A stretch of DNA of 64,000 nt, taken from a virus. Lineage: Duplodnaviria; Caudoviricetes. Both the position numbers and the translations under genes were made by a program. This document shows positions 1 through 64,000 of the stretch, one piece after another. Location of the stretch: positions 817 to 64,816 of IMG/VR virus record IMGVR_UViG_2634166353_000002. One strand, written 5' to 3'. Numbering within the stretch: the stretch's first letter is position 1; the number at the start of each line of letters is the position of its first letter. The notes under the pieces were generated by a model. It worked only from the letters and a program-made list of their open reading frames with translations. It was not told the origin of the DNA and did no database searches.

Positions 1-74
1 GGTCGAAGGCGCACGCCTGGAAAGCGTGTAGGCGGGAAACCGTCTCCAGGGTTCGAATCCCTGTCTCTCCGCCA
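1..74 (+). tRNA. tRNA-Ser(GGA), 5' end cut by the window edge; integration target
   Basis: Anticodon arm CACGC-CTGGAAA-GCGTG, long variable arm, T arm GGTTCGAATCC, ends in CCA at 74. Confidence 0.95.
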
Positions 75-80
75 CCCACA

Positions 81-93
81 TAACCCATTGATA
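81..93 (-). promoter_or_regulatory. IHF-box-like site next to attL
   Basis: Reverse complement TATCAATGGGTTA matches the IHF consensus WATCAANNNNTTR. Confidence 0.55.
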
Positions 94-240
94 TTGAATG
101 GAATTATATCGGAATTCCTCTGGGATTTTCCGTGCCTTGCGCGTCGATGAGCAGTGCGGAGACGCCATTCAGAGACGCGTGTGGCGGAGTTTCGGCGTTG
201 TGTCTCTGCGGCCAGCATCATGGGTGTCGGTTTTGGCCGT

Positions 241-384
241 GGATTTCCCTGCTAGCAGGGAAATTGCAGGGAATTTTTCTGATATGCGTGCCTGCACGTG
301 CTGATCAGTGCTAATTTCTCAGTTGTTTCAATGGCCTGAAGGGCAATTCCCTGCACCGCGCAGCAGGGAATTTGCAGGGAATTC
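241..384. repeat. Two copies of TTCCCTGC..GCAGGGAA(A/T)TTGCAGGGAATT; possible recombinase arm sites
   Basis: Copies at about 245-275 and 347-383, each with an inverted plus a direct GCAGGGAA unit. Confidence 0.7.
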
Positions 385-441
385 TGAGATCACGCAGTGA
401 TGTGGATTTGAGTTTCCTTCACCGGATGAACGAGAAAGTCC

Positions 442-2100
442 TCAGACCCCGTACACCTTCTCCTGCTGATCCCAATCCAGAGACACGGGTGCAGCGAGGA
501 TACGCTTGAGAGTAACGTTTGACGGCAAGGTACCGTCTCGGATCGCCGCCTGAATTTTTGGCGAGAGAAACGCGAGTTGCCCGCGCGTCCTGATGTAGGG
601 ATCGTGATGTCCGGCGTTGCGGGCAATGGTGGCGAGGGGAACGCCGTCGCGCAAACTGGCGACCCAGCGATGGGCATCACGAAGCGTCCGGAGTAAAATG
701 GGATCAGGGGTCGGTTCAGGGGTGCCAAGAACGAGCCTCGCCTCGACGCCGCGGCGGCGCAGGACAACTGACGCGGAGAGCTGGTGGAGATCAGATGCCA
801 TCTCGTCTGAGGCAACGCCGAGTTGGCTGGCGAGGTGCTCACAATCAAGCGTCAGCTGGATCCGCTGCGGGGCGATCGTGCCACTGACGATCAGCTGGCA
901 CATGATCGCGGCATCTTTGCGGCGCAGAGCTTGCACAAGCTGGCGTGCATCGGTGAGCAAATTGTCGCCCGCCCGGAGATCTGGCTGTCCCAGTACATGA
1001 TGATCGCGGGCCGCACGCTCAAGATGGTCGGCGATGAGGGCACAGACCGCCGCTTCCAATCGTGGCCCCGAAAGCCGCCAGCCGGTGGGGTCGGTCCCGC
1101 CTGAGATCAGGCGGTTGGAGATATAGTAGTGATGACGCCGCCCGGATTTGACGCTGTGGGTTGGGGTCAGTCGGTCGCCTGTCTCGTCCCGCAGTTTGCC
1201 GGTAAGCGGGGCCGGCGTTGATCCTGCGGCCGCGCCGCGTCGGCGCATGGCGGTTTTTTGCAGCTTCTGCTGGACGCGGGCCCAGAGAGCCGCGTTGATG
1301 ATGGCCTCGTGCCGTCCTGGCCAGAGCTGATCCTTGTGCCGGATTTTACCAAGATAGACTGGGTTCACGAGGATGTGGTGAATCTGGCCGCGCGACAGTG
1401 CGCCGCCGCCCTGGGTTCGTCCGGAAGCGAAGCACCTGAGCTTCGAGCGCAGCTCCAACCGGTCGGCCTCTTGGGTCGTGGTTCGAAGGGACCCCAGGTC
1501 ATCGTAAAGATGAAACAACTCCCGTACCGTCTCGGCCTCCGCAAGATTGATGACAAGTTCGCGGGTGTTTGGATCGGGGTGGGGGTCATAGCCCAAGGGT
1601 GGAAGGCCGCCCATCCAGAGACCCTGCTTTTTGGAGGCGGCGATCTTGTCGCGGATGCGTTCGGCGGTGACCTCCCGCTCGAACTGGGCGAAAGAAAGAA
1701 GCACGTTGAGGGTGAGCCGTCCCATGGAAGAGGCGGTGTTGAAGGCCTGGGTGACAGAGACAAAGGAGCACCCCGCAGCATCAAGGCGGTCGACAAGCTT
1801 GGCGAAGTCAGTCAGCGATCGGGTGAGGCGATCGATCTTGTAGACCACGACCATGCCGATACGGCCAGCGTCGATCTCGGCGAGCAAGCGTTGAAGCGCG
1901 GGACGCTCAAGCGTACCACCGGAAACGCCACCATCATCGAAGCGGTCTCGCACCAGCCCCCAACCCTCATGTTTCTGGCTGGCGATATATGCAGTGCAGG
2001 CCTCATATTGCGCGTCGAGCGAGTTGAAGCCCTGGTCCAGTCCTTCCTCAGAAGATTTGCGGGTGTAGATCGCGCAACGGGTTTTCTTCTGGGTCGCCAT
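442..2100 (-). CDS. Large serine recombinase (resolvase + recombinase domains) with fused C-terminal accessory domain
   Basis: CAIYTRKSSEEGL catalytic motif, VVYKIDRLTRS, FAQFEREVTAERIRDK; likely start MATQKK at 2100, abutting the DUF2924 stop. Confidence 0.92.
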   Translation of the reverse strand: MATQKKTRCAIYTRKSSEEGLDQGFNSLDAQYEACTAYIASQKHEGWGLVRDRFDDGGVSGGTLERPALQRLLAEIDAGRIGMVVVYKIDRLTRSLTDFAKLVDRLDAAGCSFVSVTQAFNTASSMGRLTLNVLLSFAQFEREVTAERIRDKIAASKKQGLWMGGLPPLGYDPHPDPNTRELVINLAEAETVRELFHLYDDLGSLRTTTQEADRLELRSKLRCFASGRTQGGGALSRGQIHHILVNPVYLGKIRHKDQLWPGRHEAIINAALWARVQQKLQKTAMRRRGAAAGSTPAPLTGKLRDETGDRLTPTHSVKSGRRHHYYISNRLISGGTDPTGWRLSGPRLEAAVCALIADHLERAARDHHVLGQPDLRAGDNLLTDARQLVQALRRKDAAIMCQLIVSGTIAPQRIQLTLDCEHLASQLGVASDEMASDLHQLSASVVLRRRGVEARLVLGTPEPTPDPILLRTLRDAHRWVASLRDGVPLATIARNAGHHDPYIRTRGQLAFLSPKIQAAIRDGTLPSNVTLKRILAAPVSLDWDQQEKVYGV

Positions 2101-2507
2101 CAGCGCGTTTCCTTCAGACCGAAGAAGCGAGGCCCGGACCAGCGGGCGCCGGTGATCGCCCGTGCGACGGAGGACAGCGAAGGATAAACCTCTTGGTTCC
2201 ATCGATATCCAGCTTCCGTGATCTCCACGATGTGGGTCTTGCCGTTCCATTCTCGCAGGAGGCGGTCGCCGGGCTTGAGTTTCGGTGAACTGTTTACCTG
2301 CGCTCCCGCCGTTCTCTTTTGGAGATCCGCCACAAAGCCGCGAAGCAGCCCGCCGCGTTGGCGGGACTGGACCTCAAAAGCGACGAAGCGACGCAAGAAG
2401 GATCGGCTCAGGTTTTTTGGTACGGGTGTTCCGAAGAGATGGTCCCAGGCGGCGATGAGCGCCGCCCGGTCCATGGTCTCGATCTCTGCGACGGTTGGAA
2501 GCTTCAT
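2100..2507 (-). CDS. DUF2924 family protein
   Basis: PGDRLLREWNGKTHIV..YRWNQEVYPSLSSVARAITGARWSGPRFFGL; typical position upstream of a serine recombinase. Confidence 0.88.
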   Translation of the reverse strand: MKLPTVAEIETMDRAALIAAWDHLFGTPVPKNLSRSFLRRFVAFEVQSRQRGGLLRGFVADLQKRTAGAQVNSSPKLKPGDRLLREWNGKTHIVEITEAGYRWNQEVYPSLSSVARAITGARWSGPRFFGLKETR

Positions 2508-2746
2508 GCGGCTTCCGGGGTGGCTGTGATCCGGTAGACGGGCGGCGACCCGACCTTCTTTTTCGGCATCCGGTCGATCTTGTACCCGGCCTTGCGCAAG
2601 GTGCTGAGTGCTGCCCGCACGGAGTGGGCCTGCCAGCCGGTCGCCTCCTGCAGGGCGGTGATATCTGCGCCGGATTTGCGCGCCAGAAGCCTGCGGACGA
2701 GTGCCGCCTTGGTCTCGCGATTGGGGATGTCATTGGCTTTGGTCAT
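2504..2746 (-). CDS. DUF3489 family small DNA-binding-like protein
   Basis: GADITALQEATGWQAHSVRAALS motif. Confidence 0.82.
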   Translation of the reverse strand: MTKANDIPNRETKAALVRRLLARKSGADITALQEATGWQAHSVRAALSTLRKAGYKIDRMPKKKVGSPPVYRITATPEAA

Positions 2747-3093
2747 GATTGCCTCCTCGGATGTATCGGGCCTGGCGACGTGCCGGTCCTACCGAGATGC
2801 GCCCGGACTGCGAACCGGGCGTGTTTCCAATGACACTCTGTTCGCAGGCGAAGTCCAGTCCTCTTTGGCGCCGAGCTGTCCCCCGTCTAACCGTTTGTCA
2901 ACCATGGAAAAAACATCTTGAACGCCGCGGCAAACGTCGTTAACTTTTTTGATATCCCGTCGCGGCAGGAGGCCTCGACCAACGATCATGCAACCCACTT
3001 TGGGTGCAGAATGAATCGTCTGGTTGTCCCTGCTGCTTCGACTTCTTCCAGCTTCATTCTTGCATCCCAAGGTCAACCCGAAGGATGCGACAC

Positions 3094-4632
3094 ATGAGCA
3101 AGCCATCTGATCTCAAATCTCAAAAAGACATTATGGTTGAGCCGCAGCCAGGCTGCGAAACGCCGTCGACCACGACAGAGTCTGGCAAGATCGCTGCCGA
3201 CAGGACAACACTTCACGGCCAGAACGACCTGTTTCGCGAACTTGCGTTTCTCTGGCTCGCGGTCAATCTCATCGACGCGGCCCCACGCCGGGTCCGGCGC
3301 GCGCTGAAAAGTCAGGAAGAGGGTGTTATCCGGGCTATTGAGCGCTTCGGCTTCCGCATTCCGATTCTGGTGCGCAGCAAACCTGGGGGTGAGCGCTACG
3401 AGGTCATCGATGGGCATATGCGGCTCGCGGCCGCTCAACGACTCGGCGCGGACCAAGTGCCCTGCATTCTGGTCGATGATCTCCCCGATGTCGAAATCCG
3501 CCGGCTGGCGCTTTCCTTGAACAAGCTTCAGGAGACCGGCGCCTGGGATGATGATGCGCTCAGGATGGAGATCAGCGAGATCATCGAAATCGGGGAAACC
3601 ATCGAGATCCCCGGATTCGCCATGCCCGAGATCGAGGCCATTCAATTTGCGCCCGCAGAAGGTGCGGAGGCTGATCCTGCGGATGATATCTCGGCGGAAA
3701 TGTCCGACACAGAAAGCACTGCCGTGACCAGGCGCGATGATGTCTGGATTTTGGGACATCATGTGATCGTCTGTGGGACCGCGCGTAATGGCGACGCGCT
3801 CACTGCGGCGCTGGAAGGTGCATCGGTCGACGCCATCTTCACCGATCCTCCCTATAATGTGCGGATCAAAGGCCACGTCCGTGGTGCGCGCTCTGGCTTT
3901 GATGAATTTGCCGAGGCCTCTGGTGAGATGTCCCGCGAGGATTTTGTGGCTTTCCTTGTGGACACAAGTGGTGCCGCCACAGCGAAGCTCAAGCCGGGTG
4001 GCGTGCTCTTTGCCTGTATGGATTGGCGGCATGTCGGCGAAATGACCGAGGCGCTGGAAGCGCTCGAGTTGGAGTTGCTCAACATTTGCGTCTGGGTCAA
4101 GACGCAACCCGGCATGGGCAGCTTGTACCGCAGCCAGCACGAATTGGTCTTTGTCGCGCGCAGGTCAGGGGCCGGGCATCGGAACAACGTGCAACTGGGC
4201 AAGCATGGGCGCAACCGCTCGAACGTCTGGACCTATGCCGGCGCGACCGGCGGTCGGGCCGACGCGGACGACGACTTCACCTTGCATCCAACGGTCAAAC
4301 CCATCCGCATGGTCATGGACGCGCTGCTCGACGTGACCGGGCCTGGCGATCTTGTTTTCGATCCCTTCCTCGGCTCCGGCACGACCCTGTTGGCCTGTGA
4401 GCGCACACGTCGGCGCTGCTTTGGAGTCGAGATCGAGCCGGCATATGTCGATCTCGCGATCCGGCGCTGGCAGGAGATGACTGGCGGCAAGGCAACTCAC
4501 GCCGAGAGCGGTGTGCCGTTCGACGAGATCGCATCTGTCCAACTTGGTGAGCGTGGCGTCGCAGGCACGCGAACCGATGCAAACCAGGAAACTGTGCAGC
4601 GCGCCAAGACGCCCGACACGGAGGACTTCTGA
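3094..4632 (+). CDS. ParB/Srx N-terminal domain fused to N6/N4 DNA methyltransferase
   Basis: VIDGHMRLAAA (ParB-like), DPPY, HPTVKP, DPFLGSGTT; start taken as ATG 3094. Confidence 0.9.
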   Translation: MSKPSDLKSQKDIMVEPQPGCETPSTTTESGKIAADRTTLHGQNDLFRELAFLWLAVNLIDAAPRRVRRALKSQEEGVIRAIERFGFRIPILVRSKPGGERYEVIDGHMRLAAAQRLGADQVPCILVDDLPDVEIRRLALSLNKLQETGAWDDDALRMEISEIIEIGETIEIPGFAMPEIEAIQFAPAEGAEADPADDISAEMSDTESTAVTRRDDVWILGHHVIVCGTARNGDALTAALEGASVDAIFTDPPYNVRIKGHVRGARSGFDEFAEASGEMSREDFVAFLVDTSGAATAKLKPGGVLFACMDWRHVGEMTEALEALELELLNICVWVKTQPGMGSLYRSQHELVFVARRSGAGHRNNVQLGKHGRNRSNVWTYAGATGGRADADDDFTLHPTVKPIRMVMDALLDVTGPGDLVFDPFLGSGTTLLACERTRRRCFGVEIEPAYVDLAIRRWQEMTGGKATHAESGVPFDEIASVQLGERGVAGTRTDANQETVQRAKTPDTEDF

Positions 4633-5099
4633 TGGCAAACGGCGAAGATCAGGACGACGACCATCAAGTCGGATACGGGAAGCCACCCAAGCAACACCGG
4701 TGGAAAAAGGGACAATCCGGCAACCCATCAGGCAAGCGAAGATGCGAGGAGCGGATAGAGGAAACGTTCAGGCGAATTGCCGAAGAAGAAATTCTCGTCA
4801 ACCACAATGGATCACAGACCGCGATGCCTCAACGTGAGGCGGTGATACGATCCGTTTTGGCCAAGGGCATGAAGGGGGATGTTCCTGCATTCAAGGCTAT
4901 CACGCCCTTCTTGGATAGGGGCGATTCATCTGGCGTTGCGTCGGCGAATCTCACCGCTGAACTTGCGGACCTCGACGTTCTCCAGACGCACGCAGACTGG
5001 GTTGGTTTGGTGGAGCGGGCTCAAAAGGAACTACAGGGTTCCACTGACACGCCAGTTAGCGAGGAGGAACAGGATGACCATCCCAACGACAACTCCTGA
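4632..5099 (+). CDS. DUF5681 protein, terminase small subunit-like
   Basis: VGYGKPPKQHRWKKGQSGNPSG motif, immediately upstream of TerL. Confidence 0.8.
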   Translation: MANGEDQDDDHQVGYGKPPKQHRWKKGQSGNPSGKRRCEERIEETFRRIAEEEILVNHNGSQTAMPQREAVIRSVLAKGMKGDVPAFKAITPFLDRGDSSGVASANLTAELADLDVLQTHADWVGLVERAQKELQGSTDTPVSEEEQDDHPNDNS

Positions 5100-6495
5100 T
5101 ATCCTGCGTGGGCTCTATTTCTCGGTCCCTTTTGCCTATGTTCAGCGCGCTTTCGCCGAACTTCGCCCTGGTGTTTCTTTCCACTATGGTCACCACGTCC
5201 GGGCCATTTGCCATATGTTGGAGAGGGTCGAGAGTGGCGAGGTGACGCGCCTGCTGATTCTGATGCCTCCGCGGCATCTGAAATCGCATTGTGTCAGCGT
5301 GGCCTTCCCGGCCTGGGCGCTTGGGCGAGACGCCTCTCGGCGGATTATCTGCATGAGTTATGGTCAGGACCTTGCGGAGACCTTCAGCCGCGACAGTCGG
5401 CGGCTGATGCAGGCTCCATGGAGCCAAGCGGTATTCCCAAGGCTCCGCCTCGACCCGAAACGTACTGCCGTTGGCGAGCTTCGTACGACCACGAACGGCT
5501 ACCGAATTGCAACGTCGGTCGGCGGTCCACTTACCGGAAAAGGGGCTGACATCCTCATTCTCGACGACCCGAGCAAAGCGGAAGACGTCGCTTCTGAGGC
5601 CAGGCGCGACATAGTCTGGGAGTGGTTCACAGGAACGGCCATGACGCGTCTTGACAACCCTCGGACGGGCGCCGTGATCGTCGTGGCGCAACGTCTCCAC
5701 GAGGATGATCTGCCTGGTCGCCTGCTTGCAACGGAGGATTGGGAGGTTCTCGAACTTCCAGCAATCGAGACCCGGGATCGGCACATTCCGTTAGCTTCGG
5801 ACGTAAACTGGGCGCGTCCCGTGGGGCATGTGCTGCTTCCTGAGCATATGGACGAGCAGGCGTTCAAGGCAAAGCGCCGAGAAATGGGGCCGCGCTCATA
5901 TGAGGCGCAATATCAGCAATCACCGTCACCAGCAGGCGGCGGCATAGTCCGCCCTGAATGGTTCGGCACCATCCCGGACACGCAACACCGGAGCGAATAC
6001 GAAGCCATCATCCAGAGTTGGGATACCGCCGCAGTCCCGGGGGAGTCCAACGATTACTCCGTTTGCACAACATGGGGCCTGATCGGGCCGTATATTGATC
6101 TGCTCGACGTCCATCGCCGACAGTACCTTCAGCCCGACCTACTCAGGATTGCCGCCGATCTCCGGGCGAAATGGCGGCCAAACCTGCTCATCGTCGAAAC
6201 CGTTGGCAGCGGACGCGGGGTCTACGACCATCTTCATCGGCAGGACCGCACCGGAATCCGCTCACACAGGCCGAAGGAGGGCAAGGACGAGCGCATGTCG
6301 ATCCAGTCTCCGAAGATCGAGTGCGGTGAAGTTCGCCTGCCGCGAAACGCGCCATGGCGGGAAAGTTTTCTCACGGAAGTCGCCGCTTTTCCCAATGGAA
6401 AGTACGATGATCAGGTCGATAGCATGTCGCAGGCGCTCTTTGCCCTGGATCGTGGTCTTGCAGAGTTAAGGCATTGTTCACGCTGCAAGAAATGA
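5074..6495 (+). CDS. Terminase large subunit (Terminase_6/6C type)
   Basis: LILMPPRHLKS Walker A-like, LILDDP Walker B, QSWDTA and DDQVDSMSQAL nuclease motifs. Confidence 0.88.
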   Translation: MTIPTTTPDILRGLYFSVPFAYVQRAFAELRPGVSFHYGHHVRAICHMLERVESGEVTRLLILMPPRHLKSHCVSVAFPAWALGRDASRRIICMSYGQDLAETFSRDSRRLMQAPWSQAVFPRLRLDPKRTAVGELRTTTNGYRIATSVGGPLTGKGADILILDDPSKAEDVASEARRDIVWEWFTGTAMTRLDNPRTGAVIVVAQRLHEDDLPGRLLATEDWEVLELPAIETRDRHIPLASDVNWARPVGHVLLPEHMDEQAFKAKRREMGPRSYEAQYQQSPSPAGGGIVRPEWFGTIPDTQHRSEYEAIIQSWDTAAVPGESNDYSVCTTWGLIGPYIDLLDVHRRQYLQPDLLRIAADLRAKWRPNLLIVETVGSGRGVYDHLHRQDRTGIRSHRPKEGKDERMSIQSPKIECGEVRLPRNAPWRESFLTEVAAFPNGKYDDQVDSMSQALFALDRGLAELRHCSRCKK

Positions 6496-6529
6496 ACGTT
6501 TGTTCGCCGTGCGAGCAGAACCGGACTTT

Positions 6530-6555
6530 GGGTGCGAATCCCGTCCCCTCCGCCA
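6530..6555 (+). repeat. Degenerate copy of tRNA-Ser 3' end (att junction between the elements)
   Basis: GGGTGCGAATCCCGTCCCCTCCGCCA versus GGGTTCGAATCCCTGTCTCTCCGCCA at 49-74; same length, identical last 8 nt. Confidence 0.7.
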
Positions 6556-6876
6556 CTTGCCCCAGCGAAAGCGTGCTCCCGATCCGGCTGCGGCCGGATT
6601 TTTCCGTTGTTTTCGAGGGTTATGCGGGTGGGGCTGAGCAGCGGCCCCGGCGCTAGACGGGCCGGAAGCGGTCTCTCAGTGCGGATATTCTCCGGACCTG
6701 ATGACTGCGCGGATTTGGTGAATAGCTTGCAAGCACCTGGCATTGCGATGTTTTTTCGAGGTTGCACTAAACACTTCGACGCCGGTGGCGCTCGGCGTGA
6801 TGGAACTGACATCGAACTTTCGCCACGCGGTGATAACCAGAAAAATGCTGCGGCTAGAGAGTGCTGACACTGGTCA

Positions 6877-8127
6877 TTAGGGAATATCAACCTGAAGTTT
6901 CCGTCGCCCGAGGTATGCTTCCATCACCTCATTTACACTCAAATACATACAGTTGATGCTCGGGAAGCCGATGGCTGGTGCCTGATCTGTGCCAACCACA
7001 GAGACTTGTGTGAATGGGCCCTCATCATGGTATCGAGCAGGAAAAACAAATCCTCCGGTGCGCACCTCTTCGCCGACTACTGATTTTAGGGCGAGATGAT
7101 AAAAGAGTTGCTTTACAATGTCGGGCCAACCGGGAGAGTTCGAAATTGCCGTCGCATCGTAGTACTTGGCGTCTAGAACTTTCAGTGTCGTGCCATCTCG
7201 TATCACGATATCAGTCTGCATACCTCGTTCTTGCACCAAGAGGTGTCCATTGGAGGCTTGTCTAAAGGCCGGTTTAGGTAGCCGTGAGTTCCACCCGCCT
7301 TCAACTCCTGGTAGGACTTCTCGCAGCATTCTCTCCCAAACTGCATGGAAGTCGTCGATACCATACAAGGTAATGCCATCATCTTGGCGGGGGTCTTCAT
7401 CAAGGTACGAGATCAGAGAGCGCGCTAGTCGGATTGCCCGTTGCGCGAACAAGCTTGGCAGCAGTGATCGCAGTTTTTGGGACCATAGAAGCCGCGGAAA
7501 GTTAGGCGAAGCATAAGCTTTAAGTTCCGCCTCTCGACCTTGCAAGCCGTCCAACCACCATCCGTGATATTCAGCAACTTCCAGAAGCACAGCGACTTGG
7601 ACGCGCGCTAGAACGCTTTCATGTGCATTCGAAGTTCGACTTGTTCTAATGTTGGGGTAGACGATGTTTCCGTTGCCCGAGACCATGGCGAGTTCACGTA
7701 CTGCGGTGCGCGGCCAGTTGGGCTTGCCGGAGTTCCTTGTGGCGTAGCGTAGCCTTTCTGCAAAGATTCCATACCTTCGAAAATCATCAGCCAAATCTTG
7801 AACTGTGGAGATCAGACCAACGTTCCCATTTTCCGCTGAAGAGAGGCCTTGTCGGTCTCGAGTATCTTGGCCGTACTTTGCTAGTACTCGCATCGTGGTT
7901 CTGGCTATGCGCTGGTTCTCGGTTGCTGAACTTCGGAGCGCCTTGCGAGGCACGAAGACATAGCTCTCTGAGGAACTTGTGCACGCTAGCCCGCAAAAAT
8001 GAACCGTATCCTTTTGAAGCGTCTTGCCTTGATCTTGGCGACGAAGTTCTGACGTCAGCTTTTGGTAGCATTCTTCAAGATAAAGAACGGCAACCCGGTC
8101 TTGAAGGACACGAGGCTCGTCAGGCAT
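6877..8127 (-). CDS. McrC-like / LlaJI-family restriction endonuclease subunit
   Basis: YGIDDFHAVWERML, TDIVI..VLDAKYY PD-(D/E)xK motif, PDIVKQLFY; ATG overlaps the McrB-like stop. Confidence 0.8.
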   Translation of the reverse strand: MPDEPRVLQDRVAVLYLEECYQKLTSELRRQDQGKTLQKDTVHFCGLACTSSSESYVFVPRKALRSSATENQRIARTTMRVLAKYGQDTRDRQGLSSAENGNVGLISTVQDLADDFRRYGIFAERLRYATRNSGKPNWPRTAVRELAMVSGNGNIVYPNIRTSRTSNAHESVLARVQVAVLLEVAEYHGWWLDGLQGREAELKAYASPNFPRLLWSQKLRSLLPSLFAQRAIRLARSLISYLDEDPRQDDGITLYGIDDFHAVWERMLREVLPGVEGGWNSRLPKPAFRQASNGHLLVQERGMQTDIVIRDGTTLKVLDAKYYDATAISNSPGWPDIVKQLFYHLALKSVVGEEVRTGGFVFPARYHDEGPFTQVSVVGTDQAPAIGFPSINCMYLSVNEVMEAYLGRRKLQVDIP

Positions 8128-9646
8128 CGCCTTCAACGTCCTCAAGTGCCGCATCCAGGGCACCTAAAAAGCCTTCAGCGAAGACCGGTCCGTTTTGAGA
8201 TACGCGGTGAGACAAGGCCCCGTAAGTCTTGACGACTGCGGTATTGAAGATGATTTCGCGCCCATGATGGCGAAGCAGATCGTCCCAAAGGTAGATCAGC
8301 AATTTCCCTGGCACTAAGTCACTTGAGGCAAGTTCAACGTCCGACACAAACCAAGGCCCCAATAGGCGATCTTCGGCGATTGATAGATGATCGGTCAGAT
8401 AGTCATTCAAGATGCGGGCAAAGTTTGACCATAAGATCGATGCCTGGTTGCCGTCTGCTTTGACAACATTGAAACGCCCATTCGGTGAGATTGCGTAGTC
8501 GATATTGATGTAATGTTGTTTCCAGCGGCGACGAAAGGCGGTATCCAGTGGGAAAACGCCCTGGTCCGCGCTGTTCATGGTGGCTAGTAGCCAGAGATTA
8601 GCTGGCAACCTGAGCTTCTCAATCTCCTGACCGCACTCCACACGTAACCAGGCTTTGAACTCATCAGTTGGAAAGTCTGCATCGTACCTGCCGAGGCCCG
8701 TCGCATCCCGATCCAACAGAAGGAAAAGGTCCCCAAAAACGGCAGCGGCTGGAGCGCGGTTGAGTTCTTCTATGACAAGGAAGACCTCTTCATTCGGGCG
8801 GAGAATGGCCGCCCTGAGAGCGTGCGCAAAAGGTCCAGGTGAGAACTCGTAGGTTACATTGCCATCTCGAGTGACGGGCTTAAGCGCTCCTACAAAATCA
8901 CCGTTCTGAAGATCCGGGTGGAAGACTGTCCGAATACTGTGCTTGTCGCCGATGCGCTCATTGACTGCATGGGTCTTGCCTGTTCCTGGCGCACCATAAA
9001 AAATCAGATTTTCCGCGCCTGTGACCGCTTCAGGATTAGCGGCATCTTCTTCGTGATCGACAAATCCAGGGGGAACATGGAGAGTGTCCATGTTCGCGAC
9101 ATAGTAATGAATAAACTCTGGTAGAAAGCAGCATGCATATCTGTTGTTTATCCGATCGAAATAGCGTCCAAAGCCGGTTTTGTACGCATCCGCGATGGCG
9201 TTCACGTTGGTGTAGCAAGTGTTCGGATTGGCATGGTTCAAATAAGCAGAAGTGTCCCAGGCGCAGATGACAGGGTCGTTGCCGGTTCCATTGTAAACTC
9301 CTAAGAGCAAGCACCGATGGTCGCCGTTCTTTCCTAGCTGAAAATGATCAGCGTGTTCTTCATAGTCTCTGTTTAATTGTATGCCTTTCTCGTCTGCACC
9401 GCGGTTTCGCCAATTTAGGTTTCGAAATGGGTAAATCTCGAGTGTCAGTTCTTCATTTGCTTTGCTGATTTCAGCAGTAAACCTGACATAGCTAGATCGT
9501 GGAGGAGGATCATGCCGTGTTAAGTTTACGGTCCAGCCAAGGGAACCCAAGGCCCCGTTCAGGATATCTTCCCACTGATCTGCCGTTGCACGATCAGGTT
9601 CGGGTCCATCGTATAGTTCCCCATTAGGGCGAGATTGCGTAGCCAT
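8120..9646 (-). CDS. McrB-like AAA+ GTPase subunit
   Basis: GAPGTGKT Walker A, IEELNRA Walker B, MNSAD (McrB NxxD signature), LDTAFRRRW. Confidence 0.88.
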   Translation of the reverse strand: MATQSRPNGELYDGPEPDRATADQWEDILNGALGSLGWTVNLTRHDPPPRSSYVRFTAEISKANEELTLEIYPFRNLNWRNRGADEKGIQLNRDYEEHADHFQLGKNGDHRCLLLGVYNGTGNDPVICAWDTSAYLNHANPNTCYTNVNAIADAYKTGFGRYFDRINNRYACCFLPEFIHYYVANMDTLHVPPGFVDHEEDAANPEAVTGAENLIFYGAPGTGKTHAVNERIGDKHSIRTVFHPDLQNGDFVGALKPVTRDGNVTYEFSPGPFAHALRAAILRPNEEVFLVIEELNRAPAAAVFGDLFLLLDRDATGLGRYDADFPTDEFKAWLRVECGQEIEKLRLPANLWLLATMNSADQGVFPLDTAFRRRWKQHYINIDYAISPNGRFNVVKADGNQASILWSNFARILNDYLTDHLSIAEDRLLGPWFVSDVELASSDLVPGKLLIYLWDDLLRHHGREIIFNTAVVKTYGALSHRVSQNGPVFAEGFLGALDAALEDVEGDA

Positions 9647-10039
9647 GAAAACTGCCGTTGCTTGAGTGTCTTGGGATGGACACTAATCACATTTGTAGAA
9701 CTTGGCTATCAGGTTTTGGTTTGGGATGGCGTTGTTGTGCATAGGCTGAAGGCGGCTGCATCTTGCGAATACAGCGTGGTAGCTACCACCGCCGAAGCCG
9801 CGCCGAAACGAAGATGTGAAGCGCCCCGGGTTTCCCGGAGGCTGGTTGGTTTGGGTTACGCGGCTCGCTGCTGCATGTCGAGCTGGCCATAGTGTGCGGC
9901 TTCCGCCTCTGCTGGCGGGAGGCGGTGTCAGCAAATTGTGTTGGCGCGAGGGCCTGGAGCGAGCAGCAGCCCGAGCGCATCAAGGTAGGAGCGGTCCGCG
10001 TTGTTCCGGGCGGCGTGCCATCGGCCGTAGGCAACAAGG

Positions 10040-10975
10040 TTATGTGAGGCGGGGCCGCAAAAAGGGCTGCGTGAAGGCTCGAAAGCGGGCAATCAGGGCG
10101 TTCACGGTGTTGATGTGGTGGCTTCGCGGGGTGCGCTTCGTCCTCCGCCCTGCGTTGAGCGCGAAGTGGGGGATACGCTCGTCCTTTGCGATACGCTCGT
10201 AGGTGGCGTGGCCGTCGGTGCAGAGCACCGCATCGGGCGCCATCACGGGTAGCAGGGCGCCGGTGATCGCCGCCTAGCCGGCGTCAGCGATGGCTTCGAA
10301 GGCACGGTGGCCGGGCCCGGTCCGTGGCTGCGAGCAGTTTCTTCTCCCAGGCCCGCCAGCCGCCTGGAGGCGCCGTAAAGGCGCCGCCGCGCCGCGGTAA
10401 GTCCGCCACCTCGGACGCGGTGGCGCAGGGTGGTTCGCAGGGTCGTCACGGTGCCGAACCCACTCCCACGAGCCCTTTCTGCTTTCGCGCTGGTGCGGTT
10501 CGTCGGCTTCGACGATGCCGGCAAGGGTGCCGTCTGTCTCTGGCGTCAGGGCGCCGATGATCGTCATGCGCCAGCGCCAGACGCTGTGACGCGACGCGCC
10601 CAGCACCTCGGCCCCGCGGCGGCAGGACATCGGCTGGGGCGCCTCGATCATGTCGCGCACAAGCGCAGCCACCAGGTCTGGGCGATGCATCCTGGCGAGC
10701 GGCGTGCCGCTCCGTCCCGACCAGGTCAACCGGCAGTTCGAGCGCCGCCATCGCTGTGCCCCCGTGCGCGTTCGGCCCCACCGACTGCGCTCGTCGGTGC
10801 CGCAGCGCGGGCAAGACGTTGCGGGACCGCCAGCCTCGGCGCGGGCATCGATTTCCAGGACGACCTCGGCCCGTTCGTGCGCCCCGGCCACCAACCCCTC
10901 CGCTTGCCGCAACGCGTATGGTGTCAGGCGGGCCAGAATGTGGCCAAACTCGGCCGGATCGAAATGGGAAATGGC
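10040..10975 (-). pseudogene. IS1595 DDE transposase split across reading frames
   Basis: CPRCG zinc ribbon, GIVEADE, then in another frame APDAVLCTDG and HINTVNALIARF; boundaries approximate. Confidence 0.8.
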
Positions 10976-11029
10976 GGGTCTCCTGGGATGGCGGGTATCT
11001 CGGACACTACCTACCCTACTGGAGAAGTA

Positions 11030-11044
11030 GAACAAAGGTGGAAC
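11030..11044. promoter_or_regulatory. Alphaproteobacterial LexA (SOS) box
   Basis: GAAC-AAAGGTG-GAAC = GTTC-N7-GTTC on the transposase strand, directly inside the TIR. Confidence 0.65.
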
Positions 11045-11228
11045 TAACGCGGTTTGCTGACACCGCCTGGCGGGACATGTCCGATCGGCTAGGTCGCAAA
11101 ACTCCAAGTCCCCGCCGTCGCGTTGAGTGGCTACACCGTACTGGGCATCGTCGTCACCGATCTCGCGGCATAGGTGCGTCCGGAAAAGGGGAAGAAAGTG
11201 GTTCACTCTCTTTGCAAAAGCGAGCCCT

Positions 11229-12689
11229 TCAGAGCGGCTCAATATTTAATCTCGTTAGCGCAGGACTATAGCTTGGGGCTGCTGCCGAGAAATCATAGGA
11301 ACGTACGATTGTTCCTGAGTTCAATTTCGTCTTTTCGCAGCTTTGCCGTCTGGCCCACATGGATCGGATCCGTGGCATGGATACGTCGACCAACGTCACA
11401 AGATCCGCGGACAACGGAAAATCAAGGATATTGGAGCGCGTCACATGAAAACCGTCCCCAATGCTGCGCCAGTATTCAAGGAACACATCTGAAGCGACGA
11501 TACCCAGGAACCGATAGAAGCTTTCACGGTCGTTGAAGCGGAAGATATGCACACCACTACCGGCCTGACCACGAACAGAAACGTAGTTGCGGGCAACGCT
11601 GCCGATGTAGAGTGCATGGCTCCCCCGATTGTCCGCCAGATCGCCCAGATGATAGGCAAACTGCTGATGTTGCAGGTACCGCGCCATTGCGCCCGAAGAT
11701 GGTCGGATGAATTGGTCAGTTATTCGGTATTCTGTCACGTCGTAGAGTTCTGGGCTTCCTGCGAGAAAGCCCGCGCGTTCAGAAGTACTCCATCTGTAAA
11801 GCGGTGACGAGTAAAGGCGATGCTCAGTGTTTGCTAAAGCAGAAACGATAGTGCAGCGCTGGCTGTTTGCCTTGTTTGTATTATCGCTTTGGGGCTTACC
11901 TGATTTAAAAAGCGTATCAGGTATATTGTCGAAGTGACTCGCATAGACCGCAAATCTCCTAGATCGCAATTTGTTGCGCAAAGCCGCATAATCGCGACTG
12001 AAGGCGATAGATAGCGGAACAATGAAGTGCATAGCGGCAAGCGGTGCTGCAATCTCAAGGCAACGATCGAGAAAGTCTGCGTAACTATTCTTCCATTTTG
12101 CACCCTTTGGGTTGGAAACAAACGGCGGGTTACCGAAAAGACAAACGGGGCGGGAAGACTTTTCGCCTTGATACGTTAGAAAATCTTTATGTTCGAAATA
12201 TGGCGTGAAATAGTCCGCACCTAGAGCGGAGTTGATAACAGAGAACTGACGCTTGGCGTAATCAAGAGAAGCAGCATTAATATCGACCAGGTGCAAATCA
12301 AGGTCGTGCATAGCCTCTAATGGAACGCCAAGATCGAGAAGTTTTCTAAGTAAAGCGAATACGAGGACACCGGATCCGCACGAGGGCTCTATAAAACGAT
12401 GATTCCGGACAAGTGCGGTTGCCTGCTCAGGGCCGGATATATTGCTCGCGTCAAAAAACTGGTTCCAGAAGAATCGCGCAACGTCGACAGGGGTGTAATA
12501 GGAACCGGACAGCTTGCGTGCCTGCTCAGACTTGCATGGCGTGTAGTAGGCGAGATCGCGCTCGTCCTTTTCAGCTTGATGCATCACACGATCCAGAATC
12601 ATTTTCGCGCCATCTGCAACCGCCCCTTCATACGAAAAAACGTTTGCCGGTTGTTTCTTGTCTTTTTGGAGTGGCGCGGCAATATTCAT
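11229..12689 (-). CDS. Amino (N6-adenine/N4-cytosine type) DNA methyltransferase
   Basis: YYTP, IEPSCGSG SAM-binding motif, GNPPF catalytic motif; ATG overlaps the C5 MTase stop. Confidence 0.88.
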   Translation of the reverse strand: MNIAAPLQKDKKQPANVFSYEGAVADGAKMILDRVMHQAEKDERDLAYYTPCKSEQARKLSGSYYTPVDVARFFWNQFFDASNISGPEQATALVRNHRFIEPSCGSGVLVFALLRKLLDLGVPLEAMHDLDLHLVDINAASLDYAKRQFSVINSALGADYFTPYFEHKDFLTYQGEKSSRPVCLFGNPPFVSNPKGAKWKNSYADFLDRCLEIAAPLAAMHFIVPLSIAFSRDYAALRNKLRSRRFAVYASHFDNIPDTLFKSGKPQSDNTNKANSQRCTIVSALANTEHRLYSSPLYRWSTSERAGFLAGSPELYDVTEYRITDQFIRPSSGAMARYLQHQQFAYHLGDLADNRGSHALYIGSVARNYVSVRGQAGSGVHIFRFNDRESFYRFLGIVASDVFLEYWRSIGDGFHVTRSNILDFPLSADLVTLVDVSMPRIRSMWARRQSCEKTKLNSGTIVRSYDFSAAAPSYSPALTRLNIEPL

Positions 12690-13792
12690 TACAGATGCTC
12701 GATGAGGTGGGAAACCATGTGCTTACCAAGTAGGCTGGGGACAGCATTACCGATCTGCTTCTGGATCGAACGCCGATTCCCGGCAAAGCGATAGCCTTCC
12801 GGAAAAGTCTGGATGGCAGCGATCTCGGGCACGCGTAAGCGGCGATTATTCCAATGGAATGGACCCACCCACGGTCCAGGCTGTGCGGCGATGGTTATCG
12901 ATGGTTCGTCCGGATGAAGCTTATGTAGAAAGTTCCAGAAACGGCCACCTGTGCGGAATGTACGACCGTCATATCTCTCGAGTTTCGACAAAGCGATATA
13001 GTTCTTTCCAGCGGGCACGTGCACAAGTTCGTGGTAGTATGTGCCGGCGCTCGCATCTTCCTGCGGTTCGGCAAAAATGTCCTTATCGAATCTCTCGATG
13101 AAGGCACCAACGCCAACGTATGGTGTGAAGCCATTCATCAGTTCCGGCTTTGCCGGATCGCCATGGGTCGCGTGGGGCAATGGTATGGGTTTGTGGGCAT
13201 CCTTAATGCCGAACACAAAGACACGCTTGCGTTTCTGCGGGACGCCAAAATCGGCGGCGTTCGCACGATACACCGTGCAAGCATAACCAAGCGCTTCGGC
13301 CTCTGCGATAAACTTTTCAAAAATCTTGATGTTTGTGGGGTGCCGGATGCTCTCCACATTTTCAAAAAGGAATCCGTTCGGCTGCAATTCTTGCACAGCG
13401 CGTAGATATTGCCCGAGCATATTGCGGGGGTCGTTTTCGATCAGCCGGTTGTCATTCTTGACCCAATAGCCGTTCTTGGAAAAAGGTTGGCATGGCGGAC
13501 CTCCGATCAGGATGGTGGGTTGCCCATCGCGCCAGTGTCGAAAATCAATCGTTTGGACGTCGGCCTCGATGATTCCGTCTGAGTGAGCTGCCAGACTATT
13601 GAGTCGAAGCGTTTCGGCACTGTCCGGATCGTTCTCGACACAAGCGACAATAGAGGCACCGGCCTGTATCGCGCCGACGTCCAGACCACCGGCGCCCGAA
13701 AATAGACTTACGCAACGAACCACTCTGGCTGCTCCCTTCGTTCTTTCGCGCCTGTCATGACACATGTTAGTTTTATGCGCTCTTCGCGGCAA
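12689..13792 (-). CDS. DNA (cytosine-5) methyltransferase
   Basis: LFSGAGGLD, GGPPCQPFS, ENV, QKRKRVF, QIGNAVP; true start may be slightly downstream. Confidence 0.95.
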   Translation of the reverse strand: MPRRAHKTNMCHDRRERTKGAARVVRCVSLFSGAGGLDVGAIQAGASIVACVENDPDSAETLRLNSLAAHSDGIIEADVQTIDFRHWRDGQPTILIGGPPCQPFSKNGYWVKNDNRLIENDPRNMLGQYLRAVQELQPNGFLFENVESIRHPTNIKIFEKFIAEAEALGYACTVYRANAADFGVPQKRKRVFVFGIKDAHKPIPLPHATHGDPAKPELMNGFTPYVGVGAFIERFDKDIFAEPQEDASAGTYYHELVHVPAGKNYIALSKLERYDGRTFRTGGRFWNFLHKLHPDEPSITIAAQPGPWVGPFHWNNRRLRVPEIAAIQTFPEGYRFAGNRRSIQKQIGNAVPSLLGKHMVSHLIEHL

Positions 13793-14064
13793 CGGCGTCC
13801 GCGGAAGACAGGTGCGGTAGGTGCACTGCGCACCACACCACAGTTACTGTTTAGCTATATTTAGGGTGCGGCGCACCCTTCAATTTCTAGATATGGGCGT
13901 TTTTTTCACAGTTTGTGCTTGACGGCAACGGCTCAGCAGCAGCTTACCTCAATAATCCATGCAAGGCGTGCGTCACTCTGTGGTCGACGGAGGTGTCGTG
14001 GCTCGCGCAGAAGGTTCTGACCCGCCGCCTCCTCGACCGTGCCTCGTTCAGCTTGGCTGAGAGG

Positions 14065-14442
14065 TCAAAGTCCATGCTGCTGCCTCCACTCCACCGGGAA
14101 TGGCTGTAGAAGCCGTGCCAGCAGCACCTCTGGCCCCTGCTTTCCGTCCAGGATCGCCTCGACAATGTCGGGTGCGAGCAGCGTAAGGCGCAGGACGCGG
14201 GTCATATAGGACGGCGCGATGCCTTCACGCCGGGCCAGCTCGCCGATAGTGATAAACTCCCCCGATTCCAGCAACCGCTTCCAGCGGAAGGCGCGGGCCA
14301 GCGCCTTGACGAGGGTGCTGTCTGTCCGGCGCGGCTGCGCGGCTCCTTCCGGCAACTGGATCTCCTTCCGACCGCCGCGCTTCACGACGCGGAACGGGAC
14401 GCGGAGAGTCACGGTCTCGGGGATCGGTGCACGGCGTGTCAT
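14065..14442 (-). CDS. Accessory protein downstream of the prophage serine recombinase
   Basis: LVKALARAFRW..ELARREG..YMTRVLRLTLLAPDIVEAILDG; resembles the C-terminal extension of the element 1 recombinase. Confidence 0.8.
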   Translation of the reverse strand: MTRRAPIPETVTLRVPFRVVKRGGRKEIQLPEGAAQPRRTDSTLVKALARAFRWKRLLESGEFITIGELARREGIAPSYMTRVLRLTLLAPDIVEAILDGKQGPEVLLARLLQPFPVEWRQQHGL

Positions 14443-15745
14443 GCTGAAACCTCGATATCGCCGGCCAGCATCTCGCGGGCCAGACCGCCAAGACCGTCCA
14501 CGCGGAGGCGGACGTTGAGCCCGTCGGCGCCGATATCGACGCGTTCGACCAGCAGCGCCACGATGCGCGCCTGCTCGGCAGGGAACAACTCGTCCCACAG
14601 CGGGTCGAGCTGCTGCAGGGCCGTCCGGGCGTCGGCCTCGGTGGTTTCGTCGGCGTGGCCGCGTGCCGCCTTCCACGTTCCTGCGACGATCTCCGGCTGG
14701 CGGAACACGACGCGCAACTGGTCGATGACGGCCGCCTCGATCTCGCCCGCGGGCACGCGGCCAACCGGACAAGAACCCGCGCCATGCTTCAGCACCGTCT
14801 GGCTGACATAGTAGCGGTAGAGCTTATCGCCCTTGCGGGTGTGGGTCGGTGAGAAGGCCGCACCATCGGGACCGAAGAGAATCCCCTTCAGCAACGCGGG
14901 CGTCTCGGCGCGGGTGCGCGCGGCGCGCTTGCGGGGGCTCTCCTGCAGGATGGCATGGACGCGGTCCCACGTCTCGCGGTCGATGATGGCGTCGTGCTCG
15001 CCGGGATAGCTATCGCCCTTGTGCACCGCCTCGCCGATATAAGCGCGGTTGTTCAGCATCCGGTAGAGGTATTTCTTGTCGATCCGGTTGCCGCGCGGCG
15101 TGAGGATGCCGCGCTTGCCCACCTCCCGCGCCATTTCCGTCCCCGAGCCGATTTCGAGGAAGCGCGCGAAGATCCAGCGGACATGCTCGGCATGCTCGTC
15201 GTCAATCACCAGCTTCCGATTCTCGACGCGGTAGCCGTAGGGCGGCACCCCGCCCATCCACATGCCCTTCTTCCGGCTGGCGGCGACCTTGTCCCGGATG
15301 CGTTCGGCCGTGACCTCCCGCTCGAACTGGGCGAAGGACAGCAGGATGTTCAGCGTCAGCCGCCCCATGGATGTGGTCGTGTTGAACGCCTGCGTGACTG
15401 AGACGAAGGTGACCTCGTTGCGGTCAAACACCTCGACCAGCTTGGCGAAGTCGGCCAGCGAGCGGCTGAGCCGGTCGATCTTGTAGACCACCACCACGTC
15501 AACCAGCCCGTCCTCGATGTCTTCCAGCAGCCGCTGCAGGCCGGGGCGTAGGAGCGTGCCGCCGGACAGGCCGCCATCGTCATACTGATCGCGGACCTGC
15601 ACCCAACCCTCGGAGCGCTGGGAGGCCACGAACGCTTCGCAGGCCTCCCGCTGGGCATGGAGGCTGTTGAACTCCTGTTCCAGCCCTTCCTCGGAGGATT
15701 TGCGCGTGTAGATCGCGCAGCGCTGTTTGCGGACGATTGGTTTTG

Positions 15746-15749
<4 letters not shown>
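14439..15749 (-). CDS. Large serine recombinase (prophage integrase)
   Basis: CAIYTRKSSEEGL, VVYKIDRLSRS, FAQFEREVTAERIRDK; GTG start at 15749 overlapping the DUF2924 stop. Confidence 0.93.
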
Positions 15750-16194
<445 letters not shown>

Positions 16195-16198
<4 letters not shown>

Positions 16199-16422
16199 GC
16201 TGTTTCCTCGTGAGTCGGAGTTGCATGAACGCTCTGGTCGGCCGGATAGTGTAGGCGAATTTCTCCAGTATCCGCATATGGTTGCCCGCGGTCTCGCATG
16301 CGCAACCGAACCAGCCCAAGGGCCAGCATAGCGCACAGCTCGGCGCGGCGCTCGGCGGGGGGCATCTGGTGAGGAGGCAGCGGGTTCGAGCCCAGCCGCG
16401 GGTATGTCGGCGCGTTTCGCAT
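16195..16422 (-). CDS. Small hypothetical protein upstream of DUF2924
   Basis: NPLPPHQMPPAERRAELCAMLALGLVRL; 4-bp overlap with the DUF2924 start. Confidence 0.6.
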
Positions 16423-16585
16423 GGGGACAACGCTATCGGTGCCGCCTCCGAAAACAATCCGATTCAAGGACTTGAGGGGGTTGTGCGTAAGCCCGCGCAG
16501 TCGATGGAAACTGGGTGTGCGGGTAGCTGCAGTGCTCCGAGAGCCGTCACCACTTGGCGTGAATGATGCTGTGAATAATTTGAGG

Positions 16586-16614
16586 TTGTTTATGTAAAAC
16601 GACCCTGCTATTCT
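16586..16614 (+). promoter_or_regulatory. Sigma70-like promoter for the 16640 gene pair
   Basis: TTGTTT-17 nt-TATTCT upstream of ATG 16640. Confidence 0.45.
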
Positions 16615-16639
16615 CTGTGAAAACAAGCGAGGCCCGATC

Positions 16640-17230
16640 ATGCCGATTCCTAGCGAAGCCACCGTGCGTCCCATCCTTGACGACATCCGCGAACAGGTCG
16701 TCTCCGCGATCCAAGAGGCGTGGAAGGACTGGCTGGCCAGCGATTTCAACGGCGTCTGGCGTTGCAAACGCAGCCGTGCGAATTTTGTCTGGGAGCAGAT
16801 CATCGAGCGCGCGAACAAAGCCCTGCTGGAACACGATGCCGTCCACATGATCCATGGCCAAGAAACGATAAAGTTTCTCGTTCGGGACACGGTGCTGTTT
16901 CGGTTCAAGAAGGCAGATGAGATGGGCCGCTCGTCGAATGTCGCCACGCAACTGGCGCTCGCTTTTCACGACCATGGCCAAGATTTGTTCGACCTGCCAG
17001 AGGTGCAGCGCGTCGAGGTCGTCTACAAGCTGAATCGCCTCGAAACGCAGCTCGAAGACATTTGCGTGGTCGCCCGCAATGGCGATCAGATTGCTTGGGA
17101 GTACAGCCTTCTGGATGCGGGCGAGGCCGCGGTTCCATTACCGATGCCCGCGCCGAAACCCGAGCGTCCTGCCACGGCCATCGTCAAACTCAAGGGCGCC
17201 GCGGACGACCGCAAGAAGCGTCAAGACTGA
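16640..17230 (+). CDS. Hypothetical protein, candidate toxin partner of the XRE-ImmA protein
   Basis: RFKKADEMGRSSNVAT motif; stop overlaps the ATG of the next gene. Confidence 0.75.
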   Translation: MPIPSEATVRPILDDIREQVVSAIQEAWKDWLASDFNGVWRCKRSRANFVWEQIIERANKALLEHDAVHMIHGQETIKFLVRDTVLFRFKKADEMGRSSNVATQLALAFHDHGQDLFDLPEVQRVEVVYKLNRLETQLEDICVVARNGDQIAWEYSLLDAGEAAVPLPMPAPKPERPATAIVKLKGAADDRKKRQD

Positions 17231-18300
17231 TGCCTACCGGTTTCAATCAGGACCTGCTGCGGATAGCGCGGCAGGCGCGGGGGTGGAGTCAGACAGAACT
17301 TTCCACGCGCTCAGGGGTTTCTCAGGCCAATCTGTCGAAACTCGAAAACGGGCTGATCGGCCCTACCGAAGACGTTTTGAAAAGCGTCAGCGAAGCCTTG
17401 GGTTTTCCGGTCGATTTCTTCTTCCAGAACGACCGGGTCATTGGTCTGCCGATGAGCGTGCAATACCGGAAGCGGGCGAGCGTTGGGCAGAAGGCGATTG
17501 AGCGCCTGGAAGCCGAACTCAACATCAGGATCCTGCACATCCGAAGACTGCTCGATGCCGCCGAGCTGGAGCCGGAGTTGTCCCTTCCGCGTCTGGATGT
17601 CGACGAGTACGGCGGCGACCCCGAACGTATCGCCGATCTCATCAGGCGCACCTGGCTCGTACCTTCGGGGCCGATCCGGGAGCTTGTCGAATGGGTGGAA
17701 CGAGCGGGGTGTATAGTCGTCCATTGCGACTTCGCCGCGCTAAAGGTCGATGGTTTCACGGTCCAGATACCGGACATGCCGCCATGCATCTTTCTGAATC
17801 GCAACATGCCCGCAGATCGGCAGCGGTTCAGTCTCGCGCACGAACTCGGGCATGTCGTTATGCATCAGGTGCCATCACCGGAAATGGAAGATGAGGCGAA
17901 CGAATTTGCAGCGGCGCTGCTCTTGCCGGCACGAGATATCCGCCCCCAACTCGCCGGGCGGCGCCTCACGATCCAGAGGCTCGCTGCCTTGAAGCCTGTC
18001 TGGCGCGTGTCGATGGCTGCGCTTCTTTATCGCGCCAAAGTGATTGGCGCGATTACCGACAACCAGAATCAGTATCTCTGGCGACAGATGAGCTCTCTGG
18101 GCTACCGCAAAACGGAGCCGCCTGAACTTGATCTAAAGGCCGAAATGCCCACTGTCCTCCCGGAGATTATCAGGCTTCATGTAGAGGACCTTGGCTACGA
18201 AGTATCCGATCTCGCCCAAGCGCTCCGATCAAGCGAAAACGATCTGCGCAAGCTTCATCCGCTTTCCGAAACCACTCAGCGACTACGAGTGGTGAAGTAG
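17230..18300 (+). CDS. XRE HTH fused to ImmA/IrrE zinc metallopeptidase
   Basis: ARQARGWSQTELS..SQANLSKLENG HTH; RFSLAHELGH (HExxH) and EDEANEFAAALLLP. Confidence 0.9.
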   Translation: MPTGFNQDLLRIARQARGWSQTELSTRSGVSQANLSKLENGLIGPTEDVLKSVSEALGFPVDFFFQNDRVIGLPMSVQYRKRASVGQKAIERLEAELNIRILHIRRLLDAAELEPELSLPRLDVDEYGGDPERIADLIRRTWLVPSGPIRELVEWVERAGCIVVHCDFAALKVDGFTVQIPDMPPCIFLNRNMPADRQRFSLAHELGHVVMHQVPSPEMEDEANEFAAALLLPARDIRPQLAGRRLTIQRLAALKPVWRVSMAALLYRAKVIGAITDNQNQYLWRQMSSLGYRKTEPPELDLKAEMPTVLPEIIRLHVEDLGYEVSDLAQALRSSENDLRKLHPLSETTQRLRVVK

Positions 18301-18341
18301 ACGCGATGGAACGGCTGCCGGTGTACAGCACGAAAGTCACG

Positions 18342-19019
18342 TCAAATCTCCCTTGCAAACCAGCGGATACGTCCAATGATATGGACCTCGTCGGCGGTCC
18401 GCTCGTACGGATTGTAGAAGCTGTTGTCGGAAATCACCTGCACCGCCGGTGGGTCGCTGTTCGGGATGTGCTCGAGCCGCTTGGCAACCAGCCCCATGCC
18501 GTCGTCCAGCACGAAGATGCCCGGCGGATTGGGCGCGCGGCGCGCCATGTCCACGAGCACTGTGTCCCCGTCGAGCAGCGTCGGCGCCATGCTGTCGCCT
18601 TCCACATGCATGATCCGCAGCTGGGAGGGGATGGCCTTCAGATTGTGGCGAATCCAGGATCGCCGGAAATGATAGGCGCGGTCGGCGCAGTCGGACTGGG
18701 CCTCCACGACGGCGCCGCCGCCCATGGACGGGCGCGGGCTGGCATGCGCGATGGACACGAACACCTCGTCGGGGCTTTCGATAAAGGGAGACGTCCCCTC
18801 GACCTCGCCGATTCCGTGGATCAGCCAGTCGCGGTCGACCTTGAGCACTGTGGCGACCTCGCCAAGCTTTTCAATGCTGGGGCGCGTCGAGCGTCCGCGA
18901 AGAATGTCGTAGACGAAGGAGCGGTTGACGCCGGCCATCTCGGCGACATGGGCGGGGCTCAGCCCAAGCTGGTACGCCCGGGCCCGGAGACGGTCGGCAA
19001 GAGTATGATGCACGGCCAT
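18342..19019 (-). CDS. CI/LexA-like repressor (HTH + S24 autopeptidase)
   Basis: N-terminal HTH, SMGGG, VEGDSMAPTL, LVAKRL. Confidence 0.9.
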   Translation of the reverse strand: MAVHHTLADRLRARAYQLGLSPAHVAEMAGVNRSFVYDILRGRSTRPSIEKLGEVATVLKVDRDWLIHGIGEVEGTSPFIESPDEVFVSIAHASPRPSMGGGAVVEAQSDCADRAYHFRRSWIRHNLKAIPSQLRIMHVEGDSMAPTLLDGDTVLVDMARRAPNPPGIFVLDDGMGLVAKRLEHIPNSDPPAVQVISDNSFYNPYERTADEVHIIGRIRWFAREI

Positions 19020-19087
19020 GTTATCCCCAACACGATGTGGATTTAAAAGGATAAAACAGGATTGATCGGGTGCCGTCAAGCAGATAA

Positions 19088-19102
19088 GAACATAAGGTAA
19101 AC
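19088..19102. promoter_or_regulatory. LexA-box-like site in the divergent immunity promoter
   Basis: GAAC-ATAAGGT-AAAC, one mismatch to GAAC-N7-GAAC. Confidence 0.5.
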
Positions 19103-19134
19103 ATCCTATAGTGGAATCGGCGGAAGGGCAGGGA

Positions 19135-19818
19135 ATGCATATCGAGAAGTTGTATTTCACGCTCCCCGAGATTCTCGACCGCTGGCGGATCACCGAAGCC
19201 GACCTCATCTACCTTGCCGAGAACGATCAGCTAAGGCTCTCCGTGCGCGTCTTCGACGTGCCGATCGAGTTCGGTGGCATCGAGGAGTCGCCTGAGGACG
19301 AGGCGTTCCGGGTGCCGTGGGAACAGACCCGCTTCAGCGGGCTGCTGGATCTGCATGCCTGTGATGTCTTTCAGCTTTTCCGATGCGGTGAGATCCACTC
19401 GAGCGCGTTCCGGACGCCCCGTGCCGACTATGCCAGAACCTTCGGCGATGCAGATCCTGTCTTCGTGCTGATCGGTGATTTGCTGCTAACACGCGAGGAA
19501 CGCGATCGTTTCGAGATCGCGACCGGCTTTGCTGAGGGCGGAGCGCAGGCCGAGGCGCCCACCTTCATCCATTCGGCCGACTACCAGGAGGTGCGCTGCA
19601 ACGGCGACCGCTTCAAGCTCGGGCCGATCCAGGCCGAGGTCGTCCGCGCGCTCCACGCGGCGGCTTTGGCGGGCGAGCCCTGGCAGAATGGCAAGGTCAT
19701 CCTCTGCGGCGCCGGTTCGAAGAGCTTGCGCATGGCTGACGTCTTCAAGTCCCAGGCGAACTGGCGACGACTCATCCGCTCGGATCGCCGCGGCGGTTAC
19801 CGCCTCGCCGTCGACTGA
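19135..19818 (+). CDS. Conserved hypothetical phage protein, probable DNA-binding C-terminus
   Basis: ORF divergent from the repressor; winged-helix-like C-terminal region. Confidence 0.75.
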   Translation: MHIEKLYFTLPEILDRWRITEADLIYLAENDQLRLSVRVFDVPIEFGGIEESPEDEAFRVPWEQTRFSGLLDLHACDVFQLFRCGEIHSSAFRTPRADYARTFGDADPVFVLIGDLLLTREERDRFEIATGFAEGGAQAEAPTFIHSADYQEVRCNGDRFKLGPIQAEVVRALHAAALAGEPWQNGKVILCGAGSKSLRMADVFKSQANWRRLIRSDRRGGYRLAVD

Positions 19819-19838
19819 ATCGCGCCGACCCCACGTCT

Positions 19839-19968
19839 GGTGGGGGATCGCGAAGGGGATGGGCGGGGGATGGTGGGGGATGCGATCCCCGCGGTCACGT
19901 CTCCGCCCTTATCCTGCAAGGGCTTTCTGATCCCCCGCCGTATCCCCCGCCAGTCCTGACGACATCCC
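19839..19968. repeat. Array of GGGGAT (x4) and inverted ATCCCC units upstream of the xis-like gene
   Basis: GGGGAT at 19843, 19855, 19866, 19876; ATCCCC at 19885, 19930, 19942. Confidence 0.7.
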
Positions 19969-20021
19969 ACATCGCAATTGGGCAATATCCTCTCAACGAC
20001 GCATGAGAGGAGACATCGAGG

Positions 20022-20315
20022 ATGCAAAGGCATTGTTTGAATCAGAAGGAGCTGGCCCGGCGCTGGGGGATTTCACACAGGACGCTGGAGCGCTGGCGCT
20101 ACACGGGTCAGGGGCCCGTTTTTCTCAAGCTGGGTGGGCGAGTGCTCTACCGGCTGGCCGATGTCGAGACCTTCGAGCAGAGCCAGCTTCAGCTTGCCCT
20201 GACGATCCGCAATGCAATCGCACGGGCTGAGCGATCGTCGCGACGGCTCACAGCCGATCCGGCGCGCGCCGCAAATCAGACCGCCGCCGTCCGGGGCGCG
20301 CATCGGGCATGCTGA
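20022..20315 (+). CDS. Excisionase/AlpA-like HTH DNA-binding protein
   Basis: LNQKELARRWGISHRTLERWR..GPVFLKLGGRVLYRLADV. Confidence 0.85.
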   Translation: MQRHCLNQKELARRWGISHRTLERWRYTGQGPVFLKLGGRVLYRLADVETFEQSQLQLALTIRNAIARAERSSRRLTADPARAANQTAAVRGAHRAC

Positions 20316-20662
20316 TGATGGCCGCGACCCATGACGAACGGCGGGCGGCCAAGCCGCGCCTCACCGACATCGACCTCTATGCCTGGATTGCGCAGGCCGA
20401 GGCCGGTGATGCCCTGATCTATCACTGCGGCTTTCTCGTGGTCGATGCGGATATAGCGATCTCGACGCTGCCTGCAGACCAGCGAAAGGTTCTTCGCGGC
20501 GTGGCTGATGCTGCGTTTCGGGCCGCCGAACAGGGCCTCGTGCACCTGGTGCAGGAGCGGCTGGGCACCGACCGCTTCGCCTACATCGCCATCGCCCGGC
20601 CCAGGCCGAAGGCCGCCGCCGCGTCGCTGTCCTCGCTGCTCCTCGAGGCGCAGGCAGCGTGA
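20309..20662 (+). CDS. Hypothetical phage protein
   Basis: ORF coupled to both neighbours in the early operon. Confidence 0.7.
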   Translation: MLMMAATHDERRAAKPRLTDIDLYAWIAQAEAGDALIYHCGFLVVDADIAISTLPADQRKVLRGVADAAFRAAEQGLVHLVQERLGTDRFAYIAIARPRPKAAAASLSSLLLEAQAA

Positions 20663-20709
20663 CACCTCCATCCATCCAGACCCAACCCACAGATCAAGGA
20701 GGCACATTC

Positions 20710-21195
20710 ATGCCATTTCCAGAAAACACCCCGAGCGTGAATGACATGCTCAACATGCCGACCGGCGAATTGGCGCAGATGCCGGTCGAGTTGCTGGCAG
20801 GCTTGCAGGCGGAGCTCGCGCATGCGGCCAAGCAGCTGAAATCAGCCACAGTCCGTTTCAATACAGCGCTGGAGGTGCGCTATGCCGCCCGCGCGGCTGA
20901 GGCGCGTCACGCTTGTGGCAAAGACACGGGCACGGTGCGACTGGCAGATGGCGATTACACGGTCGTGGCCGACCTGCCCAAGCGTGTCGACTGGGACCAG
21001 GAAAAACTGGCGCAGATCGCCCGGAACATTGCTGACAGCGGTGAAGACCCGTCCGAGTTCATCGACACCACGCTGAAGGTCAGTGAACGCAAATACGGTG
21101 CGCTGCCGGAGGCCTGGCGCAAGGGGTTCGAGCCCGCGCGCACGGTGAAGGTCGGTACGCTCAAGGTCACCCTTGAGGCGGGAGATGCGGCATGA
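20710..21195 (+). CDS. Hypothetical phage replication/recombination protein
   Basis: DLPKRVDWDQEKL..VSERKY motif; precedes the NTPase; start could be 20659. Confidence 0.75.
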   Translation: MPFPENTPSVNDMLNMPTGELAQMPVELLAGLQAELAHAAKQLKSATVRFNTALEVRYAARAAEARHACGKDTGTVRLADGDYTVVADLPKRVDWDQEKLAQIARNIADSGEDPSEFIDTTLKVSERKYGALPEAWRKGFEPARTVKVGTLKVTLEAGDAA

Positions 21196-22085
21196 CCGGC
21201 GCGCTTCCTATCATCACCGCCGACCAGCGGCTGGCGGAAATCCGCGGCATCAAGGGCGTGATCTTCGGCCCCTCGGGGATCGGCAAGACATCGCTGCTCT
21301 GGACGCTGAAAAACGCGACCACGCTGTTTTTCGATCTCGAGGCCGGGGATCTGGCCATCGAAGGGCTGGGCGTGGATGTGATCCGCCCGCGAACATGGGC
21401 GGAATGCCGGGATTTCGCGGTGTTCATCGGCGGGCCCAATCCGGCGCTGCGCGCCGACCAGCCCTACAGCCAGGCGCATTTTGACGCGGTCTGCGCCAAG
21501 TTCGGCGATCCGGCCGTGCTGGAAAAGTACGACACGGTGTTCATCGACTCGATCACCGTGGCGGGGCGGCTGTGCTTTGGCTGGTGCAAGGGCCAACCCG
21601 AGGCCCATTCGGAAAAGACCGGCAAACCGGATGTGCGCGGCGCGTATGGCCTGCACGGCCGCGAGATGATCGCCTGGCTCACGCATCTGCAGCACACGCG
21701 GGCGAAGAACGTCTGGTTCGTCGGCATCCTCGACCAGAAGCTCGACGACTTCAATCGCAGGGTTTTCCAGCCGCAGATCGACGGCAGCAAGACCGGGCTC
21801 GAGCTGCCGGGCATCGTCGACCAGGTCATCACCATGGCCGAGTTCAAGGCCGAGGATAACACCCTTCAGCGCGGCTTTGTCTGCCAGACGCTGAATCCCT
21901 GGGGCTATCCGGCCAAGGACCGGTCGGGGCGGCTCGACATGCTCGAGGCGCCCCATCTGGGGCAGCTGATGGAGAAGATCCGCGGCCCGCTCCTCCCCGA
22001 TGACCGGCGGCTGACCTACCAGGCCCCCGAACTTCCGGCGCCACCAAAGGCGCAGGCAACCACCAACTCCAACACTTCAAGCTGA
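21192..22085 (+). CDS. AAA_24 / Sak4-like NTPase
   Basis: GPSGIGKT Walker A, VFIDSIT Walker B. Confidence 0.85.
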   Translation: MTGALPIITADQRLAEIRGIKGVIFGPSGIGKTSLLWTLKNATTLFFDLEAGDLAIEGLGVDVIRPRTWAECRDFAVFIGGPNPALRADQPYSQAHFDAVCAKFGDPAVLEKYDTVFIDSITVAGRLCFGWCKGQPEAHSEKTGKPDVRGAYGLHGREMIAWLTHLQHTRAKNVWFVGILDQKLDDFNRRVFQPQIDGSKTGLELPGIVDQVITMAEFKAEDNTLQRGFVCQTLNPWGYPAKDRSGRLDMLEAPHLGQLMEKIRGPLLPDDRRLTYQAPELPAPPKAQATTNSNTSS

Positions 22086-22099
22086 AAAGGACGACCCCC

Positions 22100-22762
22100 A
22101 TGTCTCTCTGGAACGATTTCAACGACGCGCAGTCCAACGCCAACGTCATCCCCAAGGGCACACTGGCCAAGGTGCGCTTGGGTCTACGCCCGGGCGGGTT
22201 CGACGATCCTGCGCAGGGCTGGACCGGCGGCTATGCCAAGCGGGCCGCCACGGGTGCAGTCTACCTCGATGCCGAATACACGGTGCTTGAGGGGCCCTAT
22301 GCCAAGCGCAAGATCTGGTCGCTAATCGGGCTCTACAGCCCCAACGGGCCGAACTGGGCCAATATGGGCCGCAGCCTGGTGCGAGGCATGCTGAACTCGT
22401 CGCGCGGGATTTCCGACAAGGACAACTCGCCCGAGGCGCAGGCAGCGCGGCGCATCAACGGGTTTGCCGATCTCGACGGGATCGAGTTCATCGCCCGGAT
22501 CGATGTCGGCAAGGACTCGAGCGGGGAAGAGCGCAACGAGATCAAGAGCGCGGTCATGCCCGATCACCGCGATTACGCGCAGCTCATGGGCCATGGCGCC
22601 GCGCCGATGGCTTCGGGCACGGCATATACGCCGCAATCTGCGCCGCCGGCACCCCAACCCCAGACGGCGGCACAGCTCCAAGGCGCGCCCGCGCAGCATG
22701 GACAGTACGACCAGACGCCTGCCGGGCCCGGCTTTTCCGGCCGCCCGAGCTGGGCCGAGTGA
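22100..22762 (+). CDS. Phage single-stranded DNA binding-like protein
   Basis: IPKGTLAKV, YLDAEYTVLEGPYAKRKIW, low-complexity tail ending in PSWAE; follows the NTPase. Confidence 0.65.
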   Translation: MSLWNDFNDAQSNANVIPKGTLAKVRLGLRPGGFDDPAQGWTGGYAKRAATGAVYLDAEYTVLEGPYAKRKIWSLIGLYSPNGPNWANMGRSLVRGMLNSSRGISDKDNSPEAQAARRINGFADLDGIEFIARIDVGKDSSGEERNEIKSAVMPDHRDYAQLMGHGAAPMASGTAYTPQSAPPAPQPQTAAQLQGAPAQHGQYDQTPAGPGFSGRPSWAE

Positions 22763-22773
22763 GGGGAACCGCC

Positions 22774-24474
22774 ATGCGCCTTCGTCCCCGTCAGAAACTC
22801 TTTGTCGAGCGCAGCCTGTCTGCGCTAGGCCCCCGCGATAACACGCTCGGGATCGCGCCAACCGGTGCGGGCAAGACGATCATGCTCTCGGCGGTCACCG
22901 GCGAAAGGATTGGCGACAGCGCCGCCAAGGCCTGCGTGCTCGCGCATCGCGATGAGCTGACCGCGCAGAACCGTGAGAAGTTCGCTCGGGTCAACCCGGA
23001 CGTGACCACCTCGGTGCTGGATGCCAGCACCAAGTCCTGGGCTGGCCAGGTCACCTTCGCCATGGTGCCCACGCTGGCTCGCGAGGCCAATCTGGCCGCC
23101 ATGCCCAGGCTGGACCTGCTGGTCATCGACGAGGCGCATCACGCCGCCGCCGCCAGCTACCGGCGCATCATCGACCGCGTCCGGGATGCCAACCCGGACG
23201 CCCGGATCTTCGGGGTGACGGCCACGCCCAATCGAGGAGATCGCAAGGGGCTGCGCGCGGTCTTCGACAATGTCGCCGACCAGGTGAGGCTGGGCGAGCT
23301 GATTGCCTCGGGCCACCTGGTGCCGCCGCGCACCTTCGTCATCGATGTGGGCGTGCAGGAGGAACTGAAAGCCGTCCGCCAGACCGCGTCGGATTTCGAC
23401 ATGGGCGAGGTGGCCGAGATCATGGATCGCGCGCCGATCACCGAGGAAGTGGTGCGCCACTGGCGCGAGAAGGCCGGGGACAGACAAACGGTCGTGTTCT
23501 GCTCCACCGTGGCGCATGCCGCGCATGTGGCTGAGGCCTTCAACGCGGCTGACATCCCCACCGGCCTGATCCATGGCGATCTGCCGGGTGAGGAGCGCCG
23601 CAAAATACTGGCCGCCTTCGAGAAGGGCGACATCCGCGTCATCACCAACGTGGCCGTGCTCACCGAGGGCTGGGACCACCCGCCGACCTCCTGTGTCGTG
23701 CTGCTGCGCCCGTCTTCCTACAAATCCACCATGATCCAGATGGTCGGGCGAGGCCTGCGCACGGTCGATCCGGAGGAACATCCCGGTGTGGTCAAGACCG
23801 ATTGCGTGGTGCTGGATTTTGGCACGTCCAGTCTGACGCATGGCACGCTGGAACAGGATGTCGATCTCGACGGCAAGTCCGGGACCTGCGAGGCGCCATC
23901 CAAGACCTGTCCCGCCTGCCAGGCCGAGATACCGCTGGCTGCGCGGGAGTGTCCGATCTGTGGCGAGGCGCTGGTCGACCCGGACGAGGACGTAAGCGAG
24001 AGCCTGGAAGGGACACTTGGCGGGGCGCTGTCCGGCTTCCTGATGACCGAAGTCGATCTGTTGAAGCGGTCCAGCTTCGAGTGGGTGGATCTCTTCGGCA
24101 CCGAGGACGCGCTGCTGGCCACCGGCTTTTCTGCCTGGGGCGGTGTCTTCTGGCTCGACGTGCTGTGGTACGCCATCGGCGGTGCGCGCGGTGCGCAGCC
24201 CCAACTGCTGGGCGTCGGCGAGAGATCCGTGTGTCTGGCACAAGCCGACGACTGGCTCAATGATCATGAAAGCGACGAGAGCGCCTTCAAGACACGCGGC
24301 TGGCTGACCCAGCCTGCCACCGAAAAGCAGCTGCAATATCTCTCGCCTGAGGCGCGCAGCGACTATGGCCTCACGCGCTACAAGGCGTCGGCGCTCATGA
24401 CCTTCGGGTTCAACAAGCGCGCGATCCGCGGGCTGATCCTGAGCGCGGCCCCGACCGCGCGGGAGGCTGCGTGA
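22774..24474 (+). CDS. SF2 DEAD/DEAH helicase
   Basis: APTGAGKT, DEAHH, TATP, QMVGRGLR, C-terminal CxxC..CxxC. Confidence 0.93.
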   Translation: MRLRPRQKLFVERSLSALGPRDNTLGIAPTGAGKTIMLSAVTGERIGDSAAKACVLAHRDELTAQNREKFARVNPDVTTSVLDASTKSWAGQVTFAMVPTLAREANLAAMPRLDLLVIDEAHHAAAASYRRIIDRVRDANPDARIFGVTATPNRGDRKGLRAVFDNVADQVRLGELIASGHLVPPRTFVIDVGVQEELKAVRQTASDFDMGEVAEIMDRAPITEEVVRHWREKAGDRQTVVFCSTVAHAAHVAEAFNAADIPTGLIHGDLPGEERRKILAAFEKGDIRVITNVAVLTEGWDHPPTSCVVLLRPSSYKSTMIQMVGRGLRTVDPEEHPGVVKTDCVVLDFGTSSLTHGTLEQDVDLDGKSGTCEAPSKTCPACQAEIPLAARECPICGEALVDPDEDVSESLEGTLGGALSGFLMTEVDLLKRSSFEWVDLFGTEDALLATGFSAWGGVFWLDVLWYAIGGARGAQPQLLGVGERSVCLAQADDWLNDHESDESAFKTRGWLTQPATEKQLQYLSPEARSDYGLTRYKASALMTFGFNKRAIRGLILSAAPTAREAA

Positions 24475-24899
24475 GCCATGTCGCGCAAATCTCATACCCG
24501 CCCGCAGAGGCTGCGGACCCATCGGGCCGTGATCGGCTCTGGCACTCGCGCGGCGCGCTCTGCGCCGTCTGCACCTCCCGCACCCGCGGCTTTGGCTGGT
24601 TCGATCCCCACCAACCCCGCGCAAAGCGCACATACCGCTGGTTCTGCTCGATGCCGTGCCAGTCGGCCTTCACCCGTAAAGCATCGAGAGGACTGAGCAT
24701 GGTCGATTTGACCGAAGAAGAGCACATGGCGATCTTGGGCAGCCTCAAGCCCGTGGCGCGACAGATGGAGACCTATGGCTGGGAAACCCGTCTGTCGGAG
24801 CTCACGGAAGTGCAGGTGCTTTGGCTGATCGAAACTGCGGTGCAGGAATTTCGTGAAGCCATGGCTGAGATCGCCGCGAAGTCGGAGATCCCGTTCTGA
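24471..24899 (+). CDS. Hypothetical protein (DUF6511-like) with Cys motifs
   Basis: CAVC..WFCSMPCQ; 4-bp overlap with the helicase. Confidence 0.7.
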   Translation: MSHVAQISYPPAEAADPSGRDRLWHSRGALCAVCTSRTRGFGWFDPHQPRAKRTYRWFCSMPCQSAFTRKASRGLSMVDLTEEEHMAILGSLKPVARQMETYGWETRLSELTEVQVLWLIETAVQEFREAMAEIAAKSEIPF

Positions 24900-25765
24900 T
24901 GCTGGACTACAACCATCGCCCCAGCTTCGCCGAGCGGGTCAACGAGACCATTGATGCGGCCCTGACCGCCGAGAATGCGGCAAGAACGCCCCGTGACTAC
25001 CTCGGCGGCTCTCGCCTTGGGCAGGCTTGCGAACGCGCGCTGCAATTCGAGTTCACGGCCACGCCCAAGGACGAAGGCCAAGAGTTTTCGGGCCAGCTTC
25101 TGCGCATCTTCGCCATCGGCCATGTGCTCGAGGATCTGGCGGTCGCCTGGCTGCGGGCGGCCGGGTTCGATCTCTACACTCGCAAGGGCAACCGCCCCGA
25201 TGGCGGCCAATTCGGCTTCTCGATCGCGGGCGGGCGTATCCGCGGCCATGTCGATGGCATCGTTGCCGCCGGACCCGAAGGCTTTGGTCTCGCCGTTCCC
25301 GCGCTCTGGGAATGCAAGACCATGAACGCGAAGAACTGGCGCGCCTGCGTCAAGGACGGTGTGACCAAATCCAAGCCCGTCTATGCCGCCCAGATCGCGG
25401 TCTACCAGGCGTATATGGAGCCCTCGGTGCCCGGCATTTCCGCCGCGCCCGCGGTCTTCACCGCGATCAACAAGGACACGGCCGAGCTGCACCACGAGCA
25501 GGTGCCTTTCGATGCCGCGCTTGCGCAGCGCATGTCCGATCGCGGGGTGCGCATTCTGCAAGCCACGGATGCGGGTGAATTGCTGCCGCGCGTCGCGCAA
25601 AATCGCGACTTCTTCGAGTGCCGCTTCTGCCCGTGGGCGGAGCGCTGTTGGGGGGGGAGCGGCGTCTCTGGAAACGGTGAGGCGGAGCAGGAAAGGCGCC
25701 AGTGGCGCGATTCCCCGCCGAACGGGGAGCGTTTCAGCCGCGAACGGGCGGAGCCCTCGCCATGA
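24899..25765 (+). CDS. PD-(D/E)xK (Cas4-like) phage nuclease
   Basis: YLGGSRLGQACER, GHVDG, WECKT, CRFCPWAERC. Confidence 0.85.
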   Translation: MLDYNHRPSFAERVNETIDAALTAENAARTPRDYLGGSRLGQACERALQFEFTATPKDEGQEFSGQLLRIFAIGHVLEDLAVAWLRAAGFDLYTRKGNRPDGGQFGFSIAGGRIRGHVDGIVAAGPEGFGLAVPALWECKTMNAKNWRACVKDGVTKSKPVYAAQIAVYQAYMEPSVPGISAAPAVFTAINKDTAELHHEQVPFDAALAQRMSDRGVRILQATDAGELLPRVAQNRDFFECRFCPWAERCWGGSGVSGNGEAEQERRQWRDSPPNGERFSRERAEPSP

Positions 25766-28176
25766 GCGACACTCCCGAGGATCCGCCCGAGACAGGCGAC
25801 ATGCGGAAGGAGGCCGACATGGCGCAGGATGACGACCGCCAAAATGAGAGCGATAAGGACTGCGACGAGGGCGCGCCCAAGGAAAACCTGGTTCATTTCA
25901 ACCCCTGGCGCGATTTCAACGACGCGGCCCCCGAGATCGATGTGTTCGGCGACGAGCCTGACCCTGAGCAGATCGCGCAGTTCATGGAGGTGGTGTTCGG
26001 CTACTCGGAGGGGCTGATCCCGGTGCGCAGCTTCATCGACAAGGGCCAGGGCATCGATGGACGCCCGCACAACATCTGGATCGATGCCGATGACGCCGTG
26101 GCCGACAAGATGGCCACCTTCGCGACATGGGCCGCGCGCGAGGGCGCGGCGGTCTATGTAATCCCCGGCACCGTGGCCGAGCCCGGCCAGGCCCGCGCGG
26201 CGGAAATCCTGCAGATGCAGACTGTGGTGGTTGATCTCGATACCGGCGATATCGCAGCCAAACGCGCCCATCTCGAACGCCACCTTGGCGCGCCCACCAT
26301 GGTCGTGGAAAGCGGCGGGGTGACGCCCGAGGGCCAGCGCAAGGCCCATGTCTGGTGGAAGCTGACCGAGCCCGCCGAGGGCAGCGACATAGCCCGCGTG
26401 ACCCGCCTGCGCGGCGGCATCGCGGCCAAGGCCGGCGGCGACATGCATTTCCGCTCGGCGCACCAGCCGATCCGGGTGGCGGGCTCGGTCTATTACAAAA
26501 ACAACCTCAAGACGCAGGTGCGCATCGTCGAGATGAACGCCGATCATGAGCGCGATCTGGCCGAGTTCATCGAGGCCGTCACCGAAATGCCGCCTGCGCC
26601 GGGCGTGTCGCTGCAGCCCGAGTTCGCCCATCCCGACAAACCCGCCGTCGACGAGGTGCTGGTCACCCCGGTGCGCGAGGGCGCCGCCGATGACTGGTCG
26701 CGCTTCGAAGGAGCCTCGGCCGCGATCGGCCATTTCATCCGCATGGTCCATGAGGGCCGCCTGTCGAAGGACGCGGGCTGGGAAGGTATCTGCGGCTACA
26801 ACGCGGCCATGCTGCGCCCTGAGTGGTCCGTGGAACGGCTCAAACGCGAGTCCGAGCGGCTGTGGGCGCTGCATGTCGAGAAGAATGGCCCCCCGCTGGT
26901 GCGGCTCGACAGCGGCGCGCCGTCACCGGACGAGCTGCCCGCCTTCAGCCTCGGCGCGCTGCTCGACGACACCAGCCCGATGCCCGCGGATATCATCGCC
27001 CCGCGCGTGCTCACGCCCGGTGGTCTGCTGGTGCTGGGCGGCGCGCCCAAGGTCGGCAAGAGCGATCTGCTGATCTCCTGGCTTGTGCACATGGCCGCCG
27101 GTCAGCCGTTCCTCGGCTTCACGCCGCCGCGCCCGTTGCGCATCTTCTATCTGCAAGCCGAGATCCAGTACCACTACCTGCGCGAGCGCCTGCGCCAGAT
27201 CGCCCTGCCGCCCGAGATACTCGCCGCGGCGCGCGACACATTCGTGGCCACGCCAAAACTGAAGCTGCTGCTCGACGACGAGGGCAGCGTGCAGGCCGCG
27301 CGCGCGATCCAGACCGCCTTTCCGGAGGCACCGCCGGACATCATTTGCGTCGACCCGATCCGCAACCTCTTCGATGGCGGCCCCGACGGCGGCGGCGAGA
27401 ACGACAACACCGCCGTGATGTTTTTCCTCAAGCACCGGGTGGAGGTGCTGCGCGATCATATCGATCCCGAGTGTGGGGTGATCCTCGTCCACCACACGCG
27501 CAAGCTTTCCAAGCACCAGGTCAAGGAGGATCCGTTTCTGGCCCTGTCGGGCGCCAGCGCGCTGCGCGGCTTTTACACAACCGGCCTGATCCTGCACCGC
27601 CCCGACGAGGATGCGTCGGAGCGCAAGCTAGAGATCGAGTTGCGCAATGGCCCGGCGCTCGAGCCCAAGCTCATCGACAAGCGCGGCGGCGAATGGGTCG
27701 AGATCAACCCGATGAACGAGCGGCTGGTTCGGGCGGAGGCCGGTGCCAAACACGACGCTGAGCGGGATCGAAAGGGTGGTGTGATCGTCCATCTTGTCAG
27801 CGAGCAGGCTGAACAGGGAAAGATGTTCACGCTGAGCCAGTTCGCGGCCAAGTTCGAGAACAAGGGCAGCCTCGGCGGCCAGACAAGCATCCGCGAACGC
27901 CTGCATGTGCTTGCCACCAAGGGCTACGTGAAGTTCGTGCGAGGTGAACAGGTCAGGGAGCTCGGTCTCAAGCGGGACCGATCCAAGTTCGGATATCTCT
28001 GCGTCAGGGACATGCGACTTCGCACCGACCGGGAATTGGTCGACAGCGAGACCGGTGAGGTGAGCCCGGCCTTCGTCCGGGTGCTTCCGTCCGACTACAT
28101 GTGCCCGCAATCCGGAGCTCTCTTGCCGGTCGAGAACCCGGAAGTCTGGGTCGATCAGGACGGGGATGACACATGA
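25762..28176 (+). CDS. Primase-helicase (primase-like N-terminus + AAA_25/RecA-like helicase)
   Basis: VVDLD and VESGG..HVWWKL primase-like motifs; GAPKVGKS Walker A; ICVDP Walker B; LVHHTRK. Confidence 0.88.
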   Translation: MSDTPEDPPETGDMRKEADMAQDDDRQNESDKDCDEGAPKENLVHFNPWRDFNDAAPEIDVFGDEPDPEQIAQFMEVVFGYSEGLIPVRSFIDKGQGIDGRPHNIWIDADDAVADKMATFATWAAREGAAVYVIPGTVAEPGQARAAEILQMQTVVVDLDTGDIAAKRAHLERHLGAPTMVVESGGVTPEGQRKAHVWWKLTEPAEGSDIARVTRLRGGIAAKAGGDMHFRSAHQPIRVAGSVYYKNNLKTQVRIVEMNADHERDLAEFIEAVTEMPPAPGVSLQPEFAHPDKPAVDEVLVTPVREGAADDWSRFEGASAAIGHFIRMVHEGRLSKDAGWEGICGYNAAMLRPEWSVERLKRESERLWALHVEKNGPPLVRLDSGAPSPDELPAFSLGALLDDTSPMPADIIAPRVLTPGGLLVLGGAPKVGKSDLLISWLVHMAAGQPFLGFTPPRPLRIFYLQAEIQYHYLRERLRQIALPPEILAAARDTFVATPKLKLLLDDEGSVQAARAIQTAFPEAPPDIICVDPIRNLFDGGPDGGGENDNTAVMFFLKHRVEVLRDHIDPECGVILVHHTRKLSKHQVKEDPFLALSGASALRGFYTTGLILHRPDEDASERKLEIELRNGPALEPKLIDKRGGEWVEINPMNERLVRAEAGAKHDAERDRKGGVIVHLVSEQAEQGKMFTLSQFAAKFENKGSLGGQTSIRERLHVLATKGYVKFVRGEQVRELGLKRDRSKFGYLCVRDMRLRTDRELVDSETGEVSPAFVRVLPSDYMCPQSGALLPVENPEVWVDQDGDDT

Positions 28177-28201
28177 ATCCGGCATCCGAAACGCGCCTGT
28201 T

Positions 28202-28466
28202 CCAGAACACGGAAGATCCGTGTTCTGGCCAGAACACAGCCCGTGTTCTGGAGCGCCGTGTTCTGCGTTCTGGAATTCTAAAAGCGAAATCAACGGGTTG
28301 CGCCAGAACGCAGAACACAGACCGCTGCATTCCATTTGCTCATCCGCGTTCTGGAATTTCCGATTTAGTTTCAGGCTCTTACGCCAGAACGCAGAACACG
28401 GAATTTTCTACCCTAAGGGGTAGGTGTCCTCCCCGCTCAAGGCGGGGGAGGCCACCACCTACCCCT
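28202..28466. repeat. Cluster of CCAGAAC/GTTCTGG inverted and direct repeats around an IHF box, then a long hairpin; putative replication origin
   Basis: 12-bp IR 28202-28228, 9-bp IR 28229-28251, 16-bp IR 28258-28273/28303-28318 flanking AATCAACGGGTTG (28288-28300), further copy near 28383, hairpin 28416-28466. Confidence 0.75.
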
Positions 28467-28586
28467 GGACGATTTCTTGGGCCGCAGTCTTGCCCTGAGA
28501 ACCATCCGACGACGGCGGCCGGTACCGCCAAGCATCAACCGCCGTCGTCTTCCACCCGAGCAGCCCACCAGAAGAGGAGACCACTC

Positions 28587-29123
28587 ATGGCTGATACGAC
28601 TCTCGCCAGCGCCGCAGCCGGCGCAACCCCCGAAACGCACATCCCGTCCGCGGCCGATCGCACCATCCTCGCCCTTGATCTGGGCACCACCACCGGCTGG
28701 GCCATTCGTGGCTATGATGGCCTGATCACCAGCGGCACTGCCAGCTTCAAGCCTGGCCGCTACGACGGTGGCGGCATGCGCTACCTGCGGTTCACCAACT
28801 GGCTGACGGAACTCGACCAGTTGTCAGGGCCGATCGCCACCATCTGGTTTGAGGAAGTCCGGCGGCACGCAGGGACCGACGCCAGCCACGTCTACGGAGG
28901 GCTCATGGCCACGCTGACCGCGTGGGCGGAACTGCGTGGCGTGCCGTACGAGGGCGTGCCCGTCGGCACCATCAAGCGCCACGCTACCGGCAAGGGCAAC
29001 GCCAACAAGCAGGCGATGATCGACGCGGCGCGCAGCCGCGGGTTCTCGCCCGCTGACGACAACGAGGCCGATGCCATCGCCATCCTGCTCTGGGCCATCG
29101 AAACGCAGGGAGGTGTGGCATGA
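28587..29123 (+). CDS. RuvC-like Holliday junction resolvase
   Basis: ILALDLGTTTGWA, FEEV, KRHATGKGNANK, DDNEADAIAIL. Confidence 0.8.
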   Translation: MADTTLASAAAGATPETHIPSAADRTILALDLGTTTGWAIRGYDGLITSGTASFKPGRYDGGGMRYLRFTNWLTELDQLSGPIATIWFEEVRRHAGTDASHVYGGLMATLTAWAELRGVPYEGVPVGTIKRHATGKGNANKQAMIDAARSRGFSPADDNEADAIAILLWAIETQGGVA

Positions 29124-29329
29124 GCGGCATGCGGTTCGCCCCGAAGGGGTATGGCGGCCACCGCCGCGACCCCGAGCAGGTCAAGCGCGACGGCTGGCAT
29201 GAGCAGCACATGCTGGCGGTCTCGCTCGATGACCATCGGCTCACCTGGCCAGAGCGGGAACTGGTGCGGCAGCTTGGCGAGCGTCTGTACGGCAAGCTCC
29301 CCGCCGTCCGGGAGGTGCGCCATGACTGA
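29120..29329 (+). CDS. Hypothetical phage protein
   Basis: RRDPEQVKRDGW..RLTWPERELVRQLGERLYG; overlaps both neighbours. Confidence 0.7.
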   Translation: MSGMRFAPKGYGGHRRDPEQVKRDGWHEQHMLAVSLDDHRLTWPERELVRQLGERLYGKLPAVREVRHD

Positions 29330-29768
29330 CTGGACCACAGGGCGCGTACAGGACCGGCTGGAGCTCGCGGCGGACGTGTTTGCACAATTGCCCGCGGTGA
29401 AGCCCACCGGGTATTTCAACGCCTGGCCCGAGTATCTCCACAGCTTCGCCGATCACGTGGGCCAGGAGCCCGAGATGAAACGTCCGCGACCCAGCGCGCG
29501 CATGATCACGCAGGCCGAAGAGGCCATGCTCTGGCTGCGTTGGCTGGAGAAGGGCGACGCCCGGATCGTCTGGCTGCGCGCCAACCGCAAGCCCTGGAAG
29601 AAGATCACCTGGGAGATCGGGTTGAGCCGCCCGGCGGCCAATCGCCACTGGCAATACGGCGTCGCGTTGATCACCTGGCGGCTCAATGGGCGCGTGCCGT
29701 CGTCGAAGCGATCGCGGCGCTTCGTGGTCGAGAACGCCGACCGGCTGTCAAGGAAAATCATCCTGTGA
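29322..29768 (+). CDS. DUF6362-like protein, candidate late transcription regulator
   Basis: WTTGRVQDRLELAADV, C-terminal HTH-like segment; last gene before the packaging region. Confidence 0.7.
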   Translation: MTDWTTGRVQDRLELAADVFAQLPAVKPTGYFNAWPEYLHSFADHVGQEPEMKRPRPSARMITQAEEAMLWLRWLEKGDARIVWLRANRKPWKKITWEIGLSRPAANRHWQYGVALITWRLNGRVPSSKRSRRFVVENADRLSRKIIL

Positions 29769-30039
29769 GGGAATTTTCGGAGAGACATCCGAGAGGGTTT
29801 CACGGATCGGCTTTGAGGCCTACAAACAGGGTATGATCGCACGAGACGTGACCGGCGGGATGATGGCTTGCACCGCTGGATTCCGGGATCCAGCCGCACG
29901 CCAGTTCGGCGGGCAGACGAGGTTGAAAGGCGAGACAGCTCGAAACAGAGCAAACACCCACCGCTTGACCGGAAAAACTGTCTCCGCCCAGCCGCAAATC
30001 TTGGGTTGTACGGTTCCTTTTCGGGCCGAAACGTATGCT

Positions 30040-30219
30040 GGGGGGCGAGGCGCGCAATTTCGCTAGCGTCAGAGCGGTTTTTTTGGGAGTCCACCCCGGT
30101 CGGGGTCCACCCCTGAAACCAGAAATAACCACGCAATAACAGACGCTTGGAAGGTGGACTCCGGGTGGATACCTGAGCCGTGGGAGTCCACTGGATTCCG
30201 CGCCGGTGGAGTCCACCCC
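30040..30219. other. Candidate cos/packaging initiation region
   Basis: GGGGGGCGAGGCGCG (cohesive-end-like) followed by about six GTCCAC/GTGGA(C/T) repeats in both orientations. Confidence 0.45.
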
Positions 30220-30377
30220 GGCGCTTGCTGCCGACCGCGGTGATGCCCGTCGCGTCCGACGCCGCCGAACTGCACTCATCGACAACCAGGAGAGCAACCC
30301 CATGTTATCTGCCGTCACTCGCAACCCTCCGGCACATCTGGTAGCCGGGCCGGCAGGGATTGCCAGAGAGATCGTGC

Positions 30378-31259
30378 ATGCGCGTGGAGCCACAGACCGA
30401 GCCCAATCAGATTTCCCGCGGGATCCTCACGATCTGCGCGGGCGTGGCGTTTCTGGTGGCGAACGACGCCATCGTCAAGGTGCTCACGGACCGCTACGAC
30501 CCGGTGCAGATCATCTTCCTGCGCAACCTGATCGCGGTGCCGATGATCGCCGCGGCAGTGCTGATCCTGCGGGGACCGCATGCCCTGCGTACGCGGCACC
30601 TTGGGCTGCACGCGGCACGTGGGCTGCTGATGCTGCTCGGCGCCTATCTCTATTTCATCAGTCTGAGCTTCATGCCGCTGGCCGAGGCGACGACGCTGAT
30701 CTTCTCGGCCCCGATTTTCATCACAGCGCTTTCGGTGCCGCTGCTGGGCGAGGCGGTGGGCTGGCGGCGCTGGGGGGCTGTCCTGCTGGGCTTCGTCGGC
30801 GTGCTGATCGTGGTGCAGCCGGGCGCGGCCGGGTTCCAGGCGGCGTCGCTGCTGCCGGTGGGGGCGGCGCTCCTCTATGCGCTGTTCATGATTTCCGCTC
30901 GATGGATCAGTCCGGGCGAGGGTCTCTGGACGATGATGCTGTTCGTCGCGCTGTTCCCGATGATCTACGCCGCGCCCTTCGCGCTGTGGGCCTGGTCGCC
31001 GATACAGGCCGGCGACCTGTGGCTGTTCGTCGCCATCGCGATTCTGGGGAGCCTCGGGATAACGCTGATCGGACAGGCGTTCCGACTGGCGCCAGCCGCG
31101 GTGGTCGCACCTTTCGACTATACGGCGCTGATCTGGGCCACGCTACTGGGTTGGCTGATCTGGGGCGACCTGCTGGCCTTCTGGACCATCGTGGGAGCCC
31201 TGATCATCGTTATGAGCGGCATCATCATCGTCCTGCGGGAGGCCGCTTCGCCACGGTGA
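30378..31259 (+). CDS. DMT/EamA family transporter (moron)
   Basis: About ten hydrophobic helices, FLRNL, LLGEAVGWRRW, APFDYTALIWA. Confidence 0.92.
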   Translation: MRVEPQTEPNQISRGILTICAGVAFLVANDAIVKVLTDRYDPVQIIFLRNLIAVPMIAAAVLILRGPHALRTRHLGLHAARGLLMLLGAYLYFISLSFMPLAEATTLIFSAPIFITALSVPLLGEAVGWRRWGAVLLGFVGVLIVVQPGAAGFQAASLLPVGAALLYALFMISARWISPGEGLWTMMLFVALFPMIYAAPFALWAWSPIQAGDLWLFVAIAILGSLGITLIGQAFRLAPAAVVAPFDYTALIWATLLGWLIWGDLLAFWTIVGALIIVMSGIIIVLREAASPR

Positions 31260-31290
31260 GCGGCTGCGTGCAAGGCGGAGGGCTGGGGCA

Positions 31291-32610
31291 ATGACCCTCG
31301 CTTTCGCCCCCGAGCGGATCAAGCAGTGGCCCCTTGCCGAGCTCCAGCCATATGCCAAGAACGCCAAGCAGCACGGCGCGGATCAGGTTGCCAAGCTTGC
31401 CGCCAGCATGGCCGAATTCGGCTGGACCGTGCCCTGCCTCGTCGCCGAGGACGGCGAACTGATCGCGGGCCACGGCCGCGTGCTGGCCGCGACGCAGCTG
31501 GGGCTGACCGAAGCGCCGGTCATCGTGCTGGGCCACCTGACCGAGGCGCAGCGGCGGGCGTATCGGATCGCAGACAATAAACTCACCGAACTTGGTACCT
31601 GGGACGAGGCGCTGCTGTCTGCGGAACTCAACGAGTTGCTGGCCGAGGATTTCGACCTGTCGCTCGTGGGGTTTTCCGACGGTGAACTGGACAAGCTGCT
31701 GGCCTATGTCGCGGACAGCGACGAGGAGGCGGGCGGCGACGGTGGCTCCGCGCCGCCGGTGGTCATCCCCGAACCGCCGCGCAATCCGGCGTCGCGCACC
31801 GGCGATCTGTGGATTCTCGGCGATCACCGGCTGCTCTGCGGCGACAGCACATCCCACGAGGATGTCCGCCGCCTGATGAATGGCGAGCGCGCGGTGCTGT
31901 TCGCGACCGACCCGCCCTATCTGGTGGATTACGACGGCTCGAACCATCCGACGCGCAATAAGGACTGGTCGCAAAGCTACGGCAATACCTGGGACGACAG
32001 TTCGCAGGGCGCGGAGCTCTACGACGGGTTCATTTCCGCGGCTGTGGCCGAGGCGATCACCGAGGATGCCGCGTGGTATTGCTGGCACGCCTCGCGCCGC
32101 CAGGCGATGCTGGAGGCCTGCTGGGAAAAGGCCGGGGCCTTCGTGCATCAGCAGATCATCTGGGTGAAGGACCGCGGCGTCCTGACCCGGTCGCATTACC
32201 TCTGGAAACACGAGCCCTGCTTCATGGGCTGGCGCAGGCCGAACCGCCCGCCGAAGGTGGCCGAGCAGACGCTGCCCTCGACCTGGGAGATGCCCAGCTT
32301 CACAAAGGACGAGCGCCCGGACCACCCGACGCCGAAACCGCTCGACGCGTTCGGCATCCCGATGCGCCAGCACGTGGCGCGCGGCGGTGTTTGCTACGAG
32401 CCGTTCGCTGGTTCCGGCTCGCAGATCATGGCGGGCGAGGCCAATGGCCGCCGCGTCTTTGCGATGGAGATCAGCCCGGCTTATGTCGATGTCGCCGTGG
32501 AGCGCTGGCACGCGGAGACGGGCGGGGACGCAATCCTCGACGGCGATGGCCGGACCTTCGCGCAGGTGAGAGCCGAGCGGCTGGGCAACGACGCCGAAGC
32601 CGCTGCGTGA
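31291..32610 (+). CDS. ParB-like domain fused to N6/N4 DNA methyltransferase
   Basis: LIAGHGRVLAA, AYRIADNKL, TDPPY, HPTPKP, EPFAGSGS. Confidence 0.92.
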   Translation: MTLAFAPERIKQWPLAELQPYAKNAKQHGADQVAKLAASMAEFGWTVPCLVAEDGELIAGHGRVLAATQLGLTEAPVIVLGHLTEAQRRAYRIADNKLTELGTWDEALLSAELNELLAEDFDLSLVGFSDGELDKLLAYVADSDEEAGGDGGSAPPVVIPEPPRNPASRTGDLWILGDHRLLCGDSTSHEDVRRLMNGERAVLFATDPPYLVDYDGSNHPTRNKDWSQSYGNTWDDSSQGAELYDGFISAAVAEAITEDAAWYCWHASRRQAMLEACWEKAGAFVHQQIIWVKDRGVLTRSHYLWKHEPCFMGWRRPNRPPKVAEQTLPSTWEMPSFTKDERPDHPTPKPLDAFGIPMRQHVARGGVCYEPFAGSGSQIMAGEANGRRVFAMEISPAYVDVAVERWHAETGGDAILDGDGRTFAQVRAERLGNDAEAAA

Positions 32611-32750
32611 TGGCGGACTACTACAACGATGCCGATCCCGCGGCCTGCGCATGGCTGCGGGAACTGATCGCGGTCGGGCTCTTGCCTGCTGGCGACGTGG
32701 ACGAGCGCTCCACTCTCGAGGTGGAGCCCGACGATGCAGGAACAACTTGA
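32610..32750 (+). pseudogene. 5' fragment of a phage C5 cytosine methyltransferase
   Basis: YYNDADPAACAWLRELIAVGLLPAGDVDERS resembles the N-terminus of phage C5 methylases; stops after 46 codons at the edge of the AT-rich cassette. Confidence 0.7.
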
Positions 32751-32790
32751 GGTGTCGCATCGCCAGGCTAGGCGAGCCGAAGGTCTGGAA

Positions 32791-33003
32791 TTACTTTCGC
32801 TTCCCTACCACTGCACCAATCGACACGCCGATAAGCCCAAAGGCTATTACGATCACGAAGTCCAATATCCACGCAACGAAAAGAGCAGGAATCCAGCCGA
32901 GCCCCAACCCGAGGAAAAAGCCGAACTGCCCCATGGCGTAAATCCAGCCGATAAAGAAAATGATGACGCCGATGATGGTCAATTTAGTGCCCTTCCTGCC
33001 CAT
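32791..33003 (-). CDS. Small membrane protein (two hydrophobic segments)
   Basis: Hydrophobic core with basic termini; last gene of a 3-gene cassette. Confidence 0.7.
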   Translation of the reverse strand: MGRKGTKLTIIGVIIFFIGWIYAMGQFGFFLGLGLGWIPALFVAWILDFVIVIAFGLIGVSIGAVVGKRK

Positions 33004-33397
33004 TTACTCTGTGAGCGATTAGTTTTCGGAAGGCTTGCAGATAAGCCTTGAGAATGTCTTGAAGCGAGGCCTCTGTAACGCCATGAGAGATGTTGACGTC
33101 AAATCGCAACGCATAGCCATCGTTTAAAGTCAGTAATGGACCTATTGTCTCATGCGCATTCCAGTGTCCGGCAGCTGTTGCAAATCCTGCATAAGGGTAA
33201 CCAACCTCCCCATACAGGGTCAGTGTTTCACCGGCATGATCGAGGAAGATATTGAACGCATAGGCGCCATCCTCGATTTCGACCTTTATGGCTTTGGTCA
33301 ATCCCTTAAAGTTTTCTGTAGATGCTTTGGGGTAAATGCCGCGAACGACAAATAGGATTTCATTTAGATTGGATGAGATAATCGTTGTTTCGCCCAT
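32984..33397 (-). CDS. YbjN-like (type III chaperone fold) protein
   Basis: AAGHWNAHE..LRFDVNISHGVTEASLQDILKAY pattern. Confidence 0.6.
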   Translation of the reverse strand: MGETTIISSNLNEILFVVRGIYPKASTENFKGLTKAIKVEIEDGAYAFNIFLDHAGETLTLYGEVGYPYAGFATAAGHWNAHETIGPLLTLNDGYALRFDVNISHGVTEASLQDILKAYLQAFRKLIAHRVNGQEGH

Positions 33398-33924
33398 TAC
33401 ATCCTCACCACGTCAGATTCTGACAGGCTCATTTCGGTCAGGAATTTTGGCAGGAAAGCGACCCAAATTTCTGCGAGACGATGAAGCGTCTTCGCAGGAA
33501 GCCCGCCGGAAATGAAGCAGTGATGCTTCAGAATGGCCATATTGCCTTCGGGAGAATATGTGAATGTCATGTAGGATTTCTTGGTGTTCCACTTCAGGAT
33601 GTCCATGTCGGTCCATCCGTCACCAAGCTTGACGGCGGACAGGAAAGTCAGAACACGCCCATCTGATGTGAGTATGAAGGCAGAGGTTCCACGACGAACC
33701 CTGTAGCGCTGCATGGGCGTGTCACCCATCATTCGCTCTTCCATGGGCTCCACTGCAAAGCCTTGGGCACGCAAGAAACTTGCGGCGTCATCGAGGGAAA
33801 ATACAATTGAAGGCTTTTGTCGAAAAAACTTCGATAAGACCATGAGAAACACAAAACTCCTTATGTTGCCGAGTCGCTCTTTCGTCGGACGCGCGAAGCT
33901 CGAACTTTCCAAGACAGTGCGCAC
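33397..33924 (-). CDS. YbjN-like protein
   Basis: DILKWNTKKSY..AILKHHCFISGGLPAKTLHRLAEIW pattern; start may be 33843. Confidence 0.6.
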   Translation of the reverse strand: MRTVLESSSFARPTKERLGNIRSFVFLMVLSKFFRQKPSIVFSLDDAASFLRAQGFAVEPMEERMMGDTPMQRYRVRRGTSAFILTSDGRVLTFLSAVKLGDGWTDMDILKWNTKKSYMTFTYSPEGNMAILKHHCFISGGLPAKTLHRLAEIWVAFLPKFLTEMSLSESDVVRM

Positions 33925-33968
33925 AATCCTGCGACGCCCACAAGCCTTTGCAGTCGTTGAGTAAAGGC

Positions 33969-34187
33969 ATGAAGCAGTCCCGCCTCATGTCGCTGGCCGA
34001 ATCCGTCGCCAACGTGGTCGTCGGCTACGGCGTTGCCGTCGTCACGCAGATCCTGATCTTCCCGGTCTTCGGGCTGCACACGACGCTGGCGCAGAACCTG
34101 AAGATGGGCGCCATCTTCACCGTCGTGTCGATCGCGCGTTCCTTCGCCCTGCGGCGGCTGTTCGAGGCGATCCGGGTGAGAAATTAG
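33969..34187 (+). CDS. Small phage membrane protein that typically follows the methylase genes
   Basis: MKQSRLMSLAESVANVVVGY..SFALRRLFE. Confidence 0.8.
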   Translation: MKQSRLMSLAESVANVVVGYGVAVVTQILIFPVFGLHTTLAQNLKMGAIFTVVSIARSFALRRLFEAIRVRN

Positions 34188-35029
34188 GGATCTACAACCT
34201 GCGACGTCGGCACACCGCGCCGGATTGCTGCCTGCTGGAGTCGAGGCCACGTCGCGTCTGAGATCGGCGTAACGATGTAGCCGTGATCAACGTCGCCCAG
34301 CAATGCCGAATGGGCAGCGGGGCCCGCTCGCCAGTAGACACCAATCAGCGCGCAGAGGGCAGCATCAAGCTTGTCCTGATCGGACTTCCGAGGTTGAGCG
34401 GCGTTGCGCATCAGATGGGCCCATTCGGCAAGGCCCAGCACATTGAAACGCTCGGCTGAACGCTCGACCACGCGGGCCACCGCCTGCCAATCTTCCAAGC
34501 GGAATTTCTTCCGGTTCTGCGGATTGTACTTCGGAGCACGGAGCCGCTGAGCAAAGCCGTCGTCGAGCGCGGGAAGAGCCAGCGCGGGGAATACTTCGAT
34601 AAGGAAGTGGCCAGCAGACGCAGTCCGCGCCTGAATAGGATCCTCTGTCGCGTCGAGACCGGAAATGAAAGACCAAATCGGCGAGTCGTCGCAGAACATG
34701 CCGATCTTGCTGCGGTTGGCTGGCTGAACGCCACCGCCGACAAAAGAAACGAGGGACGCAGCGACTTTGTCCACCGGGCGGCTGCCCGCGGCATTGGGCA
34801 CGACCGTGGGCTGATCAAGTGCAACGAGGCTGACGGCGAAAGCCTTGCGGAGCTCGTCGATAAAAATGAGAGCCTGCGCGAACGAGACCAGCCGCGGTTC
34901 GTGGAACTGGACTTGGCCGTGGTCATCAAACGCCACGGCACAGATCGCGCCCGGCGCCTTCGGGGCATCGGTCCACGCCGAGTCGAAACCGAAAATGACC
35001 GTGCTGCTTTGCGGGTTCACGAATTCCAT
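34184..35029 (-). CDS. DUF429 family predicted RNase H-fold nuclease (moron)
   Basis: GFDSAWT, VALDQP, IEVFPALA, DKLDAALCA acidic motifs. Confidence 0.8.
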   Translation of the reverse strand: MEFVNPQSSTVIFGFDSAWTDAPKAPGAICAVAFDDHGQVQFHEPRLVSFAQALIFIDELRKAFAVSLVALDQPTVVPNAAGSRPVDKVAASLVSFVGGGVQPANRSKIGMFCDDSPIWSFISGLDATEDPIQARTASAGHFLIEVFPALALPALDDGFAQRLRAPKYNPQNRKKFRLEDWQAVARVVERSAERFNVLGLAEWAHLMRNAAQPRKSDQDKLDAALCALIGVYWRAGPAAHSALLGDVDHGYIVTPISDATWPRLQQAAIRRGVPTSQVVDP

Positions 35030-35079
35030 GTGGTCCTCCGCAAAGCAGCATAGTCAAAGGATGCAAGAAATGCAGTCGC

Positions 35080-35607
35080 TTACTTGTTTAGCTTGTACAC
35101 CCTTCCGCGGCCCTCGACCTTCTCGGAGGTAACTTCGAGGCTGAGCTTCTTCTTCAGCGCTCCGGACATGGCGCCTCTGACGGTGTGCGGCTGCCATCTC
35201 GTTTCGGCGACAATCTCGTCGATGGTCGCGCCGCCCTCGGCGCGGAGCATCTCGATCAGCGCGTCCTGCTTGGTCCCGCTGCGGCGGCGCACGGGCTGCG
35301 GTGTGGCCTCGGGCTCCGGCTGGTCGTCGTCCTGCGCGTCGGGCGCGTCCGATATCCCGAGGGTTTTGTAGGCCAGCGGGGTGGCGCACAGGGTGATCGG
35401 TCCGCGCTCTTCATCGTGCCGCCAGACGGTGTTCAGATCGGTCGCTTCAATCTCTTCGACCAACCCATGCTTCAGGAGGCTCTTGCAGACATTGCCGACG
35501 GCGCCGCCCTTGAGGCTGGTGGTGACGGGAAACACGGCTCCATCGTCGCGCGCGCAGGCGGCGGACAGGATGACGGATTGGGCGTCGGATAGCTGGATCT
35601 GGGTCAT
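35080..35607 (-). CDS. DUF3489 family protein
   Basis: GTKQDALIEML..GATIDEIVAETRWQPHTVRGAMSG. Confidence 0.85.
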   Translation of the reverse strand: MTQIQLSDAQSVILSAACARDDGAVFPVTTSLKGGAVGNVCKSLLKHGLVEEIEATDLNTVWRHDEERGPITLCATPLAYKTLGISDAPDAQDDDQPEPEATPQPVRRRSGTKQDALIEMLRAEGGATIDEIVAETRWQPHTVRGAMSGALKKKLSLEVTSEKVEGRGRVYKLNK

Positions 35608-35703
35608 GGATGGGCTCCGGTTTGCGAGCAACGCGGGATGCGATGCCTTCTACCGAGACAAGCCGGCCACATGGGCGGGCTGGCCGTTGAGGGATGGCGC
35701 GGT

Positions 35704-36105
35704 TCAGTCAGCGGCTTCCATGCTGGCCATCACCGCGAAGTGCTGAACCCAGCCAGTGAGGTACGGCAGTCCCTCGGGAATGCCGTCCTCGCGCTCGGTC
35801 CGGCGGCTGATGCGCCAGTCCTGCCATGTGCGGATGGCGGATTTGAGGGCGGTCTCGCTGTCGATGCCGCAGTCCGTCATGTTGCCGATGACGTCGTCGG
35901 AGAAGTAACGGCCCATGCGGCTGTCGAGAAAGTCGCGGATGCCGATCATCTCGTCCTCGCTGTCGGCGCCGATGGTGGCGGCGATCTGGGTCGAGGCCAG
36001 TGTCCAGACCTCGGCGCTGCGGCGATCGCGCAGTGGGCAGCTGGTCAGGGTGCCGAAGAAGCCGTGGTCTTCGTTGCGGCTGGGCAGGATGGGATGCGTG
36101 GTCAT
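35704..36105 (-). CDS. Hypothetical phage protein
   Basis: NEDHGFFGT..IRDFLDSRMGRYF..GLPYLTGWV. Confidence 0.7.
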   Translation of the reverse strand: MTTHPILPSRNEDHGFFGTLTSCPLRDRRSAEVWTLASTQIAATIGADSEDEMIGIRDFLDSRMGRYFSDDVIGNMTDCGIDSETALKSAIRTWQDWRISRRTEREDGIPEGLPYLTGWVQHFAVMASMEAAD

Positions 36106-36159
36106 GGCGTGGCTCCTTTCGCGTGTGGTGGCGAGGCCCGCGGGCCCCGCGCGTGTGGC

Positions 36160-36507
36160 TCAGGCGGCGCTGGCGGCTTCCAGCGTGGCGATGTGGTGGC
36201 GCAGGGTCGCGGCTTCCTCGCGGGCGGCGTCGGCCCAGAAAGCGGCGCGGGCGCTGCAAGCTTCAGCGAGACGCTCGGCGTCATGCTGCGTGAAGCGGTT
36301 GACCTTGTGCGCGCGGCCATGGCCCGTGCAGGTGGCGCAGTGCTTGTCGCCCTCGGGTGTGAGGATGAAGGTCATCGGGGCAAAGTCGTCGATCACGATC
36401 CAGTTGTGCGCGGCGATGGTCGTGCAGCCGCTGGGGGCGAGGAGGCTTTCGATCTCGTCGGCGGTGGCGCGGAAGTCGGCGATCAGGTTTGCGGCGGGGT
36501 TGGTCAT
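36160..36507 (-). CDS. Hypothetical protein
   Basis: Same strand and operon position as 35704-36105. Confidence 0.55.
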   Translation of the reverse strand: MTNPAANLIADFRATADEIESLLAPSGCTTIAAHNWIVIDDFAPMTFILTPEGDKHCATCTGHGRAHKVNRFTQHDAERLAEACSARAAFWADAAREEAATLRHHIATLEAASAA

Positions 36508-36619
36508 GGTGTGGCTCCGTGTGGTGAGTTGCATCGTCCTTGTGGATCGAGGTTCGCTCCGGCGCGGAAGCTTATCAACTCAATAAGCACATGATTTGGA
36601 ATGATAATCGGAGCGCGGG

Positions 36620-37222
36620 ATGGACGGGCTGAGCGAACGCCAGTATGCCGCGCGCGTCGGCCTGTCGCGCGGAGCGATCCAGAAGGCCAAGGATGCCGGG
36701 CGGCTGGTGCTGCACGCTGATGGCAGCATCGACGCGGAGGCGTCCGACAAACGTCGTGCTGAAACGACCGATCCGTCGAAATCCCGCGCCGCGCCCAAGG
36801 CGCCCGCGGCGCCCAAAGCAAAGCTGAAGCCGGTCCCCGAGGCCGCCGTCAGCGCCGTGAGCGATACACTGCGCGAACAGGGCATGCCGGCGCCCGCGCC
36901 CAGTGGCGGCATGACCTACCTGCAGGCCAAGACCGCCAACGAGACGATGAAGGCGCAGGAGCGCCGCATCCGGTTGCAAAAGCTGAAAGGCGAGCTGGTC
37001 GACAAGGCGCGCGCGGAAACGCTGATCTTCCGGCTGGCGCGCGAGGAACGCGATGCCTGGGTGACCTGGCCCGCGCGCGTGGCAGCCCTCATGGCCTCGG
37101 AACTGGCAGCCGCCCTGGGAGAGGGGATCACGGTGGAGGCGGCGGTGATGCAGAAGGTTCTGGAAGCCCATGTCCGCGCCCAACTCGACAGCCTCGCCGA
37201 TATCCGCAGCGGCCTTGGATGA
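36620..37222 (+). CDS. Terminase small subunit-like protein
   Basis: LSERQYAARVGLSRGAIQKA HTH, helical C-terminus, directly upstream of GpA. Confidence 0.8.
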   Translation: MDGLSERQYAARVGLSRGAIQKAKDAGRLVLHADGSIDAEASDKRRAETTDPSKSRAAPKAPAAPKAKLKPVPEAAVSAVSDTLREQGMPAPAPSGGMTYLQAKTANETMKAQERRIRLQKLKGELVDKARAETLIFRLAREERDAWVTWPARVAALMASELAAALGEGITVEAAVMQKVLEAHVRAQLDSLADIRSGLG

Positions 37223-39155
37223 GGGTGTCGCAGGCTTTGATGGCGCGACGGACCTGCTGCGCGCCTGGTCGCGCGGCATCCGGCCCGACCCGGACCTCAC
37301 GGTGTCGGAATGGGCGGACCGGCATCGCTGGCTGTCATCGCGTGCCTCGGCGGAACCCGGGCGCTACAAGACCGCGCGCACGCCCTACATGCGCGAGATC
37401 ATGGATGCGCTCTCGCCGGTCAGCCCGGTACAGCGGGTGGTGTTCATGAAGGCCGCGCAGGTTGGCGCCACGGAAGCGGGCAACTGCTTCATCGGGTTTG
37501 TCATGCACCACGCGCCGGGGCCGATGCTGGCCGTCCAGCCGACGGTAGAACTGGCCAAACGCAACTCGCGCCAGCGGATCGATCCGCTGATCGAGGAAAG
37601 CCCGGAACTGCGCGACCGGGTCAAACCGGCGCGCGCGCGCGACGCGGGCAACACGATGCTGTCCAAGGAGTTCGCGGGCGGCATCCTGATCATGACCGGG
37701 GCCAACTCGGCGGTGGGGCTGCGCTCGACCCCGGCGCGGTACCTGTTTCTCGACGAGGTCGATGCCTATCCGGCCTCGGCCGACGAGGAAGGCGATCCGG
37801 TCAGCCTGGCCGAAGCGCGCTCGCTGACCTTCGCCCATCGGCGCAAGGCGTTGTTGATCTCGACGCCCACGATCCGGGGGCTGAGCCGCATCGAGCGGGA
37901 GTTCGAGGCCAGCGACCAGCGGCGCTATCACGTGCCGTGCCCACACTGCGGATACGCGCAATGGCTGCGCTTCGAGCGGCTGCGATGGGAGAAGGGCCAA
38001 CCAGACACGGCAACGTATCACTGCGAGGGTTGCGACGCCGCAATCGCCGAGCACCACAAGACGACGATGCTGGCGGCGGGCGACTGGCGCGCGACGGCAG
38101 AGTCGGAAGACCCGCACACGGTGGGGTATCACCTCTCGGCGCTCTACTCGCCGATCGGCTGGCTTTCATGGGCGCGGATTGCGCGCGCGTGGGAGGCGGC
38201 ACAGGGCAATGACGAGGCCATGCGGGCGTTTCGCAACACGATCCTTGGCGAGACCTGGTTCGAGACCGGCGAGGCGCCCGACTGGCAGCGGTTGGCCGAG
38301 CGACGGGAAGACTGGAAAGCGGGCACCGTGCCTGCGGGTGGGCTGTTCCTGACCGCCGGGGCTGATGTGCAGAAGGACCGGATCGAGATCGATGTCTGGG
38401 CCTGGGGCAGGGGACTGCAAAGCTGGCTGGTCGATCATGTTGTCATCGACGGTGGTCCCGGCGATCCGGGTTGCTGGCAGACGCTGACCGACCTGCTGGG
38501 GCGGACATGGGCGCACGAGAGCGGCCAGCACCTGACCATCGCGAAGCTGGCCATCGACACCGGCTATGAGACCAGCGCCGTCTATGGCTGGGCGCGGCAG
38601 GTGGGGTTTGCGCAAGTGGCCCCGGTCAAGGGGCTCGAAGGCTTCAACCGCGCCAGCCCGGTGACGGGGCCGACCTATGTCGATGCCACCGTCGCGGGCA
38701 AGCGGCTGCGCCGCGGGGCGCGGCTGTGGTCCGTGGCGACCTCGACCTTCAAGGCCGAGACCTATCGCTTCCTGCGGCAAGAGCGGCCAACACCCGAGGA
38801 GATCACGGCCGGTGCATCGTTTCCGGCGGGAACGGTGCATCTGCCCTCATGGGCCGACGGCGAATGGCTCAAACAGCTGACGGCCGAGCAGTTGGTGACC
38901 GTGCGCACCAAGCGCGGGTTTTCGAAGCTCGAATGGCAGAAGCTGCGCGAGCGCAACGAGGCGCTGGACTGCCGGGTCTATGCCCGAGCGGCCGCGTGGA
39001 TTGCCGGGGCCGACCGCTGGTCGGACGCCCGATGGCAGGAGCTGGAGCGGCAGCTGGCCGTGGAAACGAGTACGTCCACACAGGACACGCCAGCCGTCAC
39101 ACCCTCGCGCCCATCAGCGCGGCGGCGGACAATGCGGTCGACCTACATGGGGTGA
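37215..39155 (+). CDS. Terminase large subunit, lambda GpA family
   Basis: MKAAQVGATE, LFLDEVDAYP, ISTPT, RNEALDCRVYA; start uncertain (37170 or TTG 37215). Confidence 0.95.
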   Translation: MDEGVAGFDGATDLLRAWSRGIRPDPDLTVSEWADRHRWLSSRASAEPGRYKTARTPYMREIMDALSPVSPVQRVVFMKAAQVGATEAGNCFIGFVMHHAPGPMLAVQPTVELAKRNSRQRIDPLIEESPELRDRVKPARARDAGNTMLSKEFAGGILIMTGANSAVGLRSTPARYLFLDEVDAYPASADEEGDPVSLAEARSLTFAHRRKALLISTPTIRGLSRIEREFEASDQRRYHVPCPHCGYAQWLRFERLRWEKGQPDTATYHCEGCDAAIAEHHKTTMLAAGDWRATAESEDPHTVGYHLSALYSPIGWLSWARIARAWEAAQGNDEAMRAFRNTILGETWFETGEAPDWQRLAERREDWKAGTVPAGGLFLTAGADVQKDRIEIDVWAWGRGLQSWLVDHVVIDGGPGDPGCWQTLTDLLGRTWAHESGQHLTIAKLAIDTGYETSAVYGWARQVGFAQVAPVKGLEGFNRASPVTGPTYVDATVAGKRLRRGARLWSVATSTFKAETYRFLRQERPTPEEITAGASFPAGTVHLPSWADGEWLKQLTAEQLVTVRTKRGFSKLEWQKLRERNEALDCRVYARAAAWIAGADRWSDARWQELERQLAVETSTSTQDTPAVTPSRPSARRRTMRSTYMG

Positions 39156-39164
39156 TTGGTCTGA

Positions 39165-40058
39165 TCAGTGCAGGCAGCACTTCTTGAACTTCCTGCCGCT
39201 GCCGCAAGGGCAGGGGTCGTTGCGACCGACCGGGGCTGTCTCATGCATGAATGACTCGGTCGAGGAAGGCGTGTGGAGCACGTTTCTGGCCTTTTGCCTT
39301 TTCATTTCCTCGAAGAACGCATCGGAATAGCAGTGCCATTTCGACAATTCCTCGATGGCATCAAGGATCAGGGATTTCTGATACCGCACATTCACTGGCA
39401 CACCGCCCGCTGCAGCTGAGGCCTTCAAGTCATCGAGGATATCACTTGCATCGCAGTAGTCCTTCGGGATCAGCCCGGCATCGAACACTGCGCGGATTTC
39501 ATCGGCCATATCCTCAAGGCCAAGGTCAGCGATGCCATCCATCCAGCCGAGCAGCAGGTCGCTGTTCTCCTCGGAAAAACGGCGACGAAAGTTACGGAAA
39601 TAATCAGCGATTTCTGTGCGCCGCTCGGGGTGCAGCTGTGTAATCAGCACCAAGCAATCCATCATTGAACTGCGCGCAAATTCATCCGCCTTTGGGTCGT
39701 CAACGAACTCGAACAGCGGTTGCAAATCACCGTCGAATGTCCCGGCCACAACGCGAAAGCTGGTCTCGGTCAGGGCATCGCCCAAAAGAAAATCAAGGCT
39801 ATCGGTGGGTTGACGCAGCATTTGAAGAAGGGGGCGATAGGCGCGGGTGTCCTGCCATTCACCCAGCAGGTGAAAGATCGGAATGAGAGCAGTCACCTCG
39901 TGGTCCTTCATGGCCGAAATCGGCTGGGCGCCAAGGCGGTCGACAAGATCGATAAAGACCGGAGCCATGGTCTCGCGCTCAGTGCGCGCGGCCGCCATGG
40001 CTGCTTTGGGGAAAATATCGTCGCGCGCAAGGTCATGCATGATCTCGGACGGGGTCAT
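39165..40058 (-). CDS. DUF1186 protein with C-terminal SEC-C motif (moron)
   Basis: FHLLGEW, LLGDALTE, DEFARS; GRNDPCPCGSGRKFKKCC. Confidence 0.85.
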   Translation of the reverse strand: MTPSEIMHDLARDDIFPKAAMAAARTERETMAPVFIDLVDRLGAQPISAMKDHEVTALIPIFHLLGEWQDTRAYRPLLQMLRQPTDSLDFLLGDALTETSFRVVAGTFDGDLQPLFEFVDDPKADEFARSSMMDCLVLITQLHPERRTEIADYFRNFRRRFSEENSDLLLGWMDGIADLGLEDMADEIRAVFDAGLIPKDYCDASDILDDLKASAAAGGVPVNVRYQKSLILDAIEELSKWHCYSDAFFEEMKRQKARNVLHTPSSTESFMHETAPVGRNDPCPCGSGRKFKKCCLH

Positions 40059-40123
40059 CGAGTCGCTCCTGATCGTCAGTTGTTACCCCGAGTGAACCGT
40101 TTTGTCAGACCAGGTCAATCCAG

Positions 40124-40175
40124 ATGCCAACAATCGCGGGCCTTCGCACTCGCCGCGACGCGCTTTTGGCGCACC
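40124..40175 (+). pseudogene. 5' remnant of a gpW head-completion gene
   Basis: MPTIAGLRTRRDALLA versus MPTPATLRTRRDALSA at 41150. Confidence 0.65.
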
Positions 40176-40186
40176 AGCTGGCAGCT

Positions 40187-41062
40187 TCAGGCGCCATCCC
40201 ATCGGCGCAGGAGCCAGTACCACTGCCCCGGATTTTCGAGAATGCGGGCTGACAGGCTGTCATTGACGGCTTTCGTCATCGTTAGGGGATCGGAATGCGG
40301 GATGGGCGCTTCGAACTCGACGTCGAATTCCGAACCGTCCGGCCGGCGCGTCCCGTAGGCGGGAACAAGCGGGAGGTCGTACTTCAGCGCCAGGGCTGCA
40401 GGCGCCGTCGAGGTCAGCGCCGGCAGGCCGAGGAACGGCACGCGTTCCCCTTCGGCATATTTCTCGTCGAGCATGATGGCCAGAAAGCCGCCCCGACGCA
40501 GATGGCGCACCAGCTCCATCGTGCCGGACCGCCCCGTCGCGATGACGGGCCGACCGCCCTCTTCGATGCCGGCCAGGAACCCGCGCTGGTAAAAGCGGTT
40601 CTTCTGCTTGCGATAAACCGCGCCGGTCTCCATTCCGCGCGCCTTGAGGACGGCGCGCACCGCGTCCCACTGGCCGAAATGCCCCGACACGACGATCGCC
40701 CCCTTGCCGGCGGCGCGCGCCCTTTCCAGGGCGGCCAATCCGGGACCGGAGACATGAAAGCGGTCCGGTCTCGACTGGAACTCCGCGCTGCGGAGGATCT
40801 CGAACAGGGTGCGGCCCATGTTGCGGCCCATTTCGCGCCGCAGGGCGGCGCGCTGCCCGCGCGGCATGTCGGGAAACACGCGCAGCACTTCGCGGTCGAA
40901 GCGCCAGCGCGCGGGCGGAAACCAGCGCATCGCAAGGCCGACCATCCCTCCGAAAAGTCGTGCGCGATGATCGAGGCTGCGCAGGCGGGTCGCTGACAGC
41001 GCGGACCACAGGGGGATGTACTGGGCGCGATGCCATAGCGAGGCGAAGAAGTCGGAGATCAT
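40187..41062 (-). CDS. Lipid A / lysophospholipid acyltransferase, LpxL family (moron)
   Basis: SGHFGQWD (HxxxxD), FLGLPALTSTAPAALA, NPGQWYWLLRRW. Confidence 0.88.
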   Translation of the reverse strand: MISDFFASLWHRAQYIPLWSALSATRLRSLDHRARLFGGMVGLAMRWFPPARWRFDREVLRVFPDMPRGQRAALRREMGRNMGRTLFEILRSAEFQSRPDRFHVSGPGLAALERARAAGKGAIVVSGHFGQWDAVRAVLKARGMETGAVYRKQKNRFYQRGFLAGIEEGGRPVIATGRSGTMELVRHLRRGGFLAIMLDEKYAEGERVPFLGLPALTSTAPAALALKYDLPLVPAYGTRRPDGSEFDVEFEAPIPHSDPLTMTKAVNDSLSARILENPGQWYWLLRRWDGA

Positions 41063-41149
41063 GCATGCAATATGTGTGCATTTCGATGCCGGACCAACCG
41101 CCAATCGCCGACCGGCCTGACATTTTTCTGATCGCGCGGAGACGCAAAC

Positions 41150-41365
41150 ATGCCCACACCCGCAACCCTCCGCACCCGCCGCGACGCTCTTTCAGCCCAA
41201 CGATCCTCGGGCGTGGCGCGTGTCAGCTATGACGGCAAGACGGTGGACTATCGCAGCGTGGCCGAGATCGATCGGGCGATCGAGGCGCTGGACCGCGAGA
41301 TCGCGGCCCTCGAGGGGCGGCGCATCGTGCGCCACGTGCGCGTGACCACCGCGAAGGGGCTGTGA
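41150..41365 (+). CDS. gpW-like head-tail joining protein
   Basis: GVARVSYDGKTVDYRSVAEIDRAI; between TerL and portal. Confidence 0.85.
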   Translation: MPTPATLRTRRDALSAQRSSGVARVSYDGKTVDYRSVAEIDRAIEALDREIAALEGRRIVRHVRVTTAKGL

Positions 41366-41368
41366 TCC

Positions 41369-42892
41369 ATGGGGCTGTTCGATCGGTTTCGCCGCCCCAA
41401 CCGGGGCGGCCCGTCCGGCGTGCGTGCCCGGCTCGAGGGCGCGATGTCCAAACGCCGGTTGCGCGGCTGGAACCCGCCGCTGGAGAACATCAACACGCTG
41501 GTCGCCTCGGGCGGCCCGAAACTGCTGGCCCGGGCTCGGGAACTAGTCGTCACCAACGGCTATGCGGCCAATGCCTGCGAGGCTTTTGCCGCGAACGTGG
41601 TGGGCGACGGGATCAAACCTTCCTCGCTGATTGACGACGCCGACCTGCGGGATCGGGTCCAGCAACTGTGGCTTGCGTGGACAGATGAGGCGGATGCCGA
41701 TGGGTTGACGGATTTCTACGGGCTGCAGGCCATGGTGGCGCGGGAGATGTTCGTCGCGGGCGAGTGTTTTGTCCGGATGCGCCCACGCCGGGCCGAGGAC
41801 GGGCTTTTGGTCCCGCTGCAGATGCAGTTGCTGCAATCCGAGATGCTGCCCTTCGAGAAGACGGGCACGGCCGCCAATGGCAACCGCATCCGCTGTGGCA
41901 TCGAGTTCGACCTGATCGGGCGGCGCGTGGCCTATCATTTTCGCCGCAACCATCCGGGCGACAGCACCGATCAGCGTGTCGCCGTGCCGGAAACGGTGCG
42001 CGTGCCCGCCGAGGATGTGCTGCACATCTACCGCCCCCTCGATGCGGGGCAGATCCGCGGCCTGCCGCATGTGGCGCCCGCCATGGTGCGGCTGTTTTTG
42101 CTCGATCAGTATGACGACGCCGAACTGGACCGCAAGAAGACGGCGGCGATGTTCGCGGGCTTCATCACCAAGACCGCGCCGGAAGACCCGATGATGGGCG
42201 AGGAGGAGGCGGACCTCGACGGCGCCGCCATCGCCAGCCTCGAGCCCGGCACCATGCAGGTGCTGCTGCCCGGCGAGGATGTGAAGTTCTCGGCACCGGC
42301 CGACGTGGGCGGAGGGTACGAGGCGTTCCAGTACCGCACGCTGCTCGCGGTCTCGGCCTCGCTGGGGCTGCCCTATCACCTGGTGACCGGCGATGTGCGT
42401 CAGGCCAACTATTCCAGCCTGCGCGCCGAACTGGTGGAATTTCGCCGCCGCGTGCAGCAATTGCAGCACGGCGTCATCGCGCATCAGCTCTGCCGCCCCG
42501 TTTGGGCGCGCTGGCTGGAGACCGCGCAGCTGGCCGGCAGGCTGGATCTGCCCGACCCGGCATCCGCGCGCATGGTGCAATGGATCCCGCCCCGCTGGGA
42601 CTGGGTCGATCCCCTCAAGGATATCCAGGCTCAGGTGCTGGCGATGGAGGCGGGCATCACCTCGCGGCGCAAGGTGGTCGAGGCCACCGGTTACGACGTC
42701 GAGGAAGTCGACCGCGAGAACGCGGTGGATACGGCGCGCGCCGAGGGGCTCGGGCTGCGTTACCGCACCAGCCCGGGCGAGACGCAGGGTGCCCGCGCGA
42801 CGCCGGCCACGCGACCGGATCCGGGTGACGGCGCCGGTGGCAACAATGGCGAGGATGCGGCCGCGACCGGCCGCGCCACCACACAGGAGTAG
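41369..42892 (+). CDS. Portal protein, lambda family
   Basis: RARELVVTNGYAANA, DAGQIRGLP, NYSSLRA, WVDPLKD. Confidence 0.95.
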   Translation: MGLFDRFRRPNRGGPSGVRARLEGAMSKRRLRGWNPPLENINTLVASGGPKLLARARELVVTNGYAANACEAFAANVVGDGIKPSSLIDDADLRDRVQQLWLAWTDEADADGLTDFYGLQAMVAREMFVAGECFVRMRPRRAEDGLLVPLQMQLLQSEMLPFEKTGTAANGNRIRCGIEFDLIGRRVAYHFRRNHPGDSTDQRVAVPETVRVPAEDVLHIYRPLDAGQIRGLPHVAPAMVRLFLLDQYDDAELDRKKTAAMFAGFITKTAPEDPMMGEEEADLDGAAIASLEPGTMQVLLPGEDVKFSAPADVGGGYEAFQYRTLLAVSASLGLPYHLVTGDVRQANYSSLRAELVEFRRRVQQLQHGVIAHQLCRPVWARWLETAQLAGRLDLPDPASARMVQWIPPRWDWVDPLKDIQAQVLAMEAGITSRRKVVEATGYDVEEVDRENAVDTARAEGLGLRYRTSPGETQGARATPATRPDPGDGAGGNNGEDAAATGRATTQE

Positions 42893-42896
42893 AACC

Positions 42897-43970
42897 ATGA
42901 ACAGCTGGTACACGATCCGCGCCCGGGACACCGGCGCGGAGGTGCTGATCTATGACGAGATCGGCGCCTATGGCGTCAGCGCCAAGGGCTTTCTGGCCGA
43001 GCTCGGCGCACTGCCGGATGTGGCCCCCATCGACCTGCGCCTTAACAGCCCCGGCGGCTCGGTTTTTGACGCCGTCGCCATTTACAATGCGCTGAGCCGC
43101 CACAGCGGCACGGTCACGGTCTGGATCGACGGGATTGCGGCCTCGGCTGCGAGTTACATTGCGATGGCGGGCGACGAGATTGTTATGCCGGAAAACGCCT
43201 TCATGATGATCCATGACCCCTCCGGCCTCGTCATGGGCACCGCGGCGGACATGCGCGACATGGCCGGGACGCTGGACAAGATCGCGGCCAGCATGACGCG
43301 CGGCTATGCGGCCAAGTCCGGCAAGTCGGAGGATGAGATCGCCGCCCTGCTGGCGGCCGAGACCTGGTTTGATGCGGCGGACGCGCTCGACGCAGGCCTT
43401 GCCACGCGCCTGGCAGAGCCCGTGCGCATCGCCGCCGCCTTCGATATCGGGCGGTTCCGCAATGCGCCGCCCGAACTGGTTGAGGCGGTCGAACCGGTCG
43501 AGCCGGTCCAACCGGTGGAGGCCGTCGAGCCGGAAGCCCCGGCATCCACAGCGGGGGACATCGTTGGAGACGCCAACGATGTTGACCCCGCCGCGGGTGC
43601 GGGGCCGCAGGCGGCGGGCGCGCCGGGTGTTGCAGACGGGAACACCCAATCGAGCGGGGCGGAGAGCTGCGTTGCAGTCGCCAACGCACCTCCCGACGCC
43701 AGCGCACCTCCCGACGCCAGCGCGATCCGCGCCGAGGCCATTGCCCACGCCCGCGCCGTGATCGATTTGTGCCGCCTGGCAGGCCAGCCGCAGATGGCCG
43801 GCCGGTTTCTCGAGGAGGACGCCAGCCTGGATGCCGTGCGTGCAGGCCTTCTGGACGCGCGGGCCGAGGCCGCGCCGGAGATCACCCCGCATCACCCGCA
43901 ACCCGGGCGCAGCGAGACCACGCGCCCCTGGGGCGATGTCATCGCCCAGGCATTCAAACTGAAGGGATAA
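42897..43970 (+). CDS. ClpP-like head maturation protease with C-terminal scaffold region
   Basis: LNSPGGSVFDA, AASAAS, MIHDP, ETWFDAADAL; low-complexity linker with 18-bp tandem duplication 43686-43721. Confidence 0.92.
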   Translation: MNSWYTIRARDTGAEVLIYDEIGAYGVSAKGFLAELGALPDVAPIDLRLNSPGGSVFDAVAIYNALSRHSGTVTVWIDGIAASAASYIAMAGDEIVMPENAFMMIHDPSGLVMGTAADMRDMAGTLDKIAASMTRGYAAKSGKSEDEIAALLAAETWFDAADALDAGLATRLAEPVRIAAAFDIGRFRNAPPELVEAVEPVEPVQPVEAVEPEAPASTAGDIVGDANDVDPAAGAGPQAAGAPGVADGNTQSSGAESCVAVANAPPDASAPPDASAIRAEAIAHARAVIDLCRLAGQPQMAGRFLEEDASLDAVRAGLLDARAEAAPEITPHHPQPGRSETTRPWGDVIAQAFKLKG

Positions 43971-43976
43971 ACTTCC

Positions 43977-44348
43977 ATGGCCATGCTATCCGAGTCCAAA
44001 CACGCCGGCGGGTTCCTCACCTGGGAAGTGCTGCGCGACTATACCCGCGACACAGTCACCGTCGCGTCCGGCGCCGGCAAGCTCGCCCCCGGCACCGTTC
44101 TGGGCAAGATCACCACGGGTGGCAAATACACCGTGCTCACCCCCGGCGCCACGAATGGCAGCCAGAACGCCGCTGGCATCCTTTGGGGCCCGGCTGATGC
44201 GACCGATGCCGACGCGCCCGGCGTGGTGCTGGTGCGCGGCCCGGCTATCGTGAACCGCCACGAGATCGCCTTCCCCGACGGTGCCACCGAGGCGCAGATC
44301 ACCACCGCCACCACGGCCTTGGCCGCGCTCGGCATCCTCCTGCGCTGA
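43977..44348 (+). CDS. Head decoration protein (lambda D-like)
   Basis: GTVLGKIT..AAGIL; between protease and capsid. Confidence 0.85.
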   Translation: MAMLSESKHAGGFLTWEVLRDYTRDTVTVASGAGKLAPGTVLGKITTGGKYTVLTPGATNGSQNAAGILWGPADATDADAPGVVLVRGPAIVNRHEIAFPDGATEAQITTATTALAALGILLR

Positions 44349-44396
44349 GCCACGGCGCAGTTTCCCCATCACATGTAGACCAGAAGGAGGCACGCT

Positions 44397-45410
44397 GTGG
44401 CCACCATGGACATCTTTGAAGGCGATGCCTTCTCCATCATCGAGCTCACCCGCGCGCTCGAAAACATTCCCTTCAAGCCCGCGATCCTCTCGGGCGCAAA
44501 CCTCTTCGGCAGCCGCGGGGTGCGCACGCGCACCGTGATGATCGAGAGCCGCGACGGCACGCTGTCGCTGATCCCGTTCTCGGAGCGCGGCTCGGCCTAT
44601 GAGAGCCAGATCCCTGAGCGCCGCGAGATGCGTGCCTTCGTCTGCCGCCAGTTCAAGAAGCAGGACGTACTCTGGGCCTCGGAGATCCAGGCGATCCGCG
44701 ACTTCGGCTCGGACACGGCGGTCCAGCAGGTGCAGACCGAGGTCGCGCGTAAGCTCGGCCGGCTGCGCAATGACGCCGAGGCCACCTTCGAGTTTCATCT
44801 CTTCAACGGCATTCAGGGCGTGGTGAAGGACCCCAAGGACGGCGCGACCGTCATCGACTACCACGCCGAGTTCGGCATCACCCCGGCTGCGGAGGTCGAC
44901 TTCGATCTAGACAATGCAACCCCCGGCTCGGGCGCGCTGCGCAAGCGCTGCCAGGCGTTGATTGAAAGCGTCGAGGACACCCTTGGCGGCCTGGCCGCCG
45001 GTCAGGTGCAGCTGCGCGCCGAATGCGGCTCGGCCTTCTTCGCCGATCTCGTGGCCCACAAGGAAGTGCGCGAGACCTATCTCAACACAGCCGCGGCGGC
45101 CGATCTGCGGGGCAGGGTAGGGGAAGAGGTCAGCTTCGGCGGCATCACCTTCCGGCGCTACCGTGGGGGCTTGGGCTTCGGCGTGCCCACCGACAAGGCG
45201 TATTTCTACCCCGAGGGCGTCGAGGGCCTCTTCGAGATCTACTACGCCCCCGCCGACACCTTCGAGACGGTCAACACCGTGGGTCTGCCGCTTTATGCGC
45301 GCATGATCCCCGATCGCGACCGCGACGAATGGGTGCGGCTTGAGATCGAGAGCAACCCGCTGCCGATCTGCACCCGCCCGCAGGTGCTGCGCAGCGCAAG
45401 GCGGACGTGA
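44397..45410 (+). CDS. Major capsid protein (lambda E family)
   Basis: MATMDIFEGDAFS, ESNPLPICTRP. Confidence 0.92.
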   Translation: MATMDIFEGDAFSIIELTRALENIPFKPAILSGANLFGSRGVRTRTVMIESRDGTLSLIPFSERGSAYESQIPERREMRAFVCRQFKKQDVLWASEIQAIRDFGSDTAVQQVQTEVARKLGRLRNDAEATFEFHLFNGIQGVVKDPKDGATVIDYHAEFGITPAAEVDFDLDNATPGSGALRKRCQALIESVEDTLGGLAAGQVQLRAECGSAFFADLVAHKEVRETYLNTAAAADLRGRVGEEVSFGGITFRRYRGGLGFGVPTDKAYFYPEGVEGLFEIYYAPADTFETVNTVGLPLYARMIPDRDRDEWVRLEIESNPLPICTRPQVLRSARRT

Positions 45411-45721
45411 TGTCAGCCGTCGCCATGGCGCTCGACGCGCTCTTTGTTGATGCCAATATCTCGGTCGAGATCTGGCATCGCGATGGTGAAGGGCGCTTCA
45501 CTCGAGCGCGAGGCATTCTGCGCCGACCTGACGAAATCACGGAGTTCGGGTCGGCGCGGCTCTTGTCCGAGACCATCCGGATCGATGTGCGGGTGGCGGA
45601 AATCCCCGATCCGCGGCCACAGGAGCAGATCCTGATCGGCGATGAAACCTTCCTGATCCAGGGCGAGCCGGTCCGGGATCGGGAGCGGCTGATCTGGACC
45701 GTGGAGGCTGCGCCAGCATGA
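45407..45721 (+). CDS. Head-tail joining protein
   Basis: Position after the capsid gene; DETFLIQGEPVRDRERLIW. Confidence 0.75.
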   Translation: MMSAVAMALDALFVDANISVEIWHRDGEGRFTRARGILRRPDEITEFGSARLLSETIRIDVRVAEIPDPRPQEQILIGDETFLIQGEPVRDRERLIWTVEAAPA

Positions 45722-46350
45722 AGCTCAAGCTCGACGTCAGCCCGGATCTCGCCGCCATGATGGCCGCCGAGATCAAGGCCGGCGAAAAGGCTGTCAGCAC
45801 CGCCACGCGCATCGCCGGCCAGGACCTCAAGACCGCCTGGCGTGCCCAGATCACCGGTGCCGGGCTCGGCACCCGGCTCGCCCGCACCATCCGCGCGGCG
45901 CAATACCCGAAGGGCAAGTCCAGCCTCAATGCTGCGGCCTTCGTCTGGTCGAACGCCCCGGAGATCGTGGGCGCCCACGACACCGGCCCGCTGATCCGCT
46001 CGAAGGCCGGGTTCTGGCTGGCGATTCCGACGCCAGCCGCCGGGCGCGGCCTGCGTGGCGGCAGGATCACCCCCGGCGAATGGGAGCGTCGTCGCGGCCT
46101 GAGGCTGCGGTTCGTCTACCGCCGCAGCGGACCAAGCCTGCTCGTGGCAGACGGGCGCCTCAACAATCGGGGGTTCGGAGTTGCCTCTCGCTCGAAGACA
46201 GGCCGCGGGCGTGCCACGGTGCCGATCTTCCTGCTGGTCCCGCAGGTGAAACTGCGCAAACGGCTGGATCTGGCGCGCGATGCCGAGCGGGCGCATGACG
46301 CGCTGCCGGGGCTGATCGTGACGAATTGGGCCGAAAGAAAATTCATGTGA
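45718..46350 (+). CDS. Tail/neck component (DUF6441-like)
   Basis: AWRAQITGAGLGTRLA, GFWLAIPT, LVPQVKLRKRL. Confidence 0.8.
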   Translation: MKLKLDVSPDLAAMMAAEIKAGEKAVSTATRIAGQDLKTAWRAQITGAGLGTRLARTIRAAQYPKGKSSLNAAAFVWSNAPEIVGAHDTGPLIRSKAGFWLAIPTPAAGRGLRGGRITPGEWERRRGLRLRFVYRRSGPSLLVADGRLNNRGFGVASRSKTGRGRATVPIFLLVPQVKLRKRLDLARDAERAHDALPGLIVTNWAERKFM

Positions 46351-46426
46351 CAGATGTGTAAACATTGGCGAAGCGCTTCGCCGACTATTGAACTCTCAAA
46401 GAAGGGAACGGAAAACCACCGGGATC

Positions 46427-47044
46427 CTAGAACCGTATGCTCCCTTGGTCCGGATTCTGGATGAGCCAAATGGCTTGAGAGTGAAGATGCACGCAGATGC
46501 TATCGCCTTCGTCTCCATTTGCGCAGACAACATAAGCGTCTTCAGTCGGTTTGCGGAATTCGGAATTGACAACTCGTCTTTGGATCTGCCTAACAACCTC
46601 TTCGAGGGAATAGGCACAGGAGCCGATGTACTCGCACTCGAATATGATCCTACCGCCATTTTGGAACCAGACCATGCGTAAACGATCCCTCAAGTCTTTG
46701 AAGGGATGGTTAAAACAAGCATCGGAGCGACCCCCTTTCGTCGAGCACGCTCGATGCCAGTCGTTGAAGGCGTCTCGTAAGGCGTCTACATTCGCGCCTG
46801 ACCCTTGGTCGGCAAAACACATAGGCATCGGGTTGTTCGATGCCGAAACCTTCGTGGGAGATACAAAGGCATCCCAGCCCCGTTCACGGACACAGTCTAG
46901 ACCTGCGCTCTCGAGTACCGCTACTTGCTCGGACTGTGACATTGACCAGTCGATGCCGCGGATGGAGATGGACTCGGCGCTTGCTGTGCTTGTCGTCACG
47001 GCGAAGAGGAAGGCCGCTGCGCGGAACAATGCCTGGATCTTCAT
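46427..47044 (-). CDS. Secreted/periplasmic hypothetical protein (moron)
   Basis: Signal peptide MKIQALFRAAAFLFAVTTSTASA; several cysteines. Confidence 0.75.
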   Translation of the reverse strand: MKIQALFRAAAFLFAVTTSTASAESISIRGIDWSMSQSEQVAVLESAGLDCVRERGWDAFVSPTKVSASNNPMPMCFADQGSGANVDALRDAFNDWHRACSTKGGRSDACFNHPFKDLRDRLRMVWFQNGGRIIFECEYIGSCAYSLEEVVRQIQRRVVNSEFRKPTEDAYVVCANGDEGDSICVHLHSQAIWLIQNPDQGSIRF

Positions 47045-47117
47045 AAAGTCTCCTGGAATCTAAAGATATCTTGCCTGAACGTTCGGTTTTGAGACGGCGG
47101 CCGCCGGCTGCAGAGTT

Positions 47118-47738
47118 TTACGACTTGACCCGACCCGATCGCATAACCCAAGCTTCGTCTCCGAGTTCGACATCGTGGTCCGAGGTTGAGCTTTCGTCGA
47201 CCGAAAACTCGTCCCAGATCTTTTGCATTTCCTCGTCGGCGGTCGATTCCTTGACGGTCTCCAGTCCCAGAGATTTCGCTAGGGAGTTGGCGGCGCGCCG
47301 GATTGCGCCGGTATCGGACACGCCCTCGATCATTAGGTAGGGTCGCCCCCATTTGTCGATGCGCTCTTCCGGAGTGCCGAGGGTATACAGGATTTTTTGG
47401 GCAGCGGCAGTAAGCTTGACAAGATTGGGATAGGCTTCGATGTCCATCGGCCCGGGAGACTTGATGGCGAGCGGCTCGGGAATGAGATCTGTGCCTTCTG
47501 GCCGCTTGAAGATGGACGGCCTCGCACGCCGCTCGCGCGGCGGATCATGGGGCAAGTCTTCGCCGGACGTCGCGGTCATTACAGTGTAGCAGCTGCCCTC
47601 GTCGACGTAGCGTAGCAGTACATAGCCGCCGGCCTGCATGTAAAACTGCCGATTCTGCTTCGGCATCTTAGACGTTGAGGCCATGTGAGCCATATAATCT
47701 TCTCCTGCTTCTAATGACCGCAACGTATCGCCTTCCAA
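47118..47738 (-). CDS. Hypothetical protein (moron)
   Basis: 206-codon ORF in a lower-GC insert; acidic C-terminus; start may be internal. Confidence 0.65.
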   Translation of the reverse strand: MEGDTLRSLEAGEDYMAHMASTSKMPKQNRQFYMQAGGYVLLRYVDEGSCYTVMTATSGEDLPHDPPRERRARPSIFKRPEGTDLIPEPLAIKSPGPMDIEAYPNLVKLTAAAQKILYTLGTPEERIDKWGRPYLMIEGVSDTGAIRRAANSLAKSLGLETVKESTADEEMQKIWDEFSVDESSTSDHDVELGDEAWVMRSGRVKS

Positions 47739-47885
47739 TAGCTATGATAAGGTGCAAAATCCATATAAGCGTTTACCGCGCTTGAGCGCGGCCCCGAACT
47801 CGGCTCGGGAGATGTGACCGACCGCCGCTTGCCGCCCTTATGTCTCAGTTCGAGTTCCTGTCGGCGCTCAAGTCAGGAATAGCCA

Positions 47886-48308
47886 ATGCCCACCCCCCGC
47901 GAAACCATCCTGACCGCGCTGGCGGACCTCTTGCGCACCATTGCGCATGCACCAGTTCTGCGCGGAGAGGTCCTTCCGGAGCGCGTGCCGGCCGGTGGCC
48001 TGCTGATCCTGCGCGACGGCAGCCCGGGCGAGCCCGACATGACACTCTCGCCGCTGGCCTACCACTACCAGCACCGCGCCGAGATCGAGGCGGTGGTACA
48101 AGGCACCAAGCGGGACAGCCTTTTCGATGCACTGACAGCGCAAATCGGCGCCGTGATCGCAGCCGACCGCACGCTGGGCGGCCTCTGCGACTGGGTCGAG
48201 CCTGAGGCGCCCGAACCGGTCGACCTGCCCGTCGAGGCCGGAGCACCCCTCAAGGCCGCGGTCATACCGGTGGTGCTGCACTATTCCACGGCCGACCCGC
48301 TTTCCTGA
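47886..48308 (+). CDS. Tail completion/terminator-like protein
   Basis: MPTPRETIL..YQHRAEIE..ADRTLGGLCDWVE; precedes the tail tube gene. Confidence 0.75.
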   Translation: MPTPRETILTALADLLRTIAHAPVLRGEVLPERVPAGGLLILRDGSPGEPDMTLSPLAYHYQHRAEIEAVVQGTKRDSLFDALTAQIGAVIAADRTLGGLCDWVEPEAPEPVDLPVEAGAPLKAAVIPVVLHYSTADPLS

Positions 48309-48673
48309 TCGGTCGGGGCTGTGGCCCTGGGCGTCGCGCGGGGGATGCACGCCCCCTCCAGCTGCGCACCGCTCTCGATTCTCAGGCTGTCATAGGTGAT
48401 GTCACCGACCACGCGGGCGCTGGCGTGTAATTGCACCGCGCCGCCTTTGATCCGGCCCTTGAAACGCCCTTTGATGGCAATGCTTGAGGCGCGCAGTTCG
48501 CCTTCGACCTCGCCGGCCTCCTCGATCACGATCCCGGCAGCTTCGACGTTGCCGTTCACGTAGCCAGGCAACTCGACTGTTCCTGGAAAATAGAGCTCGC
48601 CGGTGATGCGTGAGCCGGCACCGAGGTGCGACCGGCCGCCAGACCCCGCCGGGGCGCGCGGTTCATCCGTCAT
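48281..48673 (-). CDS. Bactofilin (polymer-forming cytoskeletal protein; moron)
   Basis: LGAGSRITGEL..G.VNGNV..IEEAGEVEGEL..IKGRFKGRI..LHASARVVGDITYDSLRIESGAQLEG beta-helix repeats. Confidence 0.88.
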   Translation of the reverse strand: MTDEPRAPAGSGGRSHLGAGSRITGELYFPGTVELPGYVNGNVEAAGIVIEEAGEVEGELRASSIAIKGRFKGRIKGGAVQLHASARVVGDITYDSLRIESGAQLEGACIPRATPRATAPTDQESGSAVE

Positions 48674-48745
48674 TCAATACTGTCCCTTTTTCGTTTCCTG
48701 CCGCTTTTAGCAGATCGGCAGCTTGACCCTACAGGAGAAACCACC

Positions 48746-49687
48746 ATGGCACGAGCGCAAGGCGCGCGGGCGCAGATGGCGCTCGGCTTCGAGACGACCT
48801 ATGGAACCCCGCCTGCGAGCGGCTTCACGCGGATGCCGTTTGCGAGCACGACGCTGGGGGCGGAGCAGCCGCTGCAAACATCGGAGCTTCTGGGCTATGG
48901 CCGCGATCCGCTGGCGCCGATCAAGGACGCCGTGACGGCGGACGGCGATGTGGTCATTCCGATCGATGCGCGGGCGTTCGGGGTCTGGCTGAAGGCGGCG
49001 TTCGGCGCGCCCACAACCACGGGGCTGGAGGCGCCCTACACCCACGCGTTCCACTCCGGCAATTGGTCGCTGCCGAGCTTCTCGATCGAGACCGGCATGC
49101 CCGAGGTGCCGCGCTATGCGATGTATGCGGGCTGCATGGTGGATTCCCTGAGCTGGCAGATGGCGCGCTCGGGGCTTTTGACGGCCACTGCGCGCATCGT
49201 GGCGCAGGGCGAGGAGGTGGCCGCGTCCACGCAGGCTGGCTCTCCGACGGAGCTGACGCTGCAGCGGTTCGGCCACTTCAACGGGTCCGTGACGCGCGAC
49301 GGCACCGCGATCGGCAATATCGTTTCGGCCGATATCAATTACGCCAACAATCTCGATCGCATCGAGACCATCCGGGCGGACGGCAAGATTGCGGGAGCCG
49401 ATCCGTCGATCGCGGCGCTGACCGGCAGTGTTGCGGTGCGGTTCTCGGATCAGACGCTGGTGAGCCAGGCAATCAACGGTGAGGCCTGCGAGCTGGAGTT
49501 CTCCTATGCACTGGCGTCGGGCGAGAGCCTCACGGTCACGGCGCATTCCGTCTATCTGCCGGTGCCGCGGGTGGAGATCTCTGGCCCGCAGGGGATCCAG
49601 GCCACGTTTGACTGGCAGGCCGCGAAAAACGACACGGCGGGCCGCATGGCCACGGTCACGCTCGTCAATGACATGGAGGCATACTGA
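48746..49687 (+). CDS. Tail tube protein
   Basis: MARAQGARAQMAL, ISGPQGIQATFDWQAA; RBS AGGAGA upstream. Confidence 0.88.
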   Translation: MARAQGARAQMALGFETTYGTPPASGFTRMPFASTTLGAEQPLQTSELLGYGRDPLAPIKDAVTADGDVVIPIDARAFGVWLKAAFGAPTTTGLEAPYTHAFHSGNWSLPSFSIETGMPEVPRYAMYAGCMVDSLSWQMARSGLLTATARIVAQGEEVAASTQAGSPTELTLQRFGHFNGSVTRDGTAIGNIVSADINYANNLDRIETIRADGKIAGADPSIAALTGSVAVRFSDQTLVSQAINGEACELEFSYALASGESLTVTAHSVYLPVPRVEISGPQGIQATFDWQAAKNDTAGRMATVTLVNDMEAY

Positions 49688-50070
49688 TGCTGCGTCTCAA
49701 TATGGACAATCGCGAGCCCTCCTGGGTCGATCTTGGCCACGGTGTGCGGCTTCTTGTGGAACCTCTCTCGACGGCGGTGATGCTGGCCGCGCGCGCGGAC
49801 CCGGCGGTGATTGCCGCAGCGGGCACGACGGCCGACCTCGAGGGGGCGGCGGATCCCGGGCGCGATGAGACGGTGGCGGTGATCGTGGCAAAGGCGGTGG
49901 CGCGCATCGTGGTGACCGACTGGGAAGGCGTGGGCGACGCCGATGGCACGCCGCTGCCTGTGAGCCCCGACGGCATCGACGCGCTTCTCGACCTCTGGCC
50001 GATCTTCGAGGCGTTCCAGACACGCTATATCGCGGGCGGCCTGATCCTGGAGCAGGAAAAAAACGCCTGA
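49687..50070 (+). CDS. Tail assembly chaperone (gpG-like)
   Basis: Between tube and tape measure; ends EQEKNA over an A AAA AAC slippery site. Confidence 0.82.
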   Translation: MLRLNMDNREPSWVDLGHGVRLLVEPLSTAVMLAARADPAVIAAAGTTADLEGAADPGRDETVAVIVAKAVARIVVTDWEGVGDADGTPLPVSPDGIDALLDLWPIFEAFQTRYIAGGLILEQEKNA

Positions 50071-50411
50071 CCGCCCTCGCCGACTGGGAGTTCGGCGGGG
50101 GCGGTGCCTATTGCGCGGCCTGCAATCGCACGTGCCCGGATTGCCCACGGATCGTACATGCGCCGCAAACGCTCGAAGGCTGGCAGGTCTGGGATCTGGT
50201 GCAGCGTCTCGGCGGGCAGATGCGGGTGGTGGCGAGCGGCCAAGGCGGCGCTGTCACCGGCTGGGACATGAGCGCGGCCCTGCAACTGGGCACCGCCCTT
50301 GGGCTTTGCCCCCGCATCGTCGCGGAGCTGCTGCCGCCCATCGAGGCGGTGATGGTCCGCAAGATGAGCGAGCAGCGTGGCTCAGGCGACCTCGAGGGGT
50401 TTGATCCCTGA
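50058..50411 (+). CDS. -1 frameshift extension of the tail chaperone (gpGT-like)
   Basis: A AAA AAC at 50058-50064; -1 frame open to 50411 (KRLTALADWEF..CAACNRTCPDC..QTLEGWQVWDL). Confidence 0.75.
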   Translation, partial: KKRLTALADWEFGGGGAYCAACNRTCPDCPRIVHAPQTLEGWQVWDLVQRLGGQMRVVASGQGGAVTGWDMSAALQLGTALGLCPRIVAELLPPIEAVMVRKMSEQRGSGDLEGFDP

Positions 50412-50672
50412 GACGTCAATCGTTTCCCGGGCCCGGGCAAGGTCCCAGGCGCGCTGGAGGTTCATCCAGTATTCCGGCGTCGTCGAGAAGAACCGTGCCA
50501 GCCGCATGGCGGTATCGACCGTGATCGCGGTCTCACCTTTGACCAGGCGCTCGATGCGGGTGCGGGGCACGTTGAGGTGCGCTGCCAGTGTAATCGCGCT
50601 CATGTCGAGCGGTTCAAGATAAAGCTCGGCCAAAACTTCGCCTGGATGGGATGGGTTGGTCATGAGGCTCAT
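50382..50672 (-). CDS. higA: HigA-family antitoxin
   Basis: HPGEVL, ITVDTAMRLARFFSTTPEYWMNLQ. Confidence 0.92.
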   Translation of the reverse strand: MSLMTNPSHPGEVLAELYLEPLDMSAITLAAHLNVPRTRIERLVKGETAITVDTAMRLARFFSTTPEYWMNLQRAWDLARARETIDVSGIKPLEVA

Positions 50673-50684
50673 GTGGTGCCCCTC

Positions 50685-50966
50685 CTAGTGATAGTCCACG
50701 ATCTCGACCTCGGCAGGCCCCTGATCGGTCCAGATGAAACAGATGCGCCATTGTCCGTTGATGCGCACCGAATATTGTCCCGCGCGGTCGCCGCTCAGGG
50801 CTTCGAGATGGTTGCCCGGCGGAAACCGCAAATCCTCAAGTACGACCGCGGCGTCCAATGCCGAGAGCATGGCCCGGGTTCGCTTGATCAGATCAGCCGG
50901 GAAGCCCTTGCCGAAGCGGTCCTGAACCGCGCCTGCGGCAAGCTTTCCACGTGTGCTGACGATCAT
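50685..50966 (-). CDS. higB: HigB-family (RelE-like) toxin
   Basis: [35 protein letters not shown]. Confidence 0.92.
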
Positions 50967-50972
50967 GTCTCC

Positions 50973-50993
50973 ATGTATCATGACGTGATACAT
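50973..50993. promoter_or_regulatory. Palindromic operator upstream of higB
   Basis: ATGTATCA-TGACG-TGATACAT perfect 8-bp inverted repeat. Confidence 0.65.
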
Positions 50994-51013
50994 TGTTCAA
51001 GGGCGCTATTGTG

Positions 51014-53425
51014 ATGGCCACAAAACAAGTCTCCGTCCGCCTGTCAGCCACGGGCGGGCGCCAGGTGCGCGCCGAGCTCGAGGGGGTGGGCAAATCCGGG
51101 TCCAGGGGCATGCAGCGCCTGTCGCGCGAGATGGACGCGGCCAACAGGCGCATGGCGGCGTTTGGGCGCCGCGCGCGGGTGGCAGCGGCGGCCGCCACTG
51201 CTGCTGTTGCCGCGGCCGGCGTGGCGCTGGTGCGCACCGGGCTGCAGACGGTGGATGCGCAGGCCAAGCTGGCGCAATCGCTCGATACCACGGTGGCGAG
51301 CGTGCAGGTGCTGGAGCGCGCGGCGGAGCTGTCCGGCTCAAAAATGGCCGAGCTCGAGGCGGGCGCGGCGCGGCTGACGCGGCGCTTGTCGCTGTTCGCG
51401 GCCGATGGCAGCGGGCCGGCGGCCGGGGCGATCGAGCGGCTGACCCTCAACGCGGGTGAGTTGCTGCGGCTGCCGCTGGACAAGCGCATCGCGGTGGTGA
51501 CCCAAGCCATTCGCGACAATGCGGCGGCCTCGGAGCAGGCGGCGCTGTTCAGCCAGCTGTTTGGCGACCGGGGCTTTGTGGCGTTCCAGCGCCTGGACAG
51601 CGCCACGCTGCGCCAGGCGACCGAGGATCTCGCGGCCTTCGGCGTGATGGTCTCGGATCAGGATGCGGACCAGATCGAGCGGACCAATGACGCGCTGTCG
51701 CGGCTCGGGCTCATCGGGCGCGGCGTGGCAAACCAGATCGCGGTGGCGGCGGCGCCGGCCCTGGAGACCCTGGCCGACGCCTTGGCCTCTGCGGCCCGTG
51801 TCACCGGGCCGCTTGGCCGGGTGATCACCGGGCTGATCGGCAATCTTGACCGGATCGCGGTCCATGCCGGCACGTTCGCGGGGCTCATGGCGGGCAAATG
51901 GGTGGCCGGCCTGGCGGCGGCGGCGCTGTCGGTGCGCGGGCTGGCGACCACGCTGGTGGTCCTGAAGGGCGCGCTCATCCGCACCGGCATTGGCGCGCTG
52001 GTCGTGGGGGCGGGTGAGCTGGCCTGGTGGTTCACCAGGCTGGTGCGCGGGGCTGGCAGTTTTGGGGAGGCAATGGGGCTTTTGAAAGCGCTGGCCTCGG
52101 AGGTCTGGTCGAAGGTGTCGCTCTCGGCGCAGGCAGCCTGGGCGAATGTGGAGAGCAGCTGGGCCGATGCGCAGGCGGCGCTCCTCGACGGTCTGCAATC
52201 TGCGACGGACGGGATCACGTCCTGGGCCAACAGCACGATCAACAGCTTTGAGGGTACGTTCCTTGCGGTGCAGGCGATCTGGGAGGCGCTTCCGGGGGTG
52301 TTCAGCCGCATCGGGGCTTTGGCGATCAACGGGCTCGTGGGGGCGATGGAGACCGGCCTCGAGGGGCTGACCGAGGGGGTGAACAGCCTCTTGACGCTCG
52401 GCGGCCGTCGCCCGGACTGGGCCATCGCGGCGCCGGATCTGTCCGAGTGGAAGGCCGCGGTGCCGGAGGCCACCAATCTGGGCGAAGCTGCGCGGGATGC
52501 CTATGAGAGTGCCTTCATGGATGACCCGTTCAAGGCGCCGGTACTGTTCGACGGCATGGCCGATGACGCGCGGCTCCGGGCGGACGGTTACCGGGACGCG
52601 GCGCGCATGCTGAGCACGGCTGCGGCGGGGCCGCTGACCTCGTGGCAGGCGCTGAAGGATGCCATGACCGGGGCCGGCGATGCGGGCTCGGCGGCGCTCG
52701 AGGACGCGGCGGCTTCGGCTGAGAAGGTCACGGATGCGCTGACCAAAGCCGGCGGCGCGGCGAAAGACACCAAGGAGGAGCTCTCCGGGTTTGCCGCGGT
52801 GAGCCAGAGCCTGAAGGACTACGCCAGCACGGCGATGGACTGGGGCAAGGGGCTTGGCGAGACGCTGACCGGGGCGTTCAGCGGCGCCGAGAGCGCGTTC
52901 CGCAGTTTCGTGGAGACCGGCAAGCTGGACTTCAGGAGCCTGGTGCGCTCGATCCTTGCGGATCTGGCGGTGCTCGCCTTCAAGAACGCCGTTCTGGGGC
53001 CGATTGCAAACGCGCTCTCGGGCGTGTTCGGCGGCGGATCGGTGGCCGCGGCCGTGTCGCATAACGGTGGCATGGTGGGGCTCTCGGGCATGGCGCGGCG
53101 GGTGCCGGCGGCGGTGTTTGCCGGCGCACCGCGGATGCATTCGGGGGGCACCGTGGGGCCGGGGGACGCCTGGGCCGGGCTACGCCCCGATGAGGTACCC
53201 ACGATCCTGCAGCGCGGTGAGCGGGTGCTGAGCCGTCGTGAGGCGGCCGGGTATGGGCCGGGCGCACCCGGTGCGGGCGGTGTCACTGTCCATATCGACG
53301 CGCGCGGGGCGCAGATGGGGGTGGCCGAGCAGATCGATGCGCGGCTGCGCGCGGCGCTGCCGGAAATCAAACGGGTTGCGATCGAGAGCGTGCGCGATCG
53401 CCGGCAGCGGGGGTATGCGGTATGA
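51014..53425 (+). CDS. Tail tape measure protein
   Basis: Long Ala-rich helical ORF after the chaperones; C-terminal HSGG..GLRPDEVPTILQRGERVL. Confidence 0.9.
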   Translation: MATKQVSVRLSATGGRQVRAELEGVGKSGSRGMQRLSREMDAANRRMAAFGRRARVAAAAATAAVAAAGVALVRTGLQTVDAQAKLAQSLDTTVASVQVLERAAELSGSKMAELEAGAARLTRRLSLFAADGSGPAAGAIERLTLNAGELLRLPLDKRIAVVTQAIRDNAAASEQAALFSQLFGDRGFVAFQRLDSATLRQATEDLAAFGVMVSDQDADQIERTNDALSRLGLIGRGVANQIAVAAAPALETLADALASAARVTGPLGRVITGLIGNLDRIAVHAGTFAGLMAGKWVAGLAAAALSVRGLATTLVVLKGALIRTGIGALVVGAGELAWWFTRLVRGAGSFGEAMGLLKALASEVWSKVSLSAQAAWANVESSWADAQAALLDGLQSATDGITSWANSTINSFEGTFLAVQAIWEALPGVFSRIGALAINGLVGAMETGLEGLTEGVNSLLTLGGRRPDWAIAAPDLSEWKAAVPEATNLGEAARDAYESAFMDDPFKAPVLFDGMADDARLRADGYRDAARMLSTAAAGPLTSWQALKDAMTGAGDAGSAALEDAAASAEKVTDALTKAGGAAKDTKEELSGFAAVSQSLKDYASTAMDWGKGLGETLTGAFSGAESAFRSFVETGKLDFRSLVRSILADLAVLAFKNAVLGPIANALSGVFGGGSVAAAVSHNGGMVGLSGMARRVPAAVFAGAPRMHSGGTVGPGDAWAGLRPDEVPTILQRGERVLSRREAAGYGPGAPGAGGVTVHIDARGAQMGVAEQIDARLRAALPEIKRVAIESVRDRRQRGYAV

Positions 53426-54015
53426 GCGAGCTTCCGTTGACGCTGATCCAGTCCATCGAGCGGCGGCTGGTGACGGCGGTCTCGGCGCAAACCTCGCCCT
53501 TCACCGGCCGCCAGCAGATCCAGGACTGGGGCGGCGAATGGTGGGAGGTCACGTTTGACGTGGCGCTGACCAAGGGCCGGGCGGGCCGGCGGCTGTCGGC
53601 GGTCTTCACCGCGCTTGGCGGGATGCGGGGCTGGTTTGTCCTGCGCGATCCTTCCATGGCGCGGCCGGACCTGGCGCAAAAAACCATCACCGTGCGTGGC
53701 GCCGGCCAGTCGGGCAATGCGCTCACCACGTTGGGGTGGGATGCGCAGGCGCTGGTGCTCGCGGCGGGGGATTTTGTCTCGCTCGGGACGGGCCAGGACA
53801 TGCGGCTTTACCAGGTCACCGAGGATGCAGTGGCCGATGCCAACGGCGCCGCGGTGCTGCGCGTCACGCCGCGGCTGCGCGCGGCGCCGGTGGATCTGAG
53901 CCCGGTGGAGGTTGCCGCGCCCGGGATTGTGCTGCGCTTGACTGCGCCGGTGCCCACGCGCATCAGCCGGGCCGACAGCTTCCGCTTCTCTGTGACCGCC
54001 CGGGAGGCGCTCTGA
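53422..54015 (+). CDS. Distal tail protein-like
   Basis: SPFTGRQQIQDWGGEWW; follows the tape measure. Confidence 0.72.
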   Translation: MSELPLTLIQSIERRLVTAVSAQTSPFTGRQQIQDWGGEWWEVTFDVALTKGRAGRRLSAVFTALGGMRGWFVLRDPSMARPDLAQKTITVRGAGQSGNALTTLGWDAQALVLAAGDFVSLGTGQDMRLYQVTEDAVADANGAAVLRVTPRLRAAPVDLSPVEVAAPGIVLRLTAPVPTRISRADSFRFSVTAREAL

Positions 54016-54575
54016 TGGCCCGGGAAATGTCGGCGGAGATCGCCGCGGCGCTGACGGAGGGCGAGCTGCGCCCCATCCTCTTCTTCGAGGGGGAGTTCGC
54101 CTCGGGCTGGGTGCGGATCTGGTCCGGGCTGGGCGATATCACCTGGACCGGGCAGACCTGGACCGGGGTTGGCAGTCTTTTGGGGCTGGGCGCGATCGAG
54201 GAGACGCAGCAGGTCGTGGCGGGTGGCACCACGGTGTCGCTGTCGGGCGTGCCGCTGGAGATGGTGGCGCTGGCCATTGATGAGGCGCGCCAGGGCAAGC
54301 CCGGCCGGGTGTGGCTGGGGCTCTTGACGGAGGATCGCGAGATCATCGCGGATCCGGTGCAGGCCTTTACCGGCCGGCTCGACGTGCCGGAGATCGCGGA
54401 TACGGGTGAGAGCTGCACGGTGACGATCAGCTACGAGAACCGGTTGATCGATCTGGGGACGGCGCGCAACTGGCGCTACACGCATGAAAGCCAGCAGGCG
54501 CTGGCGCCGGGCGATCAGGGCTTCGCCTTCGTCACCACGATCCAGGACAAGGAAATCACCTGGGGGCGGGGATGA
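54015..54575 (+). CDS. Minor tail protein
   Basis: FASGWVRIWSGLGD..WTGVGSLL, FTGRLD, RYTHESQQ. Confidence 0.75.
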   Translation: MAREMSAEIAAALTEGELRPILFFEGEFASGWVRIWSGLGDITWTGQTWTGVGSLLGLGAIEETQQVVAGGTTVSLSGVPLEMVALAIDEARQGKPGRVWLGLLTEDREIIADPVQAFTGRLDVPEIADTGESCTVTISYENRLIDLGTARNWRYTHESQQALAPGDQGFAFVTTIQDKEITWGRG

Positions 54576-54882
54576 GATGCGGCGATGCAGAACCATCAAC
54601 ACTTGACATGTGACTGTCACAGAGGTCCGCTCGCGCACCCGTGCTCACTTCTCTGGCGCCTCTCATAAAAATTAATAACGCCAAATCAATGGCTTGTAGT
54701 TTTTGCCTAATTTTTAGGCGAAACCCCTAAGCTACGGTTACACCGGCGCTTTTTGGCGCCGCCCGCAATCCGTGCACACCATTATCCACAGATTCTGTGA
54801 ACACTTCGGCTCTTGCCAACCCCCGTCTCCTGGCGGGTGGCGATTCCAAGGGCCAGTTCCCGAGAACGCGATGTGAACATCC

Positions 54883-55281
54883 ATGCCTGACCGCCAGACC
54901 CGCCTCATTCTTGCGCTTGACGCGGCGCGGGATATTCCCTTCGCCTGGGGCTGCCATGATTGCGCGACCTGGGCGTTCGATCTGCGCCGGGATCTGACGG
55001 GCGGCGCGGATCACGCGGCACGCTGGCGCGGGCGCTACCGCACCGCGCGTGGCGCGCACCGCGTGATGCGCCGTCTGGGCTGGGAGAGCCTCGAGGGGAT
55101 GGGGCGCGATCTTCTGGGCAATCCGCTTTCCACACCGCTCCTGGCGCAGCGCGGGGACCTGGTGCTGGGCGGCGCGGATCCGGCCTTCGGGATCTGCGCG
55201 GGCGCGCGGGCGGCGTTTGTAGCGCCAAAGGGGCTCATATTCCTGCCGCTGGCCTCCTGTTCTCTGGCCTGGAGGGTCTGA
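54883..55281 (+). CDS. NlpC/P60-like tail-associated protein (DUF6950-like)
   Basis: FAWGCHDCATW, AQRGDLV, AFGIC. Confidence 0.78.
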   Translation: MPDRQTRLILALDAARDIPFAWGCHDCATWAFDLRRDLTGGADHAARWRGRYRTARGAHRVMRRLGWESLEGMGRDLLGNPLSTPLLAQRGDLVLGGADPAFGICAGARAAFVAPKGLIFLPLASCSLAWRV

Positions 55282-55284
55282 TCC

Positions 55285-57849
55285 ATGCCGCCTGTTGTGC
55301 TTGGCGCTGTCGCTCTGGGTGGGGCGGCGGTGGCCGCGGGCGGCCTGGCCGCGGCTTTTGCGGCGGGCGGCCTGATCGGCTTTGCTGCAAGCTTTGGCGC
55401 GTCGATGCTGCTGTCGGCCGCCTCGCAAGCCCTGATGGGCACGCCGTCGGTCTCGATGCGGCCCAGAACCGTGAGCGTGCGCGAGCCGGTGATGCCGCGC
55501 GACATGGTCTATGGCCGGGTGCGCAAGGGCGGCGCCATCGTGTTCCTGCACGAGGCCGGGCCGTCGAACAACTATCTGCACCTGGTGATCGTGCTGGCCA
55601 CGCATCGCGTCAAGTCGATCGGGGCGGTCTACTTCGACGGGGAGATGGCGGTGGACGCCGCGGGCAGGGCGCTGGATCGCTGGGCGGGCAAGGTGGAGAT
55701 CGACACCCGGCTCGGGCATCCGGACCAGACGGCGTTCGCGGATCTCGCCGAGGCGGTCTCGGAGCATTGGTCCTCTGCACATCGCCTGGACGGCTGCGCG
55801 GCGATCCATCTGCGTCTCAAGTACACTGCGGATGCCTTCCCCGGCGGCATTCCGAGCATCTCCGTCGACATCATGGGCAAGGACGACATCCTGGATCCGC
55901 GCACGGGCGTGCGGGGCTATAGCGAGAACGCCGCGCTTTGCGTGGCCGACTACATGGCCGATCCGGTGTTCGGTCTGGGGGCCGGTATTGGCCTCGAGGA
56001 CGGGATCGAGACCGAAAGCCTGATCGAGGCAGCCAATATCTGCGCGGAAGCGGTGCCGCTGGCGGCGGGCGGCAGCGAGCCGCGCTATGCCTGCAACGGG
56101 GTTGTCACGCTCGATCAGACGCCGCAGACCATCATCGAGGCGATGCTGACGGCGATGGCGGGTCGCTGCATCTGGCAAGGCGGTGCCTGGCGCCTCCATG
56201 CCGGGGCTTACCGTGCGGCGGATGTGACGCTTGGCGCCGATGATCTGCGCGAGGGCGGGATTGTGCTCACCACGCGGCAAAGCCGGGCCAACAGCTTCAA
56301 CGGGGTGCGCGGGCAGTTCATCAGCCCGGAAAATGACTGGCAGCCCGATGACTTCCCGGCGTATGCCTCGCCCGCCTATATCGCCGAGGATGGCGGCACG
56401 CCCGTATGGCGGGATATCTCGCTGCCGTTTACCATCTCGCCTTCGGCGGCGCAGCGCATTGCCAGGATCGAGCTGGAGCGCGCGCGGCGCCAGCAGGTGG
56501 TCAAATGGTCGGGCAAGCTCAGCGCCTGGAAGGCGGCGGCCGGCGATACGGTCACGGTGGATTACGCACGCTGGGGCTTTGCCGGCAAACCCTTCGAGGT
56601 ACAGTCTTCGCGACTTGATCTGAGCGCGGTGGGCGAGGGCGTGATGCTGGTGCCGGAACTGATCCTGCGCGAGACCTCGCCGCTGGTTTATGACTGGGAC
56701 GTCAGCGAGGAGCAGATCTACGCGGCCGCGCCGCGCACGACATTGCCGTCAGCGTTCCGCACGGTGGCGCCGGGCACACCGGAGATCTCGGAAGAGCTCT
56801 ATATCACCCGCGATGGCGGCGGCGCCAAGGTGCTGATCACCGCCACCTGGGCGCCGGCCCCTTCGAGCTTTGCCGCGAGCTACCAGATCGAGGCGCGCCG
56901 CGACGGTGGGGACTGGATCGACTATGGCCGCCAGGTCAGCACGACCCTGCAGATCCGCGACGCCAGCCCCGGCCAGTGGGAGATCCGCGTCAAGGCGGTG
57001 TCCGCGCTCGGCGTGTCGTCGCAGTGGCGCGCGCGCACGGCCGAGATCCTCGGGCTCACCGCGCCGCCGGTGGCCCTTGAGGACGTGACGCTGCAAACAG
57101 CCGGCGGGCTCGCGATCCTCAAATGGGCGCGGGCCCGCGATCCCGATGTGCGGGTGGCGGGCAATATCGTCATTCGCCACAGCCCCGAGGCCAGCCCCGC
57201 ATGGGCCAACAGCTATTCCATGGACCGGGTGGCCGGCTCGGAGGCGATCGCGGTGGTGCCGCTCAAGCCCGGCGCCTATCTGCTGCGCGCCGAGGACAGC
57301 GGCGGCCGGCTGGGGCCGGTGAGCACGATCTCGACCAAGGGCACGCAGGCGCTGGCCTTTGCGGCGGTGGCGCGCCTGCAGGCCGATGGCACCTTTCCGG
57401 GTGCCAAGACGGATTTGGTGGTCGAGGGCGCGACGCTGCGCCTGGCGACGGCCCTCGATGGCAGCGGCGTGCCTTACGTGCCGCAGACCGAGGGGCTCTA
57501 CGCCTTCGGGGCGGGGCTCGATTTTGGCGCGATACGCCGGATCCGGCTGCGCAGCGAGATCAGCCTGGCGGTGCTGGCGCTCCTTGACAAGATCGATGCG
57601 CGCCTGGAGCCGATCGACACCTGGGCGGATTTTGACGGCACCGATGGCGCGGAGGTGGATGTGGTGGTGGAGATCCGTGAGACGGATGACGATCCATCGG
57701 GCACGCCGGTCTGGTCCGACTGGGGCCGGGTGGACAATCACGAAATCGAGGCACGGGCGGTTGAGGCGCGCGCCTGGCTGCGCACGGCGGACCGGGCCTT
57801 CACGCCGGTGGTCTCGCGGCTGCGGCTGCATGCGGACGAGGTGGCCTGA
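55285..57849 (+). CDS. Tail tip / central fibre protein (lambda J-like)
   Basis: VYGRVRKGG, ENAALCVADY, FNGVRGQF, FN3-like segments. Confidence 0.88.
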   Translation: MPPVVLGAVALGGAAVAAGGLAAAFAAGGLIGFAASFGASMLLSAASQALMGTPSVSMRPRTVSVREPVMPRDMVYGRVRKGGAIVFLHEAGPSNNYLHLVIVLATHRVKSIGAVYFDGEMAVDAAGRALDRWAGKVEIDTRLGHPDQTAFADLAEAVSEHWSSAHRLDGCAAIHLRLKYTADAFPGGIPSISVDIMGKDDILDPRTGVRGYSENAALCVADYMADPVFGLGAGIGLEDGIETESLIEAANICAEAVPLAAGGSEPRYACNGVVTLDQTPQTIIEAMLTAMAGRCIWQGGAWRLHAGAYRAADVTLGADDLREGGIVLTTRQSRANSFNGVRGQFISPENDWQPDDFPAYASPAYIAEDGGTPVWRDISLPFTISPSAAQRIARIELERARRQQVVKWSGKLSAWKAAAGDTVTVDYARWGFAGKPFEVQSSRLDLSAVGEGVMLVPELILRETSPLVYDWDVSEEQIYAAAPRTTLPSAFRTVAPGTPEISEELYITRDGGGAKVLITATWAPAPSSFAASYQIEARRDGGDWIDYGRQVSTTLQIRDASPGQWEIRVKAVSALGVSSQWRARTAEILGLTAPPVALEDVTLQTAGGLAILKWARARDPDVRVAGNIVIRHSPEASPAWANSYSMDRVAGSEAIAVVPLKPGAYLLRAEDSGGRLGPVSTISTKGTQALAFAAVARLQADGTFPGAKTDLVVEGATLRLATALDGSGVPYVPQTEGLYAFGAGLDFGAIRRIRLRSEISLAVLALLDKIDARLEPIDTWADFDGTDGAEVDVVVEIRETDDDPSGTPVWSDWGRVDNHEIEARAVEARAWLRTADRAFTPVVSRLRLHADEVA

Positions 57850-58079
57850 TGGCTCAGACAGACAGTTACGCGCTGACCAATGACGCAGGCCTCGCGGTGC
57901 GCCAGCGCCTCAACGAGATCCTGGCCGCGCTGCACTCCTCCAATGCCGGGGCCACGGCGCCGACCGCGACCCGGCCGGGCATGCTGTGGCTGGATACCGG
58001 CCAGAGCCCGGCGGTGCTCAGGATCCGCGATGCCACCGATACCGGCTGGGAGGCGCTGCTCGATGGCGGCAGCTACTGA
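57849..58079 (+). CDS. Small tail-associated hypothetical protein
   Basis: APTATRPGMLWLDT; coupled to the upstream stop. Confidence 0.65.
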   Translation: MAQTDSYALTNDAGLAVRQRLNEILAALHSSNAGATAPTATRPGMLWLDTGQSPAVLRIRDATDTGWEALLDGGSY

Positions 58080-58129
58080 GGATCGCGGCCTGTCCGGGAC
58101 CGGCCCCGCAAACAACATGAGGTCGCGCC

Positions 58130-58441
58130 ATGGACGACGGCAGCTTTATTGAGACCATCAACGCGCTGTTTGGCGGGGCCATCACCACGCTGATCGGCGC
58201 CTTCACGGGGCGGCTGATGTATCACTCGGGCGAGGTCAGTCTGGGGCGGCGGCGCTTCTTCGGCCGCGAGCTCTTGTGGGAAGTGCCCGTCGCCATCGGG
58301 ATGGCGATCATCGGCGAAGCCCTCGCCAGCCATCTCGGCCTCGCCCAGCCGGTCAGCACCGGGCTGGTGGCCACGCTGGCCTATCTCGGCCCGCGCGGCG
58401 CCGAGGCTGCGATCTGCGCCTGGCTCCGGCGCAGGAAGTAG
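58130..58441 (+). CDS. Holin-like membrane protein
   Basis: About three hydrophobic segments, basic C-terminus, upstream of the lysin. Confidence 0.72.
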   Translation: MDDGSFIETINALFGGAITTLIGAFTGRLMYHSGEVSLGRRRFFGRELLWEVPVAIGMAIIGEALASHLGLAQPVSTGLVATLAYLGPRGAEAAICAWLRRRK

Positions 58442-58489
58442 TCAACGGCTTGAAAGCAGATTCTCAGCTCACATCTGGTATACGCAAAG

Positions 58490-58762
58490 ATGCATCAGAT
58501 CGAGCGCAGGGTGGATAGTGCGATGAAGAATATCGAACAGGTTCTGGCACAGCTTGAGCAGGCCGCCGACCCGGAACAGGCAGTCAAGGCCCTGGTACTG
58601 GCCGAGGGCGGCACCTGGGTCGATCCGGATGGCACGCCCGGCATTGTGGAAATCCAGCTGGCAGGTTTGCGAGGGATTGGACCCTCTGTGGCGGCAGCGG
58701 TGGATGATTGGATGCAGCAAGCCAGAACACCCCATCATGCGGAGCACGAACGCTTCGCCTGA
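58490..58762 (+). CDS. Small hypothetical protein inserted in the lysis cassette
   Basis: ORF between holin and lysin, followed by a terminator; start may be 58522. Confidence 0.55.
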   Translation: MHQIERRVDSAMKNIEQVLAQLEQAADPEQAVKALVLAEGGTWVDPDGTPGIVEIQLAGLRGIGPSVAAAVDDWMQQARTPHHAEHERFA

Positions 58763-58813
58763 ACAGCCCGGCCGGTCTGGCGGCGCTGAACACACAAAAA
58801 CAAGCACATCGGC

Positions 58814-58839
58814 AAGCCGTCCCTTCGGGGCGGCTTTTT
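58814..58839 (+). terminator. Rho-independent terminator
   Basis: AAGCCGTCCC-TTCG-GGGCGGCTT followed by a T run. Confidence 0.75.
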
Positions 58840-58859
58840 GCTTTGCATGGAGGCACGCA

Positions 58860-59795
58860 ATGACCGCTTTTGAAATCGCCCGGAGCTATATCGGGACCGC
58901 AGAGGCCCCGGGGCCGGTCAACAACCCCGACATCATGGATATGTACAGCTCGGTCGGTCATGACTGGGTGGAGCATGACAGCGTGGCCTGGTGTGCCGCC
59001 TTCGTGGGGCATTGCCTCGAACAGGCCGGCCTGCGCTCGACCCGGCGGCTGACCGCGCGCTCCTATCTCGACTGGGGCCTGCCGGTAGACCTGGACGACG
59101 CGCAGGAGGGCGACATCGTCGTGTTCTGGCGCGGGCGCCGCGACGGGTGGCAGGGCCATGTCGGCTTCTTCGTGGCGCGCGCCGGCGCCAGCATCGAGGT
59201 GCTCGGGGGCAACCAGGCCGATGCGGTGACCATCAGGCGCTATGCCAGGGCGAAACTGCTCGGCGTGCGCCGGGCGGGCAATGTGGCTCCGGCCGTGGCC
59301 CTGTCGGTCCGCAAGGTGCAGACGCGCCTGCGCGCGCTCGGCTACCACGAGGTCGGCGCCGCCGACGGCGTTGTGGGCCCGCGCACCCGCGGGGCGCTCC
59401 TCGCGTTCCGCGATGACGCGGGCCTGCCGCCGCGCCCGGTGATCGACGTGGCGCTGACCGAGGCGCTGGCGCGCGCGGCCCCGCGCGAAATCGCGCCCGC
59501 GCGCGCCCAGGGCATGCCCGAGAACAGCCGCATCGTGACGGCGGCCAACGCCCAGATCGGCCTTGGCCTGATCGGTGCGGTGGGATCGGTCGGCACCCAA
59601 ATCGCCCCGGCGGTCGCGCAGGCCGAGGGGGCGCAAACGCTCGCGGTGCGCGCGCTGGCCCTGCTCGGGCTCGATGGCGCGGTGTCCGCAGCCCTGCCGT
59701 GGATCGGCGCGGCCGTGTTCATCGGCGTGATCCTCTACGCCGTCAAAGCCCGCACCGCGCGGATCGAGGACCATCGCACCGGGCGGACGCCCTGA
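58860..59795 (+). CDS. Endolysin: TIGR02594-like cysteine peptidase + peptidoglycan-binding domain + hydrophobic C-terminus
   Basis: WCAAFV, GHVGFF, LGGNQ; ADGVVGPRTRGALLAF; two hydrophobic segments near the C-terminus. Confidence 0.85.
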   Translation: MTAFEIARSYIGTAEAPGPVNNPDIMDMYSSVGHDWVEHDSVAWCAAFVGHCLEQAGLRSTRRLTARSYLDWGLPVDLDDAQEGDIVVFWRGRRDGWQGHVGFFVARAGASIEVLGGNQADAVTIRRYARAKLLGVRRAGNVAPAVALSVRKVQTRLRALGYHEVGAADGVVGPRTRGALLAFRDDAGLPPRPVIDVALTEALARAAPREIAPARAQGMPENSRIVTAANAQIGLGLIGAVGSVGTQIAPAVAQAEGAQTLAVRALALLGLDGAVSAALPWIGAAVFIGVILYAVKARTARIEDHRTGRTP

Positions 59796-60025
59796 TGTGG
59801 AGGCTCGTCGTCTCGATCTGCGTGGCCGCGCCCGATGGCCCGGCCTGCGTCTCCGGCCTCCATCCGGGCACGATGGCCAGCTTCGCGGTCTGCGCGGACG
59901 CGGCCGTCGTCACCACCGATGTCATGCGCGCCGCCGCGCAGAGGGACGGGAGTGAGATCCTCTCCCTCAATACGCGCTGCATCCCGCTCAACGCCGTGCG
60001 AGCCGGTAGCGGGGGCCTGCAATGA
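59795..60025 (+). CDS. Small hypothetical protein
   Basis: ORF coupled to both neighbours, with Cys residues. Confidence 0.55.
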   Translation: MWRLVVSICVAAPDGPACVSGLHPGTMASFAVCADAAVVTTDVMRAAAQRDGSEILSLNTRCIPLNAVRAGSGGLQ

Positions 60026-60279
60026 TCCCGGTCCTGACGGCCGTGCTGTCCGGCCTTGGCCGGCGTGCCGCCCTGTGGGGCGCGCTGGCGCTGGCGGTGG
60101 TCGCGGCGCTTTGGATCGCAGTCCACCGCGGCCGCCGCGCGGCGCAGGCCGCGTTCATCATCCGCCGGGCCGATGCCCGCATCCGCGCCATGCAAACCGC
60201 CAGGGAGATCCGCCATGAGGTTCGTACCGCTGACCGCGCTGAGCTTGAGCGCCGCGCTGAGCGCTGGATGCGCGATTGA
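60022..60279 (+). CDS. Inner-membrane spanin-like (Rz-like)
   Basis: N-terminal TM segment followed by a charged helical region. Confidence 0.68.
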   Translation: MIPVLTAVLSGLGRRAALWGALALAVVAALWIAVHRGRRAAQAAFIIRRADARIRAMQTAREIRHEVRTADRAELERRAERWMRD

Positions 60280-60418
60280 TCCGGGCCGCTACCAGGACAC
60301 CTGTGATTGGGCCGAGCCGATCCGGCCGTCACGAAGCGACGTGCTGAGCCTGGAGACCCGGCGCCAGATCGTGGCCCATAACGAGATTGGCGCGCGGCTC
60401 TGCGGGTGGCAGCCATGA
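60215..60418 (+). CDS. Outer-membrane spanin-like lipoprotein (Rz1-like)
   Basis: MRFVPLTALSLSAALSAGC lipobox; overlaps the Rz-like 3' end in another frame. Confidence 0.7.
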   Translation: MRFVPLTALSLSAALSAGCAIDPGRYQDTCDWAEPIRPSRSDVLSLETRRQIVAHNEIGARLCGWQP

Positions 60419-60759
60419 CGACACACATCCTTGAGGGGCCGGCGATCATGATCGGCTATGCGTATCGGTTGCGCCTGGAAGCGGAAGGGCCGGTGTTCCC
60501 GGACGGGGCGACGTTCGCCGGCCAGGTGCGCCCCGCGGCGGCGTCGGAAGACGTGCTGGTCACGCTGACGACGGGCAATGGCGGGCTGGTGCGCATCGCC
60601 GACAGCGCCCTCGATCTCCGGATCGCCGCGGCCAACACCGCCGGCATGTCGGTGGGCTCGGTGGTGGTCGACGTGGTGCGCACGGATGTCGCGCCGGATC
60701 TGCATCTCGGGTTTGCCCTGGACATCCCGGTGATGTTGCCGGTCACGCGGGGGCTGTGA
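60415..60759 (+). CDS. Hypothetical phage structural-region protein
   Basis: Coupled ORF, beta-rich pattern. Confidence 0.65.
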   Translation: MTTHILEGPAIMIGYAYRLRLEAEGPVFPDGATFAGQVRPAAASEDVLVTLTTGNGGLVRIADSALDLRIAAANTAGMSVGSVVVDVVRTDVAPDLHLGFALDIPVMLPVTRGL

Positions 60760-60760
60760 C

Positions 60761-60988
60761 ATGAGCGGCAGGATTGACGTGGCCGGCCCCGGCGTGCCGA
60801 TCCGTCTCACCGTGTCCGATGACGTGCCGCTCAGGGTGGGTCTTGCCGCCGGGCCGGTAGCGGTGCGCGTGCCGGGGCTGCCGGGCCCGGAGGGCAAGGC
60901 CGGCCCCCCGGGGGCCCGGGGTGAGCAGGGCGATCCCGGCGTCACCGTTCTTCCAACAGATGCGCCGATCAACGGAGGGTTCTTCTAG
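60761..60988 (+). CDS. Small protein with short collagen-like G-X-Y stretch
   Basis: GLPGPEGKAGPPGARGEQGDPG. Confidence 0.6.
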   Translation: MSGRIDVAGPGVPIRLTVSDDVPLRVGLAAGPVAVRVPGLPGPEGKAGPPGARGEQGDPGVTVLPTDAPINGGFF

Positions 60989-62247
60989 TGGCCAATACGA
61001 TCCAGTTCAAACGCCGGGTGTCCGGCAATGCCGGCGCGCCCGCCGCGCTCAAATCGGGCGAGGTCGCGCATAACGAGGTCGATGATACGCTCTATATCGG
61101 CAAGGGCGACGACGGGGGCGGCAATGCCACCTCGATCGTGGCCCTTGCGGGGGCCGGTGCCTTCATGGCGACGACCGGCACGCAGACCATCGCCGGCAAG
61201 AAGACCTTCAGCGCGGTGCCGGCGGCGTCCCAGGATGCCGCGGCCGCGGCTGACCTGGTGCGCAAGTCGCAGCTGGAGACGCTCCTGGGCGGCAAGGCGA
61301 GCAGCAGTCACACGCATGGGGTCTCGGATGTGTCGGGCTTGCAGGCCGCGCTGGATGGCAAGGCAGAGAGCGGCCACACGCACACAGCGGTCGCAATAAG
61401 CGACAGCACGCTTGCAGGGCGTGCGCTCTTGATGGCGGCGAATGCGGACGCGCAGCGCACGGCGCTCGGGCTTGGCTCGGCAGCCCTGTCGAGCACATCG
61501 GCCTTTGCCGCGGCGGCGCATGGCCACGCGATCTCCGACATCACCAATCTGCAAGCGGCGCTGAACGCAACGGCGCCGCTGGCCTCGCCCGGCCTGACCG
61601 GCACGCCCACGGCGCCAACGGCCACAGGCGGCACCAACACCACGCAGATCGCGACCACCGCCTTCGTGCAATCGGCCGTGGCGAGCTTCGGCGCCGGCGA
61701 CATGCTCGCCGGGACCTATGACACGGACGCCGACGGCAAGGTGGACGCGGCCGAGGTGGCCGATGCGGTGGCCTGGTCCGGCATCACCGGCAAGCCGGCG
61801 ACCTTCGCGCCCTCCGCGCACGGGCACGCGATCTCGCAGGTCACAGGGTTGCAGGCGGCGCTCGATGACAAGGCGCCGCTGACTTCGCCGGGCTTCTCGG
61901 GCACGCCGACCGCGCCAACAGCGGCAAGCAGCAGCAACAGCACGCAGATCGCGACCACGGCCTTTGTCTCGGCCGCCATCGGGGCGCTGATCGATGCCGC
62001 GCCGGGCGCGCTGGATACGCTCAGTGAGCTGGCTGCGGCGCTTGGAAATGACCCGGATTTTGCCACCACGGTGACCAATGGGCTCGCGGGCAAGCTCGGG
62101 AAATCCGCGAACCTCTCGGACCTGGCCGATATGGCCACGGCGCGGTCCAACCTGGGGCTTGCCGGCATGGCCACGCAGGCCGCGAGCAATGTGGCAATCA
62201 CCGGCGGCAGCATCTCCGGCGTCGCGCTCGATGGCGGCACGTTCTGA
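60988..62247 (+). CDS. Tail fibre-like protein with internal repeats
   Basis: Repeated H.H....V.GLQAAL and GTPTAPTA..TQIATTAFV units; GTG start. Confidence 0.8.
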   Translation: MANTIQFKRRVSGNAGAPAALKSGEVAHNEVDDTLYIGKGDDGGGNATSIVALAGAGAFMATTGTQTIAGKKTFSAVPAASQDAAAAADLVRKSQLETLLGGKASSSHTHGVSDVSGLQAALDGKAESGHTHTAVAISDSTLAGRALLMAANADAQRTALGLGSAALSSTSAFAAAAHGHAISDITNLQAALNATAPLASPGLTGTPTAPTATGGTNTTQIATTAFVQSAVASFGAGDMLAGTYDTDADGKVDAAEVADAVAWSGITGKPATFAPSAHGHAISQVTGLQAALDDKAPLTSPGFSGTPTAPTAASSSNSTQIATTAFVSAAIGALIDAAPGALDTLSELAAALGNDPDFATTVTNGLAGKLGKSANLSDLADMATARSNLGLAGMATQAASNVAITGGSISGVALDGGTF

Positions 62248-62300
62248 TCCCGCCGCCCCGGCAATACCCGGTCTGAACAGGCAAGAAGAAGGGAGGCCAC

Positions 62301-63056
62301 ATGGCTTTGAAACTGAGGCGCTCGGCGGTGGCGAACAAGGTGCCCACCATCGCGCAGCTGGAGCTTGGAGAGCTGGCCGTCAATACCCATGACGGCCGGC
62401 TGTTTCTCAAGCGCGACGATGGCTCCGAGAGCATCGTCGAGATCGTCAACAGCGGGCGCGTGATCTCCGCCGGGACCGGTTTGACCGGGGGCGGCTCACT
62501 CGCGGCCGATCGCACGCTGGCGGCGGATATCGCGAGCCAGGCGGAGGCCGAAGCAGGCGCCAACAGCACCCGGCTGATGACGCCCGAGCGCACGGCGCAG
62601 GCGATCGCGGCGTTGGCCAGTTCCGGAGCGAGCACGCTCACCGCCGGTGAGACCATCCGCAGTCGGGTGGATGCCTATTACCAACGGACGTCGACATCCT
62701 GGGGCACACGGCATGCCTTTGATTTTGCCCAGGATGGCACGATCCGGATCAGTTTTGACGGCGCTTCGAGTTCGTCTGAACCTGCTTACTTCCGGGTGAC
62801 GCGCCTGAGAAACGCCATCACAACGGTTATGGGAAGCTGGACGATCACCGGTACAGCATGGGCCGGTAAGTTTATTGATGTGGATGTGGCGCAAGGGGAC
62901 CGTGTCAGCGTTCAGTCCCAAGCCTCAACGCGCACAAGCGGCTCCGACAAATCAACCACAACCTACTACGGATACGCGCGGATCCAGAACGCCCGCTTCA
63001 AGACCGGCGGTGAGAACCTCGTCCCCGGTGTCTACGCGCCCGTGGAGAATGACTGA
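62301..63056 (+). CDS. Tail fibre-like protein
   Basis: LELGELAVNTHDGRLF, ISAGTGLTGGGSL, ASQAEAEAG..MTPERTAQAI. Confidence 0.78.
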   Translation: MALKLRRSAVANKVPTIAQLELGELAVNTHDGRLFLKRDDGSESIVEIVNSGRVISAGTGLTGGGSLAADRTLAADIASQAEAEAGANSTRLMTPERTAQAIAALASSGASTLTAGETIRSRVDAYYQRTSTSWGTRHAFDFAQDGTIRISFDGASSSSEPAYFRVTRLRNAITTVMGSWTITGTAWAGKFIDVDVAQGDRVSVQSQASTRTSGSDKSTTTYYGYARIQNARFKTGGENLVPGVYAPVEND

Positions 63057-63487
63057 TGCAAACCCCTCAATATGTGACGGCGGATCAAAGCTCCATTCGC
63101 CTGGAAATGGAGGGCGGCGCGGTGCGCGTGGTGGATCGCGACGGGCCGTCGGATCTGTTTGGCCGTGCTGAAGCCGGCGAGTTTGGCGCCGTCGCGCCGT
63201 TCGATCCGGGGTTTGATGTCTCCCCACCCCCGGAGCCTGCCAGGCGGGTCAGCCGCCTGCAGGCCAAGGGGGCGCTCTTGCAGATGGGGCTTCTGGACCA
63301 GGTGGAAGCCCTGATGGCTGGCATGGACCAAATGACCCGGCTGGCCTGGCAGGAGGCGAGCACATTCGACAGGGCAAGCCCGCTGCTCAACGGTCTGGCG
63401 CCGTATCTCAGCTGGCCCGATGGCTCTGCGCTCACGGGCGCGGACCTGGACCAGCTCTTCCTTCTGGCCGAAACGATCGAGGTATGA
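63056..63487 (+). CDS. Fibre-associated hypothetical protein
   Basis: VSRLQAKGALLQMGLL..WQEASTFDRAS..DLDQLF; follows the fibre gene. Confidence 0.65.
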   Translation: MQTPQYVTADQSSIRLEMEGGAVRVVDRDGPSDLFGRAEAGEFGAVAPFDPGFDVSPPPEPARRVSRLQAKGALLQMGLLDQVEALMAGMDQMTRLAWQEASTFDRASPLLNGLAPYLSWPDGSALTGADLDQLFLLAETIEV

Positions 63488-63490
63488 CGG

Positions 63491-64000
63491 ATGCGCTATG
63501 AACAGGTGGAACTGGCCGAGGCGGCCGCGCACTTCGAGCGGCTTGCGGTGATCGTGGATGAGGTGCGCCGCGCGCGGGAACTGCCGGCTCTGGATGGCGG
63601 CGCGTCCCTTGCCGGATACGCCCGACGCGGCGACACGGCCGCCCTGGCCTGGGATGGTGCGCAGCTGGTGGGCGTGAGCTGCCTTGGTCTGTGCCATCAC
63701 TTCATGGCCGGGCCGCAATGGCTGCCGATCAAGGTGCATCTGGTGCGCGCGGGCTATGATCTGTCGAGACTTGGTTGCTCGCACTTCGTCTATCTCAGCC
63801 CGGACTACTGGGGCGGGGGCGCAACCGCCGCCCTGACGCAAACCGCGCGGCGCAGCAACCCGCAAGTGAGCCACACGCTGTCGCACAGCTTCGCCACGCC
63901 GGCGCTCGAGGCCTGGGCGGCCGGTCTGCCCGGGATGGTGGAGTTGGGCCTCAAAGCGCCCGATGGTGGGCGCGTGTTCGTTTGGGCGTGTGAGTCCTGA
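63491..64000 (+). CDS. Hypothetical protein, possible GNAT-fold acetyltransferase
   Basis: VYLSPDYWGGGATAAL resembles GNAT motif A. Confidence 0.5.
   Translation: MRYEQVELAEAAAHFERLAVIVDEVRRARELPALDGGASLAGYARRGDTAALAWDGAQLVGVSCLGLCHHFMAGPQWLPIKVHLVRAGYDLSRLGCSHFVYLSPDYWGGGATAALTQTARRSNPQVSHTLSHSFATPALEAWAAGLPGMVELGLKAPDGGRVFVWACES

What the first reader, a model, noticed from the sequence alone, without database searches (positions are those of the whole stretch)
49..6555. 6.5-kb self-contained element with its own terminase pair but no capsid or replicon: candidate new phage satellite type
Seen: an interval bounded by the tRNA-Ser 3' end and a degenerate copy of it holds a serine recombinase, DUF2924 and DUF3489 facing a ParB-methylase, DUF5681 and TerL. 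It has no portal, capsid, primase or tyrosine integrase. The adjacent prophage carries the same gene set, dispersed, with a different (GpA-type) terminase. Known: described satellites (PICI, cf-PICI, P4, PLE) generally use tyrosine integrases and encode replication functions. Inference: this may be a minimal integrate-and-package parasite that redirects a helper's heads with its own terminase.
Basis: partly seen in the sequence, partly recalled or inferred. Interest (0 to 1): 0.8.

Follow-up and report, generated by a model that had tools for sequence, protein, structure and literature searches.

The report
Capsid-less terminase-plus-integrase mobile element
A 6.5-kb mobile element sits in the end of a serine tRNA gene and carries only an integration module and a phage DNA-packaging module; it belongs to a widespread family I could not find described, and it probably spreads by filling another phage's capsids.

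Summary
Window 76-6547 is an intact six-gene element. DUF3489, DUF2924 and a large serine recombinase face a ParB-methyltransferase, DUF5681 and TerL. The element is bounded by the tRNA-Ser(GGA) 3' end and a tRNA-like copy, which share the 9-nt core CTCCGCCAC.

It is not a deletion remnant. The same unit recurs in about 240 loci examined from genomes, IMG/VR and metagenomes across several phyla. It occurs in four arrangements that reduce to two circular gene orders, each opened at different points. It is often next to a tRNA gene, and no conserved portal or capsid gene accompanies it.

TerL catalytic motifs are 97-100% conserved in 153 homologs, and dN/dS is 0.02-0.27. The element TerLs sit apart from the six nearest phage TerLs sampled (SH-aLRT 98).

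About a third of the packaging trios stand alone without a recombinase, and they too are under purifying selection.

Packaging into a helper's capsids is inferred, not shown. No circular contig was found, and no helper was identified. The neighbouring prophage has a different terminase type.

The closest known kinds are VEIMEs, PICMIs and cf-PICIs. No paper describing this family was found.

This scan has noted the same family before in at least seven other genomes. The window's copy is its minimal, cargo-free form.

The parts
1..74 (+). 3' part of tRNA-Ser(GGA); the gene starts 15 nt before the window. This is the integration target.
   Evidence: ARAGORN on L001; Rfam tRNA match.
67..75 (+). 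attL core CTCCGCCAC: the last bases of the tRNA acceptor arm, discriminator and CCA. Crossover region.
   Evidence: Alignment of attL, attR and a relative in which the tRNA runs straight into the prophage-B-type left end.
76..441 (.). Conserved non-coding cis region next to the att core. It begins with the P' arm CCACATAACCCATTGATATT and holds two clusters of three GCAGGGAAWT sites (243-275 and 345-383, in [-,+,+] orientation, with 11-nt spacing between the + copies).
   Evidence: Six exact copies lie within 140 bp and none elsewhere in the window. The region is 68% identical to the Nioella element. It is conserved in all reading frames, so it is not coding. Similar CAGGGAA arrays lie in the corresponding region of recombinase-bearing Paracoccaceae relatives (next to the tRNA/att junction where one is visible) and are absent at most solo trios (one, L039, has one about 1.9 kb upstream).
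442..2100 (-). Large serine recombinase, 552 aa.
   Evidence: Pfam Resolvase 3e-37 and Recombinase 2e-12; phrog_95 integrase 1e-92; start codon overlaps the DUF2924 stop.
2100..2507 (-). DUF2924 protein, the constant upstream partner of the recombinase.
   Evidence: Pfam 4.7e-36. It is adjacent to the recombinase in 38 of 41 genome loci. The AF2 model (pLDDT 88) has no PDB fold match.
2504..2746 (-). DUF3489 small protein, first gene of the integration operon.
   Evidence: Pfam 2.1e-18.
2747..3093 (.). Divergent control region. It holds a conserved block (about 2795-2870) with the hairpin GCCCGG..CCGGGC and the motif GACRCTCTGTTCG..AAGTCCAGTC (R = A in the window, G in the five relatives aligned).
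   Evidence: Alignment with five relatives, including one in which only the ParB-methyltransferase operon is adjacent.
3094..4632 (+). ParB N-terminal domain fused to a beta-class amino-methyltransferase (DGHMR; DPPY at 251 before FLGSG at 425).
   Evidence: Pfam N6_N4_Mtase 7e-31 and ParB_N 1e-8; phrog_498 7e-102; motifs. A ParB-methyltransferase upstream of the terminase genes is the usual 'ParB-Tls' layout of Paracoccus prophages (PMC6536676).
4632..5099 (+). DUF5681 protein in the small-terminase position. It has a basic N-terminal motif VGYGKPPK..KGQSGNPSGK.
   Evidence: Pfam 3e-21. It is found in 78 of 83 loci directly before TerL. The AF2 model (pLDDT 81) matches only DUF5681 proteins of phages. 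The TerS role rests on gene position only.
5074..6495 (+). Large terminase, 473 aa, last gene of the element.
   Evidence: phrog_38 5e-104; Terminase_6C; weak match to T7 gp19. Walker A, Walker B and nuclease residues are 97-100% conserved in 153 homologs.
6530..6556 (+). attR: the element's tRNA-like P arm GGGTGCGAATCCCGTCCCCTCCGCCAC, with the core at 6548-6556.
6557..6817 (+). Not part of the element. This is the left end of the neighbouring serine-recombinase prophage (TTGCCC..., terminator hairpin 6581-6600). In relatives it follows tRNA-Ser genes directly.
   Evidence: It is 75-89% identical and multicopy in relatives, lies next to recombinases 88-90% identical to the prophage's, and aligns as shown. 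Terminator.

Best explanation
Window 76-6547 is an intact, cargo-free copy of a compact integrative element made of two modules.
- Integration operon: DUF3489, DUF2924 and a large serine recombinase. It inserted the element into the last nine bases (CTCCGCCAC) of tRNA-Ser(GGA). A lambda-like prophage that uses the same target was already there.
- Packaging operon: ParB-methyltransferase, a DUF5681 protein in the small-terminase position, and TerL. This is a complete phage packaging head with nothing to package into.

Proposed life cycle (inferred):
1. While a helper phage is growing, the recombinase excises the element as a circle.
2. The element's own terminase recognises element DNA and pumps it into the helper's procapsids. 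Packaging is most likely as multimers or headfuls, because 6.5 kb is far below a capsid's capacity.
3. The ParB-methyltransferase modifies the DNA on its way in.
4. In a new cell the recombinase inserts the element into a tRNA-Ser gene.

Shown here: gene content, borders and crossover core, family-wide conservation of the unit, absence of virion and replication genes, purifying selection, and a TerL lineage of its own.

Inferred: excision on induction, packaging, dependence on a helper, and the form of the packaged DNA.
For: Borders:
- attL and attR share only CTCCGCCAC.
- In relative G010 the same tRNA runs straight into the sequence that follows attR here.
- The Nioella element at tRNA-Ser(TGA) has the same P' arm and cis region.
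- Tropicimonas carries two elements in tandem, with a tRNA-Ser 3' end between them.

Family:
- There are 554 relatives in species genomes, 276 in IMG/VR and more than 586 in metagenomes.
- In the best 80 loci of each collection the trio is nearly always present.
- Recombinase plus DUF2924 lies within 3 kb in 38 of 58 assessable genome loci and in about 70 of 80 IMG/VR loci.
- No conserved portal or capsid cluster exists.
- The four linear arrangements reduce to two circular gene orders opened at different points.

Function retained:
- TerL motifs are 97-100% conserved in 153 homologs, and only one homolog has a stop codon.
- dN/dS is 0.02-0.27 for all five core genes.
- Element TerLs are separated from the six nearest phage TerLs with SH-aLRT 98.
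- In five of those six phages TerL is followed directly by portal or head genes; the sixth has morons in between.

Other:
- Distribution is patchy: 22 of 301 family genomes match at E <= 1e-60, about 19 of them at 39% identity or more.
- A 5,365-bp GenBank 'Bacteriophage sp.' scaffold from human faeces is the whole element and nothing else. It probably comes from a DNase-treated virus-particle preparation, but that link is not verified.
Against: - There is no direct evidence of excision or encapsidation.
- None of the 160 IMG/VR and metagenome loci has terminal overlaps that would indicate a circle or concatemer.
- The element has no replication gene, so the route to a capsid-filling multimer is unexplained.
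- A terminase must dock on a portal. The only prophage in view has a lambda-type portal and a GpA terminase of another lineage.
- Eighteen of 58 assessable trios have no recombinase within 6 kb or more, lie among ordinary genes, and are still under purifying selection. This suggests the trio may have a function that does not need mobility.
- DUF5681 is called TerS from its position only.
Confidence: 0.55

Rival explanations
1. The packaging trio is kept for what it does to other DNA, not for moving the element. It could be an anti-phage or interference module, for example a terminase that cuts or mis-packages invading phage DNA while the methyltransferase marks self DNA. The serine-recombinase element would be just the vehicle.
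For: - Solo trios among ordinary chromosomal genes are under purifying selection.
- Solo and compact forms are interspersed on the TerL tree.
- A methyltransferase paired with an ATP-driven nuclease resembles a restriction-modification logic.
- Earlier notes of this scan report that larger family members carry defence cargo (unchecked notes).
Against: - No PADLOC model hits anything except the methyltransferase.
- ParB-methyltransferase followed by the terminase genes is the ordinary packaging head of Paracoccus prophages.
- Nothing in the sequences distinguishes this TerL from a working packaging enzyme.
Confidence: 0.2
2. The trio starts packaging in place from the chromosome, as in lateral transduction or a gene-transfer agent. 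Headfuls of neighbouring host DNA then leave in a helper's capsids, and the element's own transfer is a by-product.
For: - There is no replication module, and no circular forms were seen.
- Solo trios are retained.
- Members often sit beside other islands and prophages at tRNA hot spots.
Against: - A recombinase with its accessory genes is kept beside the trio in two thirds of loci, and the gene circle is permuted. Both point to an excised circular stage.
- No pac site is known.
Confidence: 0.15
3. The interval is the two ends of an ordinary prophage whose middle (portal to lysis genes) was deleted.
For: Alphaproteobacterial prophages, including the neighbour and Wolbachia WO, have a ParB-methyltransferase and terminase at one end and DUF2924 plus recombinase at the other.
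Against: - The same compact unit recurs in hundreds of loci from several phyla with intact genes.
- Its TerL lineage was not found next to a portal in any of the roughly 240 loci.
- The best match among 50,697 phage records is 37% identical.
- dN/dS is low.
- The borders are clean att sites.
Confidence: 0.04

Closest known systems
VEIMEs (virion-encapsidated integrative mobile elements of marine bacteria; PMC9618062)
   Same: Small integrative elements (under 5 to 16.8 kb) with an integrase and no capsid genes. Some have serine recombinases and small-terminase homologs. They are carried in full-size helper capsids.
   Different: VEIMEs are defined by having been found as concatemers inside particles, which is not known here. 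They are described as relying on the helper's large terminase. This element brings its own TerL and a ParB-methyltransferase, and it has no replication or AlpA-type genes.
PICMIs (phage-inducible chromosomal minimalist islands)
   Same: Minimal gene content, no capsid remodelling, and packaging as concatemers (as summarised in PMC12822802).
   Different: From my own knowledge, not tested here: PICMIs use a tyrosine integrase with Fis- and AlpA-type partners, live in Vibrionaceae, and have no large terminase.
Capsid-forming PICIs (cf-PICIs)
   Same: A satellite that encodes its own small and large terminase, so packaging is independent of the helper's terminase (abstract).
   Different: cf-PICIs also encode capsid, portal, protease and connector proteins and take only tails. 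This element has none of these.
PLEs of Vibrio cholerae
   Same: Integrated by a large serine recombinase; a phage parasite.
   Different: PLEs are about 18 kb, carry their own replication initiator and several anti-ICP1 genes, and depend on the helper's packaging machinery. There is no sequence relationship here.
Ends of alphaproteobacterial serine-recombinase prophages (Paracoccus prophages, Wolbachia WO, the neighbour at 6.5-60 kb)
   Same: The same module types occur: a ParB-methyltransferase ahead of the terminase genes, and DUF2924 ahead of the recombinase. The neighbour even uses the same tRNA-Ser target.
   Different: Those prophages have 30-50 kb of replication, virion and lysis genes in between. 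The neighbour's terminase is of the GpA type.

Membership tests
Capsid-less terminase-plus-serine-recombinase elements (unnamed family defined here and in earlier notes of this scan) | Operon of ParB-methyltransferase, DUF5681 and TerL, with TerL as the last gene | tested here: met
Capsid-less terminase-plus-serine-recombinase elements (unnamed family defined here and in earlier notes of this scan) | Adjacent DUF2924 and large serine recombinase (with or without DUF3489) | tested here: met
Capsid-less terminase-plus-serine-recombinase elements (unnamed family defined here and in earlier notes of this scan) | TerL belongs to the family's own clade | tested here: met
   The window's TerL pairs with the Tropicimonas element (73% identity) inside the 85-member side of the tree, SH-aLRT 98. 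Only six phage outgroups were used.
Capsid-less terminase-plus-serine-recombinase elements (unnamed family defined here and in earlier notes of this scan) | No portal, capsid, tail, lysis or replication genes between the att sites | tested here: met
Phage satellite (general sense) | Transfer depends on the virion of a helper phage | not testable with these tools
   There is only indirect support: no virion genes, and one whole-element scaffold in a phage collection.
Phage satellite (general sense) | Excises and is packaged on helper induction or infection | not testable with these tools
   No circular or terminally redundant contigs were found. This is uninformative for cellular metagenomes.
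PICI / SaPI | Tyrosine integrase, master repressor, and primase-replicase with its own origin | tested here: not met
   It has a serine recombinase and no replication or repressor domains.
cf-PICI | Own capsid, portal, protease and head-tail connectors in addition to the terminase | tested here: not met
VEIME | Recovered as a concatemer from purified virus particles | not testable with these tools
   The definition is operational.
Defective prophage remnant | Relatives are complete prophages; genes are decaying; borders are not att sites | tested here: not met
Known anti-phage defence systems (PADLOC) | Match to a defence-system protein model other than a generic methyltransferase | tested here: not met

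The most novel reading that the evidence does not exclude
This is the minimal member of a new, phylum-spanning class of phage parasites. They carry a complete terminase holoenzyme and a DNA-marking ParB-methyltransferase, but no virion, replication or capsid-remodelling genes. The bare recombinase-less trios left in chromosomes would act as resident packaging initiators that export neighbouring host DNA.
Probability: 0.4. Interest if true: 0.85.

Novelty: new variant of a known kind. Interest (0 to 1): 0.74.

Why it matters
Known satellites either borrow the helper's large terminase (SaPI, P4, PLE, PICMI, VEIME) or bring capsid and portal genes along with their terminase (cf-PICI). An element that keeps only the integrase and the terminase would be the barest packaging hijacker known.

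It would raise a concrete question: how does a foreign TerL dock on an unrelated helper's portal?

The family is common in soil Acidobacteriota, marine Roseobacter-group bacteria, rhizobia, Ralstonia and gut bacteria. It is routinely scored as 'viral' in IMG/VR because of its TerL. It therefore also matters for virome annotation and for estimates of gene flow.

The window's copy is cargo-free and lies in a cultured-type genome assembly next to a complete prophage. That makes it a convenient test case.

Tried and rejected
- **Deletion remnant:** rejected.
- **tRNA-like copy as a decayed tRNA:** rejected in favour of an attP arm.
- **Rfam:** nothing but the tRNA.
- **Defence models:** only methyltransferase hits.
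- **DUF5681 fold:** no PDB match. The only matches are DUF5681 proteins of phages, so the TerS role stays positional. BLAST of DUF5681 against 50,697 phage records finds only the 5.4-kb faecal scaffold.
- **DUF2924 fold:** a helical domain plus a small beta-barrel, with no significant PDB match.
- **Circular or concatemeric contigs:** none among 80 IMG/VR and 80 metagenome loci.
- **Small ORFs in 76-441:** conservation is at the nucleotide level in all frames, so the region is not coding.
- **SOS or CtrA boxes in the control region:** none recognised by eye.
- **Acetobacter phage phiAO1:** it looked like a terminase among host genes, but it is an ordinary prophage with stress-gene morons.
- **Second recombinase on contig C47 of the same genome:** it belongs to another island at tRNA-Gln, with no trio.
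- **Neighbours of solo trios:** ordinary or unknown genes; no integrase or virion genes.
- **Literature:** searches on DUF5681, DUF2924, DUF3489, ParB-Tls and satellite terms found no description of this unit. The library does not hold subscription journals.


Full report
**What is in the window**

The window is G000:C55:26315-90314. tRNA-Ser(GGA) starts 15 nt before the window and ends at base 74.

Between bases 76 and 6547 there are six intact genes in two divergent, tightly coupled operons.

| Coordinates | Strand | Gene |
|---|---|---|
| 2504-2746 | - | DUF3489 |
| 2100-2507 | - | DUF2924 |
| 442-2100 | - | large serine recombinase, 552 aa |
| 3094-4632 | + | ParB_N domain fused to a beta-class amino-methyltransferase |
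| 4632-5099 | + | DUF5681 |
| 5074-6495 | + | TerL |

- The recombinase ATG shares a base with the DUF2924 stop codon.
- The methyltransferase has DGHMR in the ParB part, with DPPY ahead of FLGSG.
- No other ORF in the interval has a family match.

Beyond 6557 lies a low-GC LlaJI-type restriction island (6877-13792). After it come a second serine recombinase (14439-15905) and a lambda-like prophage with a GpA terminase, lambda-type portal, ClpP protease, capsid E, tail tube and tape measure.

**Borders**

- The 27-mer at 49-75 (the tRNA T-arm and acceptor end) recurs at 6530-6556 with five differences. A pattern that captures both occurs nowhere else in the window; 0.04 matches are expected by chance.
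- The 290 bp after the second copy (6530-6817) is 75-89% identical to multicopy sequences in related genomes.
- In those genomes it lies directly after tRNA-Ser genes of different anticodons, and a few kb from recombinases 88-90% identical to the neighbouring prophage's. It is therefore the prophage's left end.
- In relative G010 the same tRNA-Ser(GGA) (99% identical) runs straight into this sequence, which shows what the site looked like before the 6.5-kb element arrived.
- Comparing the three sequences places the crossover inside the shared CTCCGCCAC (67-75 and 6548-6556). Only the sequence to the right of attL and to the left of attR belongs to the element.
- A short common core with imperfectly similar arms is what serine integrases use, so the 'degenerate copy' is the element's attP arm rather than a decayed tRNA. 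The unit from core to core is 6,481 bp.
- The Nioella aestuarii element, at tRNA-Ser(TGA), has the same P' arm (CCACATAACCCTTTGATATT) and a 68% identical cis region.
- Tropicimonas sp. IMCC6043 carries two elements in tandem, separated by a tRNA-Ser 3' end.

**The unit is a family, not an accident**

- TerL has 554 relatives in one-per-species genomes, 276 in IMG/VR and more than 586 in JGI metagenomes.
- I clustered all ORFs of the best 80 genome loci (39-73% TerL identity). They come from Paracoccaceae and Roseobacteraceae, Sphingomonadales, Hyphomicrobiales, Acidobacteriota, Burkholderiales, Chloroflexota, Spirochaetota and others.
- The only widely shared clusters are TerL (83 loci), DUF5681 (78), ParB-methyltransferase (73), the recombinase (41), DUF2924 (38) and DUF3489. 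The rest are antisense shadows, IS elements or local chromosomal flanks. No portal or capsid cluster exists.
- The best 80 IMG/VR loci and the metagenome loci long enough to read show the same thing.
- Four linear layouts occur:
  1. tRNA | recombinase module (-) | trio (+), as in the window
  2. trio, then DUF2924 and recombinase, then tRNA (-)
  3. recombinase module followed by the trio, all on one strand
  4. tRNA | trio | recombinase module (-)
- These reduce to two circular gene orders, each opened at one of two places. That is expected of a small circle whose att site has moved.
- Of 58 trios with enough flank, 38 have the recombinase within 3 kb, 2 have it at 3-10 kb with cargo in between, and 18 have none.
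- The neighbours of these solo trios are unrelated ordinary genes, with no virion genes and no tyrosine integrase.
- Within the window's own family, 22 of 301 genus-representative genomes have a TerL match at E <= 1e-60, and about 19 of them are at 39% identity or more. Some genomes hold up to three copies. This is a patchy, mobile-element-like spread.
- The window's own genome has a second trio on contig C56 that ends against ccoNOP.

**The terminase is kept working**

- Across 153 distinct homologs these positions are 97-100% conserved: the Walker A PPR..KS, Walker B DD, the QR.H..D segment, and the nuclease residues SWD, E375 and DDQ.D. Only one sequence has an internal stop.
- Nei-Gojobori dN/dS for close and moderately close pairs is 0.05-0.19 for TerL and 0.02-0.27 for the other four core genes. 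This includes three pairs of solo trios.
- The best TerL match in 50,697 phage records is 37% identical.
- On a maximum-likelihood tree of 91 TerLs, all 85 element and solo sequences lie on one side of a branch with SH-aLRT 98, away from the six nearest phage TerLs. Compact and solo forms are interspersed (18 and 17 changes, no better than shuffled labels), so recombinase loss or gain has happened many times.
- Caveats: this was a quick search with one model and only six outgroups.
- In five of those phages TerL is followed immediately by portal or head genes. The sixth has morons in between.

**Other parts**

- ParB-methyltransferase genes directly upstream of the terminase genes are the norm in Paracoccus prophages (36 cases, the 'ParB-Tls locus', PMC6536676). 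The trio is therefore a standard phage packaging head.
- DUF5681 has a conserved basic, glycine- and proline-rich N-terminus and a beta-hairpin plus three-helix body. It has no solved-structure match and resembles only DUF5681 proteins of phages. Its small-terminase role is inferred from position.
- DUF2924 folds confidently but matches nothing solved.
- The 366-bp non-coding stretch beside the att core carries six exact GCAGGGAAWT sites in two [-,+,+] triplets.
- Equivalent arrays lie in the corresponding region of recombinase-bearing Paracoccaceae relatives (beside the tRNA/att junction where one is visible), whichever way the circle is opened, and are missing at most solo trios. The array therefore goes with the integration side or with the whole element rather than with the trio. 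Its binder is unknown.
- A second conserved block precedes the packaging operon.

**Is it packaged?**

This is not shown.

- The one suggestive datum is GenBank MT839917.1, 'Bacteriophage sp.', 5,365 bp, 40% GC, from human faeces in Mexico. It consists of the recombinase, a small ORF, ParB-methyltransferase, DUF5681 and TerL, and nothing else.
- A study of Mexican children's faecal viromes assembled scaffolds of 4 kb or more from chloroform- and DNase-treated particles (PMC8361208). I could not confirm that the accession belongs to that study.
- No IMG/VR or metagenome contig has terminal overlaps.

**Comparison with the known**

- Marine VEIMEs are the nearest described kind. They are monomers of under 5 to 16.8 kb with integrases, sometimes serine recombinases and small-terminase homologs, and no capsid genes. 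They are packed as 8-17-copy concatemers in full-size capsids, and the helper's large terminase is assumed to do the work.
- PICMIs are similarly minimal.
- cf-PICIs have their own TerL but also their own capsid and portal.
- PLEs and EPIPs use serine recombinases.
- None of these is described as having TerL and a ParB-methyltransferase as its only non-integration genes.
- Full-text searches on the domain names and on satellite terms found no description. The library lacks most subscription journals, so a description may exist elsewhere.

**Earlier notes of this scan**

- The same core has been flagged in at least seven other genomes. Follow-up agents called it a capsid-less, terminase-carrying mobile (often defence-carrying) island and judged it undescribed.
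- These are unchecked AI notes and not independent evidence. They agree with what I found, and they add that larger copies carry defence cargo. I saw cargo-bearing copies (L057, L081) but did not annotate their cargo.
- The window's copy is the minimal form.

**Verdict**

- The 'remnant' reading is rejected.
- The element is a discrete, intact member of a widespread mobile family. My own estimate of confidence in this is about 0.9.
- That it spreads by packaging itself with its own terminase into a helper's capsids is the best-supported mechanism, but it is inferred (0.55).
- The retained solo trios keep alive the alternatives of an interference or defence role, or of in-place packaging of chromosomal DNA.

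Noticed in passing
window 6530-6817; L017 4790-4960; L018 17900-18160: A 290-bp sequence holding a tRNA terminator hairpin is multicopy in related genomes. It follows tRNA-Ser genes of different anticodons. It is the left end of prophages whose serine recombinase is 88-90% identical to the one at 14439-15905. This places the LlaJI restriction island (6877-13792) inside that prophage's left arm.
   Followed up: partly
L071 11516-11571; L029 11292-11348; also L102 and L079 just after TerL: In several Roseobacter-group relatives, the sequence after TerL is the 3' half of a tRNA-Met (from the anticodon loop CTCATAA onward), or only the motif CAGGCTCATAA followed by unrelated DNA. Yet the other end of the element abuts tRNA-Ser. 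It may be an attP arm that mimics tRNA-Met, or a scar of another element.
   Followed up: no
window 14074-14385 (-): The C-terminal ~100 residues of the element's 552-aa recombinase match a separate small ORF just downstream of the prophage's 488-aa recombinase (34% identity). The same enzyme is therefore fused in one element and split in the other.
   Followed up: no
L043 vs L045 (two Acidobacteriaceae MAGs): TerL and DUF5681 are 99% identical in protein, but the ParB-methyltransferase is 85% and the recombinase 92%. This points to module exchange between elements.
   Followed up: no
L061 (Anaerolineaceae MAG) vs L067 (Nitrospirae MAG); L062 vs L101: TerLs are nearly identical in MAGs assigned to different phyla or classes. 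This is either very recent transfer or binning error.
   Followed up: no
L025 = G000:C56:980-4396: The same genome holds a second ParB-methyltransferase, DUF5681 and TerL trio (52% TerL identity). It ends about 1.5 kb before ccoNOP. Its left side runs off the contig, so it is unknown whether a recombinase accompanies it.
   Followed up: partly
L079 4600-5500 (Ruegeria sediminis): An insertion sequence has landed inside the element's non-coding att-proximal region. It splits off the att arm from the CAGGGAA array.
   Followed up: no
L277 = LC644971.1 (Acetobacter phage phiAO1) 3792-6495 and 23390-25513: This phage record carries sulfurtransferase, peroxiredoxin, Cu-Zn superoxide dismutase and catalase genes between its terminase and structural genes.
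   Followed up: no
L190 = G000:C47:19403-21001: A third full-length serine recombinase of the same type (50% identity) lies beside tRNA-Gln in the same genome, with no packaging trio nearby.
   Followed up: partly
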